NCBI GenBank assembly: GCA_003157485.1
Contig: PMJQ01000099.1
Span: 5,660-69,659 of the forward strand
Source of the DNA: Ignavibacteriota bacterium
GTDB taxonomy: Bacteria; Bacteroidota; Ignavibacteria; UBA10030; UBA6906
Length of the DNA: 64,000 nt
Direction of reading: 5' to 3'
Part shown: positions 1-64,000 of the stretch, one piece after another
Layout of the letters: each line of letters starts with the position of its first letter
Numbering within the stretch: the first letter of the stretch is position 1
The notes under the pieces: generated by a model
Told to the model about the DNA's origin: nothing
What the model saw: the letters and a program-made list of their open reading frames with translations, nothing else
The model's database searches: none
Translations under genes and position numbers: made by a program

Positions 1-1376
1 GCGTACAGGGCGAACAGAACCGGCAGCTGCAGGAGCATGGGAAGGCAGCCCGCCGCGGGATTGACGCCGTACTCCTTGTACAGGTTCATGATCTGCTGAT
101 TCTGTTTGTTCGGGTCGTCCTTGTACTTCTCACGGATCTCGCTCATCAGCGGCGTGAGCTTCTGCATCCGCTTCATCGACTTCATGCTCGTGCGCGTCAG
201 CGGCTGCAGCGCGAGCTTGATGATTATCGAAAACACGATAATCACCCACCCGTAATTCGGTATGAACTTATGAAGAAACTGAAACAGCGGGATCATGATA
301 TATTCTGATATCGGCCTGATGATCCAGGCGGACCCCAGGCTCATGATCTGTTCGAGACCGCGCCCGTACCCCTTCACGATATCGAAATCAAGCGGTCCCA
401 GATAGACCGTCACCTTTGCGTGTTCCGCGCCGGTCATGAGCGGCATTTTCAGGGCAAGGGCGAAATTCTTTTTTACGCCATTGTCCGCGACGGTGGCCCG
501 CGATCCTTCAATGTATGCTCCCTGGCTCGTGCCGTGCTCGGGCATCAGCGCGAGAGCAAAATACTTGTTTCTCGTCGCAACCCAGTCCATGAGACCGTTG
601 ATATCGCGCTTCGTCGTTTCCCCGTTCTTCCCCGCGTCAACCTCCGTCAGCTCGCCTCCGGAGTACGCGTACGCCAGTGCGAAGTTTGACTCGTCCACGC
701 TGTTGTGTTCCGCATACCGTAATCCGTTCTCCCAGACGATCTGGTACTCAAAATTCGATATTGCATCTCCCATACCCGTGAATTCGAAATCGGTCTCGAA
801 CGCATACTTCCCGTTTGTGAACGTCATCCGCTTTGTCAGCTTCTTCCCGCCTGCAAGCGGAAGCGTGAGCTCGACAATTACGCTCTGATCCCCCGAAAGC
901 CGGTATGTCGTCCATGATTTTTCGCGTGCGTCAAAATAGAGATTCTTCGTGTTGATGAGTTTCCCATCCCCCGAGGTGAACAGGAGGCTGAGGTCACCCC
1001 CCCTGTCGAAATCCACGAGCTGGACGGGATAACCGTCCCACGTCTTGAATGCCGAAAGCTCCCATTTCCGTATGAGCCCCCCCTTTGTCGTGATCTCCGC
1101 GGTATAGAGATCCGTCGAAATGACGATGACCTTTTCTTCGCCCCTGGCGCGGACGGAGAAGTAGGATCCAAGAAGATCGTCCGGAGTGTGCGCGGTGGTG
1201 TCGTGAGTCGCTGCGGGACGTTCCACTCTGAGAGTATCCTTCAGAACCGGCATCGATGCGTGGAGACTGTCCGCCGAGACGGGACGCGCATGCGGCGGGG
1301 GAGGAGCCTGCACCCACATCCAGATGATGAGGACCAGTCCGATGAGGACGAATCCGATCGTAGTTTGCTTATCCAT
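1..1376 (-). CDS. yidC: Membrane protein insertase YidC, N-terminal ~458 aa; 3' end runs past the window start
   Basis: Hand translation of the reverse strand from the ATG at 1376 gives MDKQTTIGFVLIGLVLIIWMW... and ends with the YidC hallmarks NYGWVIIVFSIIIK and CLPMLLQLPVLFALY. It sits immediately downstream of yidD, rnpA and rpmH. The ORF track omits it because it is truncated at the window edge. Confidence 0.88.
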   Translation of the reverse strand, partial: MDKQTTIGFVLIGLVLIIWMWVQAPPPPHARPVSADSLHASMPVLKDTLRVERPAATHDTTAHTPDDLLGSYFSVRARGEEKVIVISTDLYTAEITTKGGLIRKWELSAFKTWDGYPVQLVDFDRGGDLSLLFTSGDGKLINTKNLYFDAREKSWTTYRLSGDQSVIVELTLPLAGGKKLTKRMTFTNGKYAFETDFEFTGMGDAISNFEYQIVWENGLRYAEHNSVDESNFALAYAYSGGELTEVDAGKNGETTKRDINGLMDWVATRNKYFALALMPEHGTSQGAYIEGSRATVADNGVKKNFALALKMPLMTGAEHAKVTVYLGPLDFDIVKGYGRGLEQIMSLGSAWIIRPISEYIMIPLFQFLHKFIPNYGWVIIVFSIIIKLALQPLTRTSMKSMKRMQKLTPLMSEIREKYKDDPNKQNQQIMNLYKEYGVNPAAGCLPMLLQLPVLFALY

Positions 1377-1408
1377 ATCGCATCAATTTACGTGGGAATA
1401 AAAGTCTC

Positions 1409-1618
1409 TCAGGCGGGATCGAACCCGCCGGGATGAAACGGATGACAGCGGCCGATGCGCTTCAGCGCGCGCCAGAGCCCGCGCCCCGCCCCGTATTTGG
1501 AAACCGCGTCCATTGCATACTGGGAACATGAAGGGGAGAATCTGCACGTGTTCGGGGGGAGAAGCGGGGAAACAAGCACCTGGTACGCCCGGAGGACAAG
1601 AAGCACGCCATGTTTCAT
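1409..1618 (-). CDS. yidD: Membrane protein insertion efficiency factor YidD
   Basis: 69 aa with a YidD-like sequence ([37 protein letters not shown]). It lies in the conserved position between rnpA and yidC. Confidence 0.9.
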
Positions 1619-2004
1619 GCGCGCCCTCTCACGGCCGCCGCGCAGACTTTTCTGCAGAGTGAATTCATGTCCATGCTGACGCGGTCGAATCTGAATGGTG
1701 CCTGCCGTGTGCCCTTTCCCCCGTTGTAGATGAAAAGCACGTTGAGGGAATCTCCGGCAGTCTCAGCAGCACCCGCCAGCATGTCCCTCTCCCTGTCATA
1801 GGCTGCGCGCATGAGTCTCTTTGCCCTGTTTCTTCTCACGGCATTGTATCTCCTGGCAGAGACGGAAAAGCCGGCACGCACCCGCGTCCCGGCTCCTGTT
1901 TCCCACCGGAAGAAACACCGCACCACTTCGCCATCGACTTTCCTCCCTGACCTGTACAACACCTGGAAGGAATCCCGACCCCGAAGCGTTTCCGCCTTCC
2001 TCAC
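1615..2004 (-). CDS. rnpA: Ribonuclease P protein component
   Basis: 129-aa basic protein directly downstream of rpmH, and its end overlaps yidD by 4 nt. Size, charge and position are typical of RnpA. Confidence 0.85.
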
Positions 2005-2151
2005 CTACCGTTCGTCGCTTACAGTAAGTTTCTTCCTGCCGCGAGCCCGCCGCCGGGCGAGCACTTTTCGCCCGGTTTTCGTTGCCATGCGGGCGCGGAA
2101 TCCGTGCGTGTTCTTACGCTTCCTGTTGTGTGGCTGAAAAGTGATGCTCAT
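2005..2151 (-). CDS. rpmH: 50S ribosomal protein L34
   Basis: Not in the ORF track because it is under 60 aa. Hand translation from the ATG (complement of 2149-2151) gives [48 protein letters not shown], a clear L34 signature. Its stop abuts the rnpA start. Confidence 0.85.
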
Positions 2152-2290
2152 CCCGAACTCCCGCACTTTGTGTCAGAATCCCAGCAATCACCGGACATTC
2201 GTACAGCCGGATATATCACGTGAAGGGATACAAGGTATAAAAATTATGCCATAGACACAAGGAAACCCCAGGGAAAAAGAAATATTGATC

Positions 2291-2319
2291 TTGCGTCGGC
2301 TTCCCCATTGTAGTATAAT
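2291..2319 (+). promoter_or_regulatory. Sigma70-like promoter candidate (TTGCGT-17 nt-TATAAT) facing dnaA
   Basis: The -35-like hexamer at 2291-2296 and a perfect -10 TATAAT at 2314-2319 are separated by a 17-nt spacer. The element lies ~290 nt upstream of the dnaA ATG, with the DnaA-box cluster between it and the gene. Confidence 0.4.
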
Positions 2320-2427
2320 CTGAGAGTGAAGCGTTGCGATCCCCGGGTGCACAATTTGTTAACAAGTCCCAGTTCGGTTTAAGCCCCACCGTGTCAACTG
2401 CTCTCTGGTTTCCGATCTGATTCCGGA

Positions 2428-2583
2428 TGTTGATAATCGACAAAACCACCAGCAAATGACCCGATTTTAGGATGGTTTTGTTTTCCACAAAGCTGTTGAT
2501 AAGTTATTGATACTTTTCTTCCCGCGTGTCACCGTGTGCACTGTTGATAGTTTTGTTGATAACCTCGCCCGCGGTGTGCATAA
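2428..2583 (+). promoter_or_regulatory. Cluster of DnaA-box-like 9-mers upstream of dnaA
   Basis: Exact TGTTGATAA appears three times (2428-2436, 2494-2502, 2554-2562). Also present are TGTTGATAG (2542-2550), TTTTCCACA (2481-2489, the reverse orientation of the box) and TGTGCATAA (2575-2583). All are within one mismatch or so of the canonical TGTGGATAA/TTATCCACA. Confidence 0.55.
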
Positions 2584-2606
2584 CCCTCTAATCTATTGGA
2601 CGACAA

Positions 2607-4079
2607 ATGGATTCCAGTCCCCAGCTCATTATCAACCCGTCCGACGAGGATCAGGCGCGCGCTGTCTGGAACGCGTGCCTGGACCATATCAGGGAGAGTG
2701 TAAACACACAGAGTTTCAAGACGTGGTTCGAGCCCATGATCCCGATTCACCTGCGGGGGGGCAAACTGACCGTTCAGGTGCCAAGTCAATTCTTCTATGA
2801 CTGGCTCGAAGAGCATTACTATACGGTCATCAGCCAGACGATCGAGACGGTTCTCGGAAAGGATGCGCATCTTGAATATTCCGTTCGGACGGATGAGCCT
2901 CAGATAGACCTGGATTATCAGATTACCCCGCCGCCTGTACAGCGGCCCGAGAGGAGGACATTTCCGCCTCAGCCGACATCATTCACCGTTCCTCCGCCTC
3001 CACCATTCGTCGCAGGGAGAAGCGAGGGGACGCCCGGATCCTTTCAGACGTTCCTTAATTCCCGCTATACATTCGAAAATTTCATCAAGGGGGACAGCAA
3101 CCAGCTGGCGCGCGCGGCGGCTTCCGCCGTAGCCAATAACCCCGGAGGCACGTCGTTCAACCCTCTCGTTATCTACGGGACCACGGGCCTGGGGAAGACC
3201 CACCTCATCCAGGCAATCGGGAACCATGCCATAGCTCACGGAAAGGCAAAACGGGTTATCTACGTTTCAAGCGAGAGATTTACCGTCGAGTTCGTCGAAG
3301 CGATACAGCGTGATACGACAAACGAATTTGCCGGATTTTACAGGAGCATGGACATCCTGATCGTCGACGATATACAGTTTTTCGCGGGGAAGGAACGAAC
3401 CCAGGATCATTTTTTCCATACGTTCAACGAATTACACCAGCTCGGAAAGCAGATCGTCCTCTCGTCGGACAGGCCGCCGAAAGAGCTGAAGGGGCTGGAT
3501 GACCGGCTCCTCTCAAGGTTTCAGTGGGGACTGACGTCGGATATCCAGCCTCCGGATCTCGAGACCCGCATTGCGATCCTCCTCAAGAAGAGTGAGAATG
3601 AGCGTATCAATCTTCCCCAGGACGTCGTTGAATGCATCGCATCCAACGTAACGTCAAACATACGGGAACTGGAAGGCTGTCTGATCAGCCTCATGGCAAA
3701 GGCTTCCCTGGAAGGAAGGGAGATTACCGTCGATCTGGCGCGGGAAGTGCTCAAGGTTGTTGTTGGAGACGTCAAATCGCCGTTGACGATCGAGACCATC
3801 CAGCGCACCGTGTGCGATTATTTCAGCATTCCCGAGGATCTCATCCGGGCAAAAACGCGAAAACAGGAAATCGTGAACGCCCGTCAGGTAGCGATGTACC
3901 TGGCAAAAGAACTCACAAACTGCTCTCTGAAAACGATCGGCCTTCACTTCGGCGGGAGGGACCATAGCACGGTGATTCACGCATATCAGTCGGTCGAAGA
4001 TCAGATGCGCATCGACCAGAAATATCAGGCAAACGTTCAGCAAATCAGACGGCGCCTCCAGATGCTGGGACATGTATAA
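2607..4079 (+). CDS. dnaA: Chromosomal replication initiator DnaA
   Basis: 490 aa with an AAA+ Walker A (GTTGLGKTHL), a sensor region and a C-terminal DnaA-box-binding domain (IVNARQVAMYLAKELTNCSLKTIGLHFGGRDHSTVIHA). A proline-rich linker follows the N-terminal domain. Confidence 0.97.
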   Translation: MDSSPQLIINPSDEDQARAVWNACLDHIRESVNTQSFKTWFEPMIPIHLRGGKLTVQVPSQFFYDWLEEHYYTVISQTIETVLGKDAHLEYSVRTDEPQIDLDYQITPPPVQRPERRTFPPQPTSFTVPPPPPFVAGRSEGTPGSFQTFLNSRYTFENFIKGDSNQLARAAASAVANNPGGTSFNPLVIYGTTGLGKTHLIQAIGNHAIAHGKAKRVIYVSSERFTVEFVEAIQRDTTNEFAGFYRSMDILIVDDIQFFAGKERTQDHFFHTFNELHQLGKQIVLSSDRPPKELKGLDDRLLSRFQWGLTSDIQPPDLETRIAILLKKSENERINLPQDVVECIASNVTSNIRELEGCLISLMAKASLEGREITVDLAREVLKVVVGDVKSPLTIETIQRTVCDYFSIPEDLIRAKTRKQEIVNARQVAMYLAKELTNCSLKTIGLHFGGRDHSTVIHAYQSVEDQMRIDQKYQANVQQIRRRLQMLGHV

Positions 4080-4467
4080 TTTCGATCAGTGTGTTTAATT
4101 ATGTTCACAACATTGTGAGGAGTGTGTGATCTGTCGTGTAACGACTGTGCATACTTCATTCCTTGTTCTGTTACTTGCTCTTCACACCAATCTTTGTGCA
4201 TGGAACATTCCTCTGTGCACACGCTGACATTTCAAGTTCTTTCTCACCTTACTCTGCATACCTGAGCAGCACTCACCGCTTCTTTTGACCGTCTGACACT
4301 TCTCCACATATAAACACAGCTTATAATAAGTATTACTCTTATATATAGACACGTAAGAAGAGATACCACGGTTTCATGGAAGGTTGTTTTTCCATGGCTT
4401 TTTGCATAAATTATAAGGGTTTTTCTTCTCATGTAAATGTTCATCTAGTCCACCTCAGGAGAATGCA
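4080..4467. promoter_or_regulatory. AT-rich dnaA-dnaN intergenic region; candidate DNA unwinding element / oriC segment
   Basis: This 388-bp spacer has visibly lower GC than the ~60% flanks. It contains runs such as ACATATAAACACAGCTTATAATAAGTATTACTCTTATATATAGACACG (about 4300-4350). A single DnaA-box-like TTCTCCACA sits at about 4299-4307. The dnaN RBS (AGGAGA) is at its 3' end. Confidence 0.45.
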
Positions 4468-5580
4468 ATGAAATTCACCGCCAACAGCATTGAACTCCAG
4501 CGCACGCTAAATAAGGTCGGTGGTGTAGTTCCCTCAAAATCCACCATGCCTATTCTCGAAAATATTTTGTGTGAATTGTTGGGAAATATGCTGACACTGA
4601 CGGCGACGGATCTCGCAATTTCGTTGACGGTATCTCTTCAGGTTCGCGGTTCGGAAGACGGCAGAATTGCCATTCCCGCGAAACGACTTATGGATACGAT
4701 GAAATCGCTCCCTGATACAAGCACGACGTTTTCCATCGATACCGGGGCAAATAAAATCAAAATTACGACGGAAAACGGAGAGTACGGACTGACGGGAGAA
4801 ACGGCAAAGGACTTTCCGCCCGTTCCGCCGTTTAAGGGTACATCAGAGTTTTCCATAGACAGTAACATTCTGCGCGGCCTTATTCACAGGACCACATTTG
4901 CCGTAAGCACAGATGAACTGAGACCTGCCATGATGGGGGTATTATTTCAGGCAAAGGATACGGACCTGCGCGCGGTATCGACGGACGGACACAGGCTGGT
5001 AAGGCTGACCTACAGGCAGCAAAAGCCGCTTACGATGAAAAAGGACATTGTTATTCCGGCCAAGGCACTTCTCATCCTCGGCAAGTCCATAGACGAAGGA
5101 GATACGGCAATAAGCGTCAGCGATACGCATGTGAAGTTTACGTTCGGTCCGTCGTTCCTTGTCTCCCGCCTCATCGACGAAACGTACCCGACGTATGAAG
5201 CGGTGATCCCCGCGGAGAACGACAAGCAGATGACTGTCAAACGGGACGACATGATTTCCTCTATTCGGCGTGTTGCGCTCTACGCCAGCGCGACAACGCA
5301 TCAGATTCGGTTTGACATTGTGAAATCCGCGCTCCAGATAACCGCCCAAGACCTCGATTTCGGCGGCGAGGCCAAGGAGACAATTCCGTGCACATTTACG
5401 TCGGATGCGCTCGAGATAGGATTCAATTCCGCATATCTGATCGACATCCTTTCGCACCTTGAAAGCGAACAAGTGACGTTCCGCTTCAGCACGCCGACGC
5501 GGGCCGGCATTGTTGCGCCAGTGGGAAGTGACAGCGACACCGTGCTCATGCTAGTAATGCCGGTGCGGTTGAATACATAA
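4468..5580 (+). CDS. dnaN: DNA polymerase III beta sliding clamp
   Basis: 370 aa starting MKFTANSIELQRTLNKV..., with an AGGAGA RBS upstream. It occupies the canonical position after dnaA. Confidence 0.95.
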   Translation: MKFTANSIELQRTLNKVGGVVPSKSTMPILENILCELLGNMLTLTATDLAISLTVSLQVRGSEDGRIAIPAKRLMDTMKSLPDTSTTFSIDTGANKIKITTENGEYGLTGETAKDFPPVPPFKGTSEFSIDSNILRGLIHRTTFAVSTDELRPAMMGVLFQAKDTDLRAVSTDGHRLVRLTYRQQKPLTMKKDIVIPAKALLILGKSIDEGDTAISVSDTHVKFTFGPSFLVSRLIDETYPTYEAVIPAENDKQMTVKRDDMISSIRRVALYASATTHQIRFDIVKSALQITAQDLDFGGEAKETIPCTFTSDALEIGFNSAYLIDILSHLESEQVTFRFSTPTRAGIVAPVGSDSDTVLMLVMPVRLNT

Positions 5581-6758
5581 GGGGTGTTGCCACATGCTTC
5601 CCCGACGCGGTCCCGCCTCCGGCGGGACCGCTGTATTGACGGGCACGCCACAGACCATGATCCTTTCCAGAATCAGACTCGGCAACTTCCGGAACCATGC
5701 TGCAACGGCCATCGAGTTGGGTGGGGGTATTAACGCCTTTCTCGGCGACAACGGTCAGGGAAAGACAAACATACTGGAAGCGGTCTCGTATCTCAGTCTT
5801 ACGAAGAGTTTCTATGCATCCGGCGACTCCGAAGCGATTGAGATCGGTACCGGGGGATTTGACGTTGAAGGGGTCCTTGTCTCTGACGCGGGGGTGCAGC
5901 ACCAGGTCAGCGTGACATGCGCGCGGCTGCCGCAGGCGAAACGGTTTCTCATCAACGGCTCGCCGCCGGAACGGCTTGCCGCAGTCATCGGACGGTTCCC
6001 CGTTGTCGTCCTTTCCCCGGAAAAAGGTCCCATAACGTTTGGCGGCCCGGGCGAGCGAAGAAAATTCATGGACCTTGCCCTCTCGCAAGTAAGCGGCGCG
6101 TATCTTGAGGAAATCCTCGAATACCGGAAAGCGCTCAGGCAACGGAACAGGATACTCACCAACAACCGCGCAAAGGGCTTTCTGCCGCCCGGAGTGATCG
6201 AGCCGTGGACGGAAAGCCTGGTGGCCTACGGGAGCAGAGTTGCGCACCGCCGTGCGATGTTTGTCACCGACCTACGCAGCCACATCGTAAGCGCATACCG
6301 TACGATAATGCCGGAGGCGGAGACTCCGGACATCGCCTACGTTTGCGGGTTCGCAGCGGGGGAAGGCGCTGACGCCCGGGCATATGCGGCGTCTTTGTCC
6401 GCGGATCTTGAAACGAGGAGTACCGAGGAGCGCCGGCGCGGCCTGACCCTTGCGGGTCCTCACCGGGACGATCTGCTTCTGACGATCAACGGAATGAACG
6501 TACAGCGGTTTGCCTCGCATGGGCAGCACAAGACACTCCTTGTGGCTATGAAGATTGCGGAATATTCCTATATGCAGGAGAGGCACAATGAAACACCGAT
6601 GCTCCTCCTGGACGATGTGTTCAGCGAGCTCGACAAGGGGCGCGTCCACCGTATCCTCTCCTTCGCCGCAGGGCTCGGGCAGGTGATGATCACGGCGACA
6701 GAGGGAACAGTGTTCGGCTCCTCGATCGCGTGGGGAAGACAGAACAGGAGATTTATCG

Positions 6759-9174
<2,416 letters not shown>

Positions 9175-9212
9175 ACGAGCAGCCACTCCGGAACAACACA
9201 CTCTGAAACGCC

Positions 9213-11951
9213 ATGGCAACTGTGAACGAAAAAATCATCCCGGTCGACATTGAAGATGAAATGAGGGGATCGTACATCGACTACTCGATGTCGGTCATTG
9301 TCGCGCGTGCCCTCCCTGACGTGCGTGACGGACTGAAGCCGGTGCACAGGCGGGTGCTCTTCGGGATGCAGGAACTCGGGCTGGCGGCAAACCGCGCCTA
9401 CAAAAAGTCGGCGCGCATCGTCGGCGAGGTGCTGGGGAAATATCATCCGCACGGCGATTCGGCGGTATACGATACCATGGTGCGCATGGCACAGGACTTC
9501 TCCATGCGCTATCCGCTCGTGGACGGCCAGGGGAATTTTGGGTCTGTTGACGGCGATTCGCCCGCGGCGATGCGGTACACCGAGGCGCGCCTGTCGCGCA
9601 TCGCGGAGGAGATGCTGAAAGACCTCCAGAAGAACACCGTGGATTTTGTCCCGAACTTCGACGACACGCTTACGGAACCCTCCGTCCTCCCCGCGGTAGT
9701 TCCGAACCTCCTCGTCAACGGCACGAGCGGCATCGCTGTCGGGATGGCGACAAACATCCCGCCGCACAATCTCGGAGAAGTTGTCGACGGATGTATCGCC
9801 CTTATCAGGGACGAGTCCCTGACCGACGAAAAGCTCATGAAGTTTGTGAAGGCGCCGGATTTCCCGACGGGAGGAATCATATACGGGTTCGAAGGTGTGA
9901 AGAGCGCGTACACGACCGGACGGGGAAGGATTGTCGTACGTGCGAAGGCGAGCATCGAGACAGGGAAGAACGACAGACAGAGCATCGTGGTGACGGAGAT
10001 TCCGTACCAGGTCAACAAAGCGAACCTCATCGAGAAGATCGCCGATCTCATCAATGAGAAGAAGCTCGAGGATATTGCGGATATCCGCGACGAGTCGGAC
10101 AGGGACGGGTTCCGGATCGTCATAGATCTGAAACGCGACTCGAACGCGGAAGTCATCCTGAATAACCTGTACAAGCACACGCAGATGCAGACGACGTTCG
10201 GGGTCATTATGCTTGCGCTCGTGGAGGGAAGGCCGAAAATCCTCACGCTGAAGGAGATGATCCGGCGGTTTATCGATCACCGGAATGAGGTTGTCGTCCG
10301 GCGCTCGAAGTTTGAGCTCGACGAGGCGGAGAAACGCGCGCACATCCTCGAGGGATACATCATCGCGCTCGACAACATTGACGCGATTGTAAGGCTCATC
10401 AAGGGATCGAAGGACGTCGAGACCGCCCGGACCGGGCTGATGAAGAAGTTCAAGCTGTCGGAGATCCAGGCGAAGGCGATCCTGGAGATGCGTCTCCAGC
10501 GTCTCACGGGACTCGAGCGGAAGAAGATCGAGGACGAGTACCGCGAAACGATAAAGCTCATCGAACGGCTCAGGGCTATCCTGAAGAGCAAGCAGCTCCA
10601 GATGGAGATTATCAAGGATGAACTCCTTGAGATCCGGAAGAACTACGCCGACGAGCGGCGTACGGAGATCGTGTACACCGCCGAAGAGTTCAGCATTGAA
10701 GACATGATCGCGGAAGAGCAGGTCATGATCACGATAAGCCACGGCGGGTTCATCAAACGATTTCCGGTAAGCGGGTACCGCCGCCAGACACGGGGAGGGA
10801 GGGGGAGTACCGGTGCAACGACGAGGGAAGATGACTTTATCGAGCACATGTTCGTGGCGAGCACACACGATTACATCATGCTCTTCACGAACGAAGGGAG
10901 ATGCTACTGGTTGAAGGTGTTCGAGATCCCGGAGGGGGGGAGGGCGTCACGCGGGAAATCGATTGCCAATCTTATCTCCAAGGAGCAGGCGGATTCCATT
11001 GCTTCGTATGTCTCTGTCAAGAACTTCGAGGACCCCCTATTCGTGCTCATGGTGACGGAGCAGGGAATGATAAAGAAGACCCCGTTGAGCGAGTTCAGCA
11101 ATCCGCGCAGGACAGGGATCGGCGCGATCGGGCTTGCAAAGGGGGACAGGCTCATCGAAGTCCGGATGACAGATGGGTCGCAGGACGTCGTAATAGGGAC
11201 GCACGACGGACTGGCGATCCGGTTTCACGAGCAGGAGGCCCGCCCCATGGGACGCTCGGCGGGAGGCGTGCGGGCCATACGGCTTGACAAGAAGGACAGG
11301 GTCATCGGTGCGGTGGTGCTCAGGAAGAGCGGGACGACGATTCTTGTGGCGACCGAGAAGGGTTTCGGCAAGAGGAGTGAGCCGGATGAGTACCGCGTCA
11401 GCCACCGGGGCGGGAAGGGAATATTCACCGTAAAGACTACGGATAAAACCGGCAGGATGGTTGCCATTCGGGAAGTTCTGGAGTCCGATGACATTGTCGT
11501 CGTCTCAAGCGGCGGGATCGTGATCCGGCAGCATGCTTCCGAGGTCCGGCTTGCCGGAAGGAATACGCAGGGCGTCCGCCTGATAAAACTCGGCGAAAGG
11601 GACACGGTGTCGGATGTTGCTTCCGTGATGGCGGAGGATCAGGATATCCCGGATACAAACGGAAAAAAAGGAGGGGACTCACCCGAAGGCGAAAAAAAAA
11701 CTCTGATCCGGAACAGAAGTAACGCAACAAAAGGGAAGGCGAAAGAGAACGGCGCCTCCAATATCCCAGCTTCAACCGCACGTGAGGCGGAAAGCGCAAA
11801 AACTTCCGTACCGCGGAAGACGGCACCCGGCAAGAGGCCGGCGGTCAAAACGATACCCCGGCATGCCGGGAAGCCGAAACGGGAACAGCGTTCGCCCGCG
11901 AAGGCACGCACTCTGATGCGCGGCCGGAATCAGAAGAAGAAACGAAAATAG
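9213..11951 (+). CDS. gyrA: DNA gyrase subunit A with a ~110-aa Lys/Arg-rich C-terminal tail
   Basis: 912 aa with the catalytic region ([10 protein letters not shown]) and the GyrA-box region (QTRGGRGS). A strongly basic low-complexity tail follows the beta-pinwheel domain (...[30 protein letters not shown]...RNQKKKRK). Confidence 0.95.
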
Positions 11952-11964
11952 ATCCCCGTGCCCC

Positions 11965-14133
11965 TCAGATCATGCCGCTTCGTTTGCGTATGATCCATTC
12001 AGCGGAAAACAGGGCGATCACGAGTGCGAGCAAGTACGGCCAGCGGTGAAGCTCGATTGCCTCCGTTTTCTGCTCTTCGCGTGCGGCAAGGGGTCCGAGT
12101 GTGCGGAGCTTTTCCCGCAAATTCCCGGCATCCCTGGAAGGGAGATACTCTCCGCCCGTCCTGTAGGCAATCTGGCGGAGAATCTCCGCATTCATCCTCG
12201 TGTCCAGGTATTCCAGGTTCAGGCCGCCGACAAGAAATGAGCCCGAGTCGTGTCCGGCATCATGTCCCCCCTTTGAAGCGGCGGCCCTGAAGGTAAAATC
12301 CCCAGCCGGAAGCCCCTCCACGGAACCGTCGTACCTTCCGCTTCCCAGCGGGTGCAGGTCGGTGTGAATGCTTGCGCCGCCGCCGGAAATCTCAACAGAG
12401 ACCTGTGCGTCGTCAACCGGCTGAGATTCCTCATTGTACACCTGCCCTGAAAAGGCGACCAGTTCTCCCCGGGAGAACTGGTCGCGGACCGGAACGACGC
12501 GGACGTTTCGCCCTTCGTCTCGCGACGTGAGCCAGCGGAGAGCCGAAGAGAGAAAAGAGGCAAACTGCGGCGCCGTATCTGGATTTCCCTGAGCCATAAG
12601 GCGCCACCGCCAGAGACCGTATCCCATAATGCTGAGCGACCGCGTGCCGGCGATGTCACGGACAGCCATAAACGGTTGGGGAAGGAGGACATTTCCTATC
12701 CGTGGGGACCCGAGTGCGACGGATCCTTCGCGGAGTCGATAAGCCGCCCGGGATGCAAAGACCGGCGGGAGATTGCTCCACACGTCGCGCCGGGTATCCG
12801 GCCCGAGCGCCAGAAGTGGGTTTTCAAGACGGAACGGATCGGGCACGAATTCAACTTCCCGCTCACCCGGAGTCGATTCCTCCTGAATCACCGGAAGCGA
12901 AGGCGCCATCGCGGGGAGTTTTGACTGATCAATCGATTTTCCCCCGACGAACAGGAGGGGCTTTTTTCCTTCGGTTATTGCCGATCGCAGAAGTTCCACC
13001 GCGCCTGCCGCCGTTGACGCATCGGGCATCCCAATGCACAGGATACAGTCTGCGCTGTCGACTGCCCGGGGTGTCAGCGCGCCTTCATAGTATCCCCCGC
13101 CGAGTTTCTGCGTCAGCGCCTGCACGGATATGTTGGGATTCTCCGCAAGAGTCGTCCGGATGACGCTCAGATCCGGGCTTGGACCCGATGCGAGAATGAG
13201 AACGCGCATCGTGCTCCTTAGGACCTTTACGACGAAGAACCGCCTGTTATTCGCGGTTGTCAGTTCACCGGGAAGAGGGGAGACATTTACGGAGTACCGG
13301 TGGGAACCCTCTCCCGCCGGGGCATACGAAAGCCTGGCGGGTGCCTCCGCCGTTCCGCCGGGAAGCAGAACCGTTGTCCGGTCGAGCGTCCTTGTCCCCT
13401 CGCTGAGCGTTACCTCAACTTTCTCCCCGCCGTAGCCCGAGCTCTTGATGACCGCGTCGACAGGCGCCATCGCGCCGGCATACACGATGTCGTTTGCCGT
13501 GACGCGGGAGACCAGAACATCCTTCTGCTCCGCCGTATCGCCGATGCCGATCGGAAAGATGGGGATGCCCAGGTCGCCCGCTCTGTACACGGGGTTATCT
13601 CCCTTCGTGAACATTCCGTCCGTCAGCATGACGACCGCCCGGATATTATGACTCTCCCGTTGGTGTACGAGCTCGCGAAGCGCGCCGGCGATATCGGTGA
13701 CTTCATCGCTGAGGGTGTCGGGCGGCTGCGCAAGAGGTCCCCGGAGCGATGCTCCGAACGAATAGAGAAGCGTTTGAACTCCCGGGGGGACGGTCCCGGG
13801 AACGACGTCAGCAAGCAGGGTTCTGATCTGTGCGGCCCGGTCCCCCGTCCCGTCCACGATTGTCATGCTGGCGCTTCTGTCGGCAAGGACTGCAATGACA
13901 GGCGGATGGCGGATCACGGTCGACGTACGGAGGACGGGTTCCAGGAGCAGGAGGAGGACAAGAGCGAGGGCCGTCCCGCGAAGAACGCTGAGGGTAATCC
14001 GTCGTGAGCGCGCCACCGGCGGAAGCGTGAAACGGTAAAAGAAATAGGAGAGGCCGGCCGCAAGGCCGATCAGGAGCGCGGCGAAGAGCAGGGACGAAGT
14101 AAACGAAAACTCGATTGACGGGAGGCCGAACAT
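11965..14133 (-). CDS. VWA-domain membrane protein with N-terminal double-transmembrane domain (BatA-like)
   Basis: Two N-terminal TM helices are followed by a VWA MIDAS motif (DRSASM, DxSxS) and an LTDG motif. A long C-terminal region resembles a class-I amidotransferase-like domain. The gene lies immediately downstream of the MoxR ATPase. Confidence 0.65.
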   Translation of the reverse strand: MFGLPSIEFSFTSSLLFAALLIGLAAGLSYFFYRFTLPPVARSRRITLSVLRGTALALVLLLLLEPVLRTSTVIRHPPVIAVLADRSASMTIVDGTGDRAAQIRTLLADVVPGTVPPGVQTLLYSFGASLRGPLAQPPDTLSDEVTDIAGALRELVHQRESHNIRAVVMLTDGMFTKGDNPVYRAGDLGIPIFPIGIGDTAEQKDVLVSRVTANDIVYAGAMAPVDAVIKSSGYGGEKVEVTLSEGTRTLDRTTVLLPGGTAEAPARLSYAPAGEGSHRYSVNVSPLPGELTTANNRRFFVVKVLRSTMRVLILASGPSPDLSVIRTTLAENPNISVQALTQKLGGGYYEGALTPRAVDSADCILCIGMPDASTAAGAVELLRSAITEGKKPLLFVGGKSIDQSKLPAMAPSLPVIQEESTPGEREVEFVPDPFRLENPLLALGPDTRRDVWSNLPPVFASRAAYRLREGSVALGSPRIGNVLLPQPFMAVRDIAGTRSLSIMGYGLWRWRLMAQGNPDTAPQFASFLSSALRWLTSRDEGRNVRVVPVRDQFSRGELVAFSGQVYNEESQPVDDAQVSVEISGGGASIHTDLHPLGSGRYDGSVEGLPAGDFTFRAAASKGGHDAGHDSGSFLVGGLNLEYLDTRMNAEILRQIAYRTGGEYLPSRDAGNLREKLRTLGPLAAREEQKTEAIELHRWPYLLALVIALFSAEWIIRKRSGMI

Positions 14134-14145
14134 CGGAGGCGGTCG

Positions 14146-15144
14146 TCAGCCCGCTTCCTGGAGCAATCGCTCAACGATTTCAATCGCGGTTACCCCGTCC
14201 GCTTCGGCGTTGAAATTCGGTACGATCCGGTGACGGAGCGTTGGGCCCGTGACCTTCCGCACGTCGGCGATGTCCGGCGAATGGCGGCCGTCGAGAAGCG
14301 CACGCGTTTTGGCACCGAGGATGAGGCTCTGAGATGCCCGCGGTCCCGCACCCCAGCTGAGCCATTCACGGATGAATTTGGGGGCGCTGTCCGATTTTGG
14401 CCGCGTCATCGTGGTGATGCGCACGGCATAGTCTATCACGTTATCCGCAACCGGAACTTTCCGAACGAGATCCTGATACGCGGCAATCTGTTTTCCCGTG
14501 AGGATCCGGCGCGGCGTGGGGCGCGCCATGCTCGTCGTCGCCTTCACGATGCGTATCTCCTCGTCGTGCGAGGGATAATCGACCCACAGGTTGAACATGA
14601 ATCGGTCAAGCTGGGCTTCCGGAAGCGGGTACGTGCCTTCCTGTTCGATGGGATTCTGTGTGGCAAGGACGAAAAATGGCTCCTGTAGCGTATAGGTCTG
14701 GCCGGCCGCGGTGACGCGGTGTTCCTGCATGGCCTCGAGAAGCGCCGCCTGCGTCTTCGGCGGGGTGCGGTTGATTTCGTCCGCCAGGACGACGTTTGCG
14801 AATACCGGTCCACGGACGAACTTGAACGACTTCGAGCCGGTGGTGACGTTTTCCTCGATGATCTCCGTCCCCGTGATGTCGCTCGGCATCAGATCCGGCG
14901 TGAACTGGATTCGGTTGAACGTGAGGTCAAGGACCTCAGCGAGAGTCTTGATGAGGAGAGTCTTCGCAAGCCCGGGCACGCCGACGAGAAGGCAGTGTCC
15001 CCTCGCAAGGAGCGCGATAAGAAGCTGCTCGACGACAGTCTCTTGGCCGATGATGACAGTTCCGATCTCGGCACGGAGCGCATCGTAGGACGCCTTCAGG
15101 TCCTTTGCGGCGGCGACATCCCCCGCACCTTCGCGTCCTGTCAT
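14146..15144 (-). CDS. MoxR-family AAA+ ATPase
   Basis: Classic MoxR Walker A and core (GHCLLVGVPGLAKTLLIKTLAEVLDLTFNRIQFTPDLMPSDITGTEI). The start was revised to the ATG at 15144-15142, which overlaps the stop of the upstream SurA-like gene as ATGA. The track start at 15300 would overlap SurA by 160 nt. Confidence 0.9.
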   Translation of the reverse strand: MTGREGAGDVAAAKDLKASYDALRAEIGTVIIGQETVVEQLLIALLARGHCLLVGVPGLAKTLLIKTLAEVLDLTFNRIQFTPDLMPSDITGTEIIEENVTTGSKSFKFVRGPVFANVVLADEINRTPPKTQAALLEAMQEHRVTAAGQTYTLQEPFFVLATQNPIEQEGTYPLPEAQLDRFMFNLWVDYPSHDEEIRIVKATTSMARPTPRRILTGKQIAAYQDLVRKVPVADNVIDYAVRITTMTRPKSDSAPKFIREWLSWGAGPRASQSLILGAKTRALLDGRHSPDIADVRKVTGPTLRHRIVPNFNAEADGVTAIEIVERLLQEAG

Positions 15145-16405
15145 TGGGTCAACCGCATCTGCCAGTAGAACTGGTTCTTCAGCTCCTCCATCCAGGTCTG
15201 GTAGTCCTTCGTCCTCTTGAAATTCAACGCGATCGCTTCCACCTTGTGATAGTCCTGATCGAGAGTCATCACGTGCGCGGGAGTTCGTTTCCGGAGCCAC
15301 ACTATGTAGTACCTGTATCCCGTGTTCTCGGGGACCTTGACCGGGGCGCTGATATCTCCCTCTTTGAGCGTGTCAATGGCGGGACGGAACGCCTGATTCA
15401 CCTGGTCAATTTCCGCGGTGCCGATATTTCCGCCGATCGTGTTGTCCCTCAGTTCGGAGTATTTCCTAGCCAGCTCGGCGAAGCTTTCCCCTCCAAGCGC
15501 GCGCGTGCGCAGTGAATCCAGAAGCCGGATTGTGGCGTCGTCCCCCTCTTTCGACCGTTCAATTCTCAGGAGAATATGGCGGGCGTGGACCGCGTCCCCC
15601 CGGCGCTCAACAAGCTGGATAATATGAAGCCCGTGCTCCGTTTCCACGATGTCGGAAATCTGGCCGTCGGACATCGCGAAGACCGCAGATTCAAACTCCT
15701 TGACGAACATCCCGCGCCGCACGAATCCGAGATCACCCCCCTGGGCGGCCGAACCGGGGTCCTGCGAATACCGTTTGGCCATCGCTGCAAAATCGGTCCC
15801 GGTTCTCACGCTGTCGAGGATCCCCTGCAGCTTTGCGCGTGTTGCCGCCTTCGCCCGTTCGTCCGGCTTCGGCGCAACGCCGATTTCCGAGAGCTCGCAT
15901 TCCTCGGGCACGCGGGGAAGACTGTCCTTATATGTGCGGTAGAAATCCTCCACCTCGAACCGCCCGACAGTCGTGTTCCCCAGATGTTGTTGCTGGAGTT
16001 TCTGGGCGAGGAGGTTTTTGCGAAGGTCGTCCCGAAATTCCCGTTTGATGCGGGCGAGCGGCATTCCGTACATCTCTTCAAGGCGGGATTCGGATCCGTA
16101 TTGCTGCACGCGCTGCTGGATGACAGCGTCCATCTGCTGCTGGACTTCATCGTCGGTGACGGTGACGCTGTCTTCAACGGCCTTTGCGATGACGAGCTTT
16201 TCGTTTATCATGGATTGCAGCACCTGTGCGCGCAAACCGGGCGTTGCGGGATCGACCTTGTTGTTCAGCGCGTAGAACTGCACCTGGGCGTTCAGCTCCG
16301 ATTCAAGGATCAGTTCGTTGTCGACTGTCGCCACAATCCGGTCGAGCGTCTGCGCCTGGACGCAGATCGGGTATAAAAGCGCAAACAGGAAAAAGATTCT
16401 CTTCA
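15141..16405 (-). CDS. SurA-like periplasmic chaperone / peptidyl-prolyl isomerase (two parvulin domains)
   Basis: The start was revised to MKRIFFLFALLYPICVQAQ (signal peptide) with GGAG about 10 nt upstream. It has a SurA N-domain plus parvulin motifs (GGDLGFVRRGMFVKEFESAVFAM...HGLHIIQL). The track's first Met at 16604 adds 66 aa of low-complexity sequence. Confidence 0.8.
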
Positions 16406-16455
16406 TAACATCTCTGCTCCGATTACGCCAGGGTTTTCCCCGCCGGGAGCGGGGG

Positions 16456-17349
16456 TCATTCGCCGGTCGCACCTGCGGTGTCCGCGACGGCGAGGTTGAC
16501 CTCGACCTTGTGGCGAGTCCGCAGATCCGACACGAGCTGTTCATAGCGGATGCGGCGGCGCTCGATAAGCAGGCGCTCCCGCACCTCGTCTTTGACGTAC
16601 TCAAACTCCGGCGTTTCTCCGACGTGTTTTATGGCGTGCACCGTGAGCACATAATATCCCGCGGCAGCCTTCACGACATAGGAGACTTCCTCCTTCGGAA
16701 GCGTCCGGGCGAGTTTCCAGAGCTCCTCGGGGAAGAGCGTCCCCTGTGAGAAATATTGATTCCGCGCGACTGCCCGCAGTGCACGGCTGTGCACGGAATC
16801 CCGCCGGCATGCCGCGAGAGCGTCCTCCCATGATGAGCCGCGGAGCACGGCAGCGCGAAACTGATTGGCCTCATCACGCTCGGAAAAGAGCGCGTAACTT
16901 ACGCGTGCCACCTCTTCGCGGAGTGTGAACGAGGAAACGCTCTTCTTGAAGGCCCCCGCCACATCTTCATCCGATACCTCTTCTGTTCCAGCGCCATACA
17001 CTTCCTTCTCGAGCAATGCCCCTATCGCGAGGCGTTTCCGGGTTGCCTCAAGCTGCTCACGGAGCTGGTCAGAATCCGCCAGCCCACGGCGCTGGGCTTC
17101 CTGGTACAGAAGCTCGTTGACAACCCATTCGTTGATGAATGCCATCGATTTCCCTCTTGCGCGCGCAAGGGAATCCGCGGGTCCGGCAAGATCGCCCTCC
17201 CTCAGCTCAACCGAGCCGACCCTTGCGACGTAGGGCCGTGACGGCCCCTCGCGGGAGCATCCCGCGCAGAGCATTATAAGGAGAAGGCACAGATGCGCTA
17301 CGCGGGACGGCCGGAACCGTGGGCCATCAGCGGACAGTGGCGAACGCAT
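16456..17349 (-). CDS. SurA-N-domain-like lipoprotein (PPIase-family chaperone with degenerate parvulin domain)
   Basis: Candidate lipoprotein signal ending ...LLLIMLCAGCS. The sequence is similar to SurA and PrsA N-terminal chaperone domains. The start is uncertain; candidates are the ATGs at 17376, 17349 (31-aa signal peptide, used here) or 17274, and the gene overlaps the end of the upstream gene. Confidence 0.5.
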   Translation of the reverse strand: MRSPLSADGPRFRPSRVAHLCLLLIMLCAGCSREGPSRPYVARVGSVELREGDLAGPADSLARARGKSMAFINEWVVNELLYQEAQRRGLADSDQLREQLEATRKRLAIGALLEKEVYGAGTEEVSDEDVAGAFKKSVSSFTLREEVARVSYALFSERDEANQFRAAVLRGSSWEDALAACRRDSVHSRALRAVARNQYFSQGTLFPEELWKLARTLPKEEVSYVVKAAAGYYVLTVHAIKHVGETPEFEYVKDEVRERLLIERRRIRYEQLVSDLRTRHKVEVNLAVADTAGATGE

Positions 17350-19684
17350 TTTTGAGAATCGGTTTGTACTCCACAACCGGATACTTCTGCCTCAGCTTGG
17401 TAAGCCACTCGCCTTCGAGCCGTTTCGACTCATAGTCCTGGTACGTGCTGGAAAGCTCCGGGCCTGCCTCCTCGTACGTCTTTCGGTGTGTGCCGTCCCT
17501 CGCGTTGAGTCTGACGATCGTGTAATACCCCTTGTAGAGGAAGGGGGAGCTCACGGCGCCGACCGCGAGCGAATCCGCGTGCTGGGTGCGCTCATCGGTT
17601 GCCGGGGGGAGGATCATTGTTTCCGGCATGACTGCCACAAGGGGGGTCCGGCCGGTGAGTTCTGTGCGGATGACGTCGGTTTCATCCCGCAGCTCGGTCG
17701 CGGCTCCCGGGGAGAGCGGGTATGTCACTGTTGTCACCCGCGCAGGGTTCACGGAAAGCTTCCTGACAAGGTACTGCCTGACTGCCTCAAGCCGCGCCGC
17801 CGCAAGTTTCAGGCTCTGCTCCTTCGCGCCGGTGGTGTCCGGGCGTGCGGTGATAGTGATGCGGAGGGCGGAATCGTGATGCATTTCGGCTGCCGCAGTG
17901 CCGAGCACGGTCAGTCCCTTCGCGGCGGGTTTCGCCGAGCCGCGCGCGAAGGGTATTCGCCCGCCGGTGGGTGCCGCCATCCGGAGGGAATCACGTTCCG
18001 CGATCGTCTCGATCGTCTCACCCGAGCGGAGCAAACCGGAAATCACATCTGTGAGCGAGTCGGATCCTCCTCTGATTGCAGTGAAGCTGATACGGTCGGG
18101 CCACGTAAAATTGTCCCTGTGGGCGTTGAAATACGGCTTGAGAACGGTATCGCCCATGACGATTCTGTTCCAGACGTGTTCCTGCTCGACCTGGTAGAGC
18201 AGGATTCCTTCGCGGTATTCTGCCAGAAGTGCGGCGAATTCCGGCACGCTCTTCGCGAGAAGATCCGCCTTTGCCGAAAAGACAAGGTGCTCGCCGATCT
18301 CATTCACGGCGGTGCTGAGGGGCAGTGCCCGCAGCGACGTTCCGCCCTGGTCGGGTCGCGCGTTTATAAGATGCACGGTGCTGTCAAGAGAGACCTGATG
18401 TCCCTGGAGGGAAAAAAGCGGCTGCGCACCGAGATCGGGCGTGACCCCCGACCACCACGCGCTGTCGTGCGTCGATTTTGACGAGTCCAAGGATGCCAGA
18501 AACCTCCGGAGCGTGGCATCGAACATCTCAAAACGCACTTCCTTCTTCAGCCCGGCGAGAAACTTCGCATAATCGTCCTGGTACCGGAGCTGCTGGTAGA
18601 TCGGCTGGAGCTCCTGCTTTGCCGCCTCGAATGTCTTTCGGGGACGGACGTCGAAGCACTTGATGAGGTGGTACCCGTACGGTGTGCGGACGATGCCGGA
18701 CACCTGGCCAGGCGTGAGGTTCATTGCCACTTCGTCGAAGGGTTGCACCCAGCGCCGCCGCGAAAAGTATCCGAGATCTCCGCCCCGGCCGGCGGAACCG
18801 GGATCCTCCGAGTGACTCTTTGCAAGCGACGCAAAGTCCTCTCCTGCTGCAAGGCTGTCCTTCAACGCTTTGATCTTCGCAAACGCCTGGGCGGTGTCCT
18901 GCGGCGACGGATTCTGGTTCTGGAACCTGATCATGATGTGGCTCGCGTGCACTTCCCCGGGCGAACGCTTGCGATCGACGATTTTGATTATGTGAAGTCC
19001 ATACTGCGTGCGGACGGGCACGGAGGATACTTCGCCGATCTTCATGCTGAAAGCCGCGTCCTCGAACGGCGTGACGAGTTGTCCTGCCGTGAAGTAATAG
19101 AGGTCGCCTCTGTTGAGCTTCACCGATGGGTCCTGGGAATTCTCCAGGGCAAGAGCCCCGAAATCGGCGCCCGACTTCACCGCGGCAATGATCTCGTATG
19201 CCTTCTTATATGCCGCTGCGGAATCCGCCGGAGTCGCAGTCGGGCTGAGCGTCAGGAGTATGTGGCTGGCGCGGATTTCCTCGTTCTGCCTGGCATAGAG
19301 CTGCCTGACCCCGGGGGCGATGATCTCCCTTTCCGTAAGGTAGGAGGACGCAAGGTTCCCTTTGTATGCCCCGATCTCATACACGACCCCGGGGAGCGAG
19401 TCGAGTCCCTCGCCGTATGCGCCCGCAAGCTTCAGCCGGTATTTGACGACCAGGTCGAGAAACTTCTCGCGGTCGTCCTGACTTGTTGCCGCGGCCGCTT
19501 CCCGGCTCCCCAGGCTCTTGACATACTGCTGTTCGTACTCCGAAAGCTTCAAGGGTTGGGTGCCAATTGTGGCAACGACTGCGTCCTGCTCCGCCGGGGC
19601 ACAACCGGCGTACATGATCGATCCGAGTATCATCGCGGCAAAACAGAATCGACTGTGAGTCTTGGCCTGTTGAGACATGCGCAT
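17327..19684 (-). CDS. PpiD/SurA-family peptidyl-prolyl isomerase, 785 aa
   Basis: N-terminal signal or lipobox (MYAGCAPAE), followed by a SurA N-like region and two parvulin-type rotamase domains (SHILL... and HASHIMIRF... segments). Confidence 0.7.
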   Translation of the reverse strand: MRMSQQAKTHSRFCFAAMILGSIMYAGCAPAEQDAVVATIGTQPLKLSEYEQQYVKSLGSREAAAATSQDDREKFLDLVVKYRLKLAGAYGEGLDSLPGVVYEIGAYKGNLASSYLTEREIIAPGVRQLYARQNEEIRASHILLTLSPTATPADSAAAYKKAYEIIAAVKSGADFGALALENSQDPSVKLNRGDLYYFTAGQLVTPFEDAAFSMKIGEVSSVPVRTQYGLHIIKIVDRKRSPGEVHASHIMIRFQNQNPSPQDTAQAFAKIKALKDSLAAGEDFASLAKSHSEDPGSAGRGGDLGYFSRRRWVQPFDEVAMNLTPGQVSGIVRTPYGYHLIKCFDVRPRKTFEAAKQELQPIYQQLRYQDDYAKFLAGLKKEVRFEMFDATLRRFLASLDSSKSTHDSAWWSGVTPDLGAQPLFSLQGHQVSLDSTVHLINARPDQGGTSLRALPLSTAVNEIGEHLVFSAKADLLAKSVPEFAALLAEYREGILLYQVEQEHVWNRIVMGDTVLKPYFNAHRDNFTWPDRISFTAIRGGSDSLTDVISGLLRSGETIETIAERDSLRMAAPTGGRIPFARGSAKPAAKGLTVLGTAAAEMHHDSALRITITARPDTTGAKEQSLKLAAARLEAVRQYLVRKLSVNPARVTTVTYPLSPGAATELRDETDVIRTELTGRTPLVAVMPETMILPPATDERTQHADSLAVGAVSSPFLYKGYYTIVRLNARDGTHRKTYEEAGPELSSTYQDYESKRLEGEWLTKLRQKYPVVEYKPILKNAFATVR

Positions 19685-19785
19685 CCTCGAGCTTTGGAAT
19701 AGTGAACGACGTTAACGTAATAAGGAGAATTCGTAGATCTGTATACTAAAGAAAACAGGAGTGAGAATCAAGAAATCGCGGGGCC

Positions 19786-21036
19786 TCAGCCTGCGACGGA
19801 AAGCGCCTGGTCAAAATCGGCCTCGATATCCTGAATTCCTTCGATTCCTACCGAAATCCTTATCATCCCCGGGGTGACCCCGTGACGAGCAAGTTCGGCG
19901 GCGCTCATATTCACGTGGGACGAATACAGGGGGATGCTCACAAGCGTTTCAACTCCCCCCAACGACATCGCATTGACTGCGACACGTAGCGCGTCGCACA
20001 CGCCTGCCGCGCCGCGAGCACCGCCCGGCACCTCGATTGTTACCATGCCGCCGAATCCGTCCCCTCCCGCGCCGGTCATCTGCCTCCTGGCAATCTGATG
20101 CCCCGGATGCGAAACGAGACCGGGATACAGAACGCGCTTCACCCGGGGATGTGCTTCAAGAAAACCTGAGAGTGCCATCGCATTGCGATTCTGGCACCGG
20201 ACCCTGAGATCAAATGTCTTCAGGCTGCGCAGGAGAAGATACGCGGCAAAGGGGTCCGCGCATCCGCCGTAGTACTTGAGCTGGGTGTGGGCGCCAGATA
20301 TGAACGACGCGGTCCCGGCGACGACGCCGGCCATGACATCGGTATGCCCGCCCAGATACTTGGTCGCGCTCTCCAGGAGCACGTCAGCACCGAGTGCCAG
20401 CGGATTCTGATTGCGGACGGTGGCGAATGTGTTGTCGGCAAATGTCAGAATCCTGTGGTGCACCTTCTTCGCGGCCTGGCGTGTCCGAAACACAAGCTCA
20501 GCGATGTCCACGATTCCCAATGTCGGGTTTGTGGGCGTTTCACAGTAGATGATCTTTGTCCTTTTGGTTGCCATCGAGACGATGGATCCGAGCGCGTCCG
20601 GCCGGATGTAGCGCACCGTGATCCCGTGACGCGGCAGGATATCCCGAAAGAAACGGTAGGTTCCCCCGTACAGCGCCGGCGTGCTGAGAATTTCGTCCCC
20701 TTTCTTCACGACGGAGAGTATTGCCGAGGTGATTGCCGCCATCCCCGACGAGAACAGAAGTGCCTTTTCCGTTCCCGCCATAAGCGCGAGGTGCTCCTCC
20801 GCTTCCGTCACCGTAGGGTTGTGGTAGCGGGTGTACACGTACACATCGGGGTCCCCCTGCGCGTAGCGGATCGCATCGCCCGAGTCAGCGAATCTGTATG
20901 TGGAGGTCTGGACGATCGGGGGGGCGACGGGTCCCCGGAACGCGTACAGCTTCTTCCCGTGTATTGCCCGGGTGGCGAGCGACTGTTGTTCGGGGAGAGG
21001 AGCGGGGGACTTCACTCGTGTGTGTCCTGTTTTCAT
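19786..21036 (-). CDS. PLP-dependent Cys/Met-metabolism enzyme (cystathionine gamma-synthase / beta-lyase / methionine gamma-lyase family)
   Basis: Contains the PLP-lysine motif SATKYLGGHTDV and has the length and overall pattern of the family. Confidence 0.85.
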   Translation of the reverse strand: MKTGHTRVKSPAPLPEQQSLATRAIHGKKLYAFRGPVAPPIVQTSTYRFADSGDAIRYAQGDPDVYVYTRYHNPTVTEAEEHLALMAGTEKALLFSSGMAAITSAILSVVKKGDEILSTPALYGGTYRFFRDILPRHGITVRYIRPDALGSIVSMATKRTKIIYCETPTNPTLGIVDIAELVFRTRQAAKKVHHRILTFADNTFATVRNQNPLALGADVLLESATKYLGGHTDVMAGVVAGTASFISGAHTQLKYYGGCADPFAAYLLLRSLKTFDLRVRCQNRNAMALSGFLEAHPRVKRVLYPGLVSHPGHQIARRQMTGAGGDGFGGMVTIEVPGGARGAAGVCDALRVAVNAMSLGGVETLVSIPLYSSHVNMSAAELARHGVTPGMIRISVGIEGIQDIEADFDQALSVAG

Positions 21037-21647
21037 CGGGTGCTTTCGCTGTTATGTAGGTGATAGGGAAGGAGTGCCGCATACACCCAGAGTGTCGCGA
21101 CGATGTCATCGGGGACCTCGGCGGTGATCCCCTCGTGCGTACAGACGTCGCGAATCTGTTCCGCGCGGCGGCGCTCGTCTGACGGGGCGCCCTCAAACGG
21201 CCCGAACACGATCCTGGAAGGTCCAGAAGCAACGGTGATTTCGCCTGGGCGCGTGATCGTGGAATAGATATACGCAACCCCGCCGAAAACCACGCACTCG
21301 GGCAGCGCGCGATTGAGCGTTGCTTCATTGGCGACGCCGGTTTGAAGACTGATGATGACCGTCGAAGGACCCAGAAGGGGTAAGAGCGCGAGAATGGCCC
21401 GCTCGGTGGGGTGCGATTTGACGCAGAAGAAGACCGTGTCCACGGGTCCGATCTGGGCGGGGGATCCGACACACCGTTCCGGGGGAACCCGCAATGACCG
21501 TCCTGGGGACGTCATACGCAACCATTCCCTGCGAATCGCGTCCAAGTGGGACCCGCGTGCCGTGAACATGACATCATTCCCCGCCGCTGCCAGCATCGCG
21601 CCGAAGAACGCGCCGACGCCCCCTGCACCGATCACGGCAAATCGCAT
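21033..21647 (-). CDS. 2-dehydropantoate 2-reductase (PanE/ApbA) N-terminal Rossmann domain protein, apparently C-terminally truncated
   Basis: Begins with the PanE N-terminus MRFAVIGAGGVGAFFGAMLAAAGNDVMFTARG. It stops after ...DIVATLWVYAAL, where the ApbA_C domain should begin, and its stop overlaps the start of the downstream gene by 4 nt. Confidence 0.55.
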   Translation of the reverse strand: MRFAVIGAGGVGAFFGAMLAAAGNDVMFTARGSHLDAIRREWLRMTSPGRSLRVPPERCVGSPAQIGPVDTVFFCVKSHPTERAILALLPLLGPSTVIISLQTGVANEATLNRALPECVVFGGVAYIYSTITRPGEITVASGPSRIVFGPFEGAPSDERRRAEQIRDVCTHEGITAEVPDDIVATLWVYAALLPYHLHNSESTR

Positions 21648-21680
21648 ATCATTCCACCGGGGCTGTGAATGGAATCCCGT

Positions 21681-23333
21681 TCATTCTCCCTGTTTCGCAG
21701 GGAGTGCGGGGCGGGCAAAGAGCACTTTCTCCCGCTCGATCGTGACTGTTCCGGCGGGCGCTCCCCGGGGCTTCCGGACGAAACGCTTCTCAGTCATGGC
21801 CACCGCGACGGTTCCCGAGTTTTTCAGCTTGCTGTAAAACGCCGCGATGGCGGCAGCCTGTTCGCACGCCTTCTTTCCCGGTTCTCCTTTTCCCGAATGC
21901 ACCTTCAGCACCACATGAGAACCGCTTCCCCCGCGCGCGTGGAACCACAGATCGTCGGGCTTCGCATACCGGAGAGTGAGAAGATCGTTGTTTGCGCCGT
22001 TCTTTCCGGCCCAGACTTCGAAGCCCCCGTCCACAGTGAAGACCCTGAACGGCAGCCGTTCTTTTTCCCGGCTTCTGGCCCCGAGCCCGACGCTTTCCAA
22101 CTCTTCCGCATGTTCGCTCACAAACTTCTCTCCCCGGTCTCCCGGTGCCAGATCCTCCGCCCCGGCGAGAAGTTTCTCAAGGCGCTCGATCCGGGCGGAA
22201 ATCTCAATCATTCTGCGGACCGATTCTTCACCGGCGGACTTTGAGCGCTTGGCCTTTTCGAAATAGCGCTGGGCATTCTGAACGGGCGAAAGGGCGGGCT
22301 CGAGAGGTATGGAGACGGGTTCCCCTTCGATCGTGCCGTCGAATGCTCTCGATCCCCTTTGCAGGTCCGGGAGCGCCGCCATCAGGGCGTTACCGAACTG
22401 CTCATAGGTCCCGGCCCTCTCAGCTTCGTGCGCATCCGTTTGAATCGCCCTAAGCGCCCGCTTTTCTTTTTCGATACGCAGCCGGAGCGGTGTAAGGAGA
22501 GACTCCCTCTCTCCATCGAGAAACGATTTGGATGCCCTCCGGGCAAGGAAGAACCTGATGCCCCTGTTGATGTCGGGGAACAGTTCTTCCTTCATGCCGC
22601 CGGCAAGCGTGAGGGGGATAAGCGAAAAAAACGCCGGGACGTCCTCACCCGAAATGTACACTCTTGGAAGCGGCCTTTCAAGGTCTGTCTGGACAGAACG
22701 AATCCCGCGTTCGAGCGCCGCAAGTGCCCCGGAATCAATCCCACCGGTCTTAAGAGACGCATCCACCCCGGCGCGCGTGACGGATTCGAGTGCGAGTGTA
22801 CCGCCCATGGCCGGGAAAGTCCTTTTGATGGCGGAGATAACAGTCCGCGTTTCTGGTGAAGCGCAGGCGGCGCGGAACGCCTGAATGTCCCCGGTGGGAA
22901 CCTCGGGTGCGAAATGAAATGAAGTGCCTGCGAGTTTTTTCGGGTTCTTGAACGAATCGACGATCTTTCCCGAATCCCCCAGGAGGAGCACATTGGACCT
23001 CGGTCCATAGAGAACAGCTGCGAGCGTCGTTCCGTTGTCGAGGCTGATTTCCACCACACGGTCGGATGGGCGCAGAATCACGGTGTTCACATGCGTATCC
23101 ACGATGTCGCCGAGGAGGTCAACGGAATTCCGGCGGGCCCTGGTTCTCCCCTCGTGGATGTAGACTGAGCTGACATCCGGCCTGCAGAGGAAGACGAGCT
23201 CCCCCGGATGATCATGAAAAGCTATTGCAAGCTCGTCCGCGTGCTGCGAATAGGCCCCACGGATCCGTTTTCCCAGAATACTGGAATTGAACGTGGAAAC
23301 GAGGAAGAGAAAAGTGTAGTAATTGCTGATCAC
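21681..23333 (-). CDS. NFACT-family RNA-binding protein (FbpA/RqcH-like, ribosome quality control)
   Basis: 550 aa with N-terminal NFACT-N-like sequence and a central coiled-coil. The C-terminal DUF814/NFACT-R region is recognisable (WFHARGGSGSHVVLKV...). Confidence 0.78.
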   Translation of the reverse strand: MISNYYTFLFLVSTFNSSILGKRIRGAYSQHADELAIAFHDHPGELVFLCRPDVSSVYIHEGRTRARRNSVDLLGDIVDTHVNTVILRPSDRVVEISLDNGTTLAAVLYGPRSNVLLLGDSGKIVDSFKNPKKLAGTSFHFAPEVPTGDIQAFRAACASPETRTVISAIKRTFPAMGGTLALESVTRAGVDASLKTGGIDSGALAALERGIRSVQTDLERPLPRVYISGEDVPAFFSLIPLTLAGGMKEELFPDINRGIRFFLARRASKSFLDGERESLLTPLRLRIEKEKRALRAIQTDAHEAERAGTYEQFGNALMAALPDLQRGSRAFDGTIEGEPVSIPLEPALSPVQNAQRYFEKAKRSKSAGEESVRRMIEISARIERLEKLLAGAEDLAPGDRGEKFVSEHAEELESVGLGARSREKERLPFRVFTVDGGFEVWAGKNGANNDLLTLRYAKPDDLWFHARGGSGSHVVLKVHSGKGEPGKKACEQAAAIAAFYSKLKNSGTVAVAMTEKRFVRKPRGAPAGTVTIEREKVLFARPALPAKQGE

Positions 23334-23390
23334 AGTTTTATCAACAATATATTGAAAAATGGCGATTTTCCCAACAGATTCGCGGATCTA

Positions 23391-23399
23391 TGTGGATAA
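23391..23399 (+). promoter_or_regulatory. Isolated perfect consensus DnaA box TGTGGATAA
   Basis: Exact 9-mer located in the divergent intergenic region between the RqcH-like gene and yicC. Confidence 0.3.
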
Positions 23400-23497
23400 C
23401 TTGTGAATGGCGGTGAAAAATGTGTCTGCAAGTTTCCATTGCGACTACTGCGGGTTTTTAGTATTATACCTTGCTTAGGCACAAGCCATGAGGATGA

Positions 23498-24376
23498 ATG
23501 ATCGCCAGCATGACCGGGTTTGGTAGGGGGGAATCGACGGGAGAAGGCGTAACGGTCACCGTTGAGCTCCGGACGGTGAACAACAGATTTCTGGAGGTCA
23601 CGACGCGCCTGCCGCGATCGCTCAGCCTCCGAGAAAATGACGTCAAAGAGTTGATACGGCGGAAGATATCACGCGGCAAAGTGAACGTGATTGTCAATGT
23701 CGAGCGGGAAGGAATCGGGTCTGCCGGGCTGGAAATCAATACAGCCGCGGCAAAAGCATATTATTCGCTTCTCGTCCAGCTGAGAAAGACGCTTCGGCTG
23801 AAGGAAGCCGTGAAGCTGCAGCATATGCTGCAGTTCTCTGAGATATTCGAACAGAAAGAGTCCGGCGGGACCGACGAGAAGGAGTGGGCGGTCCTTCAGG
23901 AATCGCTGGAGACCGCCCTCGGGGCGCTGGCGGAGATGCGTCGGGCTGAGGGAGGAGAACTTGATAGGGATTTCCGGGCCCGGATTGCGTTTCTTGACGA
24001 GAAGCTGGGGCAGATCGAACGGCTCTCGGCGGAACAGGTCCCCGTTGAACGCGTTCGGCTTCGTGAACGGGTGACTCAGCTCGTCGAGAAAACCCCCGTC
24101 GATGAAGGCCGGCTTGAAATGGAACTGGCGCTGCTGGCGGACAGGCTCGATGTGACGGAAGAGTGCGTCCGTTTCAGGAGCCACAACAAGTTCTTTCTGG
24201 AAGCCCTAGCCCTTCCCGAGCCCGCAGGAAGAAAACTCAATTTTCTCATCCAGGAGATGAACCGGGAGGCGAACACGATCGGCTCGAAATCCAATGCTAC
24301 GGAGATCGCGCACATCGTTGTGAACATGAAAGAGGAACTGGAGAAGATCAGGGAACAGCTGCAAAACATCGAATAA
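23498..24376 (+). CDS. yicC: YicC-family protein (YicC_N + DUF1732)
   Basis: Begins MIASMTGFGRGE, the canonical YicC start. It is 292 aa and followed by gmk as in many bacteria. Confidence 0.85.
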   Translation: MIASMTGFGRGESTGEGVTVTVELRTVNNRFLEVTTRLPRSLSLRENDVKELIRRKISRGKVNVIVNVEREGIGSAGLEINTAAAKAYYSLLVQLRKTLRLKEAVKLQHMLQFSEIFEQKESGGTDEKEWAVLQESLETALGALAEMRRAEGGELDRDFRARIAFLDEKLGQIERLSAEQVPVERVRLRERVTQLVEKTPVDEGRLEMELALLADRLDVTEECVRFRSHNKFFLEALALPEPAGRKLNFLIQEMNREANTIGSKSNATEIAHIVVNMKEELEKIREQLQNIE

Positions 24377-24381
24377 CGTCC

Positions 24382-24948
24382 ATGGCACGGGGGAAACTTG
24401 TTGTGATCTCGGCCCCCAGCGGCGCCGGCAAGACGACGATTGCCCGGGCGATACTCGATGCCCATCCCACGCTTCGGTTTTCCGTCTCCGCGACGACGCG
24501 CCCCGTTCGTGACGGAGAAATAGACGGGAGAGATTACTTCTTTCTCACGAGGGAAGAGTTCCTGCGGAGGATCGGGGCGGGGGAGTTCGTGGAATGGGAA
24601 GAGATCTACGGCAATCTGTACGGCACGCTCCACCGGGAAGTGGACCGGGCGCTGGACGAGGGACGGCACATCCTCTTTGATATCGACGTGAAGGGGGGCA
24701 TTTCCGTGCGGAAGGCGTACCCGGAATCGCTCCTGATCTTCATACGTCCCCCCAGCCTTCAGACACTGAACGAAAGACTTCGCAACAGGAAAACCGAAAG
24801 CGACGCCGCGGTGTCTCAGCGCATGGCACGGGCACCGCTGGAGCTGGAGCTCGGGGCGCAATTCGATCACCAGGTTGTCAACGACGACCTCCCGCGCGCG
24901 GTGGCGGAGGTCAACACGATTGTCAGCAGATACCTACAGATCAACTAG
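24382..24948 (+). CDS. gmk: Guanylate kinase
   Basis: The start was revised to MARGKLVVISAPSGAGKTT (P-loop). The track ORF at 24163 carries a 73-aa N-terminal extension that overlaps yicC in another frame. Confidence 0.93.
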   Translation: MARGKLVVISAPSGAGKTTIARAILDAHPTLRFSVSATTRPVRDGEIDGRDYFFLTREEFLRRIGAGEFVEWEEIYGNLYGTLHREVDRALDEGRHILFDIDVKGGISVRKAYPESLLIFIRPPSLQTLNERLRNRKTESDAAVSQRMARAPLELELGAQFDHQVVNDDLPRAVAEVNTIVSRYLQIN

Positions 24949-24965
24949 AAGAGGGAGCACGGCGT

Positions 24966-25313
24966 ATGGGCATCAAACCGATCGACCTTGAATTCTTCAA
25001 CCAGGAAGGGAAAAACGTCCACGAATCCATTGTCGCCGCCTCAAAACGGGCACGGCAGATCAACGAAGACATCAAGATCGAGTTCAACCAGCGCGTCGAG
25101 ATGTTCGCCACGAAAACCGAATCAGAGACCGAGGAAAACGACATCAACCCCGATCAACTGAAGGTGAGCCTCGAATTCGAAAAGCGTCCGAAGCCGACGG
25201 ACACCGCCCTTGACGAGCTTATGTCGACAAAACTCGGATGGCATTACGAGGTGAAGGAAGTGCCGCCGCCCAAAGAGGATGCGGTGGAGGAGCCTGCGGA
25301 GGACGAAGAGTAA
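24966..25313 (+). CDS. rpoZ: DNA-directed RNA polymerase subunit omega
   Basis: 115 aa with the omega core (ESIVAASKRARQINEDIKIEF) and an acidic C-terminal tail. The gmk-rpoZ linkage is conserved. Confidence 0.8.
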   Translation: MGIKPIDLEFFNQEGKNVHESIVAASKRARQINEDIKIEFNQRVEMFATKTESETEENDINPDQLKVSLEFEKRPKPTDTALDELMSTKLGWHYEVKEVPPPKEDAVEEPAEDEE

Positions 25314-25327
25314 CCGACAATCGGGCC

Positions 25328-26545
25328 ATGCTGACCGGCAAGCGGATACTCCTGGGGGTAACCGGGGGGATTGCTGCATACAAAACCGCATTTTTGGTGC
25401 GGGAGTTCGTCCGTGCCGGCGCAGAAGTGCAGGTTGTCATGACACGTGCCGCCACGCAGTTCATCACGCCGTTGACGATGACGACTCTGTCAAAACGTGA
25501 AGTCATCATCGATATGTTCCCCCCCTCGCCAGATCAGCCGCCACATCAGCCAATCCGGCACATTAACCTGGCCCTCTGGGGCGACGTCATGCTGATCGCC
25601 CCGGCTACCGCCAACACCATTGCGAAGATCGCTCACGGCGAGGCCGACAATTTTCTGACGACGCTTGTGCTCGCCCTCCGCTGCCCGCTCATTATCGCAC
25701 CCGCAATGGACGTCGACATGTACCTTAACGAAACGACGCGGAAGAATATCGCCCTCCTTCGGGAAACGGGGTGTACCGTGCTGGAAGCTGACTCGGGTGA
25801 GCTTGCGAGCGGGCTCTCCGGTTCCGGGCGTATGCCGGAGGCGGTACGGCTGTTCGACGAAGTCGTGAAATCCCTCAACAACTCCCGACGCGATCTGGCG
25901 GGGAAGAATGTGCTCGTGACCGCGGGGCCGACACATGAGCCGATCGATCCGGTCCGGTTCATCGGCAATCGCTCAAGCGGCAAAATGGGGTTTGCCATTG
26001 CGGCGGCGGCGGCGTGGCGCGGTGCGAACGTGACGCTTATCAGCGGGCCGGTGAGCCTGAGCACTCCCCGGAATGTCAGGCGCCTTGACGTGTCGACGGC
26101 ACGGGAAATGAACGCGGCGGTAATGGCGGAGTTCCCCGCCACGGATCTGCTCATTATGACTGCGGCGGTTGCGGACTTCGCGCCGGCCCGTTCGTCGCAG
26201 CAAAAAATCAAACGGGAACAGAAACCGGGGGGAAAATTCGTACTCGAGCTTCTCGAAAACCCGGACATTCTGGAAGCCGCCGGAGCGAAAAAGACCGGCC
26301 AGATGATCATTGGATTCGCGCTTGAGACGGAGAACGGTGTCGAAAACGCCAGGAAAAAGCTTGCCTCAAAGAACCTTGACATCGTCGTTCTCAACAATCC
26401 ACTTGTAGAGGGTGCAGGGTTCAGTACAGACACAAATGTAGTCACCGTGATCACGGCGTCGGGAAAGGTCGAAGAATTTCCCCTCATGTCGAAAATCGAC
26501 GTTGCCAACGCGCTCCTCTCGCGGGCCCTTAAGGGGCTTCGATGA
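25328..26545 (+). CDS. coaBC: Bifunctional phosphopantothenoylcysteine decarboxylase / phosphopantothenate-cysteine ligase
   Basis: The start was revised to MLTGKRILLGVTGGIAAYKT (flavoprotein domain). The CoaB half is also recognisable (KNVLVTAGPTHEPIDPVRFIGNRSSGKMG). Confidence 0.93.
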   Translation: MLTGKRILLGVTGGIAAYKTAFLVREFVRAGAEVQVVMTRAATQFITPLTMTTLSKREVIIDMFPPSPDQPPHQPIRHINLALWGDVMLIAPATANTIAKIAHGEADNFLTTLVLALRCPLIIAPAMDVDMYLNETTRKNIALLRETGCTVLEADSGELASGLSGSGRMPEAVRLFDEVVKSLNNSRRDLAGKNVLVTAGPTHEPIDPVRFIGNRSSGKMGFAIAAAAAWRGANVTLISGPVSLSTPRNVRRLDVSTAREMNAAVMAEFPATDLLIMTAAVADFAPARSSQQKIKREQKPGGKFVLELLENPDILEAAGAKKTGQMIIGFALETENGVENARKKLASKNLDIVVLNNPLVEGAGFSTDTNVVTVITASGKVEEFPLMSKIDVANALLSRALKGLR

Positions 26546-27336
26546 ACCCGGTGCGGCCTTCAACGGCGGATCTCCTCGGGGATATTCGCGGGTTTCTTGA
26601 AGGGGAACAGGAACTCTTTGGAGACGCGCTTTTCATTGACCCTGCTCCCCCGGGAAAGACGACAATGACACGATCAAAGCCAGAACAAAAGCAGCCCCCG
26701 GACGAACCGGCGCTCTTTGAAACGCCTCTCCCCGGTCCAGATGCGATTACGGACGAATCGTGGGGGAACGCGGAGACACTCCGGGGGCTTCACGACGCCA
26801 TCTGTTCATGCGTGAAATGCCCCCTCGGGCACACCCGCGCGAACTTCGTCTTCGGGACGGGAAACCCCGCGGCGACACTGATGGTCATCGGCGAGGCGCC
26901 GGGCGCGGATGAGGATGCACAGGGAGAACCGTTCGTCGGGAGGGCTGGCCAGCTTCTGAACAAAATCCTTGAAGCGATCAAGTTCAAGCGGGAAGAGGTC
27001 TACATCTGCAATATCCTGAAGTGCCGTCCACCCGGCAACAGGAAGCCCCTCGCGGAGGAGGTTGATCTCTGCATCCCGTACCTCCGGAAGCAGATCGCAC
27101 TCGTCCGCCCGAAAGTGATTCTGGCTCTCGGCCTCACGGCGGCGGAAAACCTTCTCGGGACGACCGAAAGCCTGGGACGGCTGCGGGGGAGAGTACTCCG
27201 GTATGAAGGAACCCCCCTTATGGTGACATACCATCCGGCGGCGCTGCTGCGGAATCCGAACTGGAAACGTCCGACCTGGGAGGATGTCCAAGCTGTACGG
27301 AAGCTTCACGACGAGCTCGTTGCACAGGAACGATAG
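26542..27336 (+). CDS. Uracil-DNA glycosylase, family 4 (4Fe-4S type) with N-terminal extension
   Basis: Contains the family-4 motifs CxxCxL...GEAPGADED...FVGRAG...CRPPGNRKP. Its start overlaps the coaBC stop by 4 nt. Confidence 0.85.
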
Positions 27337-27348
27337 GGAACGGAGCGT

Positions 27349-28782
27349 ATGGCAGACGGGATGATTCGACGGACGGACATGCCTGCGGAGAGGGTGGTGT
27401 CCGAGGGACGCGTGCCCCCGCAGGCCGTGGAGATCGAGGAACAGGTGCTCGGGGCGATGCTCCTTGAGAAAGAGGCGGTCTCAAAGGTGATCGAAGTTCT
27501 CGACGAGGAGGCCTTTCACGCCGAGCGCAACCGACGGATATTCAGGGCGATCGTCGTTCTGTTTGAACGAAGCGAACCGGCCGACGTGATTACGGTCGCG
27601 GAAGAGCTCCGACGGCAGGGACAGCTTGATACTGCCGGGGGCGAGGCGTACCTGGTCGAGCTGACAATGAAGGTCACCTCTGCCGCAAACGTGGAGTACC
27701 ACGCCCGCATCGTTCTCGAGAAAGCGCTTATGCGGCGGCTGATTGCGGAGACGAGCGGGATCGCAGGACGGGCGTACAGCCAGTCCGAGGACGCCTTCGA
27801 CCTGCTGGACCAGGCGGAGCAGGCGATATTCAAAATTTCGGAATGGCGGTTGAAGCGGAATTTCGTGTCGATGGACCGTGCGGTTCATGACACGCTGGAG
27901 ATGCTGGAGAGCATCCACGGCAAGCACGAAGGAGTGACGGGAGTGCCGACAGGGTTCCGGGACCTCGACAACCTGACCGGCGGGTGGCAGAAGTCCGATC
28001 TGATTATCATTGCCGGCAGGCCGAGTGCGGGGAAGACCGCATTCGCGCTTTCCCTGGCGGCGAACGCCACGACACACCGGAGTAAACCCACAACGATCGG
28101 CATATTCTCCCTGGAGATGTCGACGAGACAGCTTGTCATGCGGCTCCTTTGCGCCGAAGCACGCGTGGATGCCCACGCAGTCCGGACGGGGCGGCTTCCT
28201 GAAGATGACTGGAAGAGGTTGAGCATGGGAGCCGGACGTCTTGCCAAGGCCAGCATATTCATCGATGACACTGCCGGACTCGGGATACTCGAGCTCCGTG
28301 CAAAAGCCCGGCGGCTGAAGGCCGAACACAATGTGGGGCTTATTATCATTGACTATCTCCAGCTCATGCAGGGACCGAAGAACGCGGAAAACAGGGAAAA
28401 GGAGATCTCCGGAATCTCCCGGTCGCTGAAGGGCCTCGCGAAAGAGCTCGATATTCCGGTGATCGCACTTTCCCAGCTTAGCCGCGCTGTGGAGGGACGG
28501 ACCGACAAGCGTCCCATCCTCTCGGATCTCCGTGAATCGGGAGCAATCGAACAGGACGCAGACGTCGTGGCGTTCGTGCATCGTCCCGAAATGTACACGG
28601 ATCCGAAATCCGACAAGATGGAAGAATTCCAGGGGAAAGCGGAAATCATCATCGGCAAACAACGGAACGGTCCCGTCGATGACGTGTCCCTGGCCTTTGT
28701 CCGGCGCTACGCCCGGTTTGAGAATCTGGCGCTTCCGAGCTTCGAAGACGTCCAGGTCAGCCCTGAGGAACAGCCATTCTGA
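27349..28782 (+). CDS. dnaB: Replicative DNA helicase DnaB
   Basis: 477 aa with an N-terminal domain and a RecA-like core carrying Walker A (GRPSAGKTAFALS), plus downstream DnaB motifs. Confidence 0.95.
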   Translation: MADGMIRRTDMPAERVVSEGRVPPQAVEIEEQVLGAMLLEKEAVSKVIEVLDEEAFHAERNRRIFRAIVVLFERSEPADVITVAEELRRQGQLDTAGGEAYLVELTMKVTSAANVEYHARIVLEKALMRRLIAETSGIAGRAYSQSEDAFDLLDQAEQAIFKISEWRLKRNFVSMDRAVHDTLEMLESIHGKHEGVTGVPTGFRDLDNLTGGWQKSDLIIIAGRPSAGKTAFALSLAANATTHRSKPTTIGIFSLEMSTRQLVMRLLCAEARVDAHAVRTGRLPEDDWKRLSMGAGRLAKASIFIDDTAGLGILELRAKARRLKAEHNVGLIIIDYLQLMQGPKNAENREKEISGISRSLKGLAKELDIPVIALSQLSRAVEGRTDKRPILSDLRESGAIEQDADVVAFVHRPEMYTDPKSDKMEEFQGKAEIIIGKQRNGPVDDVSLAFVRRYARFENLALPSFEDVQVSPEEQPF

Positions 28783-28789
28783 TCCCACG

Positions 28790-29686
28790 GTGAACCGCTC
28801 CGAGGTTTCACGGAGATTGTTCCTTCGGAGGGCGGCGTTGCTTGCCGCCGCATTCCCATTCATTCTCCGGCGGGGGGGGGCACGTTCCCTGACGCAGGAG
28901 AAACTCCTCCCCGCGGACGAAGCAATAATACTCGAGCGGCTCGGGACGAAAAGAGACCTCTCCCAACTTCCTGAAGGGGAGCTCGTCGCGGAGATGGGAA
29001 GGAGTTTTCTGGGGCGACCCTACGGAGCGAACACGCTGGAGGAAGAGGGGGAGGAACATCTCGTTGTCGATTTGCGGGAATTCGATTGCGTCACGCTGTG
29101 TGAGTCCAGCCTGGCCCTGGCGCGTGCCATCAAGCTCAACATCCGCTCGACAGAGGGATACTGCGCCCAGCTTCAGCTCATCCGGTACAGATCCGGGATC
29201 ATCCGGGGGTATCCGAGCCGCCTGCACTATTTCAGTGAATGGATCGCCGATAACGAGCAGAAGAAGGTTCTGAAAAACGTGACCGTGGAGCTCGGAGGGC
29301 ACAGGGACACGCGGCGGCTGAATTTCATGTCTGCGCACAGGGAAGCATATCCCCGTCTCGCTTCCCGGGATGCCTTCGATGGAATCGCCGCCATAGAGAA
29401 AAGACTGGCGGCGGTTCCGCGTTACTTCGTGCCGAAGGAGAATGTAGCGGGAATAGAGGGGAAGATACGGAGCGGCGACATCATTGCTGTGACAACGTCC
29501 GTGGCCGGTCTCGATGTTTCCCACACCGCCATAGCGGTGCGGGAGGGGGGAACAACGCGGCTGCTGCACGCGCCGAATGTGGGGGAACGGGTGCAATACA
29601 CGTCAAGGTCGATTGCCGGGTACCTGCACCGCCACGAGCAACAGACCGGCATTATTGTCGCCCGCCCTCTCGATCCTGGAACCTGA
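28790..29686 (+). CDS. DUF1460-family (amidase/transglutaminase-like fold) protein with a twin-arginine signal
   Basis: The probable GTG start gives VNRSEVSRRLFLRRAALLAAA, a Tat motif (SRRLFL). The track ORF begins at a GTG at 28532 inside dnaB and is an upstream extension. Coordinates are ±1 because hand indexing near 28740 disagreed with the track by 1 nt. Confidence 0.6.
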   Translation: MNRSEVSRRLFLRRAALLAAAFPFILRRGGARSLTQEKLLPADEAIILERLGTKRDLSQLPEGELVAEMGRSFLGRPYGANTLEEEGEEHLVVDLREFDCVTLCESSLALARAIKLNIRSTEGYCAQLQLIRYRSGIIRGYPSRLHYFSEWIADNEQKKVLKNVTVELGGHRDTRRLNFMSAHREAYPRLASRDAFDGIAAIEKRLAAVPRYFVPKENVAGIEGKIRSGDIIAVTTSVAGLDVSHTAIAVREGGTTRLLHAPNVGERVQYTSRSIAGYLHRHEQQTGIIVARPLDPGT

Positions 29687-29712
29687 ACCGCCCCTCTACG
29701 TGCGCCACCCGA

Positions 29713-30546
29713 TCATGCCGGAGTCCGGTGCTGCTCCAGCCCCACCAGACACCGCGTGTTCCGGGTTCTCTTTATCATTTCGAACCTATCCCAGCAGGCG
29801 TCCGACACCTTCGTACGGGGGTGCCAGACATGGTACTGGATGGCGAGATTCCTTAGCGATTTTCCGGATACGCCGTTGAGTGAAAGCCGGAACTGAATGT
29901 CGGAATCCTCACCGCATCCGGGTCCGTCGTACAGCTCGTCAAACCCGTTAATCGCTACAAGTTCCTCCCGCGCAACCGAGAAATTACTCCCGAGCATTCC
30001 CCTGACGTTCCGCAGCAGAAGTCGCCGGAGAAACAGGCCCGGCATTCGTATCCCATCCTCCACGCGGAGCGACCGGCCGGTGAATCCGTCATAGATCTCG
30101 CGGAGACCGAGATGTTCAAACTCCCCCGTTTCCACCTGCCGGAGCGTCAGCTCCCGGGACCAGCGCTCGCTTGTTTCGACGCGCCTTCCGAGAAGCACGC
30201 GGCGGTCTTCGCGTTCATTCCAGTGATCATGAAGAAAGTGGCGGGACGGGATGCAGTCCCCGTCGATGAAGACAAGATGGCGGCCCCGCGAAGCGTGTAT
30301 CGCGTTGTTGAGGACGACGTTTTTCCGCCAACCCCTGTCTTCATGCCAGAGATGGAGAATGGGCTGAGGAGAACTCCGGAGCGCACCGGCAACGACGTCG
30401 CGGATCGCTGTGCCGGAGCCGTCGTCTGCGATGATGATCTCAAAATTGGGGAAAGACTGGCGTGCGCAAGCGGCAAGAACAAGCCGGAGGACCTCCGGCT
30501 TGTTGTACACAGAAATAACAAGTGTGATATTCGGAATCAGCCCCAC
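29713..30546 (-). CDS. Family-2 glycosyltransferase
   Basis: Has GT-A motifs (VISVYNKPEVLRLVLAACARQSF..., DDGS, DGDC). Confidence 0.75.
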   Translation of the reverse strand: MGLIPNITLVISVYNKPEVLRLVLAACARQSFPNFEIIIADDGSGTAIRDVVAGALRSSPQPILHLWHEDRGWRKNVVLNNAIHASRGRHLVFIDGDCIPSRHFLHDHWNEREDRRVLLGRRVETSERWSRELTLRQVETGEFEHLGLREIYDGFTGRSLRVEDGIRMPGLFLRRLLLRNVRGMLGSNFSVAREELVAINGFDELYDGPGCGEDSDIQFRLSLNGVSGKSLRNLAIQYHVWHPRTKVSDACWDRFEMIKRTRNTRCLVGLEQHRTPA

Positions 30547-30583
30547 GTCCCAATATACGGAAAACGGGACGGGAATCTATAAT

Positions 30584-32293
30584 CTAATTCGGCTGCTTGA
30601 ACTTGAAGGGGATCGTAAGCCACGCCGCGACCGGCCCCTGCCCCATCCGGGCTGGCGCAAATTGCGATTTCATCACCGCATCGATCACGGATTGTTCAAA
30701 TATGGGATTTGTGCTCTTCAGTATCTGGGAGTCGAGGGGCTTCCCGTTTATGTCGATAAGCACGCGCACGACAACCTGTCCCTCGATACCCATCTTCCAC
30801 ACGAACGACGGGAATTCGGGTTTTTCGAGCTTCACGATCTGGGGGTCCTTCTCCACCGGGACGAATGCCGGCGTCGATGGACGGGGCGGCTCCGTCGGAT
30901 GCGCCACGGGCTGTGGCGGCGGAATAATTTCGGCTGCGGGAGCTGGAATTGTCACGGGTTCGCTCACGGCGGCATTTGCCTGAAGCGGGGCCGTTGATCC
31001 TGCCGTTTTCACCGGGGGCGGATCGGTGTTTTCCTTCTGTTCGATCGGGGCCGGCTCGCTCTTCAGCGCGGGAGCGGCCGCGACGTGCGCAGGGTCCTCT
31101 TTCGCTGTGACGGGCTGTTCCAGCATCCTGCTCTGCGGCGCACCGATCGTGGCCTGGACGGCTGAAGGAGTAGGATTCTGAGACTGCTCCTGGATGCGCG
31201 CCTGCGTCTGGCCCGCTCTGGCCATCACATCGTTCCGGGAGGGGTTCTTCGTAGAGAAAATAGCGACCGCAGCCCCTGCGAGAAGGGGCGTGAGTATCAC
31301 AGTCGCAAGAAGGAGGAAGACCTTTGATTTCTTCTTCCCCGGTTTTTCATATGCCTCCTCGTCGTCCGGGGAAGCCGAAAGGGAAACCGCAAGACTGTCC
31401 CCGTAAGCGACGGTCTGCCGGGAACTCGGAGGAGTCGGCCGGTAGCGGGGAAGAGGAGCGGGAGTTTTCGGTGCAACAAATTCATTGTCCCATGCCGTCG
31501 ACCGTTCAGCGTGCACATGGCGATTCTCATCCTGTTGCGGTTCAGGCTCCTCGGGCGTTTCGCCCTGAATCGACCGAGGGTTCTGCCCGACGGCGTCCGC
31601 GGGGGGTACGGGCTCCGCGGCGAGGGCCCGTGCATGCTGAATCAGGTGCTCGACGCGGGATGCGTACTCTTTTGCTATCGTGTTCTCGGGATCGACGACG
31701 AACACCCGGCGCACCTCCGCGAGTGCCTGCTCATATTCCCCTTTCATGACGAACTTGCTCGCTCTCTGGAAATACAGAAGCTTCAACGCCTCAAGTTCTT
31801 TCTGCACGTCCCCGGGGTCCGCACTCTGTTCCGGCGTGTTCTCCGTTGTGTGAGCGGCCGCCGCGGCGTCCGTCGCTTCCTCGGCGGGCCGGGCAGGGGA
31901 GAAACCTGTGGTTCCCGTTCGCCGCTGCCGGTGTGCGTCGCGTATTGCACAGTCGATTATTCCCGGCATCGGCTCCATCAGATCATGACGCTGGTCTTCG
32001 CCGAGTGCGTCTGCCTGTGAGAGGGAAAGAAGCGCGTCGAGCTGACGCTTGAGGGCGGAGATGTATATATTCTCGGGATCGGCAGACCGGGCCAGCTCAA
32101 GTGCATCGAGTGCCTCGGCGTATTCGCGGGAATCTGTTTTTTCAAAGACTTCCCTCAGGCGGTCCTCGAAAGAGACTTCATTTAATGGTGAATTCATATC
32201 ATCCCCCTCCGCAAGCTGCCGTGTGTCATGATGAACAAGATGGGCGCTACAGTGAGATTTTCTCTGACCAACGTCCTTAGAGCCGCACGCCAA
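30584..32293 (-). CDS. TonB-family protein with long N-terminal cytoplasmic (TPR-like) region
   Basis: A single TM helix (VFLLLATVILTPLLAGAAVAIF) is followed by a Pro-rich linker and a TonB C-terminal domain (WKMGIEGQVVVRVLIDINGKP...). About 300 aa precede the TM. The start may be the ATG at 32197 (MNSPLNEV...). Confidence 0.7.
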   Translation of the reverse strand: MACGSKDVGQRKSHCSAHLVHHDTRQLAEGDDMNSPLNEVSFEDRLREVFEKTDSREYAEALDALELARSADPENIYISALKRQLDALLSLSQADALGEDQRHDLMEPMPGIIDCAIRDAHRQRRTGTTGFSPARPAEEATDAAAAAHTTENTPEQSADPGDVQKELEALKLLYFQRASKFVMKGEYEQALAEVRRVFVVDPENTIAKEYASRVEHLIQHARALAAEPVPPADAVGQNPRSIQGETPEEPEPQQDENRHVHAERSTAWDNEFVAPKTPAPLPRYRPTPPSSRQTVAYGDSLAVSLSASPDDEEAYEKPGKKKSKVFLLLATVILTPLLAGAAVAIFSTKNPSRNDVMARAGQTQARIQEQSQNPTPSAVQATIGAPQSRMLEQPVTAKEDPAHVAAAPALKSEPAPIEQKENTDPPPVKTAGSTAPLQANAAVSEPVTIPAPAAEIIPPPQPVAHPTEPPRPSTPAFVPVEKDPQIVKLEKPEFPSFVWKMGIEGQVVVRVLIDINGKPLDSQILKSTNPIFEQSVIDAVMKSQFAPARMGQGPVAAWLTIPFKFKQPN

Positions 32294-32342
32294 AGTTATG
32301 AATAATCACGAAAACATGTCAATAACTACGACGCCTTTTTAG

Positions 32343-32375
32343 AAAAAAAGATCCCTCCGGACAATCGACGTCCGG
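32343..32375 (-). terminator. Candidate intrinsic terminator downstream of the radical-SAM gene
   Basis: On the minus strand a 6-bp stem with 7-nt loop (CCGGAC-GUCGAUU-GUCCGG) is followed 7 nt later by CUUUUUUUCU. Confidence 0.4.
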
Positions 32376-32525
32376 ATGAATAGATATACCTCAACACACA
32401 TGTGTTGCACAAATGACGCGCCAGGTCGGTAAGTCACTGATCCAGGCCGATTTGAGGGGGTTGGCGCTGAAAGGAGGTAAAATCGGCATGGAGAATGTAA
32501 GAATTACACCCGAAAACAGCCCATT

Positions 32526-33650
32526 CTACACCCAGATTCCCGGGATATTGCTCTGGCACCGGGGGCATGAGCTGTCCTGTAAAGCATTCCGGAGTATTGA
32601 ATACCCGGAGCGTTCTATAAGAAGCTCATCGCAGGAAGGGCAATAGGTGTTCTCGTACCGGCCCACTCTCCCCGGCAAATTCCCGGCATAGACAAAGTGC
32701 AGGCCCGCTTTTCTTCCGATTTCAGCGGTGCGCACGAGTGCTCGGGCAGGTGTGGGGTCACGATCAGACATCCTGTAATCCTGATGGAATGCTGTAACAT
32801 GCCACGGTATGTCGCGGGACACCGAAGCAATAAAGCCGGCAATGTCGGTGAGTTCTTCCTCCGAGTCATTGAACCCCGGAACCACGAGCGTGACAATCTC
32901 GACCCATATGCCCATCGTGTGAAGCGCCTCGATTGTCCTGAGCACCCCGTCCAGTCTTCCGCCGAGCTGCTGGTAATTCTTTTGACGGAAACTCTTCAGG
33001 TCGACTTTGTACAGGTCAATATAAGGACGGAGGAATTCGAGCGCCTCCGGGGTCCCGTTACCGTTGGACACGAACGAGCAGCGGATGCCGTGCGGATGGG
33101 CCAGAGAAAATATTTCTGCGGCCCACTCACATGTGATCAGAGGTTCGTTGTACGTGCTCGTGAGGATTGGAATGCGGCGCCGGAGGGCGAGAGAGACGAT
33201 ATCACCTGCACTTATAATCTCGACAGGGGCGACGGCGTTGGGATCGCGCAGGGCCTGTGATGTTATCCAGTTCTGACAATAGCCGCACCTGTAGTCGCAA
33301 CCGAGCATCCCGAAGCTCAGCGCAGGTGAACCGGGGAGGGCGTGAAAAAACGGCTTCTTTTCAACAGGATCGATCGCCAGACCCCCGACGTAGCCGAAGG
33401 GGACTTTCAGAATGCCCTCCTCGTTGAACCTCACCCTGCAGATCCCATTCCTTCCCGGCGGAATCCTGCACCGGTGGCCGCACGCGAAGCAGGTTACCCA
33501 GCCGCCGGAGCCCTTTTCGTACAGCGTTCCCTCCCGCACGTGTCCGGCAAGAAGCACAGCCAGGGGGGACTCACCGCCATTCTCCATATTGCCTCCGGTT
33601 GAACGCGCCGCGCGAGATTCTGAAGAGCGCGCGGGCCTGTTGAACGACAA
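32526..33650 (-). CDS. AmmeMemoRadiSam-system-type radical SAM enzyme (pyruvate-formate-lyase-activase-like)
   Basis: Contains an N-terminal Cys cluster (CFACGHRCRIPPGRNGICRVR) and the radical-SAM triad CDYRCGYCQNW (CxxxCxxC). The track start is likely too early; MENGGESPLAVLLAGH... at about 33587 is more plausible. Confidence 0.8.
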   Translation of the reverse strand: MSFNRPARSSESRAARSTGGNMENGGESPLAVLLAGHVREGTLYEKGSGGWVTCFACGHRCRIPPGRNGICRVRFNEEGILKVPFGYVGGLAIDPVEKKPFFHALPGSPALSFGMLGCDYRCGYCQNWITSQALRDPNAVAPVEIISAGDIVSLALRRRIPILTSTYNEPLITCEWAAEIFSLAHPHGIRCSFVSNGNGTPEALEFLRPYIDLYKVDLKSFRQKNYQQLGGRLDGVLRTIEALHTMGIWVEIVTLVVPGFNDSEEELTDIAGFIASVSRDIPWHVTAFHQDYRMSDRDPTPARALVRTAEIGRKAGLHFVYAGNLPGRVGRYENTYCPSCDELLIERSGYSILRNALQDSSCPRCQSNIPGIWV

Positions 33651-33720
33651 TCACACTGTAAGTAAGGATACCGGCGAAGGAAAAGCAAGGGATGCGGGCT
33701 CATCAGGCTCAGCCGCGACT

Positions 33721-35040
33721 TCACCTCCGCGCCGCCTGCCACGCAATGGGGGCACTCGCGAGGGATCCAAGGGCGAAGAGAAAGGCGGGAGTGTGAACAC
33801 CCTGTCCCGACGCGACCGCCGCTATCCCGGCAAGAAAGCAGAAAAGGGGGAACGACGTCATTGCCGCAAGGCCCGCCCGGGAAAGGGGGATTCGGAATGG
33901 CCGATCCAACGCCGGCTTGCTCCGCCGGAGTCCGATGAGCGCAAAGAACTCCAGAAAGAGGGCGCAACCGTACAGCACAATATCGATGATCAGAAGATCT
34001 TCGAAATGCCAGAGGACGAGGCCGCTCACGGCGATCGCGCATGCGATGATCGAGACCGGGGGAGTTCCCCGTCTGGCGTCGACATTCCGGAGAACCGAAG
34101 GGAGATATCCGTCGTCCGACATGGCCTTCGGAAGGCGCGACACGGAAAGAAGGTTGGAGACGAAGAGGCCGAGCGCGCTTGCCATTCCTCCGGCTGCGAG
34201 GAGCCCCGCAAGGGCTCCACCGCCGATCTGAAAGCCGAGCGAAGGAAATCCATCCCGCTCAAGCGTCGCGGGATCGAGGTCACTCTGCACGGCCGCCAGG
34301 ATCGACAACGTGTAAGTGACAAGGATCAGCACGAACGCCCAGGCGATGGAAACAAGGTACGAACGGACGGGGCGGTCAACCTCTTCCGCAAACGTCGATG
34401 CGTTGTCCCATCCGAGGTAATTCCACATAACGGTAAGAAGCCCCAGGCCGGCGGCTGGGATTGACGTGGAAGAACCCGCCGCCGTCGCTGCGGGATGCAG
34501 GGAGATGCCGTTGCGGAACGCGGCTGCGAAGAGGACGATGAAAGGGACCATAACGGCCGAGCCCAATGCGACGGAACTCCGGCCGACCGGGAGGATGCCG
34601 AGAAGATTGAGGCCGGTGCAGCTCCAGATAATGGCGAGGCAGAGGGGATACCGGAATCCTGCAATTGCCGGAAAGAAATACGCGGTGTACTCGACAAAAA
34701 GGACCGGGTAGATCGCGAGATCGACAAACATATACAGCCACGTCCACCACCCCTCAAAGAACCCCCACATCGGCCCCAGCCCGCTTTTCACCCACTGATA
34801 GTATCCTCCGTTCCGGGGCATCATGCTGTTGAGCTCCAGAACCATCAGGATAACGGGGACAGCCCACAGGATCGGGGCGAAGACCACAAGGAGGAGCGCG
34901 TTCCGTCCGCCCACCTGGTTTACGACGGGCTCCAGCCCGTACGGGCCTCCGGAAACGCTGAAAAAAATGACGGCCGTCAGTGCCGCAGGGCGGAGATACC
35001 GGCGGCCGTTTCTCCCTGTCGCGCTGATGCTTGGGGGCAC
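33721..35040 (-). CDS. APC-superfamily amino-acid/polyamine permease
   Basis: About 12 predicted TM segments with the APC-like start (VIFFSVSGGPYGLEPVV). Confidence 0.8.
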   Translation of the reverse strand: MPPSISATGRNGRRYLRPAALTAVIFFSVSGGPYGLEPVVNQVGGRNALLLVVFAPILWAVPVILMVLELNSMMPRNGGYYQWVKSGLGPMWGFFEGWWTWLYMFVDLAIYPVLFVEYTAYFFPAIAGFRYPLCLAIIWSCTGLNLLGILPVGRSSVALGSAVMVPFIVLFAAAFRNGISLHPAATAAGSSTSIPAAGLGLLTVMWNYLGWDNASTFAEEVDRPVRSYLVSIAWAFVLILVTYTLSILAAVQSDLDPATLERDGFPSLGFQIGGGALAGLLAAGGMASALGLFVSNLLSVSRLPKAMSDDGYLPSVLRNVDARRGTPPVSIIACAIAVSGLVLWHFEDLLIIDIVLYGCALFLEFFALIGLRRSKPALDRPFRIPLSRAGLAAMTSFPLFCFLAGIAAVASGQGVHTPAFLFALGSLASAPIAWQAARR

Positions 35041-35057
35041 GCCGTCGCTCCTGCGGA

Positions 35058-35486
35058 CTACGGTCGTTTGACGGATCGGGGCCGGGCGAGTTTCTTCAGG
35101 TCTGCCGGCATGGGGAAGAGTCGGGCCAGAGAGGTGAGTTTTGTCCTTCCGTCGACGGTCGTCAGTATGATTTCCATCGCAGGGTTAAACTCCGAGAGGA
35201 CCTGCCTGCAGGCCCCGCAGGGGGGAAGAAACGCCCGATCATCGGAAGCGATTGCGATTGCACGGAGACTGGTCTTTCCTTTTGCCGTGGCCTGGAAGAC
35301 GGCGTTTCGTTCCGCGCAGATCGTCAGCGAATAGGAGCTGTTCTCGACGTTGCATCCTTCGATAATCGTCCCGTCATCCGCAAGAACCGCAGCGCCGACA
35401 CGGAACCGTGAGTACGGTGCGTACGCGCGAGTCTTCGCCTGTACTGCGCGGGTGACGAGTGCTTTGCGTTGTGATGCAGTGGACAC
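35058..35486 (-). CDS. cdd: Cytidine deaminase
   Basis: Zinc-ligand motifs CAERNAV and PCGACRQVL; 142 aa. Confidence 0.9.
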   Translation of the reverse strand: MSTASQRKALVTRAVQAKTRAYAPYSRFRVGAAVLADDGTIIEGCNVENSSYSLTICAERNAVFQATAKGKTSLRAIAIASDDRAFLPPCGACRQVLSEFNPAMEIILTTVDGRTKLTSLARLFPMPADLKKLARPRSVKRP

Positions 35487-35553
35487 GGAACGAATCCTCC
35501 CGGGATGAATCTACCGAGACGGGGGATGACTTGCAAGCAGGAAGCCCATGCCG

Positions 35554-36285
35554 CTACAGGAGCCCCTTCAGCTTTTCATATCCGGAACGGCTTACCGGCA
35601 GTTTCGTTCCGTCTGTCAGAATGACGATCCGGCTGTCTTTCGCGTATGTTTCGAGACGGACGAGGCGTTCAATATTGACGAGGTGTGACCGGTGGATCCG
35701 GACAAACCTGCGGTTGTCCAGCGAGGTCTCCAGGTCGGAGAGACGCTCGAGCTTGAGATACTTCTTCCCCGCGGCATAAATCGTCACATAGTCATCCTGC
35801 GCTTCAATGTGGTCCACCGATTCGGCGGGGATGACGTGCACCCTGGTCCCGTCCCGGACCAGGATACGCTCGACGGGCGCGGCCGGTAAACGGTTGCTGC
35901 GAATCAGTGTGTCGATGTCGTCGTGCGCTGCGGCCGCGTCTGTTCCCGTCACGCGCATGAGCGCCTGGCCGAAGCGCTCCCGGCTGAACGGCTTCAGGAG
36001 ATAGTCGACGGCATTGACCTCGAAGGCCTTGATCGCATACGAATCGTACGCCGTGACAAATATGATCTTCGGCCTGACATCGAGGAGCGAAAGGACTTCA
36101 AACCCGTTGAGCTTCGGCATCTGAACATCCAGAAAGAGGAGGTCGGGCTGCAGTTCGGATATAGCCTGGACGGCGTCGAAGCCGTTGGAGGATTCTCCGA
36201 CGATCTCGAAACCGGGATAGGATGCCAGGTACTCCCGGACGATGTCGCGCGCCAGGTCCTCGTCGTCGACGATCATAACGCGCAT
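35554..36285 (-). CDS. LytTR-family response regulator
   Basis: Receiver domain (MRVMIVDDEDLARDI...LFLDVQMP) plus a C-terminal LytTR DNA-binding domain. Confidence 0.9.
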   Translation of the reverse strand: MRVMIVDDEDLARDIVREYLASYPGFEIVGESSNGFDAVQAISELQPDLLFLDVQMPKLNGFEVLSLLDVRPKIIFVTAYDSYAIKAFEVNAVDYLLKPFSRERFGQALMRVTGTDAAAAHDDIDTLIRSNRLPAAPVERILVRDGTRVHVIPAESVDHIEAQDDYVTIYAAGKKYLKLERLSDLETSLDNRRFVRIHRSHLVNIERLVRLETYAKDSRIVILTDGTKLPVSRSGYEKLKGLL

Positions 36286-36344
36286 CAGAAGATCTCCTCC
36301 TTGTCATTGTTCATTTTGCCCCGGCCGTCAGTGTGGGCCGGGGA

Positions 36345-37400
36345 TCAGGTGTGATGCGGGATCGTGATCGTGGCGAGAAACTCCCCGGCCGATTCCTGAA
36401 CGTCGAGCCTGCCTTCCCCTCCATACATTCGCTCCAGCCTCTGACGGACGATGTGAAGACCGATCCCTCCCGCGCGCGGCCTCACTCGATCGGGATCCGC
36501 TGGATTCCTGACGGTGAGCCGAAGAGACGCGCCGTCATTCTCGGCGAACACATGAACCAGGCCGCCGCCCGGAATCTGGGCGATTCCGTGGTTGACGGCG
36601 TTCTCGACAAGGGGCTGCAGCAGCAGGGGGGGAACCCGCACCTGCTGCGTCCCCTCATCCAGATCGAACCTGACGGTGAGGCGGTTCCCGAAGCGGACCC
36701 GCTCGATTTCAAGAAAATGCCGGACCATGGCCATCTCCTGCTCGAGACTGATCATCTCCAGGGCTCCGTAGTTCATCCCCATCCGGAGAAAATCGGCGAG
36801 CATCAGCGTCATCGTGCGCGCCGCGGGAGGGTCCGAGCTCGTCAGCGCGCTGATGGAATTCAGGCTGTTGAAGAGGAAGTGGGGGTCGATCTGGGCCCGC
36901 AGCGCCTTCAGTTCGGCGTCCCGCGCAAGAACCTGGAGCTCAAGAGCGTTCCTCTCTATGCGCCTGGCCGCCTCCTGTGATGCAATGAGATAATGGACGG
37001 CTGCGGCGATGAGGAAGAGTCCGACGCCGAATGACGCGAGAAGGGGAACAGCATCCGCGTATCTCTCCCCCGGCGCAAGTCCGGGCTCCATCCGCTGGAG
37101 TCCCGAAGCCCAGCCATAGCACGCCGCAAGCCAGAGCCCGCTCGAGAGGACGGCGGCAATGAGAACAGAGAGGAGCGTCTTGGCGATGTCAGTGCCGGGG
37201 AGCGGAAACGCGCGGCAGACATACCACGCGGAAAGAGACATGAAGGCATAGACGATCGTCACGGGGAGTGAAAAGAAGAGCGCCCCGCTCCAGGGCGCCT
37301 TCACCGTCGTTACGAGGAGAACTGCGAGTGTGAGGCCCGGACCGAGCCACGCGAGAAGATAGAGTGCGAGTGCACGGCGGTCCTTAAGTATGGGATGCAT
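36345..37400 (-). CDS. LytS-type sensor histidine kinase
   Basis: Multi-TM N-terminal region, a His_kinase internal motif (HFLFNSLNSISAL) and an HATPase_c domain. Confidence 0.85.
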   Translation of the reverse strand: MHPILKDRRALALYLLAWLGPGLTLAVLLVTTVKAPWSGALFFSLPVTIVYAFMSLSAWYVCRAFPLPGTDIAKTLLSVLIAAVLSSGLWLAACYGWASGLQRMEPGLAPGERYADAVPLLASFGVGLFLIAAAVHYLIASQEAARRIERNALELQVLARDAELKALRAQIDPHFLFNSLNSISALTSSDPPAARTMTLMLADFLRMGMNYGALEMISLEQEMAMVRHFLEIERVRFGNRLTVRFDLDEGTQQVRVPPLLLQPLVENAVNHGIAQIPGGGLVHVFAENDGASLRLTVRNPADPDRVRPRAGGIGLHIVRQRLERMYGGEGRLDVQESAGEFLATITIPHHT

Positions 37401-37460
37401 GACCCTGCCGCGATACGCCGGGTGTGAGACGTGCCTGGGGAACTCCGCGCGTCACCCGCA

Positions 37461-38165
37461 CTAGTTCGTCACCTCCACACCCCCCATGATTGCGGTCCCC
37501 CGCACGACAAGGCGTTTGGCTGCCGGGTCGGAGGGCTTCGCGGATTTGTCGTCGAATCCCCCGAGGAAAGGAACGCCCTGAACGATGACATTCCACGCGG
37601 TCGGGACTTTTATCTTGATCCCGCCCCACATGGCAAACGTACTGATGACGGCTTCTTCCCCGGCGATGGAGGCCTGCCGGAGGTCGATCTCGCACCCCCC
37701 CATAATGGCGCTCGATTCACCTCCGCGGAAATCCTGCGAGTTGTTCGATTGCTGGACACCGCCGAGGACAGCGAAGGCATTAACAAACAAACGCGAATTC
37801 AAGGATGCCCCGGCATCTCCCTGAATCTTCCCCCGTATGGACCCCCCCATCAGCATGCTGAGGCCGAGCACCACAAGTATCAGCGGCCAGAGTTCCTGAA
37901 AGCCGATGTACGTGAATCCGAGCTCGCGTATGAGAAGCACCCCCCCGACAAGAATGAGGACGAGTCCCACGAAGCGGCCTCCGCGGTGGCCGGAGTTTGC
38001 GATCCTGACTGCGCCGATGGCAACGAGGATCAGGGGCCAGAACCGGAGATAGAGTCGTGCGTCGAGAACGTCGAGGTTGTCAAGAAGGAGGAATATTCCG
38101 ATAAGGACGGCCGCGCCTCCCATAACGGCCTGACCGCTGAGAGAGAACCTCCGGTTACGCTCCAT
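37461..38165 (-). CDS. LiaF-like membrane protein (DUF5668 TM region + DUF2154 beta-rich domain)
   Basis: Repeated WPLILV TM motif and a C-terminal domain resembling the cell-wall-active-antibiotic response protein family. It lies upstream of the HK/RR pair. Confidence 0.6.
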   Translation of the reverse strand: MERNRRFSLSGQAVMGGAAVLIGIFLLLDNLDVLDARLYLRFWPLILVAIGAVRIANSGHRGGRFVGLVLILVGGVLLIRELGFTYIGFQELWPLILVVLGLSMLMGGSIRGKIQGDAGASLNSRLFVNAFAVLGGVQQSNNSQDFRGGESSAIMGGCEIDLRQASIAGEEAVISTFAMWGGIKIKVPTAWNVIVQGVPFLGGFDDKSAKPSDPAAKRLVVRGTAIMGGVEVTN

Positions 38166-38526
38166 GGGCGTGCTCCTTTTCCTGATGCAGTGTCGGGAAT
38201 CCGGGGAGGCTCTTCCAGATCATTGAGGCTCCGAGCGCGATAAGTATTGCCGGCCAGGTATCGCCGAACGTCAACCCCCCGATTTGAAAGATCGAAACCA
38301 TGAACCAGAGGCCGAGAAGGAGCAGCCAGACCCCCGCTCCCTGCTCGCGGCGGGACGCCGCATCACTTATTTTGGCTATTCCCAGTCCGATAAGGATGAG
38401 GGGCCAGAACCTCCACAGCGGTCCGATGTCGATCAGGCCGAAGTTTTCAAGAAGCAGTGACCCGCCGGCAAGAAGAAGAAATGATCCGATAACGATGTGT
38501 GCGCTGAACGTTTTCCGGGCATCCAT
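38155..38526 (-). CDS. Small DUF5668/LiaF-N-like membrane protein
   Basis: Trimmed to MDARKTFSAHIVIGSFLLLAGG...LWRFWPLILIGLGI. The upstream 137 codons of the track ORF are low-complexity and lie antisense to a well-supported small gene. Confidence 0.5.
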   Translation of the reverse strand: MDARKTFSAHIVIGSFLLLAGGSLLLENFGLIDIGPLWRFWPLILIGLGIAKISDAASRREQGAGVWLLLLGLWFMVSIFQIGGLTFGDTWPAILIALGASMIWKSLPGFPTLHQEKEHAHGA

Positions 38527-38736
38527 GAGCGATCCTCCGTAGTGTGTGACTCCCGGATAAACATACGTGGTTTCCCGTTCCGATGTGACACCCGGTTCGG
38601 TGAATGGCGGCAAACACTCGGTGGAAAACAGGAGCCGATGGCCTGGGGAGCGACGGAGGGGGAGATTCCCCGAGAATTCCGCGGGCATGCGCAACCTGCG
38701 GGCAGTTCCGTCGTACACAATTGGTGGAGGCCCACA

Positions 38737-38943
38737 ATGACGAAATTTCTCCTCTGGATGATTCTTCTGCTCTTCTGCTGGCCCCTGGCTCTCATTGCGC
38801 TCGTCCTGTATCCGGTCGTCTGGCTTCTCTCGATTCCCTTCAGACTTCTGGGGATAACGATGGACGCGGTATTTGAACTCTTCAGGGTTCTGATAACGCT
38901 TCCGGCGAGAATCCTCGGCGGCGTGCGGGCCCCGCACGCCTGA
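38737..38943 (+). CDS. Small (68-aa) two-TM membrane protein, hypothetical
   Basis: ATG preceded by GGAGG at -7 (GGTGGAGGCCCACAATG). The sequence is highly hydrophobic (MTKFLLWMILLLFCWPLALIALVLYPVVWLLSIPFRLLGI...). Confidence 0.45.
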   Translation: MTKFLLWMILLLFCWPLALIALVLYPVVWLLSIPFRLLGITMDAVFELFRVLITLPARILGGVRAPHA

Positions 38944-38958
38944 ACGGGATCGCCCGGT

Positions 38959-41397
38959 CTACTTCTTCTCCCCGGCGCTCTTCCGTAGCTTCTCGACGCT
39001 TGTCTTTGCCTGCGGTGACGACCTGTCGGCGGTGTCTGCGGCTATTTTTTCCAGGAGCGGTATTGCCTCCGGGTCGCCGAAATCGCCTAGGAGCCGGATT
39101 GCGTAGCCTCGCACGAACGACTCCTTCTCGAGCGCAATCGATTCCAGAAGATGAACGGCATCCTTCCTTCCTTTTCCGTATCGGGAGAGGATTCCGAGGG
39201 AGGCGAACCGCAATTCCTGCGGCTGGCCGTTCCTCCCTCTTGCAAGAGCGAGCGTCACGCCCCGGAGAGAGTCAACAGAGCCGAGAGCACGGAGTGCCGA
39301 CGCGGCGATGATATTCCGGTGCGACGGGACGTCAACAAACGGAAGAAGCAGCCGGCCTGCATTCGCGGAATCGGCCTTTGCGATCGATCCGAGCGTCGCT
39401 GCGACGACCCGGTAGCTCGAATCCTTGAGGGCGTCATGCAGCGCGGCGATCACACGATCCTCCTGGTAGTCCCTGAGTTGTGTCACTGCGGCAAGGCGAA
39501 CGGCCGCGTGTCTATCCCCGGCCGCAGCCACCAGGGCGGTCGCGATCTGACGCTTCCCGTCGGTGCCGGCGGAGTCGATCTTGTCAAGGGCAAGCACGGC
39601 CTCCCGGCGAACCGCCCAGAAAGGATCTTCCCGGGTGATCCGGGCGACGGTGGGAATGTATGATGCGTTGTTCTTCATCTCCGACAGTTCCTGAACGGCA
39701 CGCAGTCTGTCCACGATCCCCGGGGCGTGTTCCGCCTGATACGTCCACTCCTCGGCGGACTTGGTCCATTTCAACTCTTTCAGAATCCAGTTCCCCCTGT
39801 CGAAAATCACAAGACGGGGTTTTGACGGCGCCGGGACCGCAAGCGTGGTATCAAGGCTGAAGATATTGAACCTTTGTGTTGTCCCCCCTTCGGGCGTTGT
39901 CACCTCGACGTCAACCGGGGTGCGGAAAACGCCGGTCAGGCTGTCCGTCTTCTGTGTCTGTCGGACGTGAAGGAGCACCGTATGCGCGGAATCGCTCCAG
40001 TCGTACGAGAGGTCGAAGACCGGGTACCCGGCCCTGTAGACCCACTCGTCAAAAAACCAGTACAGGTTCTGTCCCGTCGCCTCTTCGATGGCGGTTTTCA
40101 GATCGTTCGTCTCGACGGGCGTGTGCTGGTATTTCACGATGTAATGATGAAGGGCCTTCCAGAAGAGCCTGTCGCCCAGCACGAATCGGAGCATGTGAAG
40201 CACGGAAGCCCCCCGCGGGTAAATGTTCGCGCCGAAAGACCCGACGCTCACGATGGGCTTGCGCCCGGTGTGCCTGTCGGAGTGGATCCCCCCCTGTTGC
40301 GCATTGAACATCATGTAATCGAACTCGTCCCGCCCCAGCGCATGCTCGTGCCACAGCGGATCGAAATAGCTCGCAAAGCTCTCGTTCAGCCAGAGATGGC
40401 GCCAGTCCCTGCACGTCACAACGTCTCCCCACCACTGGTGAGCAAGTTCATGCGCGATAAGGCTTGTCGGCGGCTCATCCACCCGTGCCCGTGCGTCGTA
40501 GACTGCGGCATAGTCCGCCAGCGACGTGGCGCTGACATTCTCCATCCCCCCCTCCACAAAATCACTGATCAGGACTTGGGCATATTTCGCCCAGGGGTAT
40601 TTATAGCCGATCTTTTCGCCGAACCACTTCACCATGTCGGGTGTGCTCGCAAAACAGGCCCTTGCGTCGGCCGTCTGTTCCGGGTAGACGTAATACTCAA
40701 GGGGGATGCCGCCCGCCGAGTCCTTCAGGATGGCATAAGCGCCGGCGGCGAGGCTGATGAGATACGAAGCATGAGGAATGTCCTGCCGCCAGTGGAAGGT
40801 CTTCGTCTTCTTTCCCCTGTCCTCTTTCACCTCCACGAGCCGGCCGTTCGAGAGGGCAACATACGGGCTACGGACAGTCGCGATCATTTCGCTGGTTGCC
40901 ATGTCGTTCGGGAAATCATAGCACGGGAACCAGAAATGATTGTCCATGTCCTCCCCCTGTGACCAGATCTGCCACGGCTTGTCCGGGTAGCTGGAATCGG
41001 GCTGAATGAAGTACAGTCCGCGGTTCGGCGTGCAGGTGTACGTCACGGAAACCGTCAGCGTGTCCCCCGGATCGTGGGGTCTGTCGAGGGTGATCGCAAG
41101 CTTCTTCGGAAGAACGGTAAAGCGAAGGGGTGTTTTCCCGAGCGTCACGCTGAGGACGATGAGCTTTTCGGCATCGAGTTCGATCGTGGTAAGCCCGGGG
41201 AGAAACGGGGTGAGTGTCGTTGTGGTCGTGCCGCTCACGGACTTCGCGGCCTCGTCGAACGAGACCTCGATTCTGTAATGAATGACATGATAATCGCGGC
41301 TGGGTTCCTCCCCTTCATTGCGCACCGGGAAGACCGACTGGGAGAATCCGAAACACGGCAGGCACACAAGCAGCACAAAGAGAATCCGTGACTTCAT
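38959..41397 (-). CDS. pepN: M1-family aminopeptidase N with C-terminal HEAT-like repeats, secreted
   Basis: Signal peptide, GxMEN motif (VEGGMENVS), and the zinc motif HELAHQWWGD...LWLNESFASY. Confidence 0.9.
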   Translation of the reverse strand: MKSRILFVLLVCLPCFGFSQSVFPVRNEGEEPSRDYHVIHYRIEVSFDEAAKSVSGTTTTTLTPFLPGLTTIELDAEKLIVLSVTLGKTPLRFTVLPKKLAITLDRPHDPGDTLTVSVTYTCTPNRGLYFIQPDSSYPDKPWQIWSQGEDMDNHFWFPCYDFPNDMATSEMIATVRSPYVALSNGRLVEVKEDRGKKTKTFHWRQDIPHASYLISLAAGAYAILKDSAGGIPLEYYVYPEQTADARACFASTPDMVKWFGEKIGYKYPWAKYAQVLISDFVEGGMENVSATSLADYAAVYDARARVDEPPTSLIAHELAHQWWGDVVTCRDWRHLWLNESFASYFDPLWHEHALGRDEFDYMMFNAQQGGIHSDRHTGRKPIVSVGSFGANIYPRGASVLHMLRFVLGDRLFWKALHHYIVKYQHTPVETNDLKTAIEEATGQNLYWFFDEWVYRAGYPVFDLSYDWSDSAHTVLLHVRQTQKTDSLTGVFRTPVDVEVTTPEGGTTQRFNIFSLDTTLAVPAPSKPRLVIFDRGNWILKELKWTKSAEEWTYQAEHAPGIVDRLRAVQELSEMKNNASYIPTVARITREDPFWAVRREAVLALDKIDSAGTDGKRQIATALVAAAGDRHAAVRLAAVTQLRDYQEDRVIAALHDALKDSSYRVVAATLGSIAKADSANAGRLLLPFVDVPSHRNIIAASALRALGSVDSLRGVTLALARGRNGQPQELRFASLGILSRYGKGRKDAVHLLESIALEKESFVRGYAIRLLGDFGDPEAIPLLEKIAADTADRSSPQAKTSVEKLRKSAGEKK

Positions 41398-41464
41398 GAT
41401 CCGATCCTGGAAAAGTGAATAGTTGCCTGCGTATCGCCATCAGGAGAGCGCGGGGGGCGGGATC

Positions 41465-42331
41465 CTATCCCTCGTCGTGGACAAGGGAACGGAGCGTGTT
41501 CATGTTTTCAATGTCTTCATGCATGTCCTCGCTCTTCTCCGTCTCGAGAATTTTGGGCACCTGTGCAAGGCGGGGATCATTCATGAGCATGCGGAATCCC
41601 GTGAGCCCGATCGTTCCTTTCCCGATATGATCATGCCGGTCTACCCGTGAGCCCAGCTCCTTCCGGGAATCGTTGACGTGGACTCCGGCAAGGCGGCCGA
41701 GGCCGATGACCTCGTCAAGCATTTTCATTGTCTCCTCCCACCCCCGTTCCGTCCCGATGTCGTACCCCGCTGCGTAAAGATGGCATGTGTCTGCGCAGAC
41801 AGCCATCCGTTCACGTTCCTCCACCCGGTCAATGATGCCCCTGAGGTGCTCGAACCGGTAGCCCACGGCCGTCCCCTGTCCCGCTGTCGTCTCCAGTATT
41901 GTGAGCGTGCGGTATCCCTGCGTGTCCGCATGCACCGTGTTCAGCGAATCTGCGATCCGTCTGATCCCTTCCTCTTCGCCCGCCCCCATGTGTGAGCCGG
42001 GATGGACGATCAGCCCGAGTATCCCGAGCGATTCACAACGGCTCAGTTCGTCGCGTATCGCAGTCCGCGATTTCCTCAGAACCTCCCCGTCGGGGGCACA
42101 GAGGTTGATAAGATATGCCGCATGAGCGAGAACGGGGGCGACGGATGAGCCGGCAGCGGCATGCCTGTACCGTTCAATATCTTCTGCAGAATACGGCGGG
42201 CCTTCCCACCGGTTGTTGTTCTTCGTAAAAACCTGCATTGTCGAACAACCTGAGAGGGCAGCGCGCTCGAATGCGCGGTACATTCCGCCGCCGATCGACA
42301 TATGAGAGCCGAGAAGAGGTTTGTGTGCCAT
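41465..42331 (-). CDS. nfo: Endonuclease IV (AP endonuclease family 2)
   Basis: 288-aa TIM-barrel AP endonuclease pattern (MAHKPLLGSHMSIGGG... HxxYLINL... metal ligands). Confidence 0.9.
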   Translation of the reverse strand: MAHKPLLGSHMSIGGGMYRAFERAALSGCSTMQVFTKNNNRWEGPPYSAEDIERYRHAAAGSSVAPVLAHAAYLINLCAPDGEVLRKSRTAIRDELSRCESLGILGLIVHPGSHMGAGEEEGIRRIADSLNTVHADTQGYRTLTILETTAGQGTAVGYRFEHLRGIIDRVEERERMAVCADTCHLYAAGYDIGTERGWEETMKMLDEVIGLGRLAGVHVNDSRKELGSRVDRHDHIGKGTIGLTGFRMLMNDPRLAQVPKILETEKSEDMHEDIENMNTLRSLVHDEG

Positions 42332-42375
42332 GCGATCCGGACGACAGGCGGTTTTCGTAAGAGGGAAGACAGAGA

Positions 42376-42397
42376 GGGGCCGGACTGGGCCGGCCCC
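42376..42397 (-). terminator. GC-rich hairpin downstream of the T9SS-substrate gene (possible terminator)
   Basis: 8-bp stem GGGGCCGG/CCGGCCCC with a 6-nt loop, followed on the minus strand by a pyrimidine-rich tract (UCUCUGUCUUCCCUCUU) rather than a clean U-run. Confidence 0.3.
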
Positions 42398-42454
42398 GAT
42401 TGGAATGAAAGTAGGCCAAAGATATCAGAGATTCAACCGAAGATCCGCCGGTAG

Positions 42455-44080
42455 TTATCGGAGGAGGAGGAGCGTGCGGGATTGTACAAACCCTGCTGCG
42501 CTGAGCCGGTACACATAAACCCCGCTTGCCAGCCCCCGAGCGTCGAACCGGACCTCGTGCACACCGACATCCTGGAATGCGTCCACAAGGAGCACGACTT
42601 CCTGCCCGAGCGTATTGAAGACGGACAGCCTGGTCACTGATGCCCGAGGAAGAGAGTAGCTGATCATCGTCGAAGGATTAAATGGATTCGGGTAGTTTTG
42701 TTCCAGCGAGTACGCCGTCACTCGTTGTCCCGCTCCTGACACCCCGGTCACCCCCGGGGGATCCACAAGAACTGTGTCGGGTTCCGAAAGATAGACATTC
42801 AGGTTCTTCGTGTGGGCCGCCACCATAAGAATGTTCTTCGTCCCGGGAACCGTGTAATCAACATACGCAGTGATCACCGTGCTATACTCCCCGAATCCCG
42901 CGGCGGGGACGGTCTGGATGAAATCCCAGAGGGGACTGATGAGCGCGGCCGAGGGGGCAACATCGGCGGGTGGATGTGAACCCGACGAAGCGGTTCCACT
43001 CCCCGGGACCAGGCGCCAGATGCTGTACTGCGTAACCTGGTCGGAGCTCCCGGAAGAGTCAAGGACGCTCCGGAACCAGGTCATCCGGATCTGGTAGTAC
43101 GTGCGGGGAATGACGTATGCCGTGTCTATGACCGGCCTCAACGCCTGCACATTCCCGAGAGAAAGATATGCAACGCCGGTCGACCACGTATCTCCGGCGG
43201 TTCCACAATACCAGAACTTGAACCTGTTTTCGGCCCAGAGGAGGGAGCCTCCCCCTATCTGGGATGCATCCCAACCGTATCCCGAAGGAGCATAAATCGG
43301 GTTTCCGGAGTACTTCTGCCATTGTACCCCGTTTGACGATGTCGCAAGGCAATACGAGGACAATCCGGCTAAATTTGTGGCACGGTAAATCAGATAAAAT
43401 GTGCCGTCCCTGTACGCGATCCCCGCGGCACCGAGGTACCTTCCATCCAGGGATGAGGGATCCCCGTGGACCAGCAGCGGATTCGCAGGACATCTGACCC
43501 ACGTCAGGCCGTCAGCCGAGGTTGCGAGCCCTGCGTCCTGGTATGTCCCGTTAGAACCACTATACATCATATAGAATGTCCCGTTAGCGACAGTCACCCG
43601 CGCACCGGTGACCTTGGGATATTCCCACGTCGCAACACCTCCGGGTCTCAGAACCGGAGAATTCTGGTGTTTCTTCCAATGGACTCCGTCGATTGCCGTC
43701 GCAAGTCCGATCGTCGAAGAATCCGAAGGTCCGTATGCGGTATAATACATGAAATACAGCCCCTGGCTTTTCACGACGGACACCGACGTTATAAGTTGAT
43801 CATAAGATCCTGCGGAGCCTGAAAGCAACGCCGGAGTGTCCGCAACGGTCCATGCGAAGCCGTCGCTCGAACTCCCCTCACGAACAGCGCCCGCCGGCGT
43901 GACGAACCACAGGGAATACTTCTGTGCCACGCTATCGAAGATTACTGATGGGTCAAGTGTGCCCCCCGTGAGGAGGGGATTTCCGGCATACGGAGTCCAG
44001 GATGTCTGGGTCCACACCGTTTGCGTTGAAAAGAAGATCAGAAGTCCTGTTATGATCCGGGAAAGTCGAGCTGGCGTCAT
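42455..44080 (-). CDS. Secreted beta-propeller glycoside-hydrolase-like protein (GH43/GH32/GH130 superfamily-like) with T9SS C-terminal sorting domain
   Basis: Signal peptide plus repeated propeller-like blades (FYMMYSG, TSADGLTW). The last ~80 aa match Por_Secre_tail (NYPNPFNPSTMISYSL...GQEV...SGVYVYRL...LLLLR). Confidence 0.6.
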   Translation of the reverse strand: MTPARLSRIITGLLIFFSTQTVWTQTSWTPYAGNPLLTGGTLDPSVIFDSVAQKYSLWFVTPAGAVREGSSSDGFAWTVADTPALLSGSAGSYDQLITSVSVVKSQGLYFMYYTAYGPSDSSTIGLATAIDGVHWKKHQNSPVLRPGGVATWEYPKVTGARVTVANGTFYMMYSGSNGTYQDAGLATSADGLTWVRCPANPLLVHGDPSSLDGRYLGAAGIAYRDGTFYLIYRATNLAGLSSYCLATSSNGVQWQKYSGNPIYAPSGYGWDASQIGGGSLLWAENRFKFWYCGTAGDTWSTGVAYLSLGNVQALRPVIDTAYVIPRTYYQIRMTWFRSVLDSSGSSDQVTQYSIWRLVPGSGTASSGSHPPADVAPSAALISPLWDFIQTVPAAGFGEYSTVITAYVDYTVPGTKNILMVAAHTKNLNVYLSEPDTVLVDPPGVTGVSGAGQRVTAYSLEQNYPNPFNPSTMISYSLPRASVTRLSVFNTLGQEVVLLVDAFQDVGVHEVRFDARGLASGVYVYRLSAAGFVQSRTLLLLR

Positions 44081-44331
44081 AGTGCCCTCCGATGCGTGAG
44101 TGATTCAGCGGGCATCCGCTTCTGGGCCGGTCAAATTGGAGATACAGATGCGCGGAGAGAATGAACAAAAAAGGGTGAACGCGGGGGGGGCCTCAGCGGG
44201 GCGCGTACAACCTTAATACACCATTGTACAATCAATCGGCATCAAGCGCAATTGCCGATGACTTCCATCACACGGTCCCTGTCATCGCACAGGCACCGTT
44301 TTATTCGAATCATACTCCTGGAAAGGACGAT

Positions 44332-45318
44332 TCACGCATTTCCGACAACGGCGTTGATCGCGGCGACATTCACAATATCGCTCACGCTGCACCCTCTGGA
44401 AAGATCGAATGCGGGCTTGCGGAGGCCCTGGACGACCGGCCCTATTGCTTCTGCCCCCCCGAGGCGCTGTGCAAGCTTGTACCCGATATTCCCCGCGTTC
44501 AGATCGGGGAAGATAAGAACATTCGCCTTCCCCGCGATGGGGCTTCCGGGCGCCTTTGAAGCGCCCACCTTCGGGACGATGGCCGCGTCAAGCTGGAGCT
44601 CTCCGTCCATCTGGATATCGGGTCTTTTCTTCCGGAATATCTCCGCAGCATGCTGGACTTTTTCGACGAGGGGATGGCTGGCGCTCCCTTTTGTGGAGAA
44701 CGAGAGGAGGGCAACGCGCGGCTGTTCGCCCGTGAGCCTCTTGTGATTTTCCGCGGTCGAAATCCCGATGTCCGCAAGTTGTTCGGCCGTAGGATCGGGG
44801 ACGACCGCGCAGTCCGCAAACGAGAAAACCTGGTGTGGAAATACCATAAGGAAGAAGCTCGAAACAATCGTGATACCTGGGGCAAGTCCGATCACCTGTA
44901 TGCCTGCCCTTAGTACATCCCCGGTGGTAGAAAGCGATCCCGCGACGCTGCCGTCCGCCATCCCCTCCCTGACCATCATGGCGCCAAAAAAGAGGGGGTT
45001 CGTCATCGTCTTCTGTGCCTCTGTAAACTGAATTCCCTTCGCCTTCCGAAGATTGAAGAAGATATGAGAAAAATCGCTCAACTTATCCGACAACTCGGGG
45101 TCGATGACTCTAATCCCTCCCAGGGCGGTTCCGTTCTTTTTTGCCTGATCCTGAATAGCGCCGGTTTTGCCTATCAGGAGGGGTTGGACGATCCCCTGGT
45201 CAGCGAGAATCCGGGCCGCCTGTATGGCCCTTTCATCCGTTGCATCAGGGAGAACAACGGTTCTTTTGAGGCTTTTGGCCTTGGCCACTATGCTGCTCAT
45301 AAGTTCTGTTGGTAGCAT
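44332..45318 (-). CDS. pta: Phosphate acetyl/butyryl-transferase
   Basis: The start was revised to [15 protein letters not shown], which aligns to the N-terminus of short-form Pta. Conserved FSTKGS and DxxLxxIGxS-like segments are present. Confidence 0.85.
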
Positions 45319-45541
45319 GGTATTCCGTCCAGTTTCAGGTGAGAAGGAGGGGTTGATTTGCCCTGTCAAGATAGTGAACCACGTACACAAATCAAACAAA
45401 AACCACTGGATGTCGCCGAATCGACCTTGCCAATTTGACAGATTATTGCGAAAATTAAGAAGAATTAACCAAAATATGCCATTTTACGATTGATTTTCTG
45501 TCAGATAGTGGTAGATTAGGTTCCTGAGAACCCTCTTAATT

Positions 45542-46903
45542 ATGTCAACTTCCAGACAGACCCGCCAGGTCTATATAGAGACGTACGGATGCCAGATGAA
45601 TGTTGCCGACTCAGAAGTTGTCGGGGGCATTCTCAAGACTTCCGGCTACTCGCTAACAGAGGACCTCGCCGGGGCGGATGTTGTGCTTGTCAACACCTGC
45701 GCCATCAGAGAGAACGCCGAGCAGAGAATCTACGGCCGCATCGGACTCTTTGGCACGTACAAACGACGGAACCCCGGCATGCTCATAGGAGTGCTTGGAT
45801 GCATGGCGGAGCGGCTCCGGTTAAGCCTCCTCGAAGATGACCTGGTGGATCTGGTTGTAGGACCGGACGAATACAGGAAACTGCCGGGTTTGATGGAAAG
45901 AGCCCTTGAGGGAGAGCAGGGAATCGCCGTGCGTCTCTCCCGTGTGGAGAACTACGACGACATTACACCGCTCCGGACTGATGGTGTATGCGCATGGCTC
46001 TCCGTCATGCGCGGCTGTGACAAGTTCTGCACGTTCTGTGTCGTCCCCTTCACGCGTGGGAGGGAGCGAAGCCGGTCTGTGGAAAGCATCGTCCGCGAGG
46101 TCGTTGATCTTTCAAGCCAGGGTTTAAAGGAAGTCACATTGCTCGGCCAGAACGTGAACTCCTTCAGGGACGGAGAGCGCGACTTCGCCGATCTTATGCA
46201 GGAAGTTGCCGCGGTTGACCGCACGATGAGGATTCGCTTCACGACGTCGCATCCGCAGGACATGTCCGGCCGCCTGATCGATGTGATCGCCGGAGAGGAG
46301 AACATCTGCAACTACGTTCACCTCCCCGTGCAATCCGGCTCGGACAGGATCCTCGGTCTCATGAACCGGACGTACACCGTCGATCACTACCGGCGCCTGA
46401 TCGGAAGGATCCGGGAGACGATCCCCGGAGTGGCGGTCAGCACAGACATTATTTCCGGTTTTCCCACAGAAACTGAGGACGATCACCGCATGACGGTTGA
46501 CCTTCTCACCGAGATCCGTTTTGACGGTGCGTTTACCTTCAAGTACTCGGCGCGCGAGCGCACGAAAGCCTGGGAGATGGAGGACAACATACCGGAAGAG
46601 GAAAAGGGGAAGCGCGTCTGGGAAATCACGGAATTGCAGCACGCCATCGCTCTTGAACAGAACAGGAATCTCATCGGGACCGCGGTGCGTGTTCTCGTGG
46701 AAGGGCCGAGCAGAAAGTCCCCGTATGAGTACACCGGACGGACGGAAACGAGCAGGACCGTCGTGTTCCCCCACGCCGACGAACAGCCCGGTGAATACGC
46801 CGAAATACGGATTGATCGCGCAAATTCGGCAACACTGTTCGGCCGGCGGACGGGCGACGTAAGCGGCGCCGCGCCGCAATCTCTCCGGGAGAGTGCAGCA
46901 TGA
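45542..46903 (+). CDS. miaB: tRNA methylthiotransferase MiaB family (radical SAM + TRAM)
   Basis: N-terminal UPF0004 Cys triad (YIETYGCQMN), radical-SAM CDKFCTFC, and a C-terminal TRAM domain. Confidence 0.88.
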   Translation: MSTSRQTRQVYIETYGCQMNVADSEVVGGILKTSGYSLTEDLAGADVVLVNTCAIRENAEQRIYGRIGLFGTYKRRNPGMLIGVLGCMAERLRLSLLEDDLVDLVVGPDEYRKLPGLMERALEGEQGIAVRLSRVENYDDITPLRTDGVCAWLSVMRGCDKFCTFCVVPFTRGRERSRSVESIVREVVDLSSQGLKEVTLLGQNVNSFRDGERDFADLMQEVAAVDRTMRIRFTTSHPQDMSGRLIDVIAGEENICNYVHLPVQSGSDRILGLMNRTYTVDHYRRLIGRIRETIPGVAVSTDIISGFPTETEDDHRMTVDLLTEIRFDGAFTFKYSARERTKAWEMEDNIPEEEKGKRVWEITELQHAIALEQNRNLIGTAVRVLVEGPSRKSPYEYTGRTETSRTVVFPHADEQPGEYAEIRIDRANSATLFGRRTGDVSGAAPQSLRESAA

Positions 46904-47604
46904 AACATCCGGTTGTTGTCCTCCTTCTCGTCCTGGCGGCCCCGCTCCTGCGGGCTCAGAACGCTGACGCGGATGTGACAAAATATCTGGCAATGATTCA
47001 GGATGGCCAGATCGAGCAGGTGAAGGCGGAAATCCCCTCGCTTCTCACGCGGTATCCGAACAATCCCGGTGTCCTCTACCTGCAGGCCCAGACGACGAGT
47101 GAAGGGGCCGAGGCGGTCCGCATTTATCAGAGCATTGTCGACAATTTTCCTTCAAGCGGTTGGGCGCCCGAGGCGCTGTTCAGGGTCTACCAGTTCTATT
47201 ACGCTCTCGGCCTGTACCGGACGGCCGAATTGAAAATGGCGCAGCTGAAAAAGAATTATCCCGTGTCGAAACGGGCGACGGGGACGGGAGAAGTTGACAC
47301 CGGTTCGCTTCCCGAAGACTTGTCGCGGTCTCCCGCCGCCGGAACTCCCGCGGGCACGCACGACTCTGCGTCCGCACATTTCACCCTGCAGGTCGGCGCG
47401 TACACAACCCAGGCAAATGCGGAAAAACAGAAATCGTTTTTCGAGGGACTCGGCTACGCGGTGGAATTGATAAGTCGCGTAAAGGAGAACAGGTCGCTGT
47501 ATCTTGTCCTCGTCGGCAACTACGCAAGCGCGGAGGAGGCCAAAGCGCGGGGAGCGGAGATCAAGGAAAAATTTCGTATCGATTCGATCGTCACGTCGAA
47601 CTGA
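46900..47604 (+). CDS. TPR + SPOR-domain (peptidoglycan-binding) protein
   Basis: Signal peptide, and a C-terminal SPOR domain (FTLQVGAYTTQANAEKQKSFFEGLGYAVELI...YLVLVGNYASAEEAKA). Confidence 0.75.
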   Translation: MKHPVVVLLLVLAAPLLRAQNADADVTKYLAMIQDGQIEQVKAEIPSLLTRYPNNPGVLYLQAQTTSEGAEAVRIYQSIVDNFPSSGWAPEALFRVYQFYYALGLYRTAELKMAQLKKNYPVSKRATGTGEVDTGSLPEDLSRSPAAGTPAGTHDSASAHFTLQVGAYTTQANAEKQKSFFEGLGYAVELISRVKENRSLYLVLVGNYASAEEAKARGAEIKEKFRIDSIVTSN

Positions 47605-48758
47605 TGCAGGGCGCAACGGTTAAATCGGAACGGCAGGACATTACCTCCCCGGTCGGCATCATCGGCGAATCCGCCCAGATGAAGAAGATTGCGGAGATCG
47701 TCGAACAGGTCGCCCCGACCGATATCACTGTCCTTATCACGGGTGAAAGCGGCGTGGGCAAGGAGATCATCGCGAAAGCGATCCACCTCGCGAGCAAGAG
47801 AAGCAGCCGGCCGATGATCACGGTGAACAGCGGGGCGATACCGGAGGGAATCATCGAAAGTGAGCTGTTCGGCCACGAACGCGGCTCGTTCACCGGGGCG
47901 TCCGACCAGCGGAAGGGATATTTCGAGCTTGCGGACGGCGGGACGCTCTTCCTCGATGAAATCGGGGAGCTTCCGCTTTCGTCCCAGGTCAAATTTCTCA
48001 GGGTCCTGGAGAACGGGGAATTCCAGCGCGTGGGATCCTCCGTCCCGCGCCATGTCAACGTCCGAGTAATCGCGGCGACAAACAGGGATCTCGAATCCGC
48101 GATGCGGCAGGGTCTGTTCCGTCCCGATCTTTTTTACCGGTTGCGCTCGTTCACAATCCTTGTCCCCCCGCTTCGTGAGCGGCCCGAGGACATCCCGGTT
48201 CTCTTCCGGCTTTTCGCGGAGGAAGTTGCACGGAAAAACGGGATCTCCTACAAGGGAATTTCCGACGGCGCGATGGATCTCCTGCGTGAATACGGTTGGC
48301 CGGGCAATGTGCGCGAGCTGCGGAATGCCGCCGAAAGCATGATCGTCCTCGAGAAGGGAAAGTATCTTGAACCCGATGACGTCAGGAAATATCTGAAAAC
48401 GAACACAATCCCGCCGGCCGGGGAACGGAATCTTCCCGTCCATCTGTCGAAGAGCGTGGAGCAGGCCGAACGCGAGCTGATTCTCCGTGCGCTCCTTGAG
48501 CTCAAAGGCAACATCATGGAATTGAAGTCGATGCTCGAGGAGCAACGTCAGTCGCAGGACGCGACGAAGCACGGCGGACACGGGTCCCTCGCCGTCGGAT
48601 CGCAGGACGACGCCGGCATTTCCATCGAAGAGATGGAACACCGGCTTATCGCCGAAGCCCTCGGGCGGTCGAAAGGAAACAGGCGGATGGCGGCGCGCGC
48701 GCTGAACATCAGCGAGAGAACGTTGTACAGGAAAATAAAGGAATACGGACTGGAATGA
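47604..48758 (+). CDS. Sigma-54-dependent transcriptional activator (AAA+ EBP + Fis-type HTH, no receiver domain)
   Basis: Walker A GESGVGKE, the sigma54-contact motif GAFTGA-like (GSFTGA) and a C-terminal HTH (RRMAARALNISERTLYRKIKEYGL). It is only 384 aa and has no N-terminal sensory domain. Confidence 0.88.
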   Translation: MQGATVKSERQDITSPVGIIGESAQMKKIAEIVEQVAPTDITVLITGESGVGKEIIAKAIHLASKRSSRPMITVNSGAIPEGIIESELFGHERGSFTGASDQRKGYFELADGGTLFLDEIGELPLSSQVKFLRVLENGEFQRVGSSVPRHVNVRVIAATNRDLESAMRQGLFRPDLFYRLRSFTILVPPLRERPEDIPVLFRLFAEEVARKNGISYKGISDGAMDLLREYGWPGNVRELRNAAESMIVLEKGKYLEPDDVRKYLKTNTIPPAGERNLPVHLSKSVEQAERELILRALLELKGNIMELKSMLEEQRQSQDATKHGGHGSLAVGSQDDAGISIEEMEHRLIAEALGRSKGNRRMAARALNISERTLYRKIKEYGLE

Positions 48759-49273
48759 GGAATCCCGCCCGGCAATACTGCGGTGCCCTCATTGCGGCAT
48801 CTCTCCTGTCGTTCGCGGCCGCGGGTTGCCTCTATTCGTTTACGGGAGCGTCGGTCCCTGCCCACCTGAAAACGGTCGCAATTCCGCTCGTGGACGACCA
48901 GTCCGGGTTCGGGGAGCCGGGGCTCCGCGAAAAATTCACCGCGGAGATTGTGCAGCAGTTCACGTCCGACAACAGCCTCGAGGTGAGCGACCGGAATACG
49001 TCGGATTCCATACTCGAGGGAGCCATTCTTTCGATATCGGATGCTCCGGCTGTCGTGTCGCAGGGGGAGCAGGTCACGCGGCGCAGGCTGACGCTTACCG
49101 CGCGGTTCGCGTTTCAGGACAAAAAGCTGCGGAAAAAAGTCTGGGAAAAAACCTTCTCCAACTGGGGGGAGTATGATTCCGGCGGGGGTCTCTCACAGCG
49201 TCAGGTAGGATTGCAGGACGCGATGAAGAAAATCGCTGAAGATGTGTTGCTGGAAACAGTGTCCGGCTGGTGA
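48755..49273 (+). CDS. LptE-like lipoprotein (putative LPS-assembly lipoprotein)
   Basis: Lipobox (LLSFAAAGCLYS), about 170 aa, with pattern similarity to the LptE family (HLKTVAIPLVDDQSGFGEPGL...). Confidence 0.45.
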   Translation: MRNPARQYCGALIAASLLSFAAAGCLYSFTGASVPAHLKTVAIPLVDDQSGFGEPGLREKFTAEIVQQFTSDNSLEVSDRNTSDSILEGAILSISDAPAVVSQGEQVTRRRLTLTARFAFQDKKLRKKVWEKTFSNWGEYDSGGGLSQRQVGLQDAMKKIAEDVLLETVSGW

Positions 49274-49333
49274 ATACGCGGGCAGACGAGTAGTACATTC
49301 CATCACAAAGTGAGGTAAAGGCACGACGTCATC

Positions 49334-50803
49334 ATGGAAGAGATCATCCTTATTACCTATATGCTTTCGCTCACCGTGCTCTTCGTCTTCGGATCGCACG
49401 GGTTTATCATGATTTACTACTACCTCAAATTTCGGTCGAAAAAGCTTCCCCCCTCCGACGACATCGTAAGCTATCCCATTGTCTCGGTGCAGCTTCCGGT
49501 GTTCAACGAAATGTACGTCGTCGGCCGGCTTATCGATGCGGCCTGCGCGATGGTCTATCCGAAGGACAAGTTGGAAATCCAGGTTCTCGATGATTCCACC
49601 GATCAGACCGTTGAAGTCGTCGCCGGATACGTCGAGCGGTACCGGAAGCAGGGATTTGACATAAAGCAGGTCAGGCGGAAAGACCGGGTCGGGTTCAAGG
49701 CGGGCGCCCTCAGGGAGGGGTTGACGACTGCACGCGGCGAATTCGTCGCGATCTTCGACGCGGATTTCGTCCCGCGGCAGGACTTCCTCCTTAAGACGAT
49801 TCCCCACTTCGTCTCGGACGCCGGGATCGGCATGGTGCAGACCCGCTGGGAGCATCTCAATTCGGAATACTCGCTTCTCACCCGCACGCAGGCAATGGCG
49901 CTTGACGGGCATTTCGTCATCGAACAGTCGGTCAGGAACAAGGTCGGGTTTTTCATTAACTTCAACGGAACTGCGGGGGTGTGGAGGAAAACGTGCATCG
50001 AGGATGCCGGGAACTGGCAATCCGACACGCTGACGGAAGACCTTGACCTCAGCTATAGGGCACAGCTCAGAGGGTGGAGGTTCAAGTACCTCAACAACGT
50101 GACGTCGCCGGCGGAGCTCCCCTCGGAGATCAATGCCCTCAAGTCGCAGCAGTTCCGCTGGACAAAAGGGGCGATCGAGACCGCCCGGAAAATTCTTCCT
50201 CATGTCTGGAGATCGAAGCTCCCGCTGAAGATCAAAATTCACGCGACCTTCCATCTGACGAACAACCTGGTCTTCCCGTTCATCGTCCTGGCCGGCATTC
50301 TGAATGTGCCGCTCGTTTTTCTGAAACACTCGGGGCTGTACGACTCGTATTTCACGATGATGTCGGTCGGCGTGTTCGCGTTCATCGGGTCATTTTTGTT
50401 CTATCTGTTCTCGCAGAAGGATGTCTACGGCGACTGGCGAAGGCGGCTGTTCCTGTTCCCCGTCTTTATGGCGGGGAGCATGGGTTTTGCCGTCAACAAC
50501 AGCCGGGCGGTGATCGAAGGTCTCTTCAGGAAAAAGAGCGAATTCGTCCGCACCCCGAAATACAGCATTCGTGAAAAGTCGGACTCGTGGTCGGACAAGA
50601 AGTATGCGCCGGTCAAGATAAGCCCGACTGTGGTCGTCGAAGTCGTCCTGGCCGTATACTGCCTCTTCGGGGTGGTGTCCTCGATTTACTTCCTTGAAAT
50701 TGCCGCCGTTCCATTCCAGCTTTTGTTCTTTCTCGGATTCGCATTCGTTTCGGTCATGTCGCTGAAGCATGCCTGGCTAGGGCGCCAGGTCAAACCCCGG
50801 TAA
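49334..50803 (+). CDS. Processive family-2 membrane glycosyltransferase (QxxRW type)
   Basis: N-terminal TM, GT-A motifs (DDSTD, DADF) and the QxxRW motif (KSQQFRWTKG), followed by C-terminal TM helices. Confidence 0.8.
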   Translation: MEEIILITYMLSLTVLFVFGSHGFIMIYYYLKFRSKKLPPSDDIVSYPIVSVQLPVFNEMYVVGRLIDAACAMVYPKDKLEIQVLDDSTDQTVEVVAGYVERYRKQGFDIKQVRRKDRVGFKAGALREGLTTARGEFVAIFDADFVPRQDFLLKTIPHFVSDAGIGMVQTRWEHLNSEYSLLTRTQAMALDGHFVIEQSVRNKVGFFINFNGTAGVWRKTCIEDAGNWQSDTLTEDLDLSYRAQLRGWRFKYLNNVTSPAELPSEINALKSQQFRWTKGAIETARKILPHVWRSKLPLKIKIHATFHLTNNLVFPFIVLAGILNVPLVFLKHSGLYDSYFTMMSVGVFAFIGSFLFYLFSQKDVYGDWRRRLFLFPVFMAGSMGFAVNNSRAVIEGLFRKKSEFVRTPKYSIREKSDSWSDKKYAPVKISPTVVVEVVLAVYCLFGVVSSIYFLEIAAVPFQLLFFLGFAFVSVMSLKHAWLGRQVKPR

Positions 50804-50819
50804 GGATCAACAGAATCCC

Positions 50820-51512
50820 ATGGCGAATGCAGATACATCCCTGCGCGGAGGGGCGGCGACCCCTGCAAGCCCCTGGTTTGCACGGATCGCGGCCGACCTC
50901 CTGGACTCGGGGGATATCAAAGAAGCGCTCCGGATCTGCCAGGAGGGAACGCGCGTGTTTCCGCGGTACACGACCGGCCGCCTGGTGCTCGGGAGATGCT
51001 ATGAGGCTCTGGGGAGCCACGTCGAGGCGATGCTGGAATACAGGCGGGTGCTCGAGGTCTTTCCGGACAATACTCTTGTCCGGGATTTCCTGAAACGCGC
51101 TGATCAGCGGGAGCAGCAGGGGTTCGACGCATTTGCCGCGCAATGGCAGGCGAGGTTGCAGGGGAGGAAGGACCGGCTGACCTTCGAGGAATATGTGGGG
51201 GCTCCGAACCCTCCTGTCGGTCAGTCCATGGAGGAGATCATACAGAAGCTTGAAAGCGCTCCCCGGCGAATCCCGGTTCCTGACTCCCCGGCACCCGTGC
51301 CGGAGGGACCTCGCGAGGCGCCTGCGTCACCGTCGAGATTTGTGACGGCGACGCTGGCCGAGATCTACGCAAGCCAGGGGGAATACGATGAGGCGATCGA
51401 AGCGTACAGGACCCTTGCCGCGCAGCGCCCGGGAAGCGCAGAGCGGTACCAGAAACGGCTTGAGGAGCTTGAAGAGTTAAAGAGATTGCAGCAGGGATCT
51501 GCGGACGCCTGA
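50820..51512 (+). CDS. Tetratricopeptide-repeat protein
   Basis: TPR-like helical repeats (ALRICQEG...LGRCYEALGSH...; TLAEIYASQGEYDEAIEAYRTLAAQ). Confidence 0.55.
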   Translation: MANADTSLRGGAATPASPWFARIAADLLDSGDIKEALRICQEGTRVFPRYTTGRLVLGRCYEALGSHVEAMLEYRRVLEVFPDNTLVRDFLKRADQREQQGFDAFAAQWQARLQGRKDRLTFEEYVGAPNPPVGQSMEEIIQKLESAPRRIPVPDSPAPVPEGPREAPASPSRFVTATLAEIYASQGEYDEAIEAYRTLAAQRPGSAERYQKRLEELEELKRLQQGSADA

Positions 51513-51540
51513 CCGGAGTGACTCTTCCCGCCGGAAGGGA

Positions 51541-51819
51541 TCAGTGGGCCGGTGTGGGGGGAGCCTGCTCAAGGTGGCTGACGAGCGCCGTCAGCTTTGA
51601 CTTGAGATTTGCTGCCTTGTTCCGGTGGATGATGCCCTTGGAAGCAAGCTGATCGAGAAGCTTTACCGTCTTCTTCAAATCGGCCGCGGCCTTGGTCTTG
51701 TCGCGCGAATTCCGGATTCGCTTTATTTCCGTGCGCATCCGTGATTTCCATTCTGCATTGCGCTCCGCTTTCCGTTTTGATGTCCGGGCGCGTTTTTCTG
51801 CCGACTTGTGTTGTGCCAT
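51541..51819 (-). CDS. rpsT: 30S ribosomal protein S20
   Basis: MAQHKSAEKRARTSKRKAERN... basic 92-aa S20 signature. Confidence 0.9.
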   Translation of the reverse strand: MAQHKSAEKRARTSKRKAERNAEWKSRMRTEIKRIRNSRDKTKAAADLKKTVKLLDQLASKGIIHRNKAANLKSKLTALVSHLEQAPPTPAH

Positions 51820-52006
51820 GAAGCCTTCCTACAATGCTACAAGAGTTCGATCAAGGTCTGAAACCTCAAGATATCGAAAAGGGCGTAGAAAGTCAATAAA
51901 CCTTGCCTTTATTTCAACCCGGCCGTATATTTCAATTTCCGTCTGATATGGAGTTTCCCTCCCCCGTGCATGCGGGGAACGGACGGATCACGCTCCCGGA
52001 GGATCG

Positions 52007-52756
52007 ATGAAAGTCGTCGTCTGCATCAATCATGTGCCGGACACGGAAACGAAAATACGCGTGGCGCCTGATGGGATCACCATCGACAGGACCGGCGTGA
52101 ATTTCATGATGAGCCCGTACGATGAAATCGCCGTCGAGGAAGGGCTCCGTATCAGGGACCGATTCAAAGGGGACGTCACGGTCATCAGTCTCGGCCCTGA
52201 GGCCAACAGGGAAACGTTGCGAAAGGCGCTCGCGATGGGGGCAGACCGGGCAGTCCTCCTGCGGGACGACACGGCACGGGATTCATTTGCCACTGCCAGC
52301 GCCCTGGCAGCTGAGATCAAAGGTCTCGCCCCGGACGTTGTTCTTTTCGGCAGGCAATCCATTGATTACGACGACGCGCAGGTTGGGACACTCGTCGCCG
52401 GAATTCTTTCTCTCCCGTCCGTTGCCGTCGTTGTGAAAATGGAGATACGAGAAGGGGGAGAGGTTCTCTGCGAAAGGGAAATCGAAGGAGGGCACGAAGT
52501 CGTCCGCACAAAACTCCCTGCGGTATTTCTTGCTCAGAAGGGACTGAACGACCCGCGCTACCCGTCTCTCAAAGGGATCATGGCGGCGAAAAACAAGCCC
52601 ATCGAGGAAAAACCGGCGGCACCTGCGGAAATCCGCGTACACACCGTTGCCCTGCGCAAACCGCCGCCCAAAAACCCCGGCCGGATCGTCGGGACCGACG
52701 CCTCTGCGGTTCCCGAACTCGTTCGGCTTCTTCACGAAGAAGCAAAAGTCCTGTGA
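52007..52756 (+). CDS. etfB: Electron transfer flavoprotein beta subunit
   Basis: MKVVVCINHVPDTETKIRV... ETF-beta N-terminus; 249 aa. Confidence 0.9.
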   Translation: MKVVVCINHVPDTETKIRVAPDGITIDRTGVNFMMSPYDEIAVEEGLRIRDRFKGDVTVISLGPEANRETLRKALAMGADRAVLLRDDTARDSFATASALAAEIKGLAPDVVLFGRQSIDYDDAQVGTLVAGILSLPSVAVVVKMEIREGGEVLCEREIEGGHEVVRTKLPAVFLAQKGLNDPRYPSLKGIMAAKNKPIEEKPAAPAEIRVHTVALRKPPPKNPGRIVGTDASAVPELVRLLHEEAKVL

Positions 52757-52781
52757 TCCTCACCAACATCAGCCGGCTGAC

Positions 52782-53750
52782 ATGAACGTACTTGCATTTG
52801 CAGAGGAACGCGGCGGAAAGATCAAGAAATCATCGCTCGAGACCATTCGGGCCGGCCGACGGCTGGCGGAATCGCTCGGCGGGGAATTTGCCGCGGTCGT
52901 CATCGGCTCCGGCGTTGCCGCCGTCGCTCCCGGACTCGGCAGGTACGGTGCGGCGCGGGTTATCGCCGTCGACGATCCGAAACTGGCGCAGCATGCCAAT
53001 GCCGCGGTAGCGAAGGTCATTGCGGAAGTGGCGCTTGCTGAACACGCTTCTCTTGTCTTCCTTCCCGCGAGCCAGATGGGAAAGGACATCGCCCCCCGCG
53101 TCGCGCTCAGGCTGAACGCGGGACTCGCCCCCGATTGCATCGCCTTGCGCGCCGAGGGGGGCGAGATCATTGCGACGCGCCCCGTGTTCGCGGGAAAAGC
53201 CCTTCTCGACGTGCGGATCACAACTCCCGTGAAGGTCTTTACACTCCGGCCGAACACGTTTGACGCGGCGGAAGAATCCGGCGAGGCCCGGGTGGAGATG
53301 AGAACGGTTCCCCTGGAGCCTGCCGATCTTGTGACGACAGTGCAGGAGATGAAAATTGCCGCGGGGCGTCCCGACGTGACCGAAGCCGACATCATCGTTT
53401 CCGGAGGACGCGGGATGAAAGGGCCGGAGCACTTTGATCTCATTGAACGGCTTGCCGACGCGCTCGCTGCCGGAGTCGGAGCGTCACGCGCCGTCGTCGA
53501 TGCAGGATGGAGACCGCATGACGAGCAGGTCGGTCAGACCGGGAAGACCGTGTCGCCGTCGCTGTACATCGCGTGCGGAATTTCCGGCGCGGTCCAGCAC
53601 CTTGCGGGGATGTCGTCATCGCGGTACATCGTCGCCATCAACAGGGACAAGGATGCACCCATCTTTCAGATCGCCGACTACGGCATCGTCGGAGATGTGT
53701 TCGAGATCCTTCCGGCGCTCACCGAGGAACTGAAGAAGGCAGGAGCATGA
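52782..53750 (+). CDS. etfA: Electron transfer flavoprotein alpha subunit
   Basis: The start was revised to [20 protein letters not shown], and the C-terminal FAD-binding motifs are present. The track start at 52647 overlaps etfB. Confidence 0.9.
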
Positions 53751-53819
53751 GAGAGAGTTGCATATTAGCCCTGTTTTGCCGTACGTTACTCATGACGGCA
53801 GTCAGAGAGCGAAGCGGAG

Positions 53820-54413
53820 TTGCGCGTGGATAAAGTGCTGGTGGATATATTGGGGTTGTCGACGAACCCGGCGAGCGGGGGTGCCTATGCGCTGATTCTC
53901 CGCGAGGTCAACGGGAACCGCCGGCTGCCGATCATTATCGGCGCTTCGGAAGCCCAGTCGATCGCCCTTGAGATGGAGGGGATCAAACCGCCGCGTCCGC
54001 TGACGCACGATCTGATGAAGAACATTATCACTGCCTTCGGCGCCGAGCTTGCCGACATCATTATCGATGACCTGCGTGACGGAACCTTTTACGCGAAACT
54101 GAACATCGACAATCAGATGATCGACTCACGCCCGAGCGATGCAATTGCGCTGGCGGTGCGTTACGGCGTCCAGATCTACGTTGCGTCCTCCGTCATGGAC
54201 GAGGCTGCCTTCGTTCCCGAAGAAGAGGACGAGGAGCAGCATCAGGCCCCTCCCGCCGCCCAGGCAAGCCCCAAGCAGCACCACCAACCTCCGGGAAAGA
54301 TCACCCGCCTCGAGCAGCTCAACCAGCAGCTGAAAGAAGCAATAGAGAAAGAAAACTACGAAAAAGCTGCTGCCCTGCGGGACGAAATCCGCAAGCTCGA
54401 GCTCCGCGACTGA
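53820..54413 (+). CDS. Bifunctional nuclease (DUF151) with C-terminal UVR motif
   Basis: DUF151 core (LILREVNGNRRLPIIIGASEAQSIALEMEG) plus a C-terminal UvrB/C-type motif (QLKEAIEKENYEKAAALRDEIRKLE). Confidence 0.75.
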   Translation: MRVDKVLVDILGLSTNPASGGAYALILREVNGNRRLPIIIGASEAQSIALEMEGIKPPRPLTHDLMKNIITAFGAELADIIIDDLRDGTFYAKLNIDNQMIDSRPSDAIALAVRYGVQIYVASSVMDEAAFVPEEEDEEQHQAPPAAQASPKQHHQPPGKITRLEQLNQQLKEAIEKENYEKAAALRDEIRKLELRD

Positions 54414-54437
54414 ATTCCCGCCTTCCCTTAAGAGATC

Positions 54438-55148
54438 TTACCGGACGAGGGCCAGCATCTCCTTGACGGCCCGATCAAGACCCACAAACAGCGCGCGCAC
54501 GATCACCGCGTGTCCGATGCTCACCTCCTCGATGTCCGCGAGCGTTCGGAAAGGAATCAAGTTGAGATAATTCAGCCCGTGCCCCGCATTCACGCCGAGC
54601 CCGAGTCCGCGCGCCAGGCGTGACGATTCCCGCACGGTGTCCAGGCGCGTGCGATGTTCTTCCTCCGTGCGCGCATTGGCGAAGGCGCCAGTATGAATCT
54701 CGATCGTGTCAGCGCCGGCCTGCTTCGCGGCCTCAATCTGCTCCCGCAGGGGATCGATAAAGAGGCTCACCCGGATCCCGTGGTCCTTCAGACGCGAAAC
54801 GACGCCCCGCACGCGCTCCATGTTCCCCCGCACATCAAGCCCCCCCTCCGTTGTCAGTTCCTGCCGCCGCTCTGGAACGAGCGTTGCAAGCTCGGGTCGC
54901 GTCGCGATCGCGATGGCGACGATCTCGTCGGTCGCGGCCATCTCCAGGTCGAGCTTTGTTTTTACGGTCTCTTTCAGGAGGCGCAGATCCCTGTCGTTGA
55001 TATGCCTCCGGTCCTCCCGCAGGTGGCACACGATGCCGTCCGCGCCGGCAAGCTCGCACAGATGTGCCGCTGTTACCGGATCTGGCTCGTTTCCGCCCCG
55101 GGCCTGGCGCAGCGTGGCAACATGGTCGATGTTGATGGAAAGTTTCAT
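54438..55148 (-). CDS. pdxJ: Pyridoxine 5'-phosphate synthase
   Basis: MKLSINIDHVATLRQARGG... canonical PdxJ; 236 aa. Confidence 0.93.
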   Translation of the reverse strand: MKLSINIDHVATLRQARGGNEPDPVTAAHLCELAGADGIVCHLREDRRHINDRDLRLLKETVKTKLDLEMAATDEIVAIAIATRPELATLVPERRQELTTEGGLDVRGNMERVRGVVSRLKDHGIRVSLFIDPLREQIEAAKQAGADTIEIHTGAFANARTEEEHRTRLDTVRESSRLARGLGLGVNAGHGLNYLNLIPFRTLADIEEVSIGHAVIVRALFVGLDRAVKEMLALVR

Positions 55149-56068
55149 AGGCGTTTTCGGACGATATACTGAAGATGATCCGGTCGTTTTGTCACAAGCT
55201 GGACGCCGGCGGGACAGGCAACTTCCGCATCGATGGCGCCGGTGGAGTCGGCGGCAATCTCCGTATACGATGTTTCAACGCGAAAGTCCGTTGCGCTGAG
55301 TACAGACAGCTGCCGGATTCCCGCCCGCACCACGATTTCGATACGCGGCGGGATAAGGATCACTTCCCTGTTCGCAGGCACGGCGGACACCTGCACTGGA
55401 AGTCCCGGGATGATCTTTTCGGCGAAGGGTTCGACGGAGATGGCGATGCGCACGGCGGGAACCGAGAACGCTATCTCGAACGGGTCGGCGGATGCTAGCG
55501 GGACTTCAGCGTCAAGCGAACCCCTGATGTTCTCGAATACCCGGCGCTCCGTCTTCCAGCTGTCAAGGCCGCGCAGAACTGTTTCCGCGCCGGTCAGCGT
55601 CACGCTGTCCGGGGCCACGGAAGTTGGTCCGACCTGTCCGTACCCCTCCCGGAAGCTCGCTAGGCAGTCAAGAACCACGGGAACCCGTTTGCGTACGGAA
55701 GTACCCAGCTCGATCCGGAGCGAATCGGGCTTGACGTCGAGGAGTCTCACTCCCGGGGCGAGGGAGATATGATCTGCAAAATCATTGAATGTAAGGGGCC
55801 GGCGGCTTGAGGGGAGCGATGCCGCAGAGAGGGTGATGACGGGTGCGCGCCCGAGAAGCACGCCCGCAAGCCGCCAGCCTTCCCCGCGGAAACGGAGCTG
55901 CAACGTGTGCGGGAGTGGCGTCTGCACTGCCATACCGGGGGGGATCTCCTGGAGCACGAACGGCACGGCGACGGTGGTTTCGTAGTCCTCGCGCATGGTG
56001 ACGGAAACCCATGCCAGCACGCCGAAGAGGGTGGAGAAAATCACGATATAAAGGGAGCGTTGCTGCAT
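55145..56068 (-). CDS. YbbR-like domain protein (CdaR-like)
   Basis: N-terminal TM followed by repeated beta-rich YbbR-like modules. Its stop overlaps the pdxJ start by 4 nt. Confidence 0.6.
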   Translation of the reverse strand: MQQRSLYIVIFSTLFGVLAWVSVTMREDYETTVAVPFVLQEIPPGMAVQTPLPHTLQLRFRGEGWRLAGVLLGRAPVITLSAASLPSSRRPLTFNDFADHISLAPGVRLLDVKPDSLRIELGTSVRKRVPVVLDCLASFREGYGQVGPTSVAPDSVTLTGAETVLRGLDSWKTERRVFENIRGSLDAEVPLASADPFEIAFSVPAVRIAISVEPFAEKIIPGLPVQVSAVPANREVILIPPRIEIVVRAGIRQLSVLSATDFRVETSYTEIAADSTGAIDAEVACPAGVQLVTKRPDHLQYIVRKRL

Positions 56069-56073
56069 CGGCC

Positions 56074-56114
56074 GGGGAAAACAAAAAGACCCCGCCGGAG
56101 AAAACCTGCGGAGT
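56074..56114 (-). terminator. Intrinsic terminator after the BMC-H gene pair
   Basis: On the minus strand an 8-bp stem with one G-U pair (GACUCCGC / GCGGGGUC) and a 12-nt loop is followed directly by CUUUUUGUUUU. It starts about 20 nt after the stop of 56133..56663. Confidence 0.5.
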
Positions 56115-56132
56115 CGGTCGTCAGAAGCGGGT

Positions 56133-56663
56133 TCAGTTGCCGGCCCGCTTCTTCATGAGTTCGTGAATGAGGACGTCCTTGTTTGCCATCGAGATCTCCC
56201 GTCCCTGGATGGAGAGACCCTCGGTATTCCTCGCGAGACTCCTGAGCTGGTGGACCGTCATAGTGTCGAGCTGCGAGCGGAATTCCACGTCGTCATCACT
56301 TGCGACAAAATCAAATTTCTCCTCATCCCCATCCGGAATCTCAGAAGGGGTCTCGCCCGGAACCGTCCCGGGCTCCGCACCGCGGAGCGCCCGCCGGGAG
56401 AGAATATCTTCGAGATCATCCGATGGGCGCGGGATGACGTGCGTGGAGACAAGCTCACCCACCCTCCGGGCGGCGGCTGCGCCAGCATCGACGGCGGCCT
56501 TCACCGCCGCCACCTCGCCGATCACCTGGACAGTCACCAGTCCGTTGCGGATATACTCCGTCCCCAGCAGGGAGACGTTGGCGGTCTTCATCATGACGTC
56601 GGCGGCCTCGATCGATCCGACGAGGCCGCGTGTCTCAATCATTCCCAGGGCGTAGTCAAGCAT
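56133..56663 (-). CDS. BMC-H microcompartment shell protein with ~85-aa C-terminal extension (acidic linker + Rho_N/SAP-like helix-hairpin)
   Basis: Residues 1-90 form a canonical Pfam00936 BMC domain ([30 protein letters not shown]...VHVIPRP). The tail (...[18 protein letters not shown]...[42 protein letters not shown]) fits the Rho N-terminal/SAP-like L..L..LA...G.......K.DLI..L pattern. Confidence 0.85.
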
Positions 56664-56666
56664 GGG

Positions 56667-56963
56667 TCATTTTGCTGCGGGGCGCCGCGGGAGGATCATC
56701 TCCACATCGGCATGGGGACGGGGAATGACGTGAACGGACACGAGTTCGCCGACTCGCTGCGCGGCAGCAGCGCCCGCGTCCGTGGCCGCCTTCACCGCGC
56801 CGACGTCCCCCCGCACCATCACCGTCACATAACCTCCGCCGATGACTTCCTTGCCGATCAACTGCACCCGCGCCGCCTTCACCATGGCATCGGCGGCCTC
56901 GATCGATCCCACGAGACCTTTCGTCTCCACCATACCGAGTGCGTCTAATGAGATGTCCGCCAT
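56667..56963 (-). CDS. BMC-H microcompartment shell protein (PduA/EutM/CcmK-type)
   Basis: 98 aa nearly collinear with PduA ([30 protein letters not shown]...[43 protein letters not shown]). An AAGGAG RBS sits 3 nt upstream. Confidence 0.92.
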
Positions 56964-57015
56964 TGGCCATGTTCTCCTTGTTGAGTGGCGTGAGGCCCCG
57001 CGTCAGGGCACGGGG

Positions 57016-57044
57016 AATATACCCAAGGTGTTGCACATTGTCAA
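57016..57044 (-). promoter_or_regulatory. Near-consensus sigma70-like promoter (TTGACA-17 nt-TATATT) driving the BMC-H pair
   Basis: On the minus strand TTGACA (57044-57039) and TATATT (57021-57016) are separated by exactly 17 nt. The element is directly after the YfhO stop and about 45 nt upstream of the BMC-H RBS, and a short hairpin (CCCCG...CGGGG) lies in the leader. Confidence 0.45.
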
Positions 57045-57051
57045 CCGCGCA

Positions 57052-59595
57052 TCACGCGGTGGCGCTTCCCCCTGCCGGCCTGTCCGTACCGGAAGGAGAC
57101 GCACGTCGTTTCAGCGTCTGTCGCCGCCAGAACCCCGCCGCCGCGCAGATCAGAACAACGCCCCATGCAGCGTGCGTCAGCACCCAGCCGGCGCGGTACA
57201 TCGGCGGATCGAACGTAAAGACCAGCTCGTGCGTTCCTCCGGGGACGAGAACCGAGCGGAGGATATAGTCCGTCCGGAAAATCTCCGTCTCCGTTCCGTC
57301 GATGAACGCCTTCCAGCCGGAGGGGTAGTACACTTCGCTCAGCACAAGGAGAGCGGGTGCAGGAACGTCCGTGGCGATCCGGATTTCACGGGATTTGTAC
57401 GAGGTGATGCGGGGGGCGTGGGTGCTGTCTGCCGGAACGATCTCCCCGGGGAGTCGTTTATACAGAACGGCCGTGCGCGCCGGATCGAATCCCCGGGAAT
57501 TCAGGATGCGAAACACTTCGTCATCGTCCGCCGCCATCACCGACTCCGCTGCGTAAAATGCGCGGGGCAGTGCGGCGGGATTCCTGTACGTGAGAACCCG
57601 TTCGGCCTGGTCCACGTTCACGAGCTGGAACTGCGGCTCCGGGAGCCTTCCGTGGACGACAAGAAACTGCACGTTGAGCATATCCACGACATTCATGTTA
57701 ACGGGAAACGACGGATCGGTCCCCCTGTACATGCAGGAATCCAATAGCGTCTGGTAGATCTTGAGTTTTGCGGGGCTGTACCCCGTAATCGACTGAAGGC
57801 CGTGGTAGGCGAACGCATTGTCCATGTACAACGGATCGCGCGGATCGATCCCCGCAAAGAGACGGAACAGCCCCGGCTGGCTCTTGAGAAACGTCGTCGT
57901 GGGGTCGGGCCGGAATGCCTGCGCGAGTTCCTGGGAAGGCTTCGGGTCGATAAACCGCGACGCGACAAGGGACAGATCGATTGTTACGAGGACGAGGAGT
58001 GCCGCGGAAAACGTCAGCTCGCGAAGGCGGCCTTTCAGCCAGGCGCAGCAGAGCGCGCAGAGGGCGGCGGCGAGGAGTGAGAACTTCACGTAGTCCTTCC
58101 AGAAAATGTCAAAACGCGCCTGCCGGAGTTGTGCGATCACGCGGCCCGCGCGCGCGCCGTACTGCTGCTGGATCTGCTCGGCCTGATCCTGCTTCGTGAA
58201 CATCGATGCGGGAAGACTCTCGAGAAGACTATTCTGGAACAGAAGTGCGACAACGAGGAGCCCCGCGATGACCCCGCCCGCGGCAAGGAGGACGCGGTAG
58301 AGCTTCTGCGCATCGACGCCCGATTCCCGTTCGCGTGTAGCAAGAAGGGCGGAGAACCCCGTCGCGCCCAGAACGCCCGTGGCAAACGGGAGAAGGTGAA
58401 GAATCTGCTCCGGCGCGCGGAACTTGTTGAAAAAGGGAAGCCACGTGAACAGCAGTTGATACAGAAGCGAAAAATTGCTGCCGAAGGAAACCAGGATAAT
58501 CAGGATTGTAACAACGCCGAAAAACATGACGAAGCGCGTCCTGCGGTACACAAACGCAAGTGTCCCGAACAGGATCGGGAAGAGCCCCACATACACACTG
58601 GAATTCGTCCAGGGGATCATCGGCCCCCAGTAGAAATCCGATTTCATCCCGAAGAAGCCGGGGATCAGCAGCGTGATGAGTTCTCCCGGGTGCCATGACC
58701 AGTTTGTCGCGTAATCGTAGGCAAGCCCCCCCGGCGCTCCCGCCGTCCCCCCCCCGCGCATGGAGAACTGCGCATAGTCATACACCGACAGATAGATGTA
58801 GGAGGAAATGCAGAATCCCAGGAGAATTGCGCCGGCGAACAGCGCCACCTTGAAGGCGGCCTTCGGAATGTTCCCTTTGAAATCCGGCAGGATATGATAG
58901 ACAAGGTAGAGCCCGAGAAACATGAAGGCGTAATACACGATCTGCATGTGGTTCGTGAGCATCAGCGTCCCGATGGCCGCCGCCAAGAGTCCCAGGCTCA
59001 GCGCGTCGCGCCGTTCCAGAAGGGAGTGCGTGAGAAGAACGACGAGGGGAAAATAACTGAGTGCCATAAGCTTCGAACCGTGCCCTTCGCCGGCAAGTCC
59101 CACCATGTAAGGGCTGAGCATAAACGTCAGCGCGGCAAGCAGCGCTGCGGGACGGGAAAAATTCCAGACCCTCATAAGGAAGAACATGAACACGCCGCCC
59201 ATGAAACAGTAGACGACAAGCCAGGTCCATGTACCGTTCAGATAGAGAAGGTTGAGAACGGTCTGGAGAACGGTCTGCACATAGCTCACGTTGTGCGGGA
59301 GATAGGCGACATTGCCGAACGTCGGCATGCCGCTGAAAAAATACGGCATCCAGACAGCGTCAACCCCTTCCGCTTTCTCGATCTCGTTTCCGGCGTGTGT
59401 GTAACTGAAGGCCGCGGCAGTGTCGCCCTGGGAGGCAAACGCGGCGTTGTCGAAGATGATCCCGCGGAAGACAATCAGCGTCACCGCGTACAGCAGAGCG
59501 ACGCTGAGGAGGTCAAGCGTCAGCGGGGAAAGCGATGAAAACGGAGAGGCCGGTTTCTCCGAGGCCCTGCGGTGGTCTTTCCTGGCGTGTGCCAT
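57052..59595 (-). CDS. YfhO-family polytopic membrane glycosyltransferase-like protein
   Basis: 847 aa with about 13 N-terminal TM helices and a large C-terminal extracytoplasmic domain. The N-terminal third matches the YfhO pattern. Confidence 0.75.
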   Translation of the reverse strand: MAHARKDHRRASEKPASPFSSLSPLTLDLLSVALLYAVTLIVFRGIIFDNAAFASQGDTAAAFSYTHAGNEIEKAEGVDAVWMPYFFSGMPTFGNVAYLPHNVSYVQTVLQTVLNLLYLNGTWTWLVVYCFMGGVFMFFLMRVWNFSRPAALLAALTFMLSPYMVGLAGEGHGSKLMALSYFPLVVLLTHSLLERRDALSLGLLAAAIGTLMLTNHMQIVYYAFMFLGLYLVYHILPDFKGNIPKAAFKVALFAGAILLGFCISSYIYLSVYDYAQFSMRGGGTAGAPGGLAYDYATNWSWHPGELITLLIPGFFGMKSDFYWGPMIPWTNSSVYVGLFPILFGTLAFVYRRTRFVMFFGVVTILIILVSFGSNFSLLYQLLFTWLPFFNKFRAPEQILHLLPFATGVLGATGFSALLATRERESGVDAQKLYRVLLAAGGVIAGLLVVALLFQNSLLESLPASMFTKQDQAEQIQQQYGARAGRVIAQLRQARFDIFWKDYVKFSLLAAALCALCCAWLKGRLRELTFSAALLVLVTIDLSLVASRFIDPKPSQELAQAFRPDPTTTFLKSQPGLFRLFAGIDPRDPLYMDNAFAYHGLQSITGYSPAKLKIYQTLLDSCMYRGTDPSFPVNMNVVDMLNVQFLVVHGRLPEPQFQLVNVDQAERVLTYRNPAALPRAFYAAESVMAADDDEVFRILNSRGFDPARTAVLYKRLPGEIVPADSTHAPRITSYKSREIRIATDVPAPALLVLSEVYYPSGWKAFIDGTETEIFRTDYILRSVLVPGGTHELVFTFDPPMYRAGWVLTHAAWGVVLICAAAGFWRRQTLKRRASPSGTDRPAGGSATA

Positions 59596-59598
59596 GTG

Positions 59599-60735
59599 TT
59601 ACGATCCTTCCAGTTGGAGAAGTGCTGAACACTCACGGGCGCGGACGTCCCAGTCATTCTCTGCCGCAAACGCGGTCAGTGTGCGGATGAACGTGCTGTC
59701 CCCTCTCCTGCGTACTGCAGTGCGGATATGACCCGCGAATTCGCGATCCGTCCCGGCGATGAGAACAATGCCGCCGAATTCCCTGGTGTCGTCTGAAAAA
59801 TCGGTGGCCACCGTCGGCACTCCGGCGGCGCTGTACTCGTAGAGCTTGACGGGATTCACCCCTTCCGTCAGAAGCGTCCGTTTGAACGGGATCATCGCGG
59901 CGTCGAGATTCCTCATATACGCCGGCACGTCGGCGTAGGGCCTCTGCCCCAGAAACAGGAAATTCGGGTGCTTGGCGAGACGGGCCATCTCGTGTGTCAC
60001 GGCGGGATGGAGCGGTCCGACCATGACGAACCTGAAATCCGCCATCGCGCCGATCGTCGTGTCGAGAAGGTCGAAATCAATCCACGGATAGATCGAGCCC
60101 ACATACCCCACGACCGGCGGTCCCGCCGGGGGAAGGTCTGGCGGTCTGGCGGCTTCAGCCGCAAACCGCTCAAACTCCACGCCGTTGCGGACGACGTGAA
60201 CCTCCCGCACGCGGGCTTCCAGCACCCGCCTGCGAAGCGTCGGCGACGTCACGCTGACCGCGTCGGCACGGTCAAGCGCCCGGAGCCACTCATCGTGAAC
60301 GTGAGGAGGAAATGCAGTGAAGCCGAACGCATCATCAATGTAATCAAACAGCACCCGCTTCGTGCTGACGGCATCGGCGACGTGCATGAGTTGGAAGTTT
60401 TCGACGAGACAGACCGTCTCGCCTCCGGCCCGCCGGACCGCCCGGCGGACGAGTGCGCGTTGCAGCGCGGACACGAGGAACCGGAGCGCGCGCGAGCGGC
60501 TGAGAAACACTGCGGCACGACGGATCCGGACGTTGCGCGCATTGAGGGGGAATGCCGGGACCGTCATGCGGCGGAGGCGGGGCCCCACCGGCTTCGGCGA
60601 GAACATGACACGCCGTCCCAGTGTCACCGGCTCGACCCACAGGACGTCCATCGTTCGCGACATTCTCGTCGCAAGGTGCTGTGGGCGCTGGTAAAGGCTG
60701 TCCCACGCAATATCGGAAAAAAAAATCAGAGTCAC
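59599..60735 (-). CDS. GT4-family (GT-B) glycosyltransferase
   Basis: C-terminal EX7E-type motif (NPVKLYEYSAAGVPTVATD) and TuaH/WcaL-like architecture. Confidence 0.78.
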   Translation of the reverse strand: MTLIFFSDIAWDSLYQRPQHLATRMSRTMDVLWVEPVTLGRRVMFSPKPVGPRLRRMTVPAFPLNARNVRIRRAAVFLSRSRALRFLVSALQRALVRRAVRRAGGETVCLVENFQLMHVADAVSTKRVLFDYIDDAFGFTAFPPHVHDEWLRALDRADAVSVTSPTLRRRVLEARVREVHVVRNGVEFERFAAEAARPPDLPPAGPPVVGYVGSIYPWIDFDLLDTTIGAMADFRFVMVGPLHPAVTHEMARLAKHPNFLFLGQRPYADVPAYMRNLDAAMIPFKRTLLTEGVNPVKLYEYSAAGVPTVATDFSDDTREFGGIVLIAGTDREFAGHIRTAVRRRGDSTFIRTLTAFAAENDWDVRARECSALLQLEGS

Positions 60736-61916
60736 AGCGATCTTCTGACCTCTTCGACAATCGTACGAAGGTGCGGACTGATGGCGGCGGGCTCGAACAT
60801 ATGCCGCATCATCAGGATATTTCTGCGCTGGCGTGCGTAACGAGAGAGCGGGAATTCGTTCATCACGGAACGGATACAGTCACAGACATCCTGATAGGTA
60901 TCGCACAGGTAACCGATATCGCCCATCCTGGCAAAACACTCTTCAAGGTACGGATTGCGGAGATAAATTCCGGGTTTCACGCTTGAAATCGCGTCGAGGA
61001 AGCTTGTGCTCGCTCCGACGCGGTAGACATTCGGGTCGGTGAGGGAGACCGCATACGTCACCTCTTCTGCGCGCCGGGCGTACTCGGCCTGTGTGAGCGG
61101 GGCGACCGGGAAATCCTCCTGCATCCGAGCATAGCGCCTCCGGTCGGCCTCTGTGCTGAGGTGTCCGACCATCATGAACCGGGATTCAGGGAATTCTTCA
61201 CGGATCTGGGTGGCGAGCGCCACGAATCTGTCAAATCCCTTCCCTCTCCCCCCGCTGACCCCGAAATAGCCGAACCGCACCGGCGAAGGCGCCACCTGCG
61301 TTTCCGGCAGTTCGTGCACCGTCCAGGAAAACGGTATCTCGAATGCCACAGTGCTGTGCGCCGCCCCCGGCTGAAATTCTCTCAGGGAGCGGAGTATAGA
61401 CTCCCCCAGCGCGACATATCTGAGCCGGCGGGGCTGTGGGAGGCGAAACACAAGCCGCATTCCCCGAAGTGATGAAAACCGTTTCCGTGGCGCGCCGGGG
61501 ATGACGGTCGCCAGGACCCCATGCATCACTGCAAACACAGGCACGGGGTGCCTGCTCCCTGCAAGCTGGATCTTCAGTATGAAGAAACCGATCTCTGTTG
61601 CGGACGAAAACAGGACAAGAGATGCGTGCTCCTGCGAGGCAACACGAAGCGTTGACCGGACTGCCTTCCATTCGGCTCCGAACCTGCCGGGACCGGAAGA
61701 CTGGCGGGGAGGTATGGAGAGTTCCCGCCACTCCACGCGGCTGAAATCCTCCGGAGCCTGTTCTTCGAGAAGTTCCCGGACGCGTGCTGCATGTCCCGGT
61801 TCGCCGAGAAAAATCACCGACGATTCCCGGAAGGCGAGGAGCACGGTGTGCACAAGCGAAGCATTCACGCGGGAATGCTCGAAATCCCGGCACTGGGGCT
61901 CACTGATGATTATCAC
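60732..61916 (-). CDS. Hypothetical protein, possible divergent GT-B glycosyltransferase
   Basis: 394 aa. The second half resembles a GT-B C-terminal Rossmann start (VRFGYFGVSGGRGKGFDRFVALATQIREEFPESRFMMVGH), but no clear EX7E motif was seen. Confidence 0.4.
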   Translation of the reverse strand: MIIISEPQCRDFEHSRVNASLVHTVLLAFRESSVIFLGEPGHAARVRELLEEQAPEDFSRVEWRELSIPPRQSSGPGRFGAEWKAVRSTLRVASQEHASLVLFSSATEIGFFILKIQLAGSRHPVPVFAVMHGVLATVIPGAPRKRFSSLRGMRLVFRLPQPRRLRYVALGESILRSLREFQPGAAHSTVAFEIPFSWTVHELPETQVAPSPVRFGYFGVSGGRGKGFDRFVALATQIREEFPESRFMMVGHLSTEADRRRYARMQEDFPVAPLTQAEYARRAEEVTYAVSLTDPNVYRVGASTSFLDAISSVKPGIYLRNPYLEECFARMGDIGYLCDTYQDVCDCIRSVMNEFPLSRYARQRRNILMMRHMFEPAAISPHLRTIVEEVRRSL

Positions 61917-61934
61917 GGCAGGTCCCGGTTCATG

Positions 61935-63035
61935 TCACATGATGTCCGCGCTGCAATCCCGGAGGGCCTGCACAAACGCATCGGCGGCTCTTCCCCATGA
62001 AAAAGCGGCGGCACGAATCCTTCCCCGGGTACTAAGACGCTGCCGCAAATCGGCATTCTGTTCGACCCGCTGAAGCGCTTCAGCAAGGCCCTGATCGCTC
62101 CAGGGATCGACGTACAATGCTGCATCGCCGCACACCTCCGGAATCGAAGTCATTCGCGAAGTAATGACCGGGCATCCAATCGTCATCGCTTCGAGGGGAG
62201 GCATGCCGAATCCTTCATACTGCGATGGGTAGACAAGGGCAAGGGCACCCGCGTACAGGCGGGCGAGCGCGCGGTCATCCACGTATCCTGCAAGTTCGAC
62301 GCACCCCCGGTGCAGGCCTTCATCAAGCAGCGACAGGAGGGCGGGAGGTGCATGACGCCTGCTCCCGGTCACGACGAGTGTTGAAGTCAGCGCCCCGCCC
62401 GCTGTCAGGGCGTAAAACACGCGCAGGAGGCTGTCGACGGACTTCCGGGGATCCAGGCCACCCACGTAGAGAAAGTACTTTTTCCCGGCGGGTACGCCTG
62501 TCTCCGCGAAATCAGCGATCGACGTCGCGCACGGGATCACGACCGGCTCCCGTCGAACGCGGAGATGTCTCATGATCTCCTGCTTCGAAAACTCCGAGTC
62601 CGTGACGACGAGAGTACTCCGGTCAATATCTGATTGCCGCTGCCGCCTGTAATGCTCCTTCGCCTTGCCGCTGGCAAAATACCCGGAGATTGTCAGCGGC
62701 AGCACGTCGTGCAGCGTCGTGACAACGCGTACGCCGGGACGCAGCTTCGGCACGCCGCCGTTCCACGGGAAGTGGATGACGTCGTTCCCCGGGCGGTGCG
62801 CGGCGATCGGAACTGCCAGCCGCCGCCAGAGCCCCGGGGTCAGGTACCGCCCGATCCATTCATCCTTGACTCCGGCCGGCAGGGTTGAGGCCAGCTGTCG
62901 CCTGTGAATCCCGTGGAGGAGTATGTCGGGAAATCGTTCGGCGATGGCGCCGTACAGGCCCGACACAACCTTGGCGACTCCGGTGGCCGGAAGTTCCAGC
63001 ACGCTCAGGTCAATAGTGATTCTCACAATCCTCAC
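61935..63035 (-). CDS. GT4-family glycosyltransferase
   Basis: EGFGMPPLEAM motif and GT-B two-domain layout. Confidence 0.85.
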   Translation of the reverse strand: MRIVRITIDLSVLELPATGVAKVVSGLYGAIAERFPDILLHGIHRRQLASTLPAGVKDEWIGRYLTPGLWRRLAVPIAAHRPGNDVIHFPWNGGVPKLRPGVRVVTTLHDVLPLTISGYFASGKAKEHYRRQRQSDIDRSTLVVTDSEFSKQEIMRHLRVRREPVVIPCATSIADFAETGVPAGKKYFLYVGGLDPRKSVDSLLRVFYALTAGGALTSTLVVTGSRRHAPPALLSLLDEGLHRGCVELAGYVDDRALARLYAGALALVYPSQYEGFGMPPLEAMTIGCPVITSRMTSIPEVCGDAALYVDPWSDQGLAEALQRVEQNADLRQRLSTRGRIRAAAFSWGRAADAFVQALRDCSADIM

Positions 63036-63085
63036 TTCTGGTGGCCCGTTTGGGGTCCGGGGGAGGTCCCCGGAGCACCCGGGTG

Positions 63086-63904
63086 TTATGGGCGCTCACC
63101 TGCGATACGTTCGACGACAGGTTTGTGGACAAGCACAGTCGCGAGTCCCGACGCCCCCGCATTACGGTTGTCGTAGTACCCCGTTGCCGCGAGCCGGGAT
63201 GCCTCAACCTGCATCCAGCCGGCCGTCCGGTCATAACGGAAATAGTGTTCGTACACATGCGCGTACCCTCTGAACGGGTCGAGAAGACGATGCCATGCCG
63301 ACAGATCATAGTTCTTCATCCAGCCATGATTTTCGGATTTGCCGAACGGCACCGTGATCAGAAGAGTTCCATCGGCTGCAAGGACCCTGTACATCTCCCG
63401 CAGGGCACTCGCGTCAAGGTCTCCATCAAGAGTAAAGTTTCCGGTGTATCCGGTGTTGTCCATACCGACGTGCTCCAGAGTCGAAATACACCAGATTCTG
63501 TCGAACGAATCCGCTGCGAGTCCGGTATTCGTGATATCTGCGATTATCGATCGCTCGTAGTACGGGCTCACATCATACGTCGGTGCCGCAATATCAACGC
63601 CGGTAAAATGCTTCGGGGGGGTGAGGCTGTTCAGGAGAAGGCGGTGGCATTCCATGATATTGGAGTGCCCGACGTCAAGCACGCGGGCGCCGGGGACGTA
63701 CGTTGATCTGGCGAGAACAAGTTCAACGACGCGTTCCGGGAGTCCCACCCCGAACGCAGGAGGAAGATGAATTTCCCTCGGGAAGGCCGGTTGTTCCAGC
63801 CGGAAGCCCCTGGCCGCCTCCCGGAATATCATGCGTTGCAGCCGGTGTGCCGGATCGCCGAGAAGGAACGTTGACAGCGCGCGGACGAAGGGAATGCGGG
63901 CCAT
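63086..63904 (-). CDS. Class I SAM-dependent methyltransferase
   Basis: Rossmann motif I (RVLDVGHSN) plus downstream acidic and aromatic motifs; 272 aa. Confidence 0.7.
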   Translation of the reverse strand: MARIPFVRALSTFLLGDPAHRLQRMIFREAARGFRLEQPAFPREIHLPPAFGVGLPERVVELVLARSTYVPGARVLDVGHSNIMECHRLLLNSLTPPKHFTGVDIAAPTYDVSPYYERSIIADITNTGLAADSFDRIWCISTLEHVGMDNTGYTGNFTLDGDLDASALREMYRVLAADGTLLITVPFGKSENHGWMKNYDLSAWHRLLDPFRGYAHVYEHYFRYDRTAGWMQVEASRLAATGYYDNRNAGASGLATVLVHKPVVERIAGERP

Positions 63905-63908
63905 AGAC

Positions 63909-64000
63909 TCAGGGTTGGAATGTGTGAATACGTTTCATGATCAGTGACCCCGCGATCGACACGCCGATGATCTCATTCGCAATGAGCGCGAGTGCCGATG
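63909..64000 (-). CDS. 3' end of an unidentified minus-strand gene (hydrophobic C-terminus), truncated by the window end
   Basis: Hand translation gives ...SALALIANEIIGVSIAGSLIMKRIHTFQP with the stop at 63911-63909. It lies 5 nt upstream of the methyltransferase start. Confidence 0.3.
   Translation of the reverse strand, partial: SALALIANEIIGVSIAGSLIMKRIHTFQP

Follow-up and report, generated by a model that had tools for sequence, protein, structure and literature searches.

In E. coli, DnaA boxes at the dnaA promoter give autoregulation of dnaA, and in several bacteria the boxes at the dnaA promoter lie outside the origin. The closest described counterparts of the locus considered here are the two-part origins of B. 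subtilis, H. pylori and C. difficile, in which dnaA is looped out and unwinding takes place in the dnaA-dnaN spacer (PMC7561715). Tandem DnaA boxes combined with DnaA-trios constitute a widespread bacterial unwinding module, and the rule given for this basal unwinding system is a pair of tandem boxes followed by at least three DnaA-trios within 16 bp (PMC8287927); in C. difficile the DnaA-trios read CTACTACTATTACTACTA (PMC7561715). Departures from the textbook box have also been described. The boxes of T. tengcongensis were summarised as TTATCNACA, and the probe used there for EMSA carries TGTTGATAA at a distance of 3 bp from TGTGGATAA (Pei et al. 2007, PMC1888806), a TTATCAACA box has been predicted in Cyanothece (PMC4674748), and shifts of the box at the level of phylum or class accompany substitutions at residues 423, 435, 438 and 439 of DnaA domain IV (PMC5043019, PMC4674748). 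For the Ignavibacteria, the only origin description that we found in the literature is a prediction for Melioribacter roseus, which places the origin in the dnaA-dnaN spacer of that organism (PMC3534657). Here we analyse the dnaA locus in a 64-kb stretch of ignavibacterial DNA, referred to below as the window, for which a preliminary description had pointed to a repeated 9-mer clustered upstream of dnaA.

Gene context and related loci

The gene order around dnaA and the features discussed below are collected in Table 1. Homologues of the encoded DnaA, named chromosomal replication initiator protein, carry PF11638, PF00308 and PF08299; domain IV aligns with the structures of E. coli and B. subtilis DnaA, and metagenome-assembled genomes with the label Ignavibacteriota or Bacteroidota encode identical or nearly identical proteins. 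The cumulative G-C curve declines to a minimum at about 4.5-5.7 kb and then rises steadily, a turn that is consistent with an origin at the dnaA locus and is poorly resolved because no more than 2.6 kb of the window precedes dnaA. Since the genome encodes DciA, helicase loading is probably unlike the DnaD/DnaB/DnaI route of B. subtilis.

For comparison, 80 related dnaA loci were fetched and their rpmH-dnaA and dnaA-dnaN spacers were delimited by tblastn. The rpmH-dnaA comparison comprises 72 spacers, namely that of the window and those of 71 related loci, with the remaining 637 kb of the related loci serving as the background for enrichment. Alignment A1 joins the window to nine relatives whose DnaA proteins are 84-98% identical, and alignment A2 covers the dnaA-dnaN spacer. 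The window was scanned with a box weight matrix derived from the boxes of the relatives. As the related loci are phylogenetically dependent, the counts, spacing peaks and Fisher test reported below overstate the independence of the observations.

Table 1. Genes and candidate sequence features at the dnaA locus (positions in the window)
Feature	Position	Strand	Remarks
yidC		-	
yidD	1409-1618	-	
rnpA	1615-2004	-	
rpmH	2005-2151	-	
Probable dnaA promoter (predicted)	2291-2319	+	-35 TTGCGT 2291-2296, 17-nt spacer, -10 TATAAT 2314-2319
Candidate DnaA box TGTTAACAA	2357-2365	+	palindromic core; about 40 nt past the -10; weight-matrix match on both strands
Candidate DnaA box TGTTGATAA, T4 variant	2428-2436	+	exact count and weight matrix
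Candidate DnaA box TGTGGAAAA	2481-2489	-	+ strand reads TTTTCCACA; weight matrix
Candidate DnaA box TGTTGATAA, T4 variant	2494-2502	+	exact count and weight matrix
Candidate weak box TATTGATAC	2505-2513	+	TATTGATA conserved, core invariant in A1
Candidate DnaA box TGTTGATAG	2542-2550	+	weight matrix; orthologous positions read TGTTGATAA or TGTGGATAA
Candidate DnaA box TGTTGATAA	2554-2562	+	exact count and weight matrix
Candidate DnaA box TGTGCATAA	2575-2583	+	24 nt before the dnaA ATG; weight matrix
dnaA	2607-4079	+	490 aa; from the ORF list
Weak box-like sites (tentative)	4090-4261	mostly +	TGTGTTTAA 4090, TGTTCACAA 4102, TGTGCATAC 4146, TGTGCATGG 4195, TGTGCACAC 4214, TCTGCATAC 4253
Candidate tandem DnaA boxes	4300-4316	-	one-base overlap; + strand reads TTCTCCACA 4300-4308 and ATATAAACA 4308-4316
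GC spacer and probable unwinding element	4317-4349	+	CAGC, then AT-rich 4321-4349
dnaN	4468-5580	+	
recF		+	
dciA	6759-7091	+	adjoins recF
gyrB		+	

A dense array of candidate DnaA boxes upstream of dnaA

The preliminary description had listed six sites between 2428 and 2583, three copies of TGTTGATAA and one each of TGTTGATAG, TTTTCCACA and TGTGCATAA. All six are present at the positions it gave, and the list extends to two boxes that it had overlooked, TGTTAACAA and TATTGATAC. A repeat finder recovers the identical repeat family. Five sites in this interval lie within one mismatch of TGTGGATAA, in keeping with what had been said of all six; the exception is TGTTGATAG, at two mismatches. The exact 9-mer TGTTGATAA occurs four times in the 64-kb window, where 0.11 copies are expected from dinucleotide shuffles, and three of these four copies fall within 135 bp. 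Given the composition of the spacer, the local expectation is 0.005 copies; not one of 200,000 shuffles contained three or more, and only 3 of 3,000 shuffles contained as many as three copies of any 9-mer whatsoever. In the weight-matrix scan, no other part of the window comes near the box density of the interval 2351-2650, which has 9 sites where shuffles give 4 at most; a secondary cluster is located at 23338-23410. The shuffles rule out a chance repeat, and the earlier judgement that such a density is improbable by chance is borne out. The setting, which had been called GC-rich, is so for the window as a whole (about 59% GC), whereas the rpmH-dnaA spacer itself has 46% GC.

Across the ten loci of alignment A1, the boxes form conserved islands within an otherwise diverged spacer. 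The 2357 box lies in a conserved block, GTGCACAAnTTGTTGACAAG, and its consensus among relatives is TGTTGACAA, a 9-mer present in 30 copies in 27 spacers. At the 2428 box the relatives read TGTTGATAA, TGTTGACAA or TGTGGACAA, and at the 2494 box TGTTGATA is invariant in all ten loci. The 2481 box, the sole strong box of the array that faces the opposite way, has an invariant CCACA. Orthologues of the 2575 box read TGTGCATAA, TGTGAATAA or TGTGGATAA, and because the variation is confined to position 5, this position is free, as it is in TTATNCACA.

A lineage box with G or T at position 4

TGTTGATAA occurs more often in the 72 rpmH-dnaA spacers than any other 9-mer, with 77 copies distributed over 47 of them, and is followed by TGTGGATAA (62 copies) and TGTGGAAAA (58 copies). 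Relative to the 637-kb background, these are enriched 41-fold, 63-fold and 83-fold, respectively, so that the abundance check proposed in the preliminary description, made here on the 64-kb window and the related loci, came out in favour of a local concentration of TGTTGATAA. Among sites of the form TGTNGAWAA in Ignavibacteria-like loci, position 4 is T in 105, G in 87, C in 3 and A in 2, as against G in 51, T in 8 and A in 1 in eight Kryptoniota-like loci (Fisher p = 1e-8, which is only indicative given the phylogenetic dependence of the loci). Genomes differ in whether the orthologous 2554 box is spelled TGTTGATAA or TGTGGATAA, even though their DnaA proteins are 84-98% identical. Every positional slot of the array is occupied by both T4 and G4 boxes, with slots at -200, -180 and -110 favouring T and slots at -50 and -30 favouring G, and the T4/A6 spelling recurs in the boxes beside the unwinding element of many relatives, for example as ATCAACATATCAACA.

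Since position 4 is almost always either G or T, and since orthologous boxes switch between the two, the comparison defines the predicted lineage box as TGTKGAWAA, in which T4 is an ordinary, interchangeable form and not a separate element. The sites of the array are, on these grounds, very probably DnaA boxes. The preliminary description had supposed that the preferred box carries T at position 4 and that the variant is lineage-specific. T is indeed the commonest spelling, although it is co-preferred with G, and the variant is typical of the lineage but not unique to it, having been published for T. tengcongensis as part of TTATCNACA (PMC1888806).

Predicted promoter and layout of the dnaA leader

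The TTGCGT-17-TATAAT promoter reported upstream of the array in the preliminary description is present and is conserved in relatives despite its weak -35 element. Across the ten loci of A1, CTTGCG and TTGTnnTATAAT show little or no variation, and most Ignavibacteria-like loci have a TTGC-17-TAnAAT motif about 315-340 nt ahead of the dnaA start. A scan for consensus promoters did not return 2291-2319 because the -35 sequence matches the consensus at only three of six positions; the predicted promoter is retained on account of its conservation among relatives. All boxes of the array lie 38-290 nt downstream of it, inside the dnaA leader, and in Kryptoniota-like loci one box is located inside the promoter spacer.

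The boxes of the upstream spacer are strongly co-oriented, with 143 on the plus strand and 12 on the minus strand among the related loci. Box-to-box distances in these loci peak at 11-12, 21, about 50, 64-66 and 74-75 bp, the commonest being 11-12 bp, and the window conforms to this pattern with distances of 11 bp from 2494 to 2505, 12 bp from 2542 to 2554 and 21 bp from 2554 to 2575. Because such spacings are multiples of about 11 bp, the boxes would lie on one face of the helix, an arrangement that would favour cooperative filling.

A structured RNA, considered both for the leader and for the spacer downstream of dnaA, was rejected, as Rfam returned no family at E <= 1 within positions 1-8000. 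At 2440-2485, an A/U-rich hairpin with TTTTGTTTT after it forms in the window as well as in the nearest relatives, but it does not form consistently in relatives with 84-89% DnaA identity.

A probable unwinding element in the dnaA-dnaN spacer

Among all 30-mers of the 64 kb, the one at 4320-4349, within the dnaA-dnaN spacer, has the lowest duplex stability, with a value of -27.4 kcal/mol against a mean of -44.0 (sd 3.4). The same holds on the scale of the locus for the relatives: each of the 60 related loci examined, about 9.4 kb in length, has its stability minimum in this spacer, and none has it upstream of dnaA. An unwinding element in the upstream spacer of the window was rejected, the minima there (2227-2256 and 2493-2522) being about -33 kcal/mol, and no AT-rich element stands out in that spacer.

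The candidate tandem boxes that precede this element are conserved in relatives as TTATCMACATATNCACA, and a module consisting of TTATCMACATATNCACA, 2-5 G/C-rich bases and a TTATTACTACTCTTA-like sequence recurs across the related loci. Alignment A2 shows conservation of TGTGCATGG and TGTGCACA together with periodic GTG columns. The boxes of the dnaA-dnaN spacer face predominantly the minus strand (50 minus and 14 plus in the related loci).

Within 4317-4349, trio-like repeats read TTA TAA TAA GTA TTA CTC TTA TAT ATA. Many relatives read TTA TTA CTA CTC TTA after the tandem boxes, and TTA, CTA and CTC triplets are the top-strand form of published DnaA-trios. Runs of NTN triplets following the tandem boxes average 4.8 in the relatives and 3.0 in shuffles, and runs of at least five units are found in 50% of relatives compared with 15% of shuffles. 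In the window, CTT ATA ATA is located 3 nt and GTA TTA CTC TTA 13 nt past the boxes, by a rule that is permissive in AT-rich DNA, and the run of triplets beginning no farther than 10 nt from the tandem boxes counts just three units. Because this run is short, the window is compatible with the trio feature and does not demonstrate it. The predicted layout of tandem boxes, trio-like repeats and AT-rich DNA matches the module of PMC8287927 and is likewise in agreement with the M. roseus origin, which was assigned to the corresponding spacer.

DnaA domain IV and tolerance of T at position 4

In E. coli DnaA, base-specific contacts are attributed to six residues, R399, P423, D433, H434, T435 and H439 (PMC2533591). 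By alignment to the E. coli domain IV structure, and for this set of residues, the DnaA of the window keeps R399, D433, H434 and H439, and has K for P423 and S for T435. S435 is common in the DnaA of epsilon- and delta-proteobacteria, whose contacts with G4 and T5 differ from those in E. coli, and G4 is the guanine left exposed to DMS upon binding in E. coli and M. tuberculosis (PMC5043019); by analogy, this exposure is consistent with a position that is read less tightly.

A tentative proposal, which we consider rather less likely than not, is that ignavibacterial DnaA may bind TGTGGATAA and TGTTGATAA equally while rejecting A and C at this position (TGTAGATAA, TGTCGATAA), and that this behaviour might be traced to P423K and T435S, substitutions in domain IV with respect to E. 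coli and B. subtilis. A single-residue cause of T4 use was rejected, given that the Kryptoniota-like DnaA proteins share K423 and S435. As these loci mostly have G4 boxes, the two residues alone do not explain the difference; the Kryptoniota-like proteins differ further in having H439Y and LPLK in place of SSLK. The residue basis of T4 tolerance is a lead rather than a result. If the proposal is true, the closely related DnaA proteins of Ignavibacteria and of their sister, the Kryptoniota-like group, would form a natural pair for mapping how the base pair at position 4 is read.

Function of the array and alternative readings

The array is likely to be both a dnaA autoregulatory operator and the oriC1-like half of a Bacillus-type two-part origin. 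For its parts, autoregulation of dnaA by the array seems probable, and an additional contribution to origin function appears slightly better than an even prospect, as judged from sequence and comparison. The helix-turn-helix domain at the C-terminus of DnaA would most likely bind both TGTGGAWAA and TGTTGAWAA, and 2357-2583 would hold eight or nine such boxes between a sigma-70-type promoter and the dnaA start codon. Co-oriented boxes phased at about 11 bp could promote cooperative, one-sided loading of DnaA on the leader, and DnaA bound downstream of the promoter would be expected to repress dnaA transcription. The partner of the array would be the dnaA-dnaN spacer, 1.7 kb away, with its opposed tandem boxes, GC spacer and AT-rich trio-like element. 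DnaA bound to both halves may then loop out the dnaA gene, and the duplex would open at 4321-4349. Both functions had been suggested in the preliminary description and both are plausible. For autoregulation, the position of all boxes in the leader, past the conserved promoter, speaks in favour. For a bipartite origin of which the array is the upstream half, the dnaA-dnaN spacer would be the counterpart, since in the window and in 60 of 60 relatives it contains the least stable DNA, the tandem boxes and the trio-like repeats.

The array might instead be an operator only, repressing dnaA while a complete origin resides in the dnaA-dnaN spacer and the upstream boxes are dispensable for it. We consider this unlikely, though it accounts for the location of all boxes past the conserved promoter, such a leader array being sufficient for autoregulation alone, and the bacteria whose dnaA-promoter boxes lie outside the origin count in its favour. 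It would also suit the location of the unwinding element, tandem boxes and trio-like repeats, all of which are in the dnaA-dnaN spacer, and the assignment of the M. roseus origin to that spacer alone (PMC3534657). However, eight or nine phased and co-oriented boxes far exceed the needs of simple repression, and they outnumber the strong boxes of the dnaA-dnaN spacer; the arrays of the two spacers are oppositely oriented, like the halves of an origin, and in C. difficile unwinding in the downstream spacer needed both spacers (PMC7561715). A different reading concerns the T4 boxes, which could be deliberately weak sites filled only cooperatively or by ATP-DnaA, the mixture of G and T then setting the threshold and order of filling. 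In E. coli, affinity drops with any departure from TTATNCACA (PMC5043019), T4 boxes are often 11-12 bp from another box, and the slot preferences described above would be in line with this reading. Against this, the enrichment of TGTTGATAA is near that of the canonical box (41-fold and 63-fold) and TGTTGATAA is the single commonest 9-mer, T and G are exchanged at the same orthologous box between close relatives, the near absence of A and C at position 4 points to positive recognition, and two of the six residues that contact bases in E. coli DnaA are different in the window (P423K and T435S). Deliberately weak T4 boxes seem doubtful; this reading overlaps the main explanation.

That the repeats are sites of another regulator, or a chance or mutational repeat of no function, is highly improbable. 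The variant does differ from the textbook box at a point where E. coli DnaA discriminates, but chance is excluded by the shuffles, and the variant changes places with the canonical box at orthologous positions, with the same flanks and orientation, and occurs also within the tandem boxes beside the unwinding element. Rfam, searched over 1-8000, has no match. Sites of the Spo0A type, TGTCGAA, were considered and rejected, as the C that they require at position 4 is nearly absent (3 of 197).

Significance for the Ignavibacteria

The T4/A6 spelling and two-part origins around dnaA are already known. Specific to the present case are the taxon, Ignavibacteria, the limitation of the variation to G or T, and the occurrence in a genome that encodes DciA. 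The analysis provides a consistent comparative description of the origin region for a largely uncultured class, which spans the consensus TGTKGAWAA, the phased and co-oriented leader array, and the module of tandem boxes, trio-like repeats and AT-rich DNA. It should help origin prediction in metagenome-assembled genomes, where programs that rely on TTATCCACA alone score these boxes as mismatches, and may be of use for growth-rate estimates from coverage and for the choice of fragments for replication assays in the two cultured relatives, Ignavibacterium album and M. roseus.

Comparison with known systems

Like the E. coli box TTATNCACA, a 9-bp asymmetric site for DnaA domain IV, the boxes described here leave position 5 free. 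The E. coli consensus disallows A at position 6, which the present boxes allow, and E. coli oriC, unlike the region described here, is continuous and distant from dnaA; the proteins differ in the set of six base-contacting residues used above, with P423 and T435 in E. coli corresponding to K and S in the window. The cyanobacterial TTTTCCACA box is also present here, at 2481. Epsilonproteobacterial boxes have an obligatory T5. The position that has shifted in the cyanobacterial and epsilonproteobacterial boxes is not that of the present boxes, and the shifts in those two groups replace one base by another, whereas the shift described here adds a second allowed base.

The box sequence itself has its nearest parallel in T. 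tengcongensis. The relaxed base of that organism is position 6 of TTATCCACA, which corresponds to position 4 of TGTGGATAA, as here, and the pair of TGTTGATAA and TGTGGATAA in the T. tengcongensis probe resembles the 2542/2554 pair of the window. In both cases the cluster is located upstream of dnaA and overlaps the promoter region of this gene. T. tengcongensis, however, belongs to the Firmicutes and has one origin region only, which lies upstream and contains 12 boxes, and its consensus has N where the present boxes use C or A alone (G or T when read on the complementary strand), a narrower choice.

In overall organisation the locus most resembles the bipartite oriC of B. subtilis (incA/incB upstream and incC downstream of dnaA), C. 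difficile and H. pylori (oriC1/oriC2), with which it shares the rnpA-rpmH and dnaA-dnaN context. Here and in the relatives, as in that type of origin, each of the spacers on either side of dnaA has a cluster of predicted boxes, with the upstream one overlapping the promoter region of dnaA, and the dnaA-dnaN spacer contains a probable AT-rich unwinding element, tandem boxes and trio-like repeats of the CTA/TTA type. The present case differs in its phylum and class (Bacteroidota, Ignavibacteria), in the T permitted at position 4 of the box, in the one-base overlap of the two boxes nearest the unwinding element and, with respect to B. subtilis, in the DciA encoded beside recF. The mechanism would not be new; what the comparison suggests is that two-part origins of the Bacillus type, together with the basal unwinding module, extend to a DciA-using lineage of the Bacteroidota.

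Predicted unwinding site and neighbouring sites in the dnaA-dnaN spacer

The least stable DNA in the entire window falls within a module of the dnaA-dnaN spacer, in which overlapping DnaA boxes (predicted DnaA-binding 9-mers) in tandem are joined through a CAGC spacer to an AT-rich segment. This arrangement is kept across the related loci, and the origin probably unwinds at this module, as predicted from sequence. The same spacer carries a series of weak box-like sites, in a region where close relatives conserve TGTGCATGG, TGTGCACA and columns of GTG at intervals of approximately 10 bp. These may be low-affinity DnaA sites or may serve another factor.

Coordinates of the features
Feature	Position	Strand	Remarks
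A/U-rich hairpin CAAAACCA...TGGTTTTG, then TTTTGTTTT	2440-2485		dnaA leader
DnaA domain IV	3759-4076		
Weak box-like series TGTGTTTAA, TGTTCACAA, TGTGCATAC, TGTGCATGG, TGTGCACAC, TCTGCATAC	4090-4261	+	
Overlapping tandem boxes TTCTCCACA and ATATAAACA, CAGC spacer, AT-rich TTATAATAAGTATTACTCTTATATATAG	4300-4349		
DciA gene (PF05258)	6759-7091		between recF and gyrB
NFACT/RqcH-like gene	21681-23333	-	divergent from yicC
yicC	23498-24376	+	divergent from NFACT/RqcH-like gene

A second box cluster in the window

The box scan of the 64-kb window placed its second-best cluster at 23338-23410, in the spacer between the NFACT/RqcH-like gene and yicC, and the second least stable 30-mer of the window falls within this cluster. 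The locus may be a secondary site of DnaA binding or a divergent promoter under DnaA regulation. A box-like TTATCAACA is located at 23338 and TGTGGATAAcTTGTGAATGG occurs in tandem at 23391 and 23402, 11 bp apart.

Putative promoter and leader elements upstream of dnaA

Alignment revealed a block, GGTATAAAAATTATGCCA (2233-2252), that is identical throughout 10 relatives and which, read on the minus strand as TGGCATAAT, resembles an extended -10 element. This is probably the rpmH promoter, predicted to diverge from that of dnaA. The hairpin in the dnaA leader, which overlaps the box at 2481, could be a terminator, an attenuator or nothing at all. The closest relatives fold different stems in this region (that of the related locus L002 is a perfect 10-bp stem), and in more distant relatives stems do not form consistently. 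A near-box, GGTTGATAA, is also present on the minus strand at 2629-2637, 22 nt into the dnaA coding sequence.

Comparison with Kryptoniota-like and other replication systems

Comparison of domain IV with that of E. coli DnaA indicates that P423 is replaced by K and T435 by S in the window protein. Beyond these changes, DnaA from the Kryptoniota-like sister group (loci L063, L067, L074 and L076-L080) carries H439 to Y and SSLK to LPLK. Boxes with G at position 4 predominate in the Kryptoniota-like loci, where most of the boxes upstream have the minus orientation and a box lies within the promoter spacer itself (TTGTTTTTCCACA...TATAAT). Finally, the presence of a DciA gene in the window suggests a helicase operator of the DciA type rather than a DnaC/DnaI loader.

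Follow-up and report, generated by a model that had tools for sequence, protein, structure and literature searches.

A probable unwinding sub-region of the chromosomal origin in the dnaA-dnaN spacer of an Ignavibacteriota bacterium

The 64-kb stretch of Ignavibacteriota DNA analysed here, which we call the window, preserves the ancestral origin synteny, with yidC, yidD, rnpA and rpmH on one side and dnaA, dnaN, recF, gyrB and gyrA on the other (Table 1). The nearest genome match of its DnaA is found in the metagenome-assembled genome (MAG) MFD01476.bin.1.169, with 98% DnaA identity. Over the first 4 kb the GC skew is -0.047; of the 15 bins of 4 kb that come next, 14 have a positive skew, and the cumulative minimum falls at 5713. 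These values are consistent with an origin near dnaA, as weak evidence, because only 2.6 kb of sequence lie to the left of dnaA and gene orientation is a confounding factor.

The spacer between dnaA and dnaN measures 388 bp and has a GC content of 39.4%, the lowest of any 388-bp stretch in the window. Stretches of this length average 58.9% GC (sd 3.9%), which places the spacer about 5 sd below the mean, and none of the non-overlapping 388-bp windows elsewhere in the 64 kb is as GC-poor. At a scale of 50-100 bp, intergenic DNA near 45.45 kb and 23.33 kb is similarly AT-rich; the 30-bp GC minimum of the window (4320-4349, 17% GC) lies inside the dnaA-dnaN spacer. The original prediction had singled out this intergenic region for its AT-richness, which these scans bear out, and both of the sequences that it quoted, an AT string and a DnaA box, lie in the spacer where it placed them (AT-rich core and box 1 in Table 1). 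Its estimate of about 60% GC for the flanks agrees with the mean of the window but is too high for the adjoining genes, since dnaA and dnaN themselves have about 53% GC.

Table 1. Genes and sequence features around dnaA, with positions numbered from the first letter of the window
Feature	Position	Strand	Remarks
yidC		-	on the yidD side
yidD	1409-1618	-	
rnpA	1615-2004	-	
rpmH	2005-2166	-	
dnaA promoter	2291-2296 and 2314-2319		TTGCGT, 17 nt, TATAAT; invariant
Upstream DnaA-box cluster (rpmH-dnaA spacer)	2347-2583	-	candidate 'oriC1' or dnaA autoregulatory operator
Upstream boxes, first part	2347-2366; 2428; 2481; 2494	- (2481 on +)	GTGCACAA/GTTAACAAG; TGTTGATAA; TTTTCCACA; TGTTGATAA
Upstream boxes, second part	2504; 2542; 2554; 2575	-	TTATTGATA; TGTTGATAG; TGTTGATAA; TGTGCATAA
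dnaA	2607-4079	+	TIGR00362 match, 548 bits
dnaA-dnaN spacer	4080-4467	+	proposed oriC unwinding sub-region, equivalent to 'oriC2' or incC
Four weak DnaA-box-like 9-mers	4114-4154	-	TGTGAGGAG, TGTGTGATC, CGTGTAACG, TGTGCATAC; leftward-facing, 9-12 bp apart
Weak reverse boxes, TGTGCA type	4195-4203; 4214-4222	-	TGTGCATGG; TGTGCACAC; conserved in the closest relatives (A1)
Proximal DnaA box 1	4300-4308	+	TTCTCCACA; 1 mismatch to TTATCCACA; faces the AT-rich tract
Proximal DnaA box 2	4308-4316	+	(A)TATAAACA; co-oriented, abuts box 1, start-to-start 8 bp
Short G+C spacer	4317-4320	+	CAGC; clade consensus CCCC (anchored frequency table)
DnaA-trio-like triplets	4320-4341	-	top strand CTT ATA ATA, then AGT ATT ACT CTT A
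AT-rich core	4321-4348		TTATAATAAGTATTACTCTTATATATAG; predicted DNA-unwinding element, 28 bp, 86% AT
Candidate dnaN promoter	4384-4414	+	TTG (4384-4386), 20 nt, TAAATTAT (4407-4414)
dnaN ribosome-binding site	4457-4461	+	AGGAG; invariant in A1 and A3
dnaN	4468-5580	+	TIGR00663 match, 272 bits
recF	5594-6790	+	
gyrB	7114-9174	+	
gyrA	9213-11951	+	

A scan with DnaA retrieved 80 related loci (58-98% DnaA identity) from Ignavibacteria, Kryptoniota and MAGs labelled 'Bacteroidota'. Nearly all of them retain the order of rpmH relative to dnaA-dnaN-recF, and their dnaA-dnaN spacers, which span 261-674 bp with the exception of a single locus (L026, 1,872 bp), are more AT-rich than the adjoining genes. 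The spacer diverges fast, being 74% identical to that of the related locus L001 despite 98% DnaA identity. An alignment of the 11 closest spacer sequences (A1) nevertheless shows invariant islands: GTG/TGTG at 4114-4154, TGTGCA at 4195-4222 and a dense block at 4301-4342, where the invariant columns of the central spacer concentrate. Further conserved islands are a TTG-N20-TAAATT arrangement at 4384-4414 and the ribosome-binding site of dnaN. The central block belongs to a module composed of TTATCAACATATCCACA, CCCC, TTA TTA TTA and AT-rich DNA, the strand and position of which are conserved in Ignavibacteriota and Kryptoniota over the range of 58-98% DnaA identity, the remainder of the spacer diverging around it.

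The module opens with a tandem pair of DnaA boxes. The columns of box 1 are invariant or nearly so in A1, and its clade consensus is TTATCAACA; box 2 has 3 mismatches to the consensus DnaA box TTATCCACA and is degenerate in the window, the clade consensus being (A)TATCCACA. The 17-mer formed by both boxes, TTATCNACATATCNACA, can be found with at most 3 mismatches in 49 of 68 spacers, compared with 41 of 1360 dinucleotide shuffles (3%), and in 57 of the 61 spacers with a best match of at most 4 mismatches it occupies the plus, dnaA-sense strand. A frequency table of the 49 spacers, anchored by alignment on the 17-mer, shows what lies downstream: CCCC, then the clade triplet consensus (TTA TTA TTA nTn TTa TTT on the top strand) and 20-30 more A/T-rich positions. 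A T-T-A periodicity of 3 nt is seen at +21 to +29, and a weaker one follows the three TTA triplets. In the window itself, the strict run of trios occupies 4320-4328 (3'-GAA TAT TAT-5' on the bottom strand); three is the lowest number that qualifies, and the reading register is ambiguous, since the top strand can also be divided as TTA TAA TAA GTA TTA CTC TTA. The best 27-bp run within the AT-rich core reaches 89% AT. With a minimal trio run, an ambiguous register and a degenerate box 2 in the window, the case for this module rests on its conservation in the clade. The triplet rule likewise takes its weight from conservation, because AT-rich DNA satisfies it easily by chance.

The basal unwinding system (BUS) of bacterial origins has been defined as a DnaA box with at most 2 mismatches, an optional second box with at most 4, a spacer of 0-16 bp to the first trio (mode 10-13, frequently closed by a G+C cluster) and three or more triplets whose middle base is adenine on the strand that is read 3' to 5' from the box (PMC8287927). 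The form of the DnaA-trio is 3'-[G/A]A[T/A]-5'. We derived a rule of orientation from the entries for Clostridioides difficile, Bacillus subtilis and Escherichia coli, in which the box reads 5'-TTATCCACA-3' towards the unwinding site; the corresponding top strands are CACC-TACTACTATTACTACTA in C. difficile (PMC7561715) and CTACTATTACTTCTACTA in B. subtilis. In the window, TTCTCCACA lies on the plus strand in precisely this orientation, with 1 mismatch, and is adjoined by the co-oriented (A)TATAAACA, with 3. The distance to the first trio is 11 bp and ends in CAGC, the clade consensus being 12 bp ending in CCCC. Three bottom-strand triplets with central A follow, the smallest number admitted, and directly past them lies an AT-rich tract that is predicted to be unstable both by a calculation of stress-induced duplex destabilisation (SIDD) and as judged by the 30-bp GC minimum. 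The supplementary table of PMC8287927 uses a notation in which the window becomes AAGAGGTGT, ATATTTGT, GTC and GAA TAT TAT, and the B. subtilis entry, with the trio strand read 3' to 5', is AATAGGTGT, TTAGGTGT, CCGG and GATGATAATGAAGATGAT.

The helical stability of the region was computed with our own code for SIDD, which follows the Benham model with copolymeric energetics and parameter values set after Benham, and in which a forward-backward recursion gives the exact partition function for all states. For positions 1-10000 of the window and a superhelical density (sigma) of -0.045, the sole site with an opening probability P>0.05 is 4306-4358, and at -0.055 the opening site widens to 4302-4447. 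When the energy of opening a single run was calculated over the full 64 kb, 4321-4347 was the lowest at both superhelical densities, with intergenic sites at 23.3 kb and 45.4 kb close behind. The relatives behave alike: of 62 related loci of about 7.4 kb each, 59 have the SIDD peak within the dnaA-dnaN spacer, and one has it in the rpmH-dnaA spacer. The dnaA-dnaN spacer makes up 6% of the length of these loci, yet about 90% of all opening probability is concentrated in it. In loci with a clearly defined box pair, the median position of the peak is 41-45 bp past the start of the pair, which corresponds to the triplets and the AT tract. A stability profile of this kind had been proposed in the original prediction as a check of its reading of the spacer as a DNA-unwinding element, to be refuted if the spacer showed no destabilisation beyond that of other intergenic regions. 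The calculation does not refute it: the dnaA-dnaN spacer shows the strongest predicted destabilisation of all intergenic regions in the window and this, together with the conserved and correctly oriented tandem boxes and the trio-like triplets, supports that reading in silico.

On this evidence, we consider it likely that the dnaA-dnaN spacer is the unwinding half, or sub-region, of the chromosomal oriC in this Ignavibacteriota bacterium. From its architectural homology to the basal unwinding system of B. subtilis we infer DnaA binding, growth of an oligomer, melting and origin activity at the spacer, which would proceed as follows. Domain IV of DnaA would bind to the two abutting, rightward-facing boxes at 4300-4316, and an ATP-DnaA oligomer would extend from the pair onto the bottom strand of the triplets, from about 4320. 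The oligomer would then open the AT-rich tract at 4321-4348, already destabilised by negative supercoiling, and the replicative helicase would be loaded there. A contribution may also come from the phased weak boxes (4114-4154 and 4195-4222) and perhaps from the cluster upstream of dnaA, which would raise the local DnaA concentration or loop onto the proximal pair.

The spacer also carries elements that point to gene expression. TTG and TAAATT/TAATTT form conserved blocks around 4384-4414 in alignments A1 and A3, and we take the TTG-N20-TAAATTAT arrangement to be a putative Bacteroidota-type -33/-7 promoter for dnaN. A scan of the spacer with the sigma-70 consensus found nothing on the plus strand and one strong match on the minus strand (TTTACA-16-TATAAT, from 4437 to 4410); this match covers the same conserved block, and we tentatively favour the plus-strand -33/-7 reading. 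These elements could mean that the spacer serves expression control only, comprising the 3' end or terminator of dnaA, a dnaN promoter and DnaA boxes through which DnaA would repress or tune dnaN, in which case its AT-richness would be of the promoter type and unwinding would take place elsewhere. The conserved promoter-like arrangement and the AGGAG upstream of dnaN agree with this proposal, as does a terminator-like hairpin followed by a T-run at 4374-4405. Further, other promoter-bearing intergenic regions are nearly as AT-rich and nearly as openable, and promoter-bearing AT-rich intergenic DNA would also score in SIDD. However, the candidate dnaN promoter is located downstream of, and separate from, 4321-4348, while the hairpin is absent as a conserved feature even in L001 and is without covariation support. 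A promoter also does not explain tandem, co-oriented boxes at a fixed distance, a C-rich spacer and a T-T-A periodicity that are kept down to 58% DnaA identity. We therefore regard a purely regulatory spacer as unlikely. Regulatory and origin roles are compatible and not mutually exclusive.

A product encoded by the spacer itself, whether a small RNA, a structured dnaN leader or a small protein, is extremely improbable. Several ORFs of 41-66 aa lie within it, and the minus-strand hexamers mentioned above, along with a hairpin, could be taken as signs of a transcript. Yet no coding signal was found in the spacer: three of four ORFs are interrupted by in-frame stops in L001, substitutions are spread evenly over codon positions, with no third-position bias, and the ORFs tested for family matches, 4122-4265 (plus strand) and 4244-4444 (minus strand), gave none, so that the spacer ORFs were rejected as genes. 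A search for conserved RNA structure in the spacer was equally negative, the consensus structure being essentially empty, with zero covarying pairs and a folding z-score of -0.46. On the same grounds, and for its lack of conservation in the nearest relative, the hairpin at 4374-4397 was rejected as a terminator or sRNA. An Rfam scan of 2000-4700 at E<=10 returned two chance-level matches, both outside the dnaA-dnaN spacer.

At the dnaA-proximal end of the spacer, the distal 9-mers read nnnnnCACA on the minus strand, and their GTG columns are invariant in A1. TGTG on the top strand is the CACA end of such reverse boxes, and in the spacers upstream of the box pair it forms a ladder with a step of 11 bp: across the clade, 68 in-phase TGTG pairs were counted, compared with 8.3+-3 in shuffles (maximum 19). 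In the same part of the spacers, CACA gave no such phased signal. Exact phasing of TGTG is found in 21 of 68 spacers, about a third, and the related genomes are not independent of one another; for these two reasons we treat the distal array as a supporting and not as a defining feature. The array may recall the distal boxes of B. subtilis incC, a sub-region that functions whichever way it is oriented, shows helical phasing and has been proposed to act by looping (PMC6669920). The hexamer TGCACA/TGTGCA, seen in the two weak reverse boxes nearer the centre, is enriched in both of the spacers that adjoin dnaA. The original prediction had described only weak DnaA-box matches in the dnaA-dnaN spacer. 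This is right in that one box alone has no more than 1 mismatch, but the description understated the conserved tandem pair and the phased weak reverse boxes.

DnaA boxes are also clustered on the other side of dnaA. The rpmH-dnaA spacer contains at least seven conserved boxes, five of them with at most 1 mismatch and nearly all leftward-facing, and their columns are conserved in alignment A2. The cluster lies downstream of the invariant dnaA promoter, between it and the start codon, that is, in the 5' UTR. With the tandem pair and the phased weak boxes downstream, dnaA has box clusters on either side, and opening is predicted in silico in the dnaA-dnaN spacer and not in the upstream one. A bipartite origin flanking dnaA, as the original prediction proposed, is plausible on this arrangement of sequences. 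Autoregulation of dnaA could by itself account for the upstream cluster, given its place in the 5' UTR behind a conserved dnaA promoter.

The reverse assignment, with the unwinding element in the rpmH-dnaA spacer and the dnaA-dnaN spacer merely an auxiliary DnaA-box region, draws on the more numerous and better boxes upstream and on a formal BUS match there that has more triplets than the downstream one. This match consists of TTTTCCACA at 2481, a 14-bp spacer and six '.T.' triplets (TTA TTG ATA CTT TTC TTC). It was rejected as an unwinding site: its first triplets lie inside a conserved reverse box, TATTGATA, the remainder is unconserved, and the tract is only 57% AT and without predicted destabilisation. 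In addition, the best site of the rpmH-dnaA spacer is 2-3 kcal/mol harder to open than 4321-4347, the spacer shows no SIDD opening in the window and holds the peak in a single relative, and the position of its boxes in the 5' UTR fits autoregulation. We consider it very improbable that unwinding takes place upstream of dnaA, and the dnaA-dnaN spacer remains our candidate for the unwinding site.

If DnaA reads the triplets of this clade, the residues that contact them deserve attention. We aligned the DnaA of the window to the B. subtilis chain of the cryo-EM structure 8btg, over an ungapped and highly conserved stretch. In the initiator-specific motif (ISM) of B. subtilis, N187 contacts adenine, and R202 and E228 contact guanine. 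The backbone and wedge residues are kept in the window (I190 corresponds to V230, I193 to I233, K222 to K262 and E223 to E263), and all three base-contact positions are replaced (N187 by V227, R202 by A242 and E228 by H268). The replacements extend to 79 of 79 scorable relatives, in which the equivalent of N187 is V, I or L, that of R202 is S or A, and that of E228 is N, H or S. These changes count against the reading, without excluding membership of the BUS, because the base-contact residues of the ISM are not universally conserved, as stated in the paper that described the trio contacts in B. subtilis. The loss of the guanine contacts of R202 and E228 would fit with AAT rather than GAT triplets in the clade; the loss of the equivalent of the adenine-contacting N187 would find no simple fit to AAT triplets. 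It is possible, although we hold it to be rather doubtful, that residue and triplet changes are linked and that Ignavibacteriota represent a natural variant of single-strand origin recognition. Were they linked, the ISM might employ a different base-reading code or, alternatively, base-specific capture might be dispensed with in favour of AT-driven melting and backbone contacts. If this were true, comparison with Firmicutes could reveal the code by which DnaA motif and trio sequence correspond.

The analysis provides a precise, testable origin map for an uncultured Ignavibacteriota genome and about 60 relatives, on which the box pair, the triplets, the DNA-unwinding element (DUE) and the distal phased boxes are placed, along with candidate promoters of dnaA and dnaN. 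It constitutes an independent confirmation in silico, at the scale of a clade, that a Bacillus-type basal unwinding architecture reaches the Bacteroidota/Ignavibacteria lineage. In practice, the map anchors coordinate 1 and the orientation of the replichores for these MAGs, and strand-separation assays can draw their sequences from it. It leaves the current picture of bacterial initiation as it is.

Two origins have already been predicted in this lineage. In Ignavibacterium album JCM 16511, a BUS was listed at genome positions 1731-1766 (Pelliciari et al. 2021, PMC8287927, supplementary table); with the trio strand read 3' to 5', it consists of AATATTTGT, ATAATTGT, GTC and AATGATAATGATAAC. This organism shares with the window the phylum-level lineage and the intergenic place of the element, and its two boxes abut, with a spacer of 3 nt and triplets of the AAT/GAT type after them. 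The details differ from TTCTCCACA, TATAAACA and CAGC in the window, where the triplet run is also shorter. In Melioribacter roseus, oriC was assigned to the 303-bp dnaA-dnaN spacer by GC skew and DnaA boxes (Kadnikov et al. 2013, PMC3534657). Since these predictions exist, our finding belongs to a known and already predicted kind: an origin of known type, well supported but ordinary. Both of them concern single genomes, and the present analysis contributes the conservation across the clade, the SIDD profiles and the phased array of distal boxes.

Outside this lineage, the origins of C. difficile and Helicobacter pylori are bipartite, with oriC1 upstream and oriC2 downstream of dnaA; DnaA-dependent melting of oriC2 has been shown in both with P1 nuclease, and in C. 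difficile oriC1 is required for it (PMC7561715). Like them, the window has boxes on both sides of dnaA and a DUE predicted by SIDD, with a trio, right after the boxes on the dnaA-dnaN side. The melting of these two origins was seen with P1 nuclease, whereas opening in the window is a prediction from sequence. Another parallel concerns the weak sites. In the oriC of E. coli, low-affinity DnaA sites form arrays with 2 bp between neighbours, and both this origin and the window display weak 9-mers arranged head to tail with a period of about 11 bp. Unlike those of E. coli, the distal sites of the window match the consensus poorly (2-5 mismatches) and lie 150-190 bp from the DUE.

The closest likeness in layout is to B. 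subtilis. There, as in the window, the unwinding site (incC) is located between dnaA and dnaN, a second cluster of boxes lies upstream of dnaA, and further distal boxes occupy the same dnaA-dnaN spacer. Some features set the two apart. The triplets of the clade are mostly 3'-AAT-5' (TTA on the top strand) and those of B. subtilis 3'-GAT-5'; strict triplets number three in the window and six or more in B. subtilis; and the distal boxes of the window are weak, leftward-facing and phased at about 11 bp. To our knowledge, DnaD, and hence a DnaD recognition element, is not to be expected outside Firmicutes. The core, on the other hand, is laid out in the same way. The abutting, co-oriented box pair has identical geometry in B. 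subtilis (TTATCCACA followed by AATCCACA) and in the clade (TTATCAACA followed by TATCCACA), and in B. subtilis and the window alike, 11-12 bp separate the stronger box from the first triplet. In each of these two, a G+C spacer of 3-4 nt follows (GGCC on the top strand of B. subtilis, CAGC in the window), and then come bottom-strand triplets with a central A and an AT-rich tract, so that the full B. subtilis arrangement of boxes #6 and #7, trios and AT tract, TTATCCACA-AATCCACA-GGCC-CTACTATTACTTCTACTA, is the same as that of the window.

Upstream of dnaA, within window 2281-2320, lies an invariant sigma-70-like promoter, whose hexamers are listed in the table below. A dnaA transcript starting from this promoter would have a 5' UTR of approximately 280 nt and, because every DnaA box upstream of the gene falls within this predicted leader, the arrangement suggests a putative autoregulation of dnaA. 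Further from dnaA, 66-96 nt upstream of the divergent gene rpmH, we found a nearly invariant block (CAAGGTATAAAAATTATGCCAyAGACACAAG). Its minus strand carries the extended -10-like motif TGGCATAAT. The block is probably the rpmH-rnpA promoter.

Features at and around the dnaA locus and in the 23.3-23.4 kb region (window coordinates)
Feature	Position	Strand	Remark
rpmH upstream block	2231-2262		nearly invariant
dnaA promoter-like hexamers	TTGCGT 2291-2296, 17 nt, TATAAT 2314-2319		preceded by A-rich GAAAAAGAAATATTG
Palindrome	4106-4118		TCACA-ACAT-TGTGA
Terminator-like hairpin	4374-4405		TCATGGAAGGTTGTTTTTCCATGG CTTTTTG
Promoter-like site	4437-4410	minus	TTTACA-16-TATAAT (11/12)
RqcH/FbpA-like gene	21681-23333	minus	left flank of box group
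DnaA box TTATCAACA	23338	+	member of box group
DnaA box TGTGGATAA	23391-23399	minus	sole perfect box in window; member of box group
DnaA box TGTGAATGG	exactly 11 bp past TGTGGATAA		member of box group
yicC-family gene	23498-24376	plus	right flank of box group

The spacer between dnaA and dnaN carries several additional elements. Just 3' of the dnaA stop codon there is a short palindrome, common to the four closest relatives; at the equivalent place more distant relatives have a plain reverse box, TGTGAACAA. The terminator-like hairpin with its T-run is specific to this genome and is not conserved in L001, the closest relative. The near-consensus promoter-like site on the minus strand is directed back at the AT-rich tract. 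Transcription from this predicted site into the DUE could aid its opening, but these bases also allow a reading as a dnaN promoter on the + strand.

In seven Kryptoniota-like relatives (L063, L067, L074, L076-L079) an additional rightward DnaA-box-like motif (GTTTTCCACAG, GTTTTCAACAT, GGTTCTCCACAAG) is present just past the AT-rich tract, about +75 bp from the tandem box pair (e.g. around 4650 in L063), and their DUE is therefore bracketed by boxes. The window has GGTTGTTTTTCCATGG at the equivalent place, possibly a decayed remnant. Another relative, L026, is the only one with a dnaA-dnaN spacer of 1,872 bp (4453-6327), which looks like an insertion; the module of box pair, CCCC and TTATTACTA is kept there, 278 bp upstream of dnaN.

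A second small group of DnaA boxes was observed at window 23336-23412, inside an AT-rich divergent intergenic region. The ease of opening of this region ranks second in the window at sigma -0.045 and third at -0.055. The region may serve as a promoter under DnaA control or as a cluster of boxes that titrates DnaA.

As for the initiator itself (490 aa in total), its domain II, at residues ~99-145 (window 2900-3040), consists of a linker rich in proline (…PPPVQRPERRTFPPQPTSFTVPPPPPFVAG…) and is longer than that of B. subtilis DnaA.

Follow-up and report, generated by a model that had tools for sequence, protein, structure and literature searches.

A SurA-linked MoxR operon in Bacteroidota as a variation on the MoxR-VWA/Bat theme

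Related systems and the layout of the locus

In the RavA-ViaA, CbbQ-CbbO and NorQ-NorD pairs, a gene for a MoxR-family ATPase stands beside a single VWA/MIDAS gene with no DUF58 gene, and the presumed role of these pairs is the maturation or assembly of other proteins. In these pairs the VWA partner is a cytoplasmic protein, and the clients are enzymes of the cytoplasm or the membrane. Little is known of what MoxR-proper ATPases act on. An ATPase of this kind (AAA_3) opens the Bat operon, which runs MoxR, DUF58, BatA/BatB (VWA), TPR proteins and BatD, and its VWA partner has two N-terminal transmembrane segments, a VWA domain with a MIDAS, and a C-terminal transmembrane segment. In BB0173, a BatA-like protein, the VWFA domain was placed in the periplasm by experiment (PMC5700661). 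Bat operons affect survival of oxidative and heat stress in Riemerella (PMC11834572), and a spirochaete study presents the Bat role in oxidative stress as unproven (PMC3557215).

Tandem parvulin chaperone genes, of the kind that make up the SurA/PpiD/PrsA network, are found across Bacteroidota. Periplasmic chaperones are thought to act without ATP, which the periplasm lacks, and in E. coli SurA/PpiD-type chaperones are not encoded with an ATPase. Our literature search found no paper linking MoxR with SurA, PpiD or parvulins.

The locus described here brings the two kinds of gene together. Five genes run head to tail on the minus strand of the window (the whole stretch of 64,000 nucleotides that was analysed), from 19684 to 11965, as open reading frames read from the window sequence. 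An earlier note on this DNA had described this run, and all five reading frames are present where it placed them. What this work shows by computation is the order and overlap of the genes, the identity of their domains, the export signals, the predicted topology, the conservation of the locus and its exclusivity towards DUF58. The window sits in the conserved dnaA-dnaN-recF-gyrB-gyrA origin region. In the order of transcription, the features are:

19743..19771, minus strand: promoter-like TTGATT-N17-TAGTAT in the 101-nt gap upstream of the first gene; a putative promoter
17327..19684, minus strand: 785-aa lipoprotein chaperone; SurA-like core, two parvulin PPIase domains, and a C-terminal extension that bears an OmpA-like domain
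16456..17349, minus strand: 297-aa lipoprotein with one degenerate parvulin domain (Rotamase_2, Pfam E 6e-13)
15141..16406, minus strand: SurA, 421 aa, with signal peptide, SurA_N and two parvulin domains, 48 nt after the 297-aa gene
15141..15144, minus strand: ATGA, overlap of the SurA stop (TGA, 15143-15141) and the MoxR start (ATG, 15144-15142)
14146..15144, minus strand: MoxR AAA+ ATPase, MoxR-proper (AAA_3), 332 aa, without signal peptide
11965..14133, minus strand: VWA722, a 722-aa inner-membrane protein, starting 12 nt after the MoxR stop

The junctions, from first to last gene, measure -23, +48, -4 and +12 nt, and similar spacing is found in about 40 species-level genomes. Both overlaps that the earlier note had reported can be read directly from the sequence. 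The ATG of the 297-aa lipoprotein gene lies 23 nt inside the end of the 785-aa gene (other loci typically have -17 to -26 nt), and the ATGA joins SurA to MoxR by a -4 overlap that is present in 7 close relatives as well and occurs independently in three other loci (L125, L130 and L132). The five-gene arrangement is far beyond chance and recurs in dozens of species. We infer from this that the five genes form one operon and are co-transcribed.

Transcription probably starts from the conserved promoter-like site at 19743-19771. A relaxed -35/-10 pattern has its single match in the operon region there, upstream of the first gene, and the hexamers are invariant across an alignment of 8 relatives. 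Such a site precedes the first gene in 20/35 related loci, as against 2/45 upstream of MoxR. A scan with sigma-70 and terminator models, which may misfit the promoters of this phylum, gave nothing above shuffled expectation and no site at the gene junctions. A separate promoter or terminator between SurA and MoxR, which the earlier note had regarded as telling against the linkage, was thus not found there or at any other junction. An Rfam scan of 11500-21500 returned no match.

Chaperones, ATPase and membrane protein

All three chaperones carry conserved signal or lipoprotein sequences. The 785-aa protein has two Rotamase matches in Pfam and an OmpA match at aa 579-654 (29.1 bits against a cut-off of 27.2), aligns with the SurA structure PDB 1m5y across both parvulin domains (E 2e-27), and scores better with the NCBIfam model for SurA (E 7e-33) than with that for PpiD (E 1.4e-20). 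Its lipobox, AGCSP, is kept in homologues. PpiD is a transmembrane-anchored protein with a single, inactive parvulin domain, whereas the protein encoded here has a lipoprotein signal, an OmpA-like domain and a pair of parvulin domains aligning with SurA. In the strict sense it is not a PpiD, and the label "PpiD-like" that it had been given is a loose one. The 297-aa lipoprotein, whose lipobox Cys is conserved, had been called SurA-N-like, a loose name, since only the degenerate parvulin Rotamase_2 scores in Pfam. The third protein is a canonical SurA of the kind known from the SurA/PpiD/PrsA network, with SurA_N (40.2 bits against a cut-off of 30.8), a Rotamase and a Rotamase_3 domain, and a signal peptide whose cleavage site, between AQA and Q (AxA, then Q), is kept in homologues, themselves annotated as SurA.

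Pfam bears out the assignment of both this double-parvulin SurA and the MoxR that follows it. MoxR matches AAA_3 (E 1.8e-64) and AAA_lid_2 (E 2e-12), and aligns with PDB 2r44 over near-full length (E 1.5e-74). The Walker A (GVPGLAKT) and Walker B (LADEINR, within VVLADEINR) motifs show no change when the protein is aligned with four other MoxRs. The protein is 60% identical to a MoxR from a MoxR-DUF58-BatA operon, and the NCBIfam RavA model matches it only at E 1e-4. In the 64-kb window, tblastn found no second MoxR. The partner arrangement recalls the RavA/CbbQ-type pairs, but the body of the VWA protein is predicted to be periplasmic here, and the ATPase belongs to AAA_3 and not to the RavA or CbbQ group.

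The earlier note had described the last gene product as a BatA-like VWA protein with a double transmembrane segment at its N terminus. This description stands by profile and structure model, although Pfam gives no match for the 722-aa protein alone, and the Pfam BatA model matches neither VWA722 nor 31 of its homologues. Profile and structure analysis gives the order two N-terminal transmembrane segments, VWA domain with intact MIDAS, CARDB-like Ig domain, GATase1-like domain, Ig domain and C-terminal transmembrane segment. Compared with PDB entries, a profile built from the 31 homologues matches VWA domains at aa 78-200 (4rck; BatA, 4jdu; BatB, 3ibs), CARDB at aa 207-304 and GATase1-like proteins at aa 355-505. 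In the AlphaFold (AF2) model (pLDDT 87), the alpha/beta VWA fold spans aa 67-200. The MIDAS residues D85, S89 and D172 do not vary among the 31 homologues, at least 90% of which also have S87, and T146 is invariant in a closer set of 14. An hhalign comparison of VWA722 with a Pfam-BatA protein, which takes in the double-transmembrane region, gives a probability of 96.9% (E 1.9e-10), and at profile level VWA722 is a remote homologue of BatA. A Foldseek search with the whole model returned uninformative multidomain matches (OST48, complement, glycosidases), the sole specific match being to the CARDB domain.

Across the 31 homologues, the net charge is +3.2 for the loop between the N-terminal transmembrane segments and +2.8 for the C-terminal tail. 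By the positive-inside rule, the bulk of VWA722 (VWA-Ig-GATase1-like-Ig) is predicted to face the periplasm, and only the short, highly conserved loop YRxTLPP and the tail EWxIRKRSGM are predicted to be cytoplasmic. The homologue from a Balneolales-like contig described below does not keep the YRxTLPP motif in this loop. A probably periplasmic VWA domain, as in BB0173 (PMC5700661), is shared with the Bat partners, as are the AAA_3 ATPase and the arrangement of two N-terminal transmembrane segments, VWA/MIDAS and C-terminal transmembrane segment. The differences from Bat are also plain: VWA722 is about 400 aa longer, owing to the Ig, GATase1-like and second Ig domains, and fails the Pfam BatA model; the operon has no DUF58, TPR or BatD gene; MoxR is not the first gene; and the operon opens with three exported parvulin chaperones. 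None of the five operon proteins has a Pfam match to TPR (BatB/C/E) or BatD families.

Conservation of the linkage and the exclusion of DUF58

The gene-neighbourhood comparison that the earlier note had proposed was carried out, and the linkage is kept in relatives and in distant Bacteroidota classes. Loci were scanned for with a closer set of VWA722 sequences, the alignment of 31 being too diverse. Within the clade, 41/41 informative loci have MoxR upstream of VWA722, and in 37/41 genomes of related species MoxR is itself preceded by SurA. In four loci of one sublineage (L010, L012, L015 and L021), the MoxR-VWA722 pair stands apart from the chaperone genes. The unrelated flanks are less often kept than the SurA-MoxR-VWA722 order: a PLP enzyme gene in 23/32 clade loci, and gyrA within 600 nt in 16/39 and within 6 kb in 20/30. 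Five loci have a 2.2-kb insert between MoxR and the VWA gene that we considered as a candidate DUF58 gene; it encodes an S8 peptidase with a type IX secretion tail.

Searches for homologues of MoxR and SurA did not reach other phyla, as all matches among those listed belong to the same clade (at least 76% and at least 62% identical, respectively). The wider view came from a scan of metagenome loci. In many of these loci SurA lies upstream of MoxR, together with a large double-parvulin protein in most and a small Rotamase_2 protein in many, and Pfam confirms the parvulin-type upstream genes of the distant loci. These loci were assigned to Flavobacteriales, Spirosoma, Cyclobacteriaceae, Bacteroidales/Rikenellaceae, Salinibacter ruber and "Bacteroidetes bacterium"; their SurA proteins are 29-35% identical to that of the window, their GC content ranges from 0.29 to 0.66, and the gap between SurA and MoxR is often -4 to 10 nt. 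The scan overturned the idea that the SurA-MoxR linkage is mere order-level synteny near the replication origin. Judged from these comparisons, the chaperone-MoxR linkage is an ancient operon conserved across Bacteroidota.

Downstream of MoxR the genes vary in the distant loci, mostly without an adjacent VWA gene. Among SurA-linked MoxR loci, a VWA gene comes next only in this clade and in the Balneolales-like contig L096, which carries a small parvulin gene, SurA, MoxR and a full-length VWA722 homologue (hhalign E 1.7e-67), and whose neighbouring gene clusters with Fodinibius. In the lineages without an adjacent VWA gene, the partner is presumably encoded elsewhere. Distant relatives of VWA722 are found within MoxR-DUF58-BatA operons (L075, L070 and L078), and homologues in Bacteroidales, Saprospiraceae and others lie beside unrelated genes such as tsaD, with MoxR not nearby.

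The earlier note had also remarked that the DUF58 gene usual between MoxR and VWA genes is missing, and this generalises well beyond the window, where tblastn found neither DUF58 nor BatA in the 64 kb. A DUF58 gene is downstream in 0/15 SurA-linked MoxR loci as against 20/31 other MoxR loci (Fisher p = 1.7e-5). So strict an exclusion suggests that these MoxR loci form a functional class of their own; in a neighbour-joining tree of MoxR the SurA-linked and DUF58-linked ATPases are not cleanly separated, and we do not claim them as distinct paralogue families.

Possible functions of the linkage

The reading that we favour, and hold tentatively, is that one operon joins a set of exported chaperones to a MoxR-VWA module that would couple cytoplasmic ATP to envelope protein maturation. 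The chaperone set would consist of the membrane-tethered double-parvulin lipoprotein, with its OmpA-like domain of the peptidoglycan-binding type, the small degenerate-parvulin lipoprotein and soluble SurA, and the cytoplasmic MoxR ATPase and the BatA-related VWA722 would form the part that spans the inner membrane. From the gene neighbourhood and the predicted topology, we infer a dedicated envelope protein-maturation module across that membrane, in which MoxR contacts VWA722 and the pair cooperates with the chaperones on presumed envelope clients. MoxR could use ATP to assemble, activate or remodel VWA722 through its cytoplasmic segments, the periplasmic VWA/MIDAS platform could bind newly exported proteins or the chaperones themselves, and cytoplasmic ATP would thereby be coupled to the maturation of outer-membrane or secreted proteins. 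With MoxR in the cytoplasm and the chaperones in the periplasm, the two could be coupled only indirectly. Also weighing against this reading are the lack of an adjacent VWA gene beside the SurA-linked MoxR in most Bacteroidota, the VWA722 homologues with no MoxR nearby, the sublineage in which MoxR-VWA722 is parted from the chaperone genes, the changed loop of the Balneolales-like homologue and the unclean separation in the MoxR tree. A more specific version, in which the SurA-linked MoxR and VWA722 carry the energy of ATP across the inner membrane to drive or gate the folding and hand-off of outer-membrane proteins or type IX cargo by the parvulin chaperones, we consider unlikely; if true, it would provide Bacteroidota, whose periplasm is free of ATP, with an energised chaperone pathway that is absent from E. 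coli.

Genes may be grouped in an operon just to be regulated together, with no physical cooperation between their products, which counts against reading the locus as a module. The chaperone genes and MoxR, with or without the VWA gene, might simply share a transcript because both are needed under the same growth or envelope-stress conditions, and their products might have different targets and cooperate neither physically nor in one pathway, as the separate MoxR-VWA722 units of the one sublineage, the VWA722 relatives without MoxR or SurA nearby, and the fairly well conserved positions of the PLP enzyme gene and gyrA in an origin-region location would allow. However, the SurA-MoxR adjacency survives across several Bacteroidota classes with SurA identity down to about 30% and the downstream genes changing, short gaps (-4 to 10 nt) turn up independently, and DUF58 is strictly excluded, and co-regulation alone seems to us somewhat unlikely, if the most serious of the alternatives. 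Another possibility is that MoxR works without any VWA protein, as a cytoplasmic holdase or remodeller of outer-membrane or secreted precursors, or of the chaperones, before translocation. Its intact Walker motifs and lack of a signal peptide are compatible with this, as is the absence, in most lineages, of a VWA or DUF58 gene next to the SurA-linked MoxR. Yet a VWA gene directly follows MoxR here and in L096, distant relatives of VWA722 sit in MoxR operons, and to our knowledge every characterised MoxR acts with a VWA partner (RavA-ViaA, CbbQ-CbbO, NorQ-NorD, Bat; PMC11834572), and we think a VWA-independent role improbable.

The locus could also be a reduced Bat-type system for oxidative or heat stress that came to adjoin chaperone genes by accident, a reading that is about as improbable. 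The 60% identity to a Bat-operon MoxR, the remote homology of VWA722 to BatA and the stress survival role of Bat operons in Riemerella (PMC11834572) speak for it, but the operon lacks DUF58, the BatB/C/E TPR proteins and BatD, MoxR is the fourth gene and not the first, SurA-type chaperones are ancient and not accidental companions of MoxR, and the spirochaete study presents the oxidative-stress role of Bat itself as unproven (PMC3557215). A MoxR-vWA conflict or anti-phage system is highly improbable. The weak Pfam match of MoxR to bpMoxR (E 5e-11) is far surpassed by that to AAA_3 (E 2e-64), PADLOC gives only two marginal matches, both to MoxR (E 0.0012 and 0.0076), and leaves the other four proteins unmatched, and there is no beta-propeller or effector gene in this housekeeping region, which is syntenic across species.

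The SurA-linked MoxR operon is a variation on the MoxR-VWA/Bat theme, and its phylum-wide linkage points to an unstudied, ATPase-linked module for envelope maturation. The association of SurA with a MoxR that lacks DUF58, from Salinibacter to Flavobacteriales and Bacteroidales, makes envelope protein maturation a candidate MoxR pathway, and this clade together with the Balneolales-like contig reveals the likely membrane partner, a BatA-related VWA protein. The module may be a missing component of outer-membrane or type IX secretion biogenesis in Bacteroidota, a phylum that includes gut Bacteroides as well as fish and poultry pathogens.

Gene block and transcription signals

Five ORFs run head to tail on the minus strand, overlaps included, as the earlier note had described. 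They and their neighbours are as follows.

Features of the window
17327-19684, minus strand: first ORF, 785-aa double-parvulin lipoprotein
16456-17349, minus strand: second ORF, 297-aa small parvulin lipoprotein
15141-16406, minus strand: third ORF, SurA, 421 aa
14146-15144, minus strand: fourth ORF, MoxR, 332 aa
11965-14133, minus strand: fifth ORF, VWA722, the 722-aa BatA-related membrane protein (the name also serves for its homologue family)
19743-19771: promoter-like site (relaxed -35/-10 match) in the gap before the first operon gene
19786-21036: Cys/Met-metabolism PLP enzyme, separated by 101 nt from the first operon gene, upstream of it
1-11951: probable yidC (edge) and rnpA on the minus strand; dnaA (2607-4079), dnaN, recF, gyrB and gyrA on the plus strand

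The 297-aa ORF, counted from the ATG that gives it a lipoprotein signal, overlaps the stop of the upstream 785-aa gene by 23 nt, an overlap that had also been reported. SurA begins 48 nt past the stop of the 297-aa gene and VWA722 begins 12 nt past that of MoxR, while the ATGA said to be common to the SurA stop and the MoxR start lies exactly at 15144-15141. The ATG at 15144 is the correct start of MoxR: its homologues, 326-340 aa long, align with it from residue 1-9, and the PDB 2r44 alignment begins at residue 25.

A sequence scan found no promoter-like or terminator-like site at any gene junction, that of SurA and MoxR included, with counts not above shuffled expectation, in keeping with the single operon that had been proposed. 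The relaxed -35/-10 pattern has only three matches in 64 kb, and the hexamers of the site before the first gene are invariant among eight relatives while its flanks diverge. Of 35 loci, 20 have the pattern ahead of the first gene, against 2 of 45 that have it ahead of MoxR. The operon region matches no Rfam family.

The window is a replication-origin neighbourhood (rnpA, dnaA, dnaN, recF, gyrB, gyrA), and gyrA converges on the VWA722 gene at its downstream side across a 13-nt gap. The yidC at the window edge is probable, named solely by position and N-terminus, and oriC likely lies within 2001-6000, where GC falls to 0.51-0.53. A ketopantoate reductase (ApbA/PanE) ORF at 21033-21647 (minus strand), which shares 4 nt with the beginning of the PLP-enzyme gene, encodes only the N-terminal domain (204 aa) and may be truncated or frameshifted.

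Conservation of the SurA-MoxR linkage

A VWA722 relative was found at 68 loci when one genome per species was scanned, and most of these loci belong to MAGs of uncultured 'Ignavibacteriota' or 'Bacteroidota'; clade counts use loci with at least 36% identity. MoxR precedes VWA722 in all 41 informative clade loci and SurA precedes MoxR in 37 of these 41, so the linkage is conserved in the kind of neighbourhood comparison that the earlier note had suggested. Unrelated flanks are less well kept (PLP enzyme, 23/32; gyrA within 600 nt, 16/39). Gene spacing is tight in all clade loci, with the SurA-MoxR ATGA overlap retained in the seven closest relatives and gaps of 13-50 nt in most others. The four loci without SurA (L010, L012, L015, L021), where MoxR-VWA722 forms a pair of its own, preceded by unrelated or divergent genes, are monophyletic on the VWA722 tree, which points to one rearrangement. 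A conserved non-coding motif, roughly CCGAACTTTCGTACATT, lies ~60-90 nt upstream of MoxR in these four and may be the stand-alone pair's own promoter or regulatory site.

A basal group (L031, L033, L041, L042, L048, L073) has an S8 peptidase gene between MoxR and VWA722; the peptidase ends in a type IX secretion C-terminal domain. Such S8 subtilase inserts lie at L031:7839-9920 and L073:6192-7970, and also in L033, L041, L042, L048, L080, L082 and L085. The sister locus L069, in which MoxR is absent, has an S8 subtilase (6926-8995) directly upstream of its VWA722 homologue, and this points to an S8-VWA association of older date. The window encodes a 541-aa protein (42455-44080, minus strand) whose C-terminus resembles the T9SS-sorting-domain region of these S8 peptidases, which makes a type IX secretion system probable in the source organism.

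Beyond the clade, scanning metagenomes with an alignment of MoxR yielded 80 loci, 54-77% identical to the window MoxR and mapped by tblastn, of two kinds: those in which MoxR is followed by DUF58 and often then BatA, the canonical Bat-type arrangement, and those with a same-strand SurA directly upstream of MoxR and no DUF58 downstream, usually with genes for a small Rotamase_2 protein and a large one with two parvulin domains farther upstream. The missing DUF58 that had been noted here is thus general for SurA-linked loci: it is found in 0 of 15, versus 20 of 31 other MoxR loci (Fisher p = 1.7e-5; 46 loci informative on both sides). In many SurA-linked loci SurA shares just 29-35% identity with the SurA of the window, and GC ranges over 0.29-0.66. 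Exact look-ups of the MoxR proteins place SurA-linked loci in Flavobacteriales (L120, L135, L139), Spirosoma (L108, in a cluster including S. linguale DSM 74), Cyclobacteriaceae (L134), Bacteroidales/Rikenellaceae (L150), Salinibacter ruber (L095) and a 'Bacteroidetes bacterium' (L084), and Pfam verified the upstream chaperone genes in four of the assigned set. In L125, L130 and L132 SurA overlaps MoxR by 4 nt, and seven others have gaps of 0-10 nt; the genes 3' of MoxR vary between lineages.

A further locus, L096, in which a nearby gene clusters with Fodinibius (Balneolales), reads small parvulin, SurA, MoxR and, 11 nt on, a VWA722 homologue of full length (hhalign E 1.7e-67). More distant VWA722 relatives are located in MoxR-DUF58-BatA operons (23-26% identity; L075), adjoin a TPR-MoxR fusion with DUF58 (L070) or immediately follow a BatA protein (L078), and others, in Bacteroidales, Saprospiraceae and further lineages, adjoin tsaD or unrelated genes with no MoxR nearby. 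Adjacency of VWA722 to MoxR is therefore recurrent, not obligatory. The L070 fusion (12182-15580; 1132 aa, TPR plus MoxR AAA_3) is preceded by a VWA722-like gene and a 328-aa gene of unknown function; DUF58 and a small VWA protein come after it. A tsaD-VWA722 neighbourhood also recurs, with the VWA722-family gene immediately after tsaD and often a YbbR-like gene before (L055:3742-4734, L065:1610-2602, L072:6972-7988 and the contig of homologue P0064).

Encoded proteins and predicted topology

The 421-aa protein is a canonical SurA by Pfam, with a signal peptide, SurA_N and the two parvulin domains that had been ascribed to it. The 785-aa protein, called PpiD-like in the earlier note, is indeed a parvulin chaperone; its two parvulin domains, OmpA-like domain (aa 579-654, window 17723-17950; Pfam, 29.1 bits against a cut-off of 27.2; also NCBIfam Pal and YiaD), SurA-type core (aligned to SurA structures, E 2e-27) and lipoprotein signal, with an AGCSP box kept among relatives, make it a SurA-type lipoprotein and not a strict PpiD. 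OmpA-like domains usually bind peptidoglycan. The segment aa 590-696 is absent from homologues in the S8-insertion sublineage (L031, L033, L041, L042, L048). The 297-aa protein keeps a conserved lipobox cysteine, and its label 'SurA-N-like' is loose, its sole Pfam match being Rotamase_2, a degenerate parvulin.

MoxR is an AAA+ ATPase as named; it belongs to the AAA_3 type, its Walker motifs are intact, and it shares 60% identity with a MoxR encoded first in a MoxR-DUF58-BatA operon. A second MoxR gene in L048 (21771-22154; 56% identical to the window MoxR), ~10 kb downstream of VWA722 and with neighbours that extend beyond the locus end, makes it appear that genomes of the window's clade hold two MoxR paralogues.

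Searched singly, VWA722 has no Pfam or NCBIfam match; 13 of 31 homologues match Pfam VWA directly. A profile built from these 31 and compared with solved structures matched VWA domains at aa 78-200 (BatA and BatB fragments were among the structures), CARDB Ig domains (207-304), a GATase1-like protein (355-505) and, weakly, Ig-like domains (near 545-636). Across the 31, D85, S89 and D172 do not vary and at least 90% retain S87; T146 is invariant in a closer set of 14. Against a Pfam-BatA-carrying protein, hhalign gave a probability of 96.9% over aa 12-371, double-TM region included, so 'BatA-like' is right as remote homology, although VWA722 is ~400 aa longer than BatA. The AlphaFold model (pLDDT 87) has four globular domains, the expected N-terminal double-TM domain (helices 15-32 and 42-63) and a C-terminal helix (699-718).

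Net charge over the 31 homologues is +3.2 in the TM1-TM2 loop and +2.8 in the C-terminal tail, and the N-terminal stub and the segments bordering the large body have a neutral or negative charge. The positive-inside rule predicts a periplasmic VWA-Ig-GATase1-like-Ig body and leaves just YRxTLPP (loop) and EWxIRKRSGM (tail), both among the most conserved stretches, in the cytoplasm. The VWFA domain of BB0173, a BatA-like protein, is periplasmic by experiment (PMC5700661) and matches this orientation. MoxR has no export signal, so contact with VWA722 is possible only at such short cytoplasmic segments, and we infer that it occurs at the loop or tail.

Possible role of the module

The chaperone-MoxR operon and the main inference drawn from it stand, and the linkage is broader than could be known from the window. 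From sequence, the locus can be read as an operon of exported parvulin chaperones that is ancient in Bacteroidota and closes with a DUF58-less MoxR; in the window clade and a Balneolales-like lineage it is extended by MoxR's likely membrane partner, VWA722. Beyond the observed gene order, domain identity, export signals, predicted topology and conservation, the most economical mechanism has two steps, both of which we infer: cytoplasmic MoxR would use ATP to assemble or remodel VWA722 via its loop and tail, and the periplasmic VWA/MIDAS-Ig platform would then bind newly exported clients or chaperones. The type IX secretion S8 peptidase inserted in basal lineages hints at secreted cargo as one client.

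The chief competing account, that chaperones and MoxR are co-regulated without cooperating, is possible and yet rather doubtful. A purely cytoplasmic role of MoxR, acting on precursors, strikes us as improbable, and to the same degree so does a reduced aerotolerance system. A defence system was rejected as extremely improbable, because PADLOC returned only two marginal MoxR matches.

MoxR-VWA systems and the Bat operon are already known from earlier papers (PMC11834572; PMC5700661; PMC3557215). In the open full-text literature we found no paper on a SurA/PpiD/parvulin-MoxR linkage; MoxR family reviews may mention it. The SurA-MoxR linkage offers a testable pathway for an orphan ATPase family, in tractable organisms.

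Follow-up and report, generated by a model that had tools for sequence, protein, structure and literature searches.

What two genes for hexameric microcompartment shell proteins (BMC-H) do among housekeeping and glycan genes, with no other shell component beside them, is the question raised by this locus in a 64-kb stretch of Ignavibacteriota DNA (64,000 nucleotides; hereafter the window). The original prediction described two BMC-H genes, and both open-reading frames are indeed present, encoding proteins of 98 aa (BMC-H 1) and 176 aa (BMC-H 2), each with one PF00936 domain scoring far over the gathering cut-off (101.1 and 95.1 bits, respectively, vs. 24.5; Table 1). BMC-H 2 starts 3 nt past the BMC-H 1 stop codon. 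Residues 5–94 of BMC-H 1 align with the canonical EutM-type protein of C. difficile (4AXJ, E 2e-42), and it also matches PduA, EutM, HO-5815 and the Haliangium ochraceum (HO) BMC-H 5DJB (E 2e-34). Its edge motifs are K-A-A-R (in the context D-A-M-V-K-A-A-R-V, Arg replacing the Asn of the textbook K-A-A-N) and P-R-P-H (in I-P-R-P-H), with the pore loop I-G-G-G-Y, whilst BMC-H 2 has K-T-A-N, P-R-P-S and I-R-N-G-L. Homology to crystallised hexamers suggests that both proteins would assemble into hexamers and tile facets. In BMC-H 2 the BMC domain (residues 5–80) precedes a disordered linker, acidic in character, and a helical domain at the C terminus; full-length homologues of this protein number more than 120.

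Table 1. Features of the BMC-H gene pair and its flanking signals (positions in the window)
Feature	Position	Strand	Description
BMC-H 1	56667–56963	minus	98-aa canonical (‘basal’) hexameric shell protein; PF00936 E 3.4e-29
BMC-H 2 (‘Hext’)	56133–56663	minus	176-aa shell protein; PF00936 E 2.4e-27
C-terminal SAP/Rho_N-type helix-extended-loop-helix domain (predicted fold)	56136–56294	minus	about residues 124–176 of BMC-H 2
Sigma-70-type promoter: TTGACA (57044–57039), 17-nt spacer, TATATT (57021–57016)	57016–57044	minus	consensus scan 11/12
Predicted 5' leader, ~46 nt: 6-bp hairpin (57009–56995), Shine-Dalgarno AAGGAG (56979–56974)	56964–57009	minus	inferred transcription start
Terminator-like hairpin (56115–56088) then UUUUUGUUUU (56087–56078)	56078–56115	minus	fold and conservation in relatives

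The pair stands apart from any other recognisable microcompartment gene in its surroundings. Six-frame open-reading frames of the whole window contained no further BMC-H or BMC-T and no BMC-P, and neither a tandem-BMC protein nor a PduS/PduT pair was found in the window. Pfam annotation of ~74 kb around the pair returned, besides one PF01515 gene 11 kb away, housekeeping and glycan genes only, and showed neither a signature enzyme nor aldehyde dehydrogenase nor PduL close by; the 10 kb past the right end of the window holds glycan-synthesis genes only. The earlier claim that no BMC-P, BMC-T or signature enzyme occurs within ±8 kb therefore holds for the entire window and for 10 kb beyond its right end. 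A satellite BMC locus is defined as one encoding only PF00936 or only PF03319, with contiguous shell genes (Axen et al. 2014), and the window has two contiguous PF00936 genes and no PF03319.

This arrangement matches FRAG1, a shell-protein-only, fragmented BMC type (Sutter, Melnicki, Schulz, Woyke and Kerfeld 2021, Nat Commun 12:3809, PMC8217296, Supplementary Data 2) whose parts are spread over up to six genomic places and which is most prominent in Ignavibacteria. The FRAG1 set comprises a standard BMC-H whose interface motifs are KAAN together with (P/A)RPH, a second BMC-H whose long C-terminal extension includes an ordered domain, as well as a BMC-P triplet (green, grey and orange clades) encoded elsewhere in the genome; a PduS/PduT pair is optional, occurring in 24 of 57 catalogued loci (PMC8217296). 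In the main text, FRAG BMCs are assigned to Ignavibacteriae and phyla related to them, with emphasis on genes remote from enzymes, and neither enzymes nor encapsulation peptides were found for the FRAG types (PMC8217296). The catalogue trees hold FRAG1 Ignavibacteria entries for the extended BMC-H (229 aa) and BMC-P (90–98 aa), every FRAG1 entry among those listed being tagged ‘sat’, and Melioribacter roseus has seven BMC-P genes in five loci. The window pair shares with FRAG1 its lineage (Ignavibacteria and relatives), a shell-protein-only locus without enzymes nearby, dispersed components, and one standard BMC-H (98 aa) beside one with an ordered C-terminal extension (176 aa). In the features compared (both BMC-H genes, lineage, enzyme-free locus) there was no difference; at the level of the edge motif, BMC-H 1 has K-A-A-R vs. 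the KAAN of FRAG1. We consider it probable that the pair is the two BMC-H genes of the FRAG1 fragmented microcompartment of Ignavibacteriota, that is, a known system catalogued in 2021 and not a new one. The earlier suggestion of a satellite of a distant BMC locus comes close to this catalogued situation, yet is only roughly right because FRAG1 has no single enzyme-bearing ‘main’ locus. To the 2021 catalogue our analysis adds a named, model-based fold for the extension, the conserved promoter and terminator, and the synteny with a YbbR-like gene and pdxJ.

The missing member of the set, BMC-P, was sought with phmmer and a seven-seed HMM, the seeds being validated against PF03319. It was not found in six-frame open-reading frames of the window, 92 related loci or 72 metagenome loci (fetched loci totalling about 1.9 Mb, with ±10 kb read around each locus); at the E 0.01 level the sole exception was a chance match (E 0.015) inside another gene. 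Against a set of 5.8 billion proteins the seven-seed profile recovered cyanobacterial CcmL only. A further seed was the HO BMC-P, picked for sharing the ‘viridian3’ group with the FRAG1 BMC-P in the catalogue; the search with it returned only proteins at least 73% identical, those with names belonging to Haliangium or Kofleriaceae; one 98-aa match, when its context was checked, lay in an HO-type locus with an aldehyde dehydrogenase. As neither the window nor the ±10 kb flanks of its relatives contain BMC-P, a pentamer-closed shell for this pair is taken from the literature.

In all, 158 species-level genomes carry relatives of the pair, and each bears the label Ignavibacteriota or Bacteroidota. 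The best 80 genome loci all come from MAGs, whose labels are Ignavibacteriota, Ignavibacteriae, Bacteroidota or Chlorobi; Ignavibacteriota MFD01476.bin.1.169 is the closest among them (85% identity). The carriers include long-read MAGs that are near-complete (contigs CAVZWW010000003.1, 3.75 Mb, CAVOYH010000003.1, CAWDEM010000004.1 and CAWIOS010000015.1), and the organism of the window occurs in samples from fen and peat, such as JGI 3300014498 and 3300037212. The two genes are adjacent and co-oriented in 80/80 fetched loci, wherever the contig reaches, and none of the 80 has a third BMC gene or BMC-P within 10 kb. The YfhO-like gene upstream and the YbbR-like gene and pdxJ downstream are conserved, and ETF genes are also syntenic, whilst the glycosyltransferases vary among relatives and the pair stays; Ignavibacterium-type genomes have a wholly different set of neighbours. 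These observations led us to reject a functional link between the pair and the glycan cluster: glycan genes do lie nearby, as the description of the pair as ‘inside an envelope-glycan locus’ had it, but their presence is incidental. Horizontal transfer of the pair was likewise rejected on account of uniform GC content across the locus and conserved synteny, and dnaA lies ~52 kb away. BMC-H 1 shows a median identity of 93% to its orthologues in 80 species, whereas PdxJ reaches 70% and the YbbR-like protein 44%, so that the presumed major hexamer is conserved beyond a housekeeping enzyme. Together with the FRAG1 assignment, we judge it likely that the pair belongs to the vertically inherited core genome and is neither an orphan nor a recent acquisition.

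The signals around the pair are conserved too, although not all in equal measure. The near-perfect TTGACA-17-TATATT promoter foreseen on the minus strand is there, beginning 7 nt past the stop codon of the YfhO-like gene, and a promoter with an invariant TATATT and a 17-nt spacer precedes the orthologous pair in 81/85 loci. The AAGGAG ribosome-binding site was likewise correctly placed, 10 nt ahead of the ATG, and AAGGAG/AGGAG is kept in nearly all relatives' loci. The leader hairpin does fold (-15.3 kcal/mol), but no better than shuffled sequence (z -0.97), and its sequence is conserved in the closest clade only (L011–L016). The intrinsic terminator, described as strong, has a hairpin with an 8-bp outer stem (including one G-U) and a 2-bp inner stem; it folds (-23 kcal/mol for a 76-nt stretch) and is conserved, but its z against shuffled sequence is only -0.36, and a terminator scan missed it because the loop is too long. 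Relatives' stems often read ACTCCATCGG...CTGATGGAGT, and 39 of the 48 distinct downstream regions have a hairpin with a T-run ~45–50 nt past the stop codon. It is this conservation across relatives, not fold energy alone, that lifts the promoter and terminator signals above chance. Rfam returned no family for the leader and terminator region and one chance-level match.

The ATG of the YbbR-like gene (56068) is 9 nt beyond the end of the U-tract, with no promoter-like site between them in a consensus scan, and the term ‘self-contained’ was for this reason too strong for a unit that does have a conserved promoter and terminator of its own: expression of the YbbR-like gene and pdxJ probably relies on read-through, and the unit would not be fully insulated. 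The high expression proposed for the pair is a prediction from the strength and conservation of its signals. In most relatives the promoter is flanked by a 7-mer (GGGAGCA/TGCTCCC), which the window's own clade lacks. The idea of a regulon in which promoter and 7-mer mark BMC-P operons was discarded after a scan of metagenome contigs, where 42 of 72 matches were the BMC-H pair and none was BMC-P; about 20 of the 72 precede unrelated genes with a near-identical promoter element.

The C-terminal domain of BMC-H 2 was identified by structure comparison, because sequence searches were uninformative: Pfam had no match for the window's own C-terminal sequence, a PDB sequence search with BMC-H 2 matched the BMC domain alone, and a PDB profile search with the domain found nothing at E up to 10. 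In the AF2 model the BMC domain has a pLDDT of about 90, residues 94–117 fall below 50, and residues 124–176 form an ordered four-helix domain (pLDDT 89.7). SAP/Rho_N/LEM domains are characterised by two helices joined by an extended loop, with the sequence pattern L..L.V..LR..A...GL......K..LI..L, and the model points to a SAP/Rho_N-type helix-extended-loop-helix fold behind the disordered acidic linker. At E 0.0027 one close homologue gives a sub-threshold Rho_N match, and across the domain family Pfam finds Rho_N in 8 of 150 representatives (best E 2.7e-17) and SAP in one. A BMC domain is co-carried in 105–110 of the best 150 representatives (50% identity) with the C-terminal domain, and by this sequence measure the domain is tied to BMC-H. 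Its fold class is one with putative nucleic-acid binding, a DNA or RNA ligand being a prediction from the model; its net charge is only +2, that of the linker -8. Four basic residues of the domain, Arg141, Arg145, Arg155 and Lys162, are invariant.

A tentative scheme for the working of the pair can be drawn from these features. The conserved strong promoter and the Shine-Dalgarno site would drive both genes, with BMC-H 2 in the window translationally coupled to BMC-H 1 across the 3-nt gap, whilst the hairpin and U-tract would end most transcripts and some read-through would reach the YbbR-like gene and pdxJ. With a strong promoter that hardly varies and a place in the origin-proximal core genome, constitutive, abundant expression of the pair seems more likely than substrate induction. 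Domain family and extreme conservation suggest that BMC-H 1 would be the bulk facet-forming hexamer, and BMC-H 2 would be a minority hexamer. The termini of BMC-H proteins reportedly lie on the concave face, and this face points outwards in all solved shells (Sutter et al. 2017, for the HO shell), which would place the linker and the SAP/Rho_N-type domain of BMC-H 2 on the cytosolic surface. From there the domain, in its predicted orientation and with its predicted ligand, could tether the shell to nucleic acid (e.g. the nucleoid) or to a partner protein. Closure of a polyhedron would, according to the literature, need the BMC-P triplet reported elsewhere in FRAG1 genomes. A further reading is that the pair encodes a constitutive housekeeping assembly and not an organelle induced for catabolism, with a shell or sheet that consists mainly of the 98-aa hexamer and is anchored to nucleoid or RNA by SAP/Rho_N-type domains on its outer face. 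We regard this reading as speculative and rather improbable; if true, it would mean either a microcompartment tethered to nucleic acid or a lattice free of pentamers, whose role in the cell has nothing to do with aldehyde metabolism.

Other explanations start from the same isolation of the pair. The two hexamer proteins might be used without pentamers: with BMC-P absent and no metabolism enclosed, they would form a scaffold, tubes or open sheets as a constitutive housekeeping structure, which the SAP/Rho_N-type domain may attach to nucleic acid. That none of 80 species has BMC-P within 10 kb, and that the window has none either, is consistent with this, as are the position among housekeeping genes near the origin, the constitutive-looking promoter, the catalogued FRAG types without enzymes or encapsulation peptides and the Ignavibacteria genomes flagged ‘incomplete’ that also carry the extended BMC-H (PMC8217296), and BMC-H proteins alone form sheets and nanotubes, according to one account (PMC10100840). 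However, a BMC-P triplet in the same genomes defines FRAG1 (PMC8217296), Melioribacter has its seven BMC-P genes, the absence of BMC-P is one from the window and readable flanks only, and BMC-H 1 keeps the canonical edge motifs used in closed-shell tiling. We found nothing that positively supports the scaffold reading and consider pentamer-free use unlikely, although it would depart surprisingly from the BMC paradigm if pentamer genes proved to be missing from many pair-carrying genomes.

Less likely again is that the pair supplies satellite hexamers, tuning shell permeability or positioning, to a conventional enzyme-bearing metabolosome elsewhere. A candidate is the MIC4-type locus (aldehyde dehydrogenase, PTAC and aldolase), known in some Ignavibacteria (PMC8217296) and present together with FRAG1 in Melioribacter, and the tuning of shells by satellite hexamer loci is established for cyanobacterial CcmK3/K4. 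Yet MIC4 loci have their own BMC-H (MROS_0101), and the pair, in 158 species compared with 15 MIC4 loci across six phyla (PMC8217296), has a much wider distribution than any locus that might be the main one; a Pta/Ptb-type phosphotransacylase gene (PF01515, 44332–45399), 11 kb away and so just beyond the ±8 kb of the original prediction, counts in favour of this reading, but is of the general PF01515 type and set among unrelated housekeeping genes. That the pair is the decaying vestige of a microcompartment locus now lost, or a recent functionless horizontal acquisition, would agree with its isolation from all other BMC genes in the window and the adjoining 10 kb. This is very improbable and, at the level of sequence conservation, effectively refuted by the 93% median identity of BMC-H 1 across 80 species, the intact reading frames, the conserved promoter, Shine-Dalgarno site and terminator, the kept synteny and a GC content like that of the surroundings.

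If the FRAG1 assignment is right, the pair belongs to an acknowledged open problem, since FRAG-type microcompartments occur widely among uncultured phyla and neither enzymes nor encapsulation peptides can be recognised for them; the problem was opened by the 2021 catalogue and not by the window pair. The modelled SAP/Rho_N-type module on the extended hexamer suggests a connection, open to testing, with nucleic acid or with positioning, and there are cultured relatives, Ignavibacterium album and Melioribacter roseus.

Amongst known systems, EutK of the E. coli ethanolamine-utilisation microcompartment is a BMC-H that ends in a helix-turn-helix domain of putative nucleic-acid binding. It resembles BMC-H 2 in that a single BMC domain is followed by a small helical domain of a nucleic-acid-binding class, but homology between the two C-terminal domains was not supported. 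The analogy with EutK was drawn for the FRAG1 extension in the catalogue (PMC8217296). The cyanobacterial CcmK3/CcmK4 satellite locus also consists of two adjacent, separately transcribed BMC-H genes, obligately distant from the remaining shell genes; in contrast, the main locus of the carboxysome is defined and its cargo known, CcmK3/K4 lack a nucleic-acid-binding-type domain, and the window pair includes the presumed major facet protein and not just accessory paralogues. The HO shell has a BMC-P triplet of the same colour clades as FRAG1, its main-locus BMC-P sharing the ‘viridian3’ group with the green BMC-P of FRAG1, whereas HO has one BMC-H and three BMC-T, an aldehyde dehydrogenase in its main locus, and no extended BMC-H.

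Both minus-strand genes of the pair match the hexameric shell-protein family PF00936 far over its cut-off, in agreement with the original prediction of two microcompartment hexamer (BMC-H) genes. They are the two reading frames of a unit spanning 57044-56078, with 3 nt between the BMC-H 1 stop and the BMC-H 2 start. BMC-H 1 matches crystallised hexamers (Clostridium difficile EutM-type 4AXJ, E 2e-42; PduA, EutM and Haliangium HO-5815), carries the edge motifs K-A-A-R and P-R-P-H, and is under extreme purifying selection: median identity to it across 80 species is 93%, whereas PdxJ reaches 70% and the YbbR-like protein 44%. In a scan of a single genome per species, 158 genomes carried a relative of BMC-H 2, the closest at 85% identity, and the best 80 loci all come from MAGs that bear the label Ignavibacteriota, Ignavibacteriae, Bacteroidota or Chlorobi. 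Wherever the fetched contig extends, the standard BMC-H lies directly upstream of the extended one on the same strand, and none of the loci of relatives holds a third BMC gene. Most relatives, down to about 60% identity, retain the order YfhO-like, BMC-H, BMC-H, YbbR-like, pdxJ, then opposite-strand ETF; for the pair, the YbbR-like gene and pdxJ this may reflect co-transcription or no more than an inherited arrangement. The glycosyltransferases vary from locus to locus, and the surroundings are quite different in Ignavibacterium-type genomes. Such conservation refutes a relic or a recent import. A single MAG, Bacteroidota Yes70-14, carries the pair on two contigs (L070, JASEHD010000175.1; L071, JASEHD010000135.1), which points to a duplication or to a bin that is mixed.

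Upstream of the pair lies a glycan-synthesis cluster, which spans about 15 kb and encodes glycosyltransferases of families GT2 and GT4, an epimerase, a Wzx-like flippase and several methyltransferases; it is flanked by two YfhO-family membrane-protein genes, the second at 1-501 of the fetched right flank (L091). The cluster extends into the 10 kb past the window's right end, and no complete BMC locus lies just outside on this near side. Downstream follow the YbbR-like gene, with no diadenylate cyclase gene adjoining it, pdxJ, a bifunctional-nuclease/UVR gene, ETF alpha and beta, rpsT and lptE, then a sigma-54 activator, a SPOR protein and miaB, and, beyond a Pta/Ptb-type phosphotransacylase gene, peptidases, a LytTR two-component system, dnaB, coaBC and gmk. 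The left end (1-12000) is the chromosomal origin region, rpmH-dnaA-dnaN-recF-DciA-gyrB-gyrA; next to it a 722-aa protein (11965-14133, minus strand) with no Pfam family on record adjoins a MoxR-type AAA ATPase, upstream of three SurA/PPIase genes. These housekeeping and origin genes place the pair in the core genome, origin-proximal at about 52 kb from dnaA, and its GC content is that of its surroundings.

Coordinates of the shell-protein pair, its signals and neighbouring genes in the window
Feature	Position	Strand	Detail
dnaA	2607-4079	+	origin region
dnaN	4468-5580	+	origin region
recF	5594-6790	+	origin region
gyrB	7114-9174	+	origin region
gyrA	9213-11951	+	origin region
Pta/Ptb-type phosphotransacylase	44332-45399	-	PF01515, E 1.6e-122; 11 kb from pair; between miaB and GH130 gene
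ETF beta/alpha promoter TTGCCT-17-TATATT	51903-51931	+	about 75 nt upstream of operon; same place in many relatives
pdxJ	54438-55148	-	overlapped by YbbR-like gene
YbbR-like gene	55145-56068	-	membrane-anchored; 4-nt overlap with pdxJ
Terminator-like hairpin, then UUUUUGUUUU	56115-56088 (hairpin)	-	3' of BMC-H 2; from folding
BMC-H 2 (extended)	56133-56663	-	176 aa; PF00936 95 bits, cut-off 24.5
BMC-H 1	56667-56963	-	98 aa; PF00936 101 bits, cut-off 24.5
Shine-Dalgarno AAGGAG	10 nt ahead of BMC-H 1 ATG	-	from sequence
Promoter TTGACA-17-TATATT	57044-57016	-	11/12 in consensus scan; 7 nt past stop of upstream YfhO-like gene
YfhO-like gene	57052-59595	-	upstream of pair

For the signals of the pair the window alone yields only consensus matches, and neither the leader hairpin (z -0.97) nor the terminator hairpin (z -0.36) folds better than shuffled sequence. 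It is conservation among relatives that makes these signals evidence: a promoter with an invariant TATATT and an invariant 17-nt spacer is found in 81 of 85 loci, the Shine-Dalgarno sequence is also kept, and 39 of 48 distinct downstream regions have a hairpin with a T-run 45-50 nt past the BMC-H 2 stop. The pair thus has a strong conserved promoter, Shine-Dalgarno and terminator-like signals. As TATATT is shared with the neighbouring ETF operon, it is the usual -10 form of strong promoters in the lineage and not peculiar to the pair. These signals confirm the unit as originally described, with a single reservation at its 3' end: only 9 nt separate the end of the U-tract from the YbbR-like ATG at 56068, and a consensus scan found no promoter-like site between them. 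The YbbR-like gene and overlapping pdxJ are therefore probably supplied by read-through, in which case the hairpin may attenuate instead of insulate.

Of 77 distinct promoter regions of the pair, taken as the 160 nt upstream of BMC-H 1 (L007-L090; window equivalent 57000-57120), 51 contain the 7-mer GGGAGCA/TGCTCCC; among control windows the share is 3.3%. The 7-mer often forms an inverted repeat around the -35 box, or lies within the 17-nt spacer or the leader, a placement that makes it look like an operator; neither the window nor its closest clade has this candidate. On many metagenome contigs of unassigned lineage (L093, L097, L102, L106, L112, L114, L118, L120, L122, L128, L131, L136, L140, L145, L147, L151, L155, L157 and L158), a near-identical promoter core, TTGACATACTGCTCCCTTTTTCGTATATT, lies upstream of unrelated genes, including those for substrate-binding proteins, an MFS transporter and lipoproteins. 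Its flanks are conserved, e.g. ...ggtaatcat... upstream and caacccaccccaaagcgagttcttatca downstream. This core may be part of a promoter element that is repeated or mobile, or else a consensus promoter used throughout a lineage and followed by a conserved leader.

BMC-H 2 has a canonical BMC domain at residues 5-80, followed by about 95 residues for which a PDB sequence search gave no match. Its homologues can be aligned along their full length, and in alignment A1 the BMC core is invariant, the acidic linker variable and the final 45-50 residues strongly conserved. An AlphaFold2 model gave pLDDT of about 90 for the BMC domain, below 50 for residues 94-117 and an ordered C-terminal domain; modelled separately, the final 59 residues reached 89.7 with four helices. 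Net charge is -8 for the linker and +2 for the C-terminal domain. Searched against 1.84 billion 50%-identity clusters, a profile of this domain found 544 representatives at E <= 1e-3, and among the 150 best a BMC domain is present in 105 by Pfam (110 by local search), whilst eight reach Pfam Rho_N (best E 2.7e-17), one SAP and one SPOR. Pfam gave no match on the window's own C-terminal sequence and a Rho_N match below the cut-off (E 0.0027) in a single close homologue. We conclude from the models that the domain is a predicted SAP/Rho_N-type helix-extended-loop-helix module, which by its distribution appears almost only as a BMC-H fusion. As modelled, BMC-H 2 carries this ordered domain on a disordered acidic tether.

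Six-frame ORFs of the whole 64-kb window contain no further BMC-H or tandem-domain BMC-T protein and no pentamer (BMC-P). The proposed lack of BMC-P, BMC-T or signature enzymes within ±8 kb holds; the Pta/Ptb-type gene lies just outside that range, with no link to the pair found. Nor was BMC-P found in 92 related loci, read to 10 kb each side, or in 72 metagenome loci. Using seeds verified as PF03319, a mixed BMC-P profile recovered from the protein set cyanobacterial CcmL only and no Ignavibacteriota. The Haliangium BMC-P (identical to 5V74) was chosen as a seed because it shares the 'viridian3' group with the BMC-P of FRAG1, a fragmented shell-protein-only BMC type (Sutter et al. 2021, PMC8217296); it recovered only its own close relatives, again no Ignavibacteriota, and the single one checked lies in a Haliangium-type (HO) locus with an aldehyde dehydrogenase.

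We favour a closed shell, in which BMC-H 1 would form the bulk of the facets and BMC-H 2 an accessory hexamer. BMC-H termini are on the concave face. To our knowledge every solved shell has this face turned toward the cytosol (HO shell, Sutter et al. 2017), so that the SAP/Rho_N-like domains would decorate the exterior and might there anchor the particle to RNA or the nucleoid, or bring in a partner. Pentamers encoded elsewhere would close the shell; as BMC-P was not found here, this part is drawn from the literature, where catalogue trees include FRAG1 sequences of Ignavibacteria, both extended BMC-H and BMC-P, each tagged as a satellite (PMC8217296). The rival of interest, a pentamer-free lattice or scaffold, would agree with the BMC-P searches, and we consider it unlikely beside those catalogued pentamers. 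The pair might instead be a satellite of a conventional metabolosome such as the enzyme-bearing type MIC4, which Melioribacter roseus has alongside FRAG1 (PMC8217296); this is unlikely, since every candidate main locus is far less widespread than the pair.

In the more general sense of dispersed shell genes, the suggested satellite of a distant BMC locus is essentially the documented FRAG1 situation, whereas the pair is at most a putative orphan. In Ignavibacteriae and related phyla, 'FRAG' BMCs have shell genes in up to six genomic places, far from enzymes (PMC8217296), and Melioribacter roseus has seven BMC-P genes in five loci (Axen et al. 2014). FRAG1 comprises 57 shell-protein-only loci, most prominent in Ignavibacteria, and encapsulation-peptide searches in its genomes found nothing (Sutter et al. 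2021, PMC8217296, Supplementary Data 2); a text search of the literature found no later paper on it. The pair shows all testable FRAG1 features and is therefore an already known, catalogued kind of system, to which this analysis adds the fold of the extension, evidence for constitutive core-genome status and clear tests to run.
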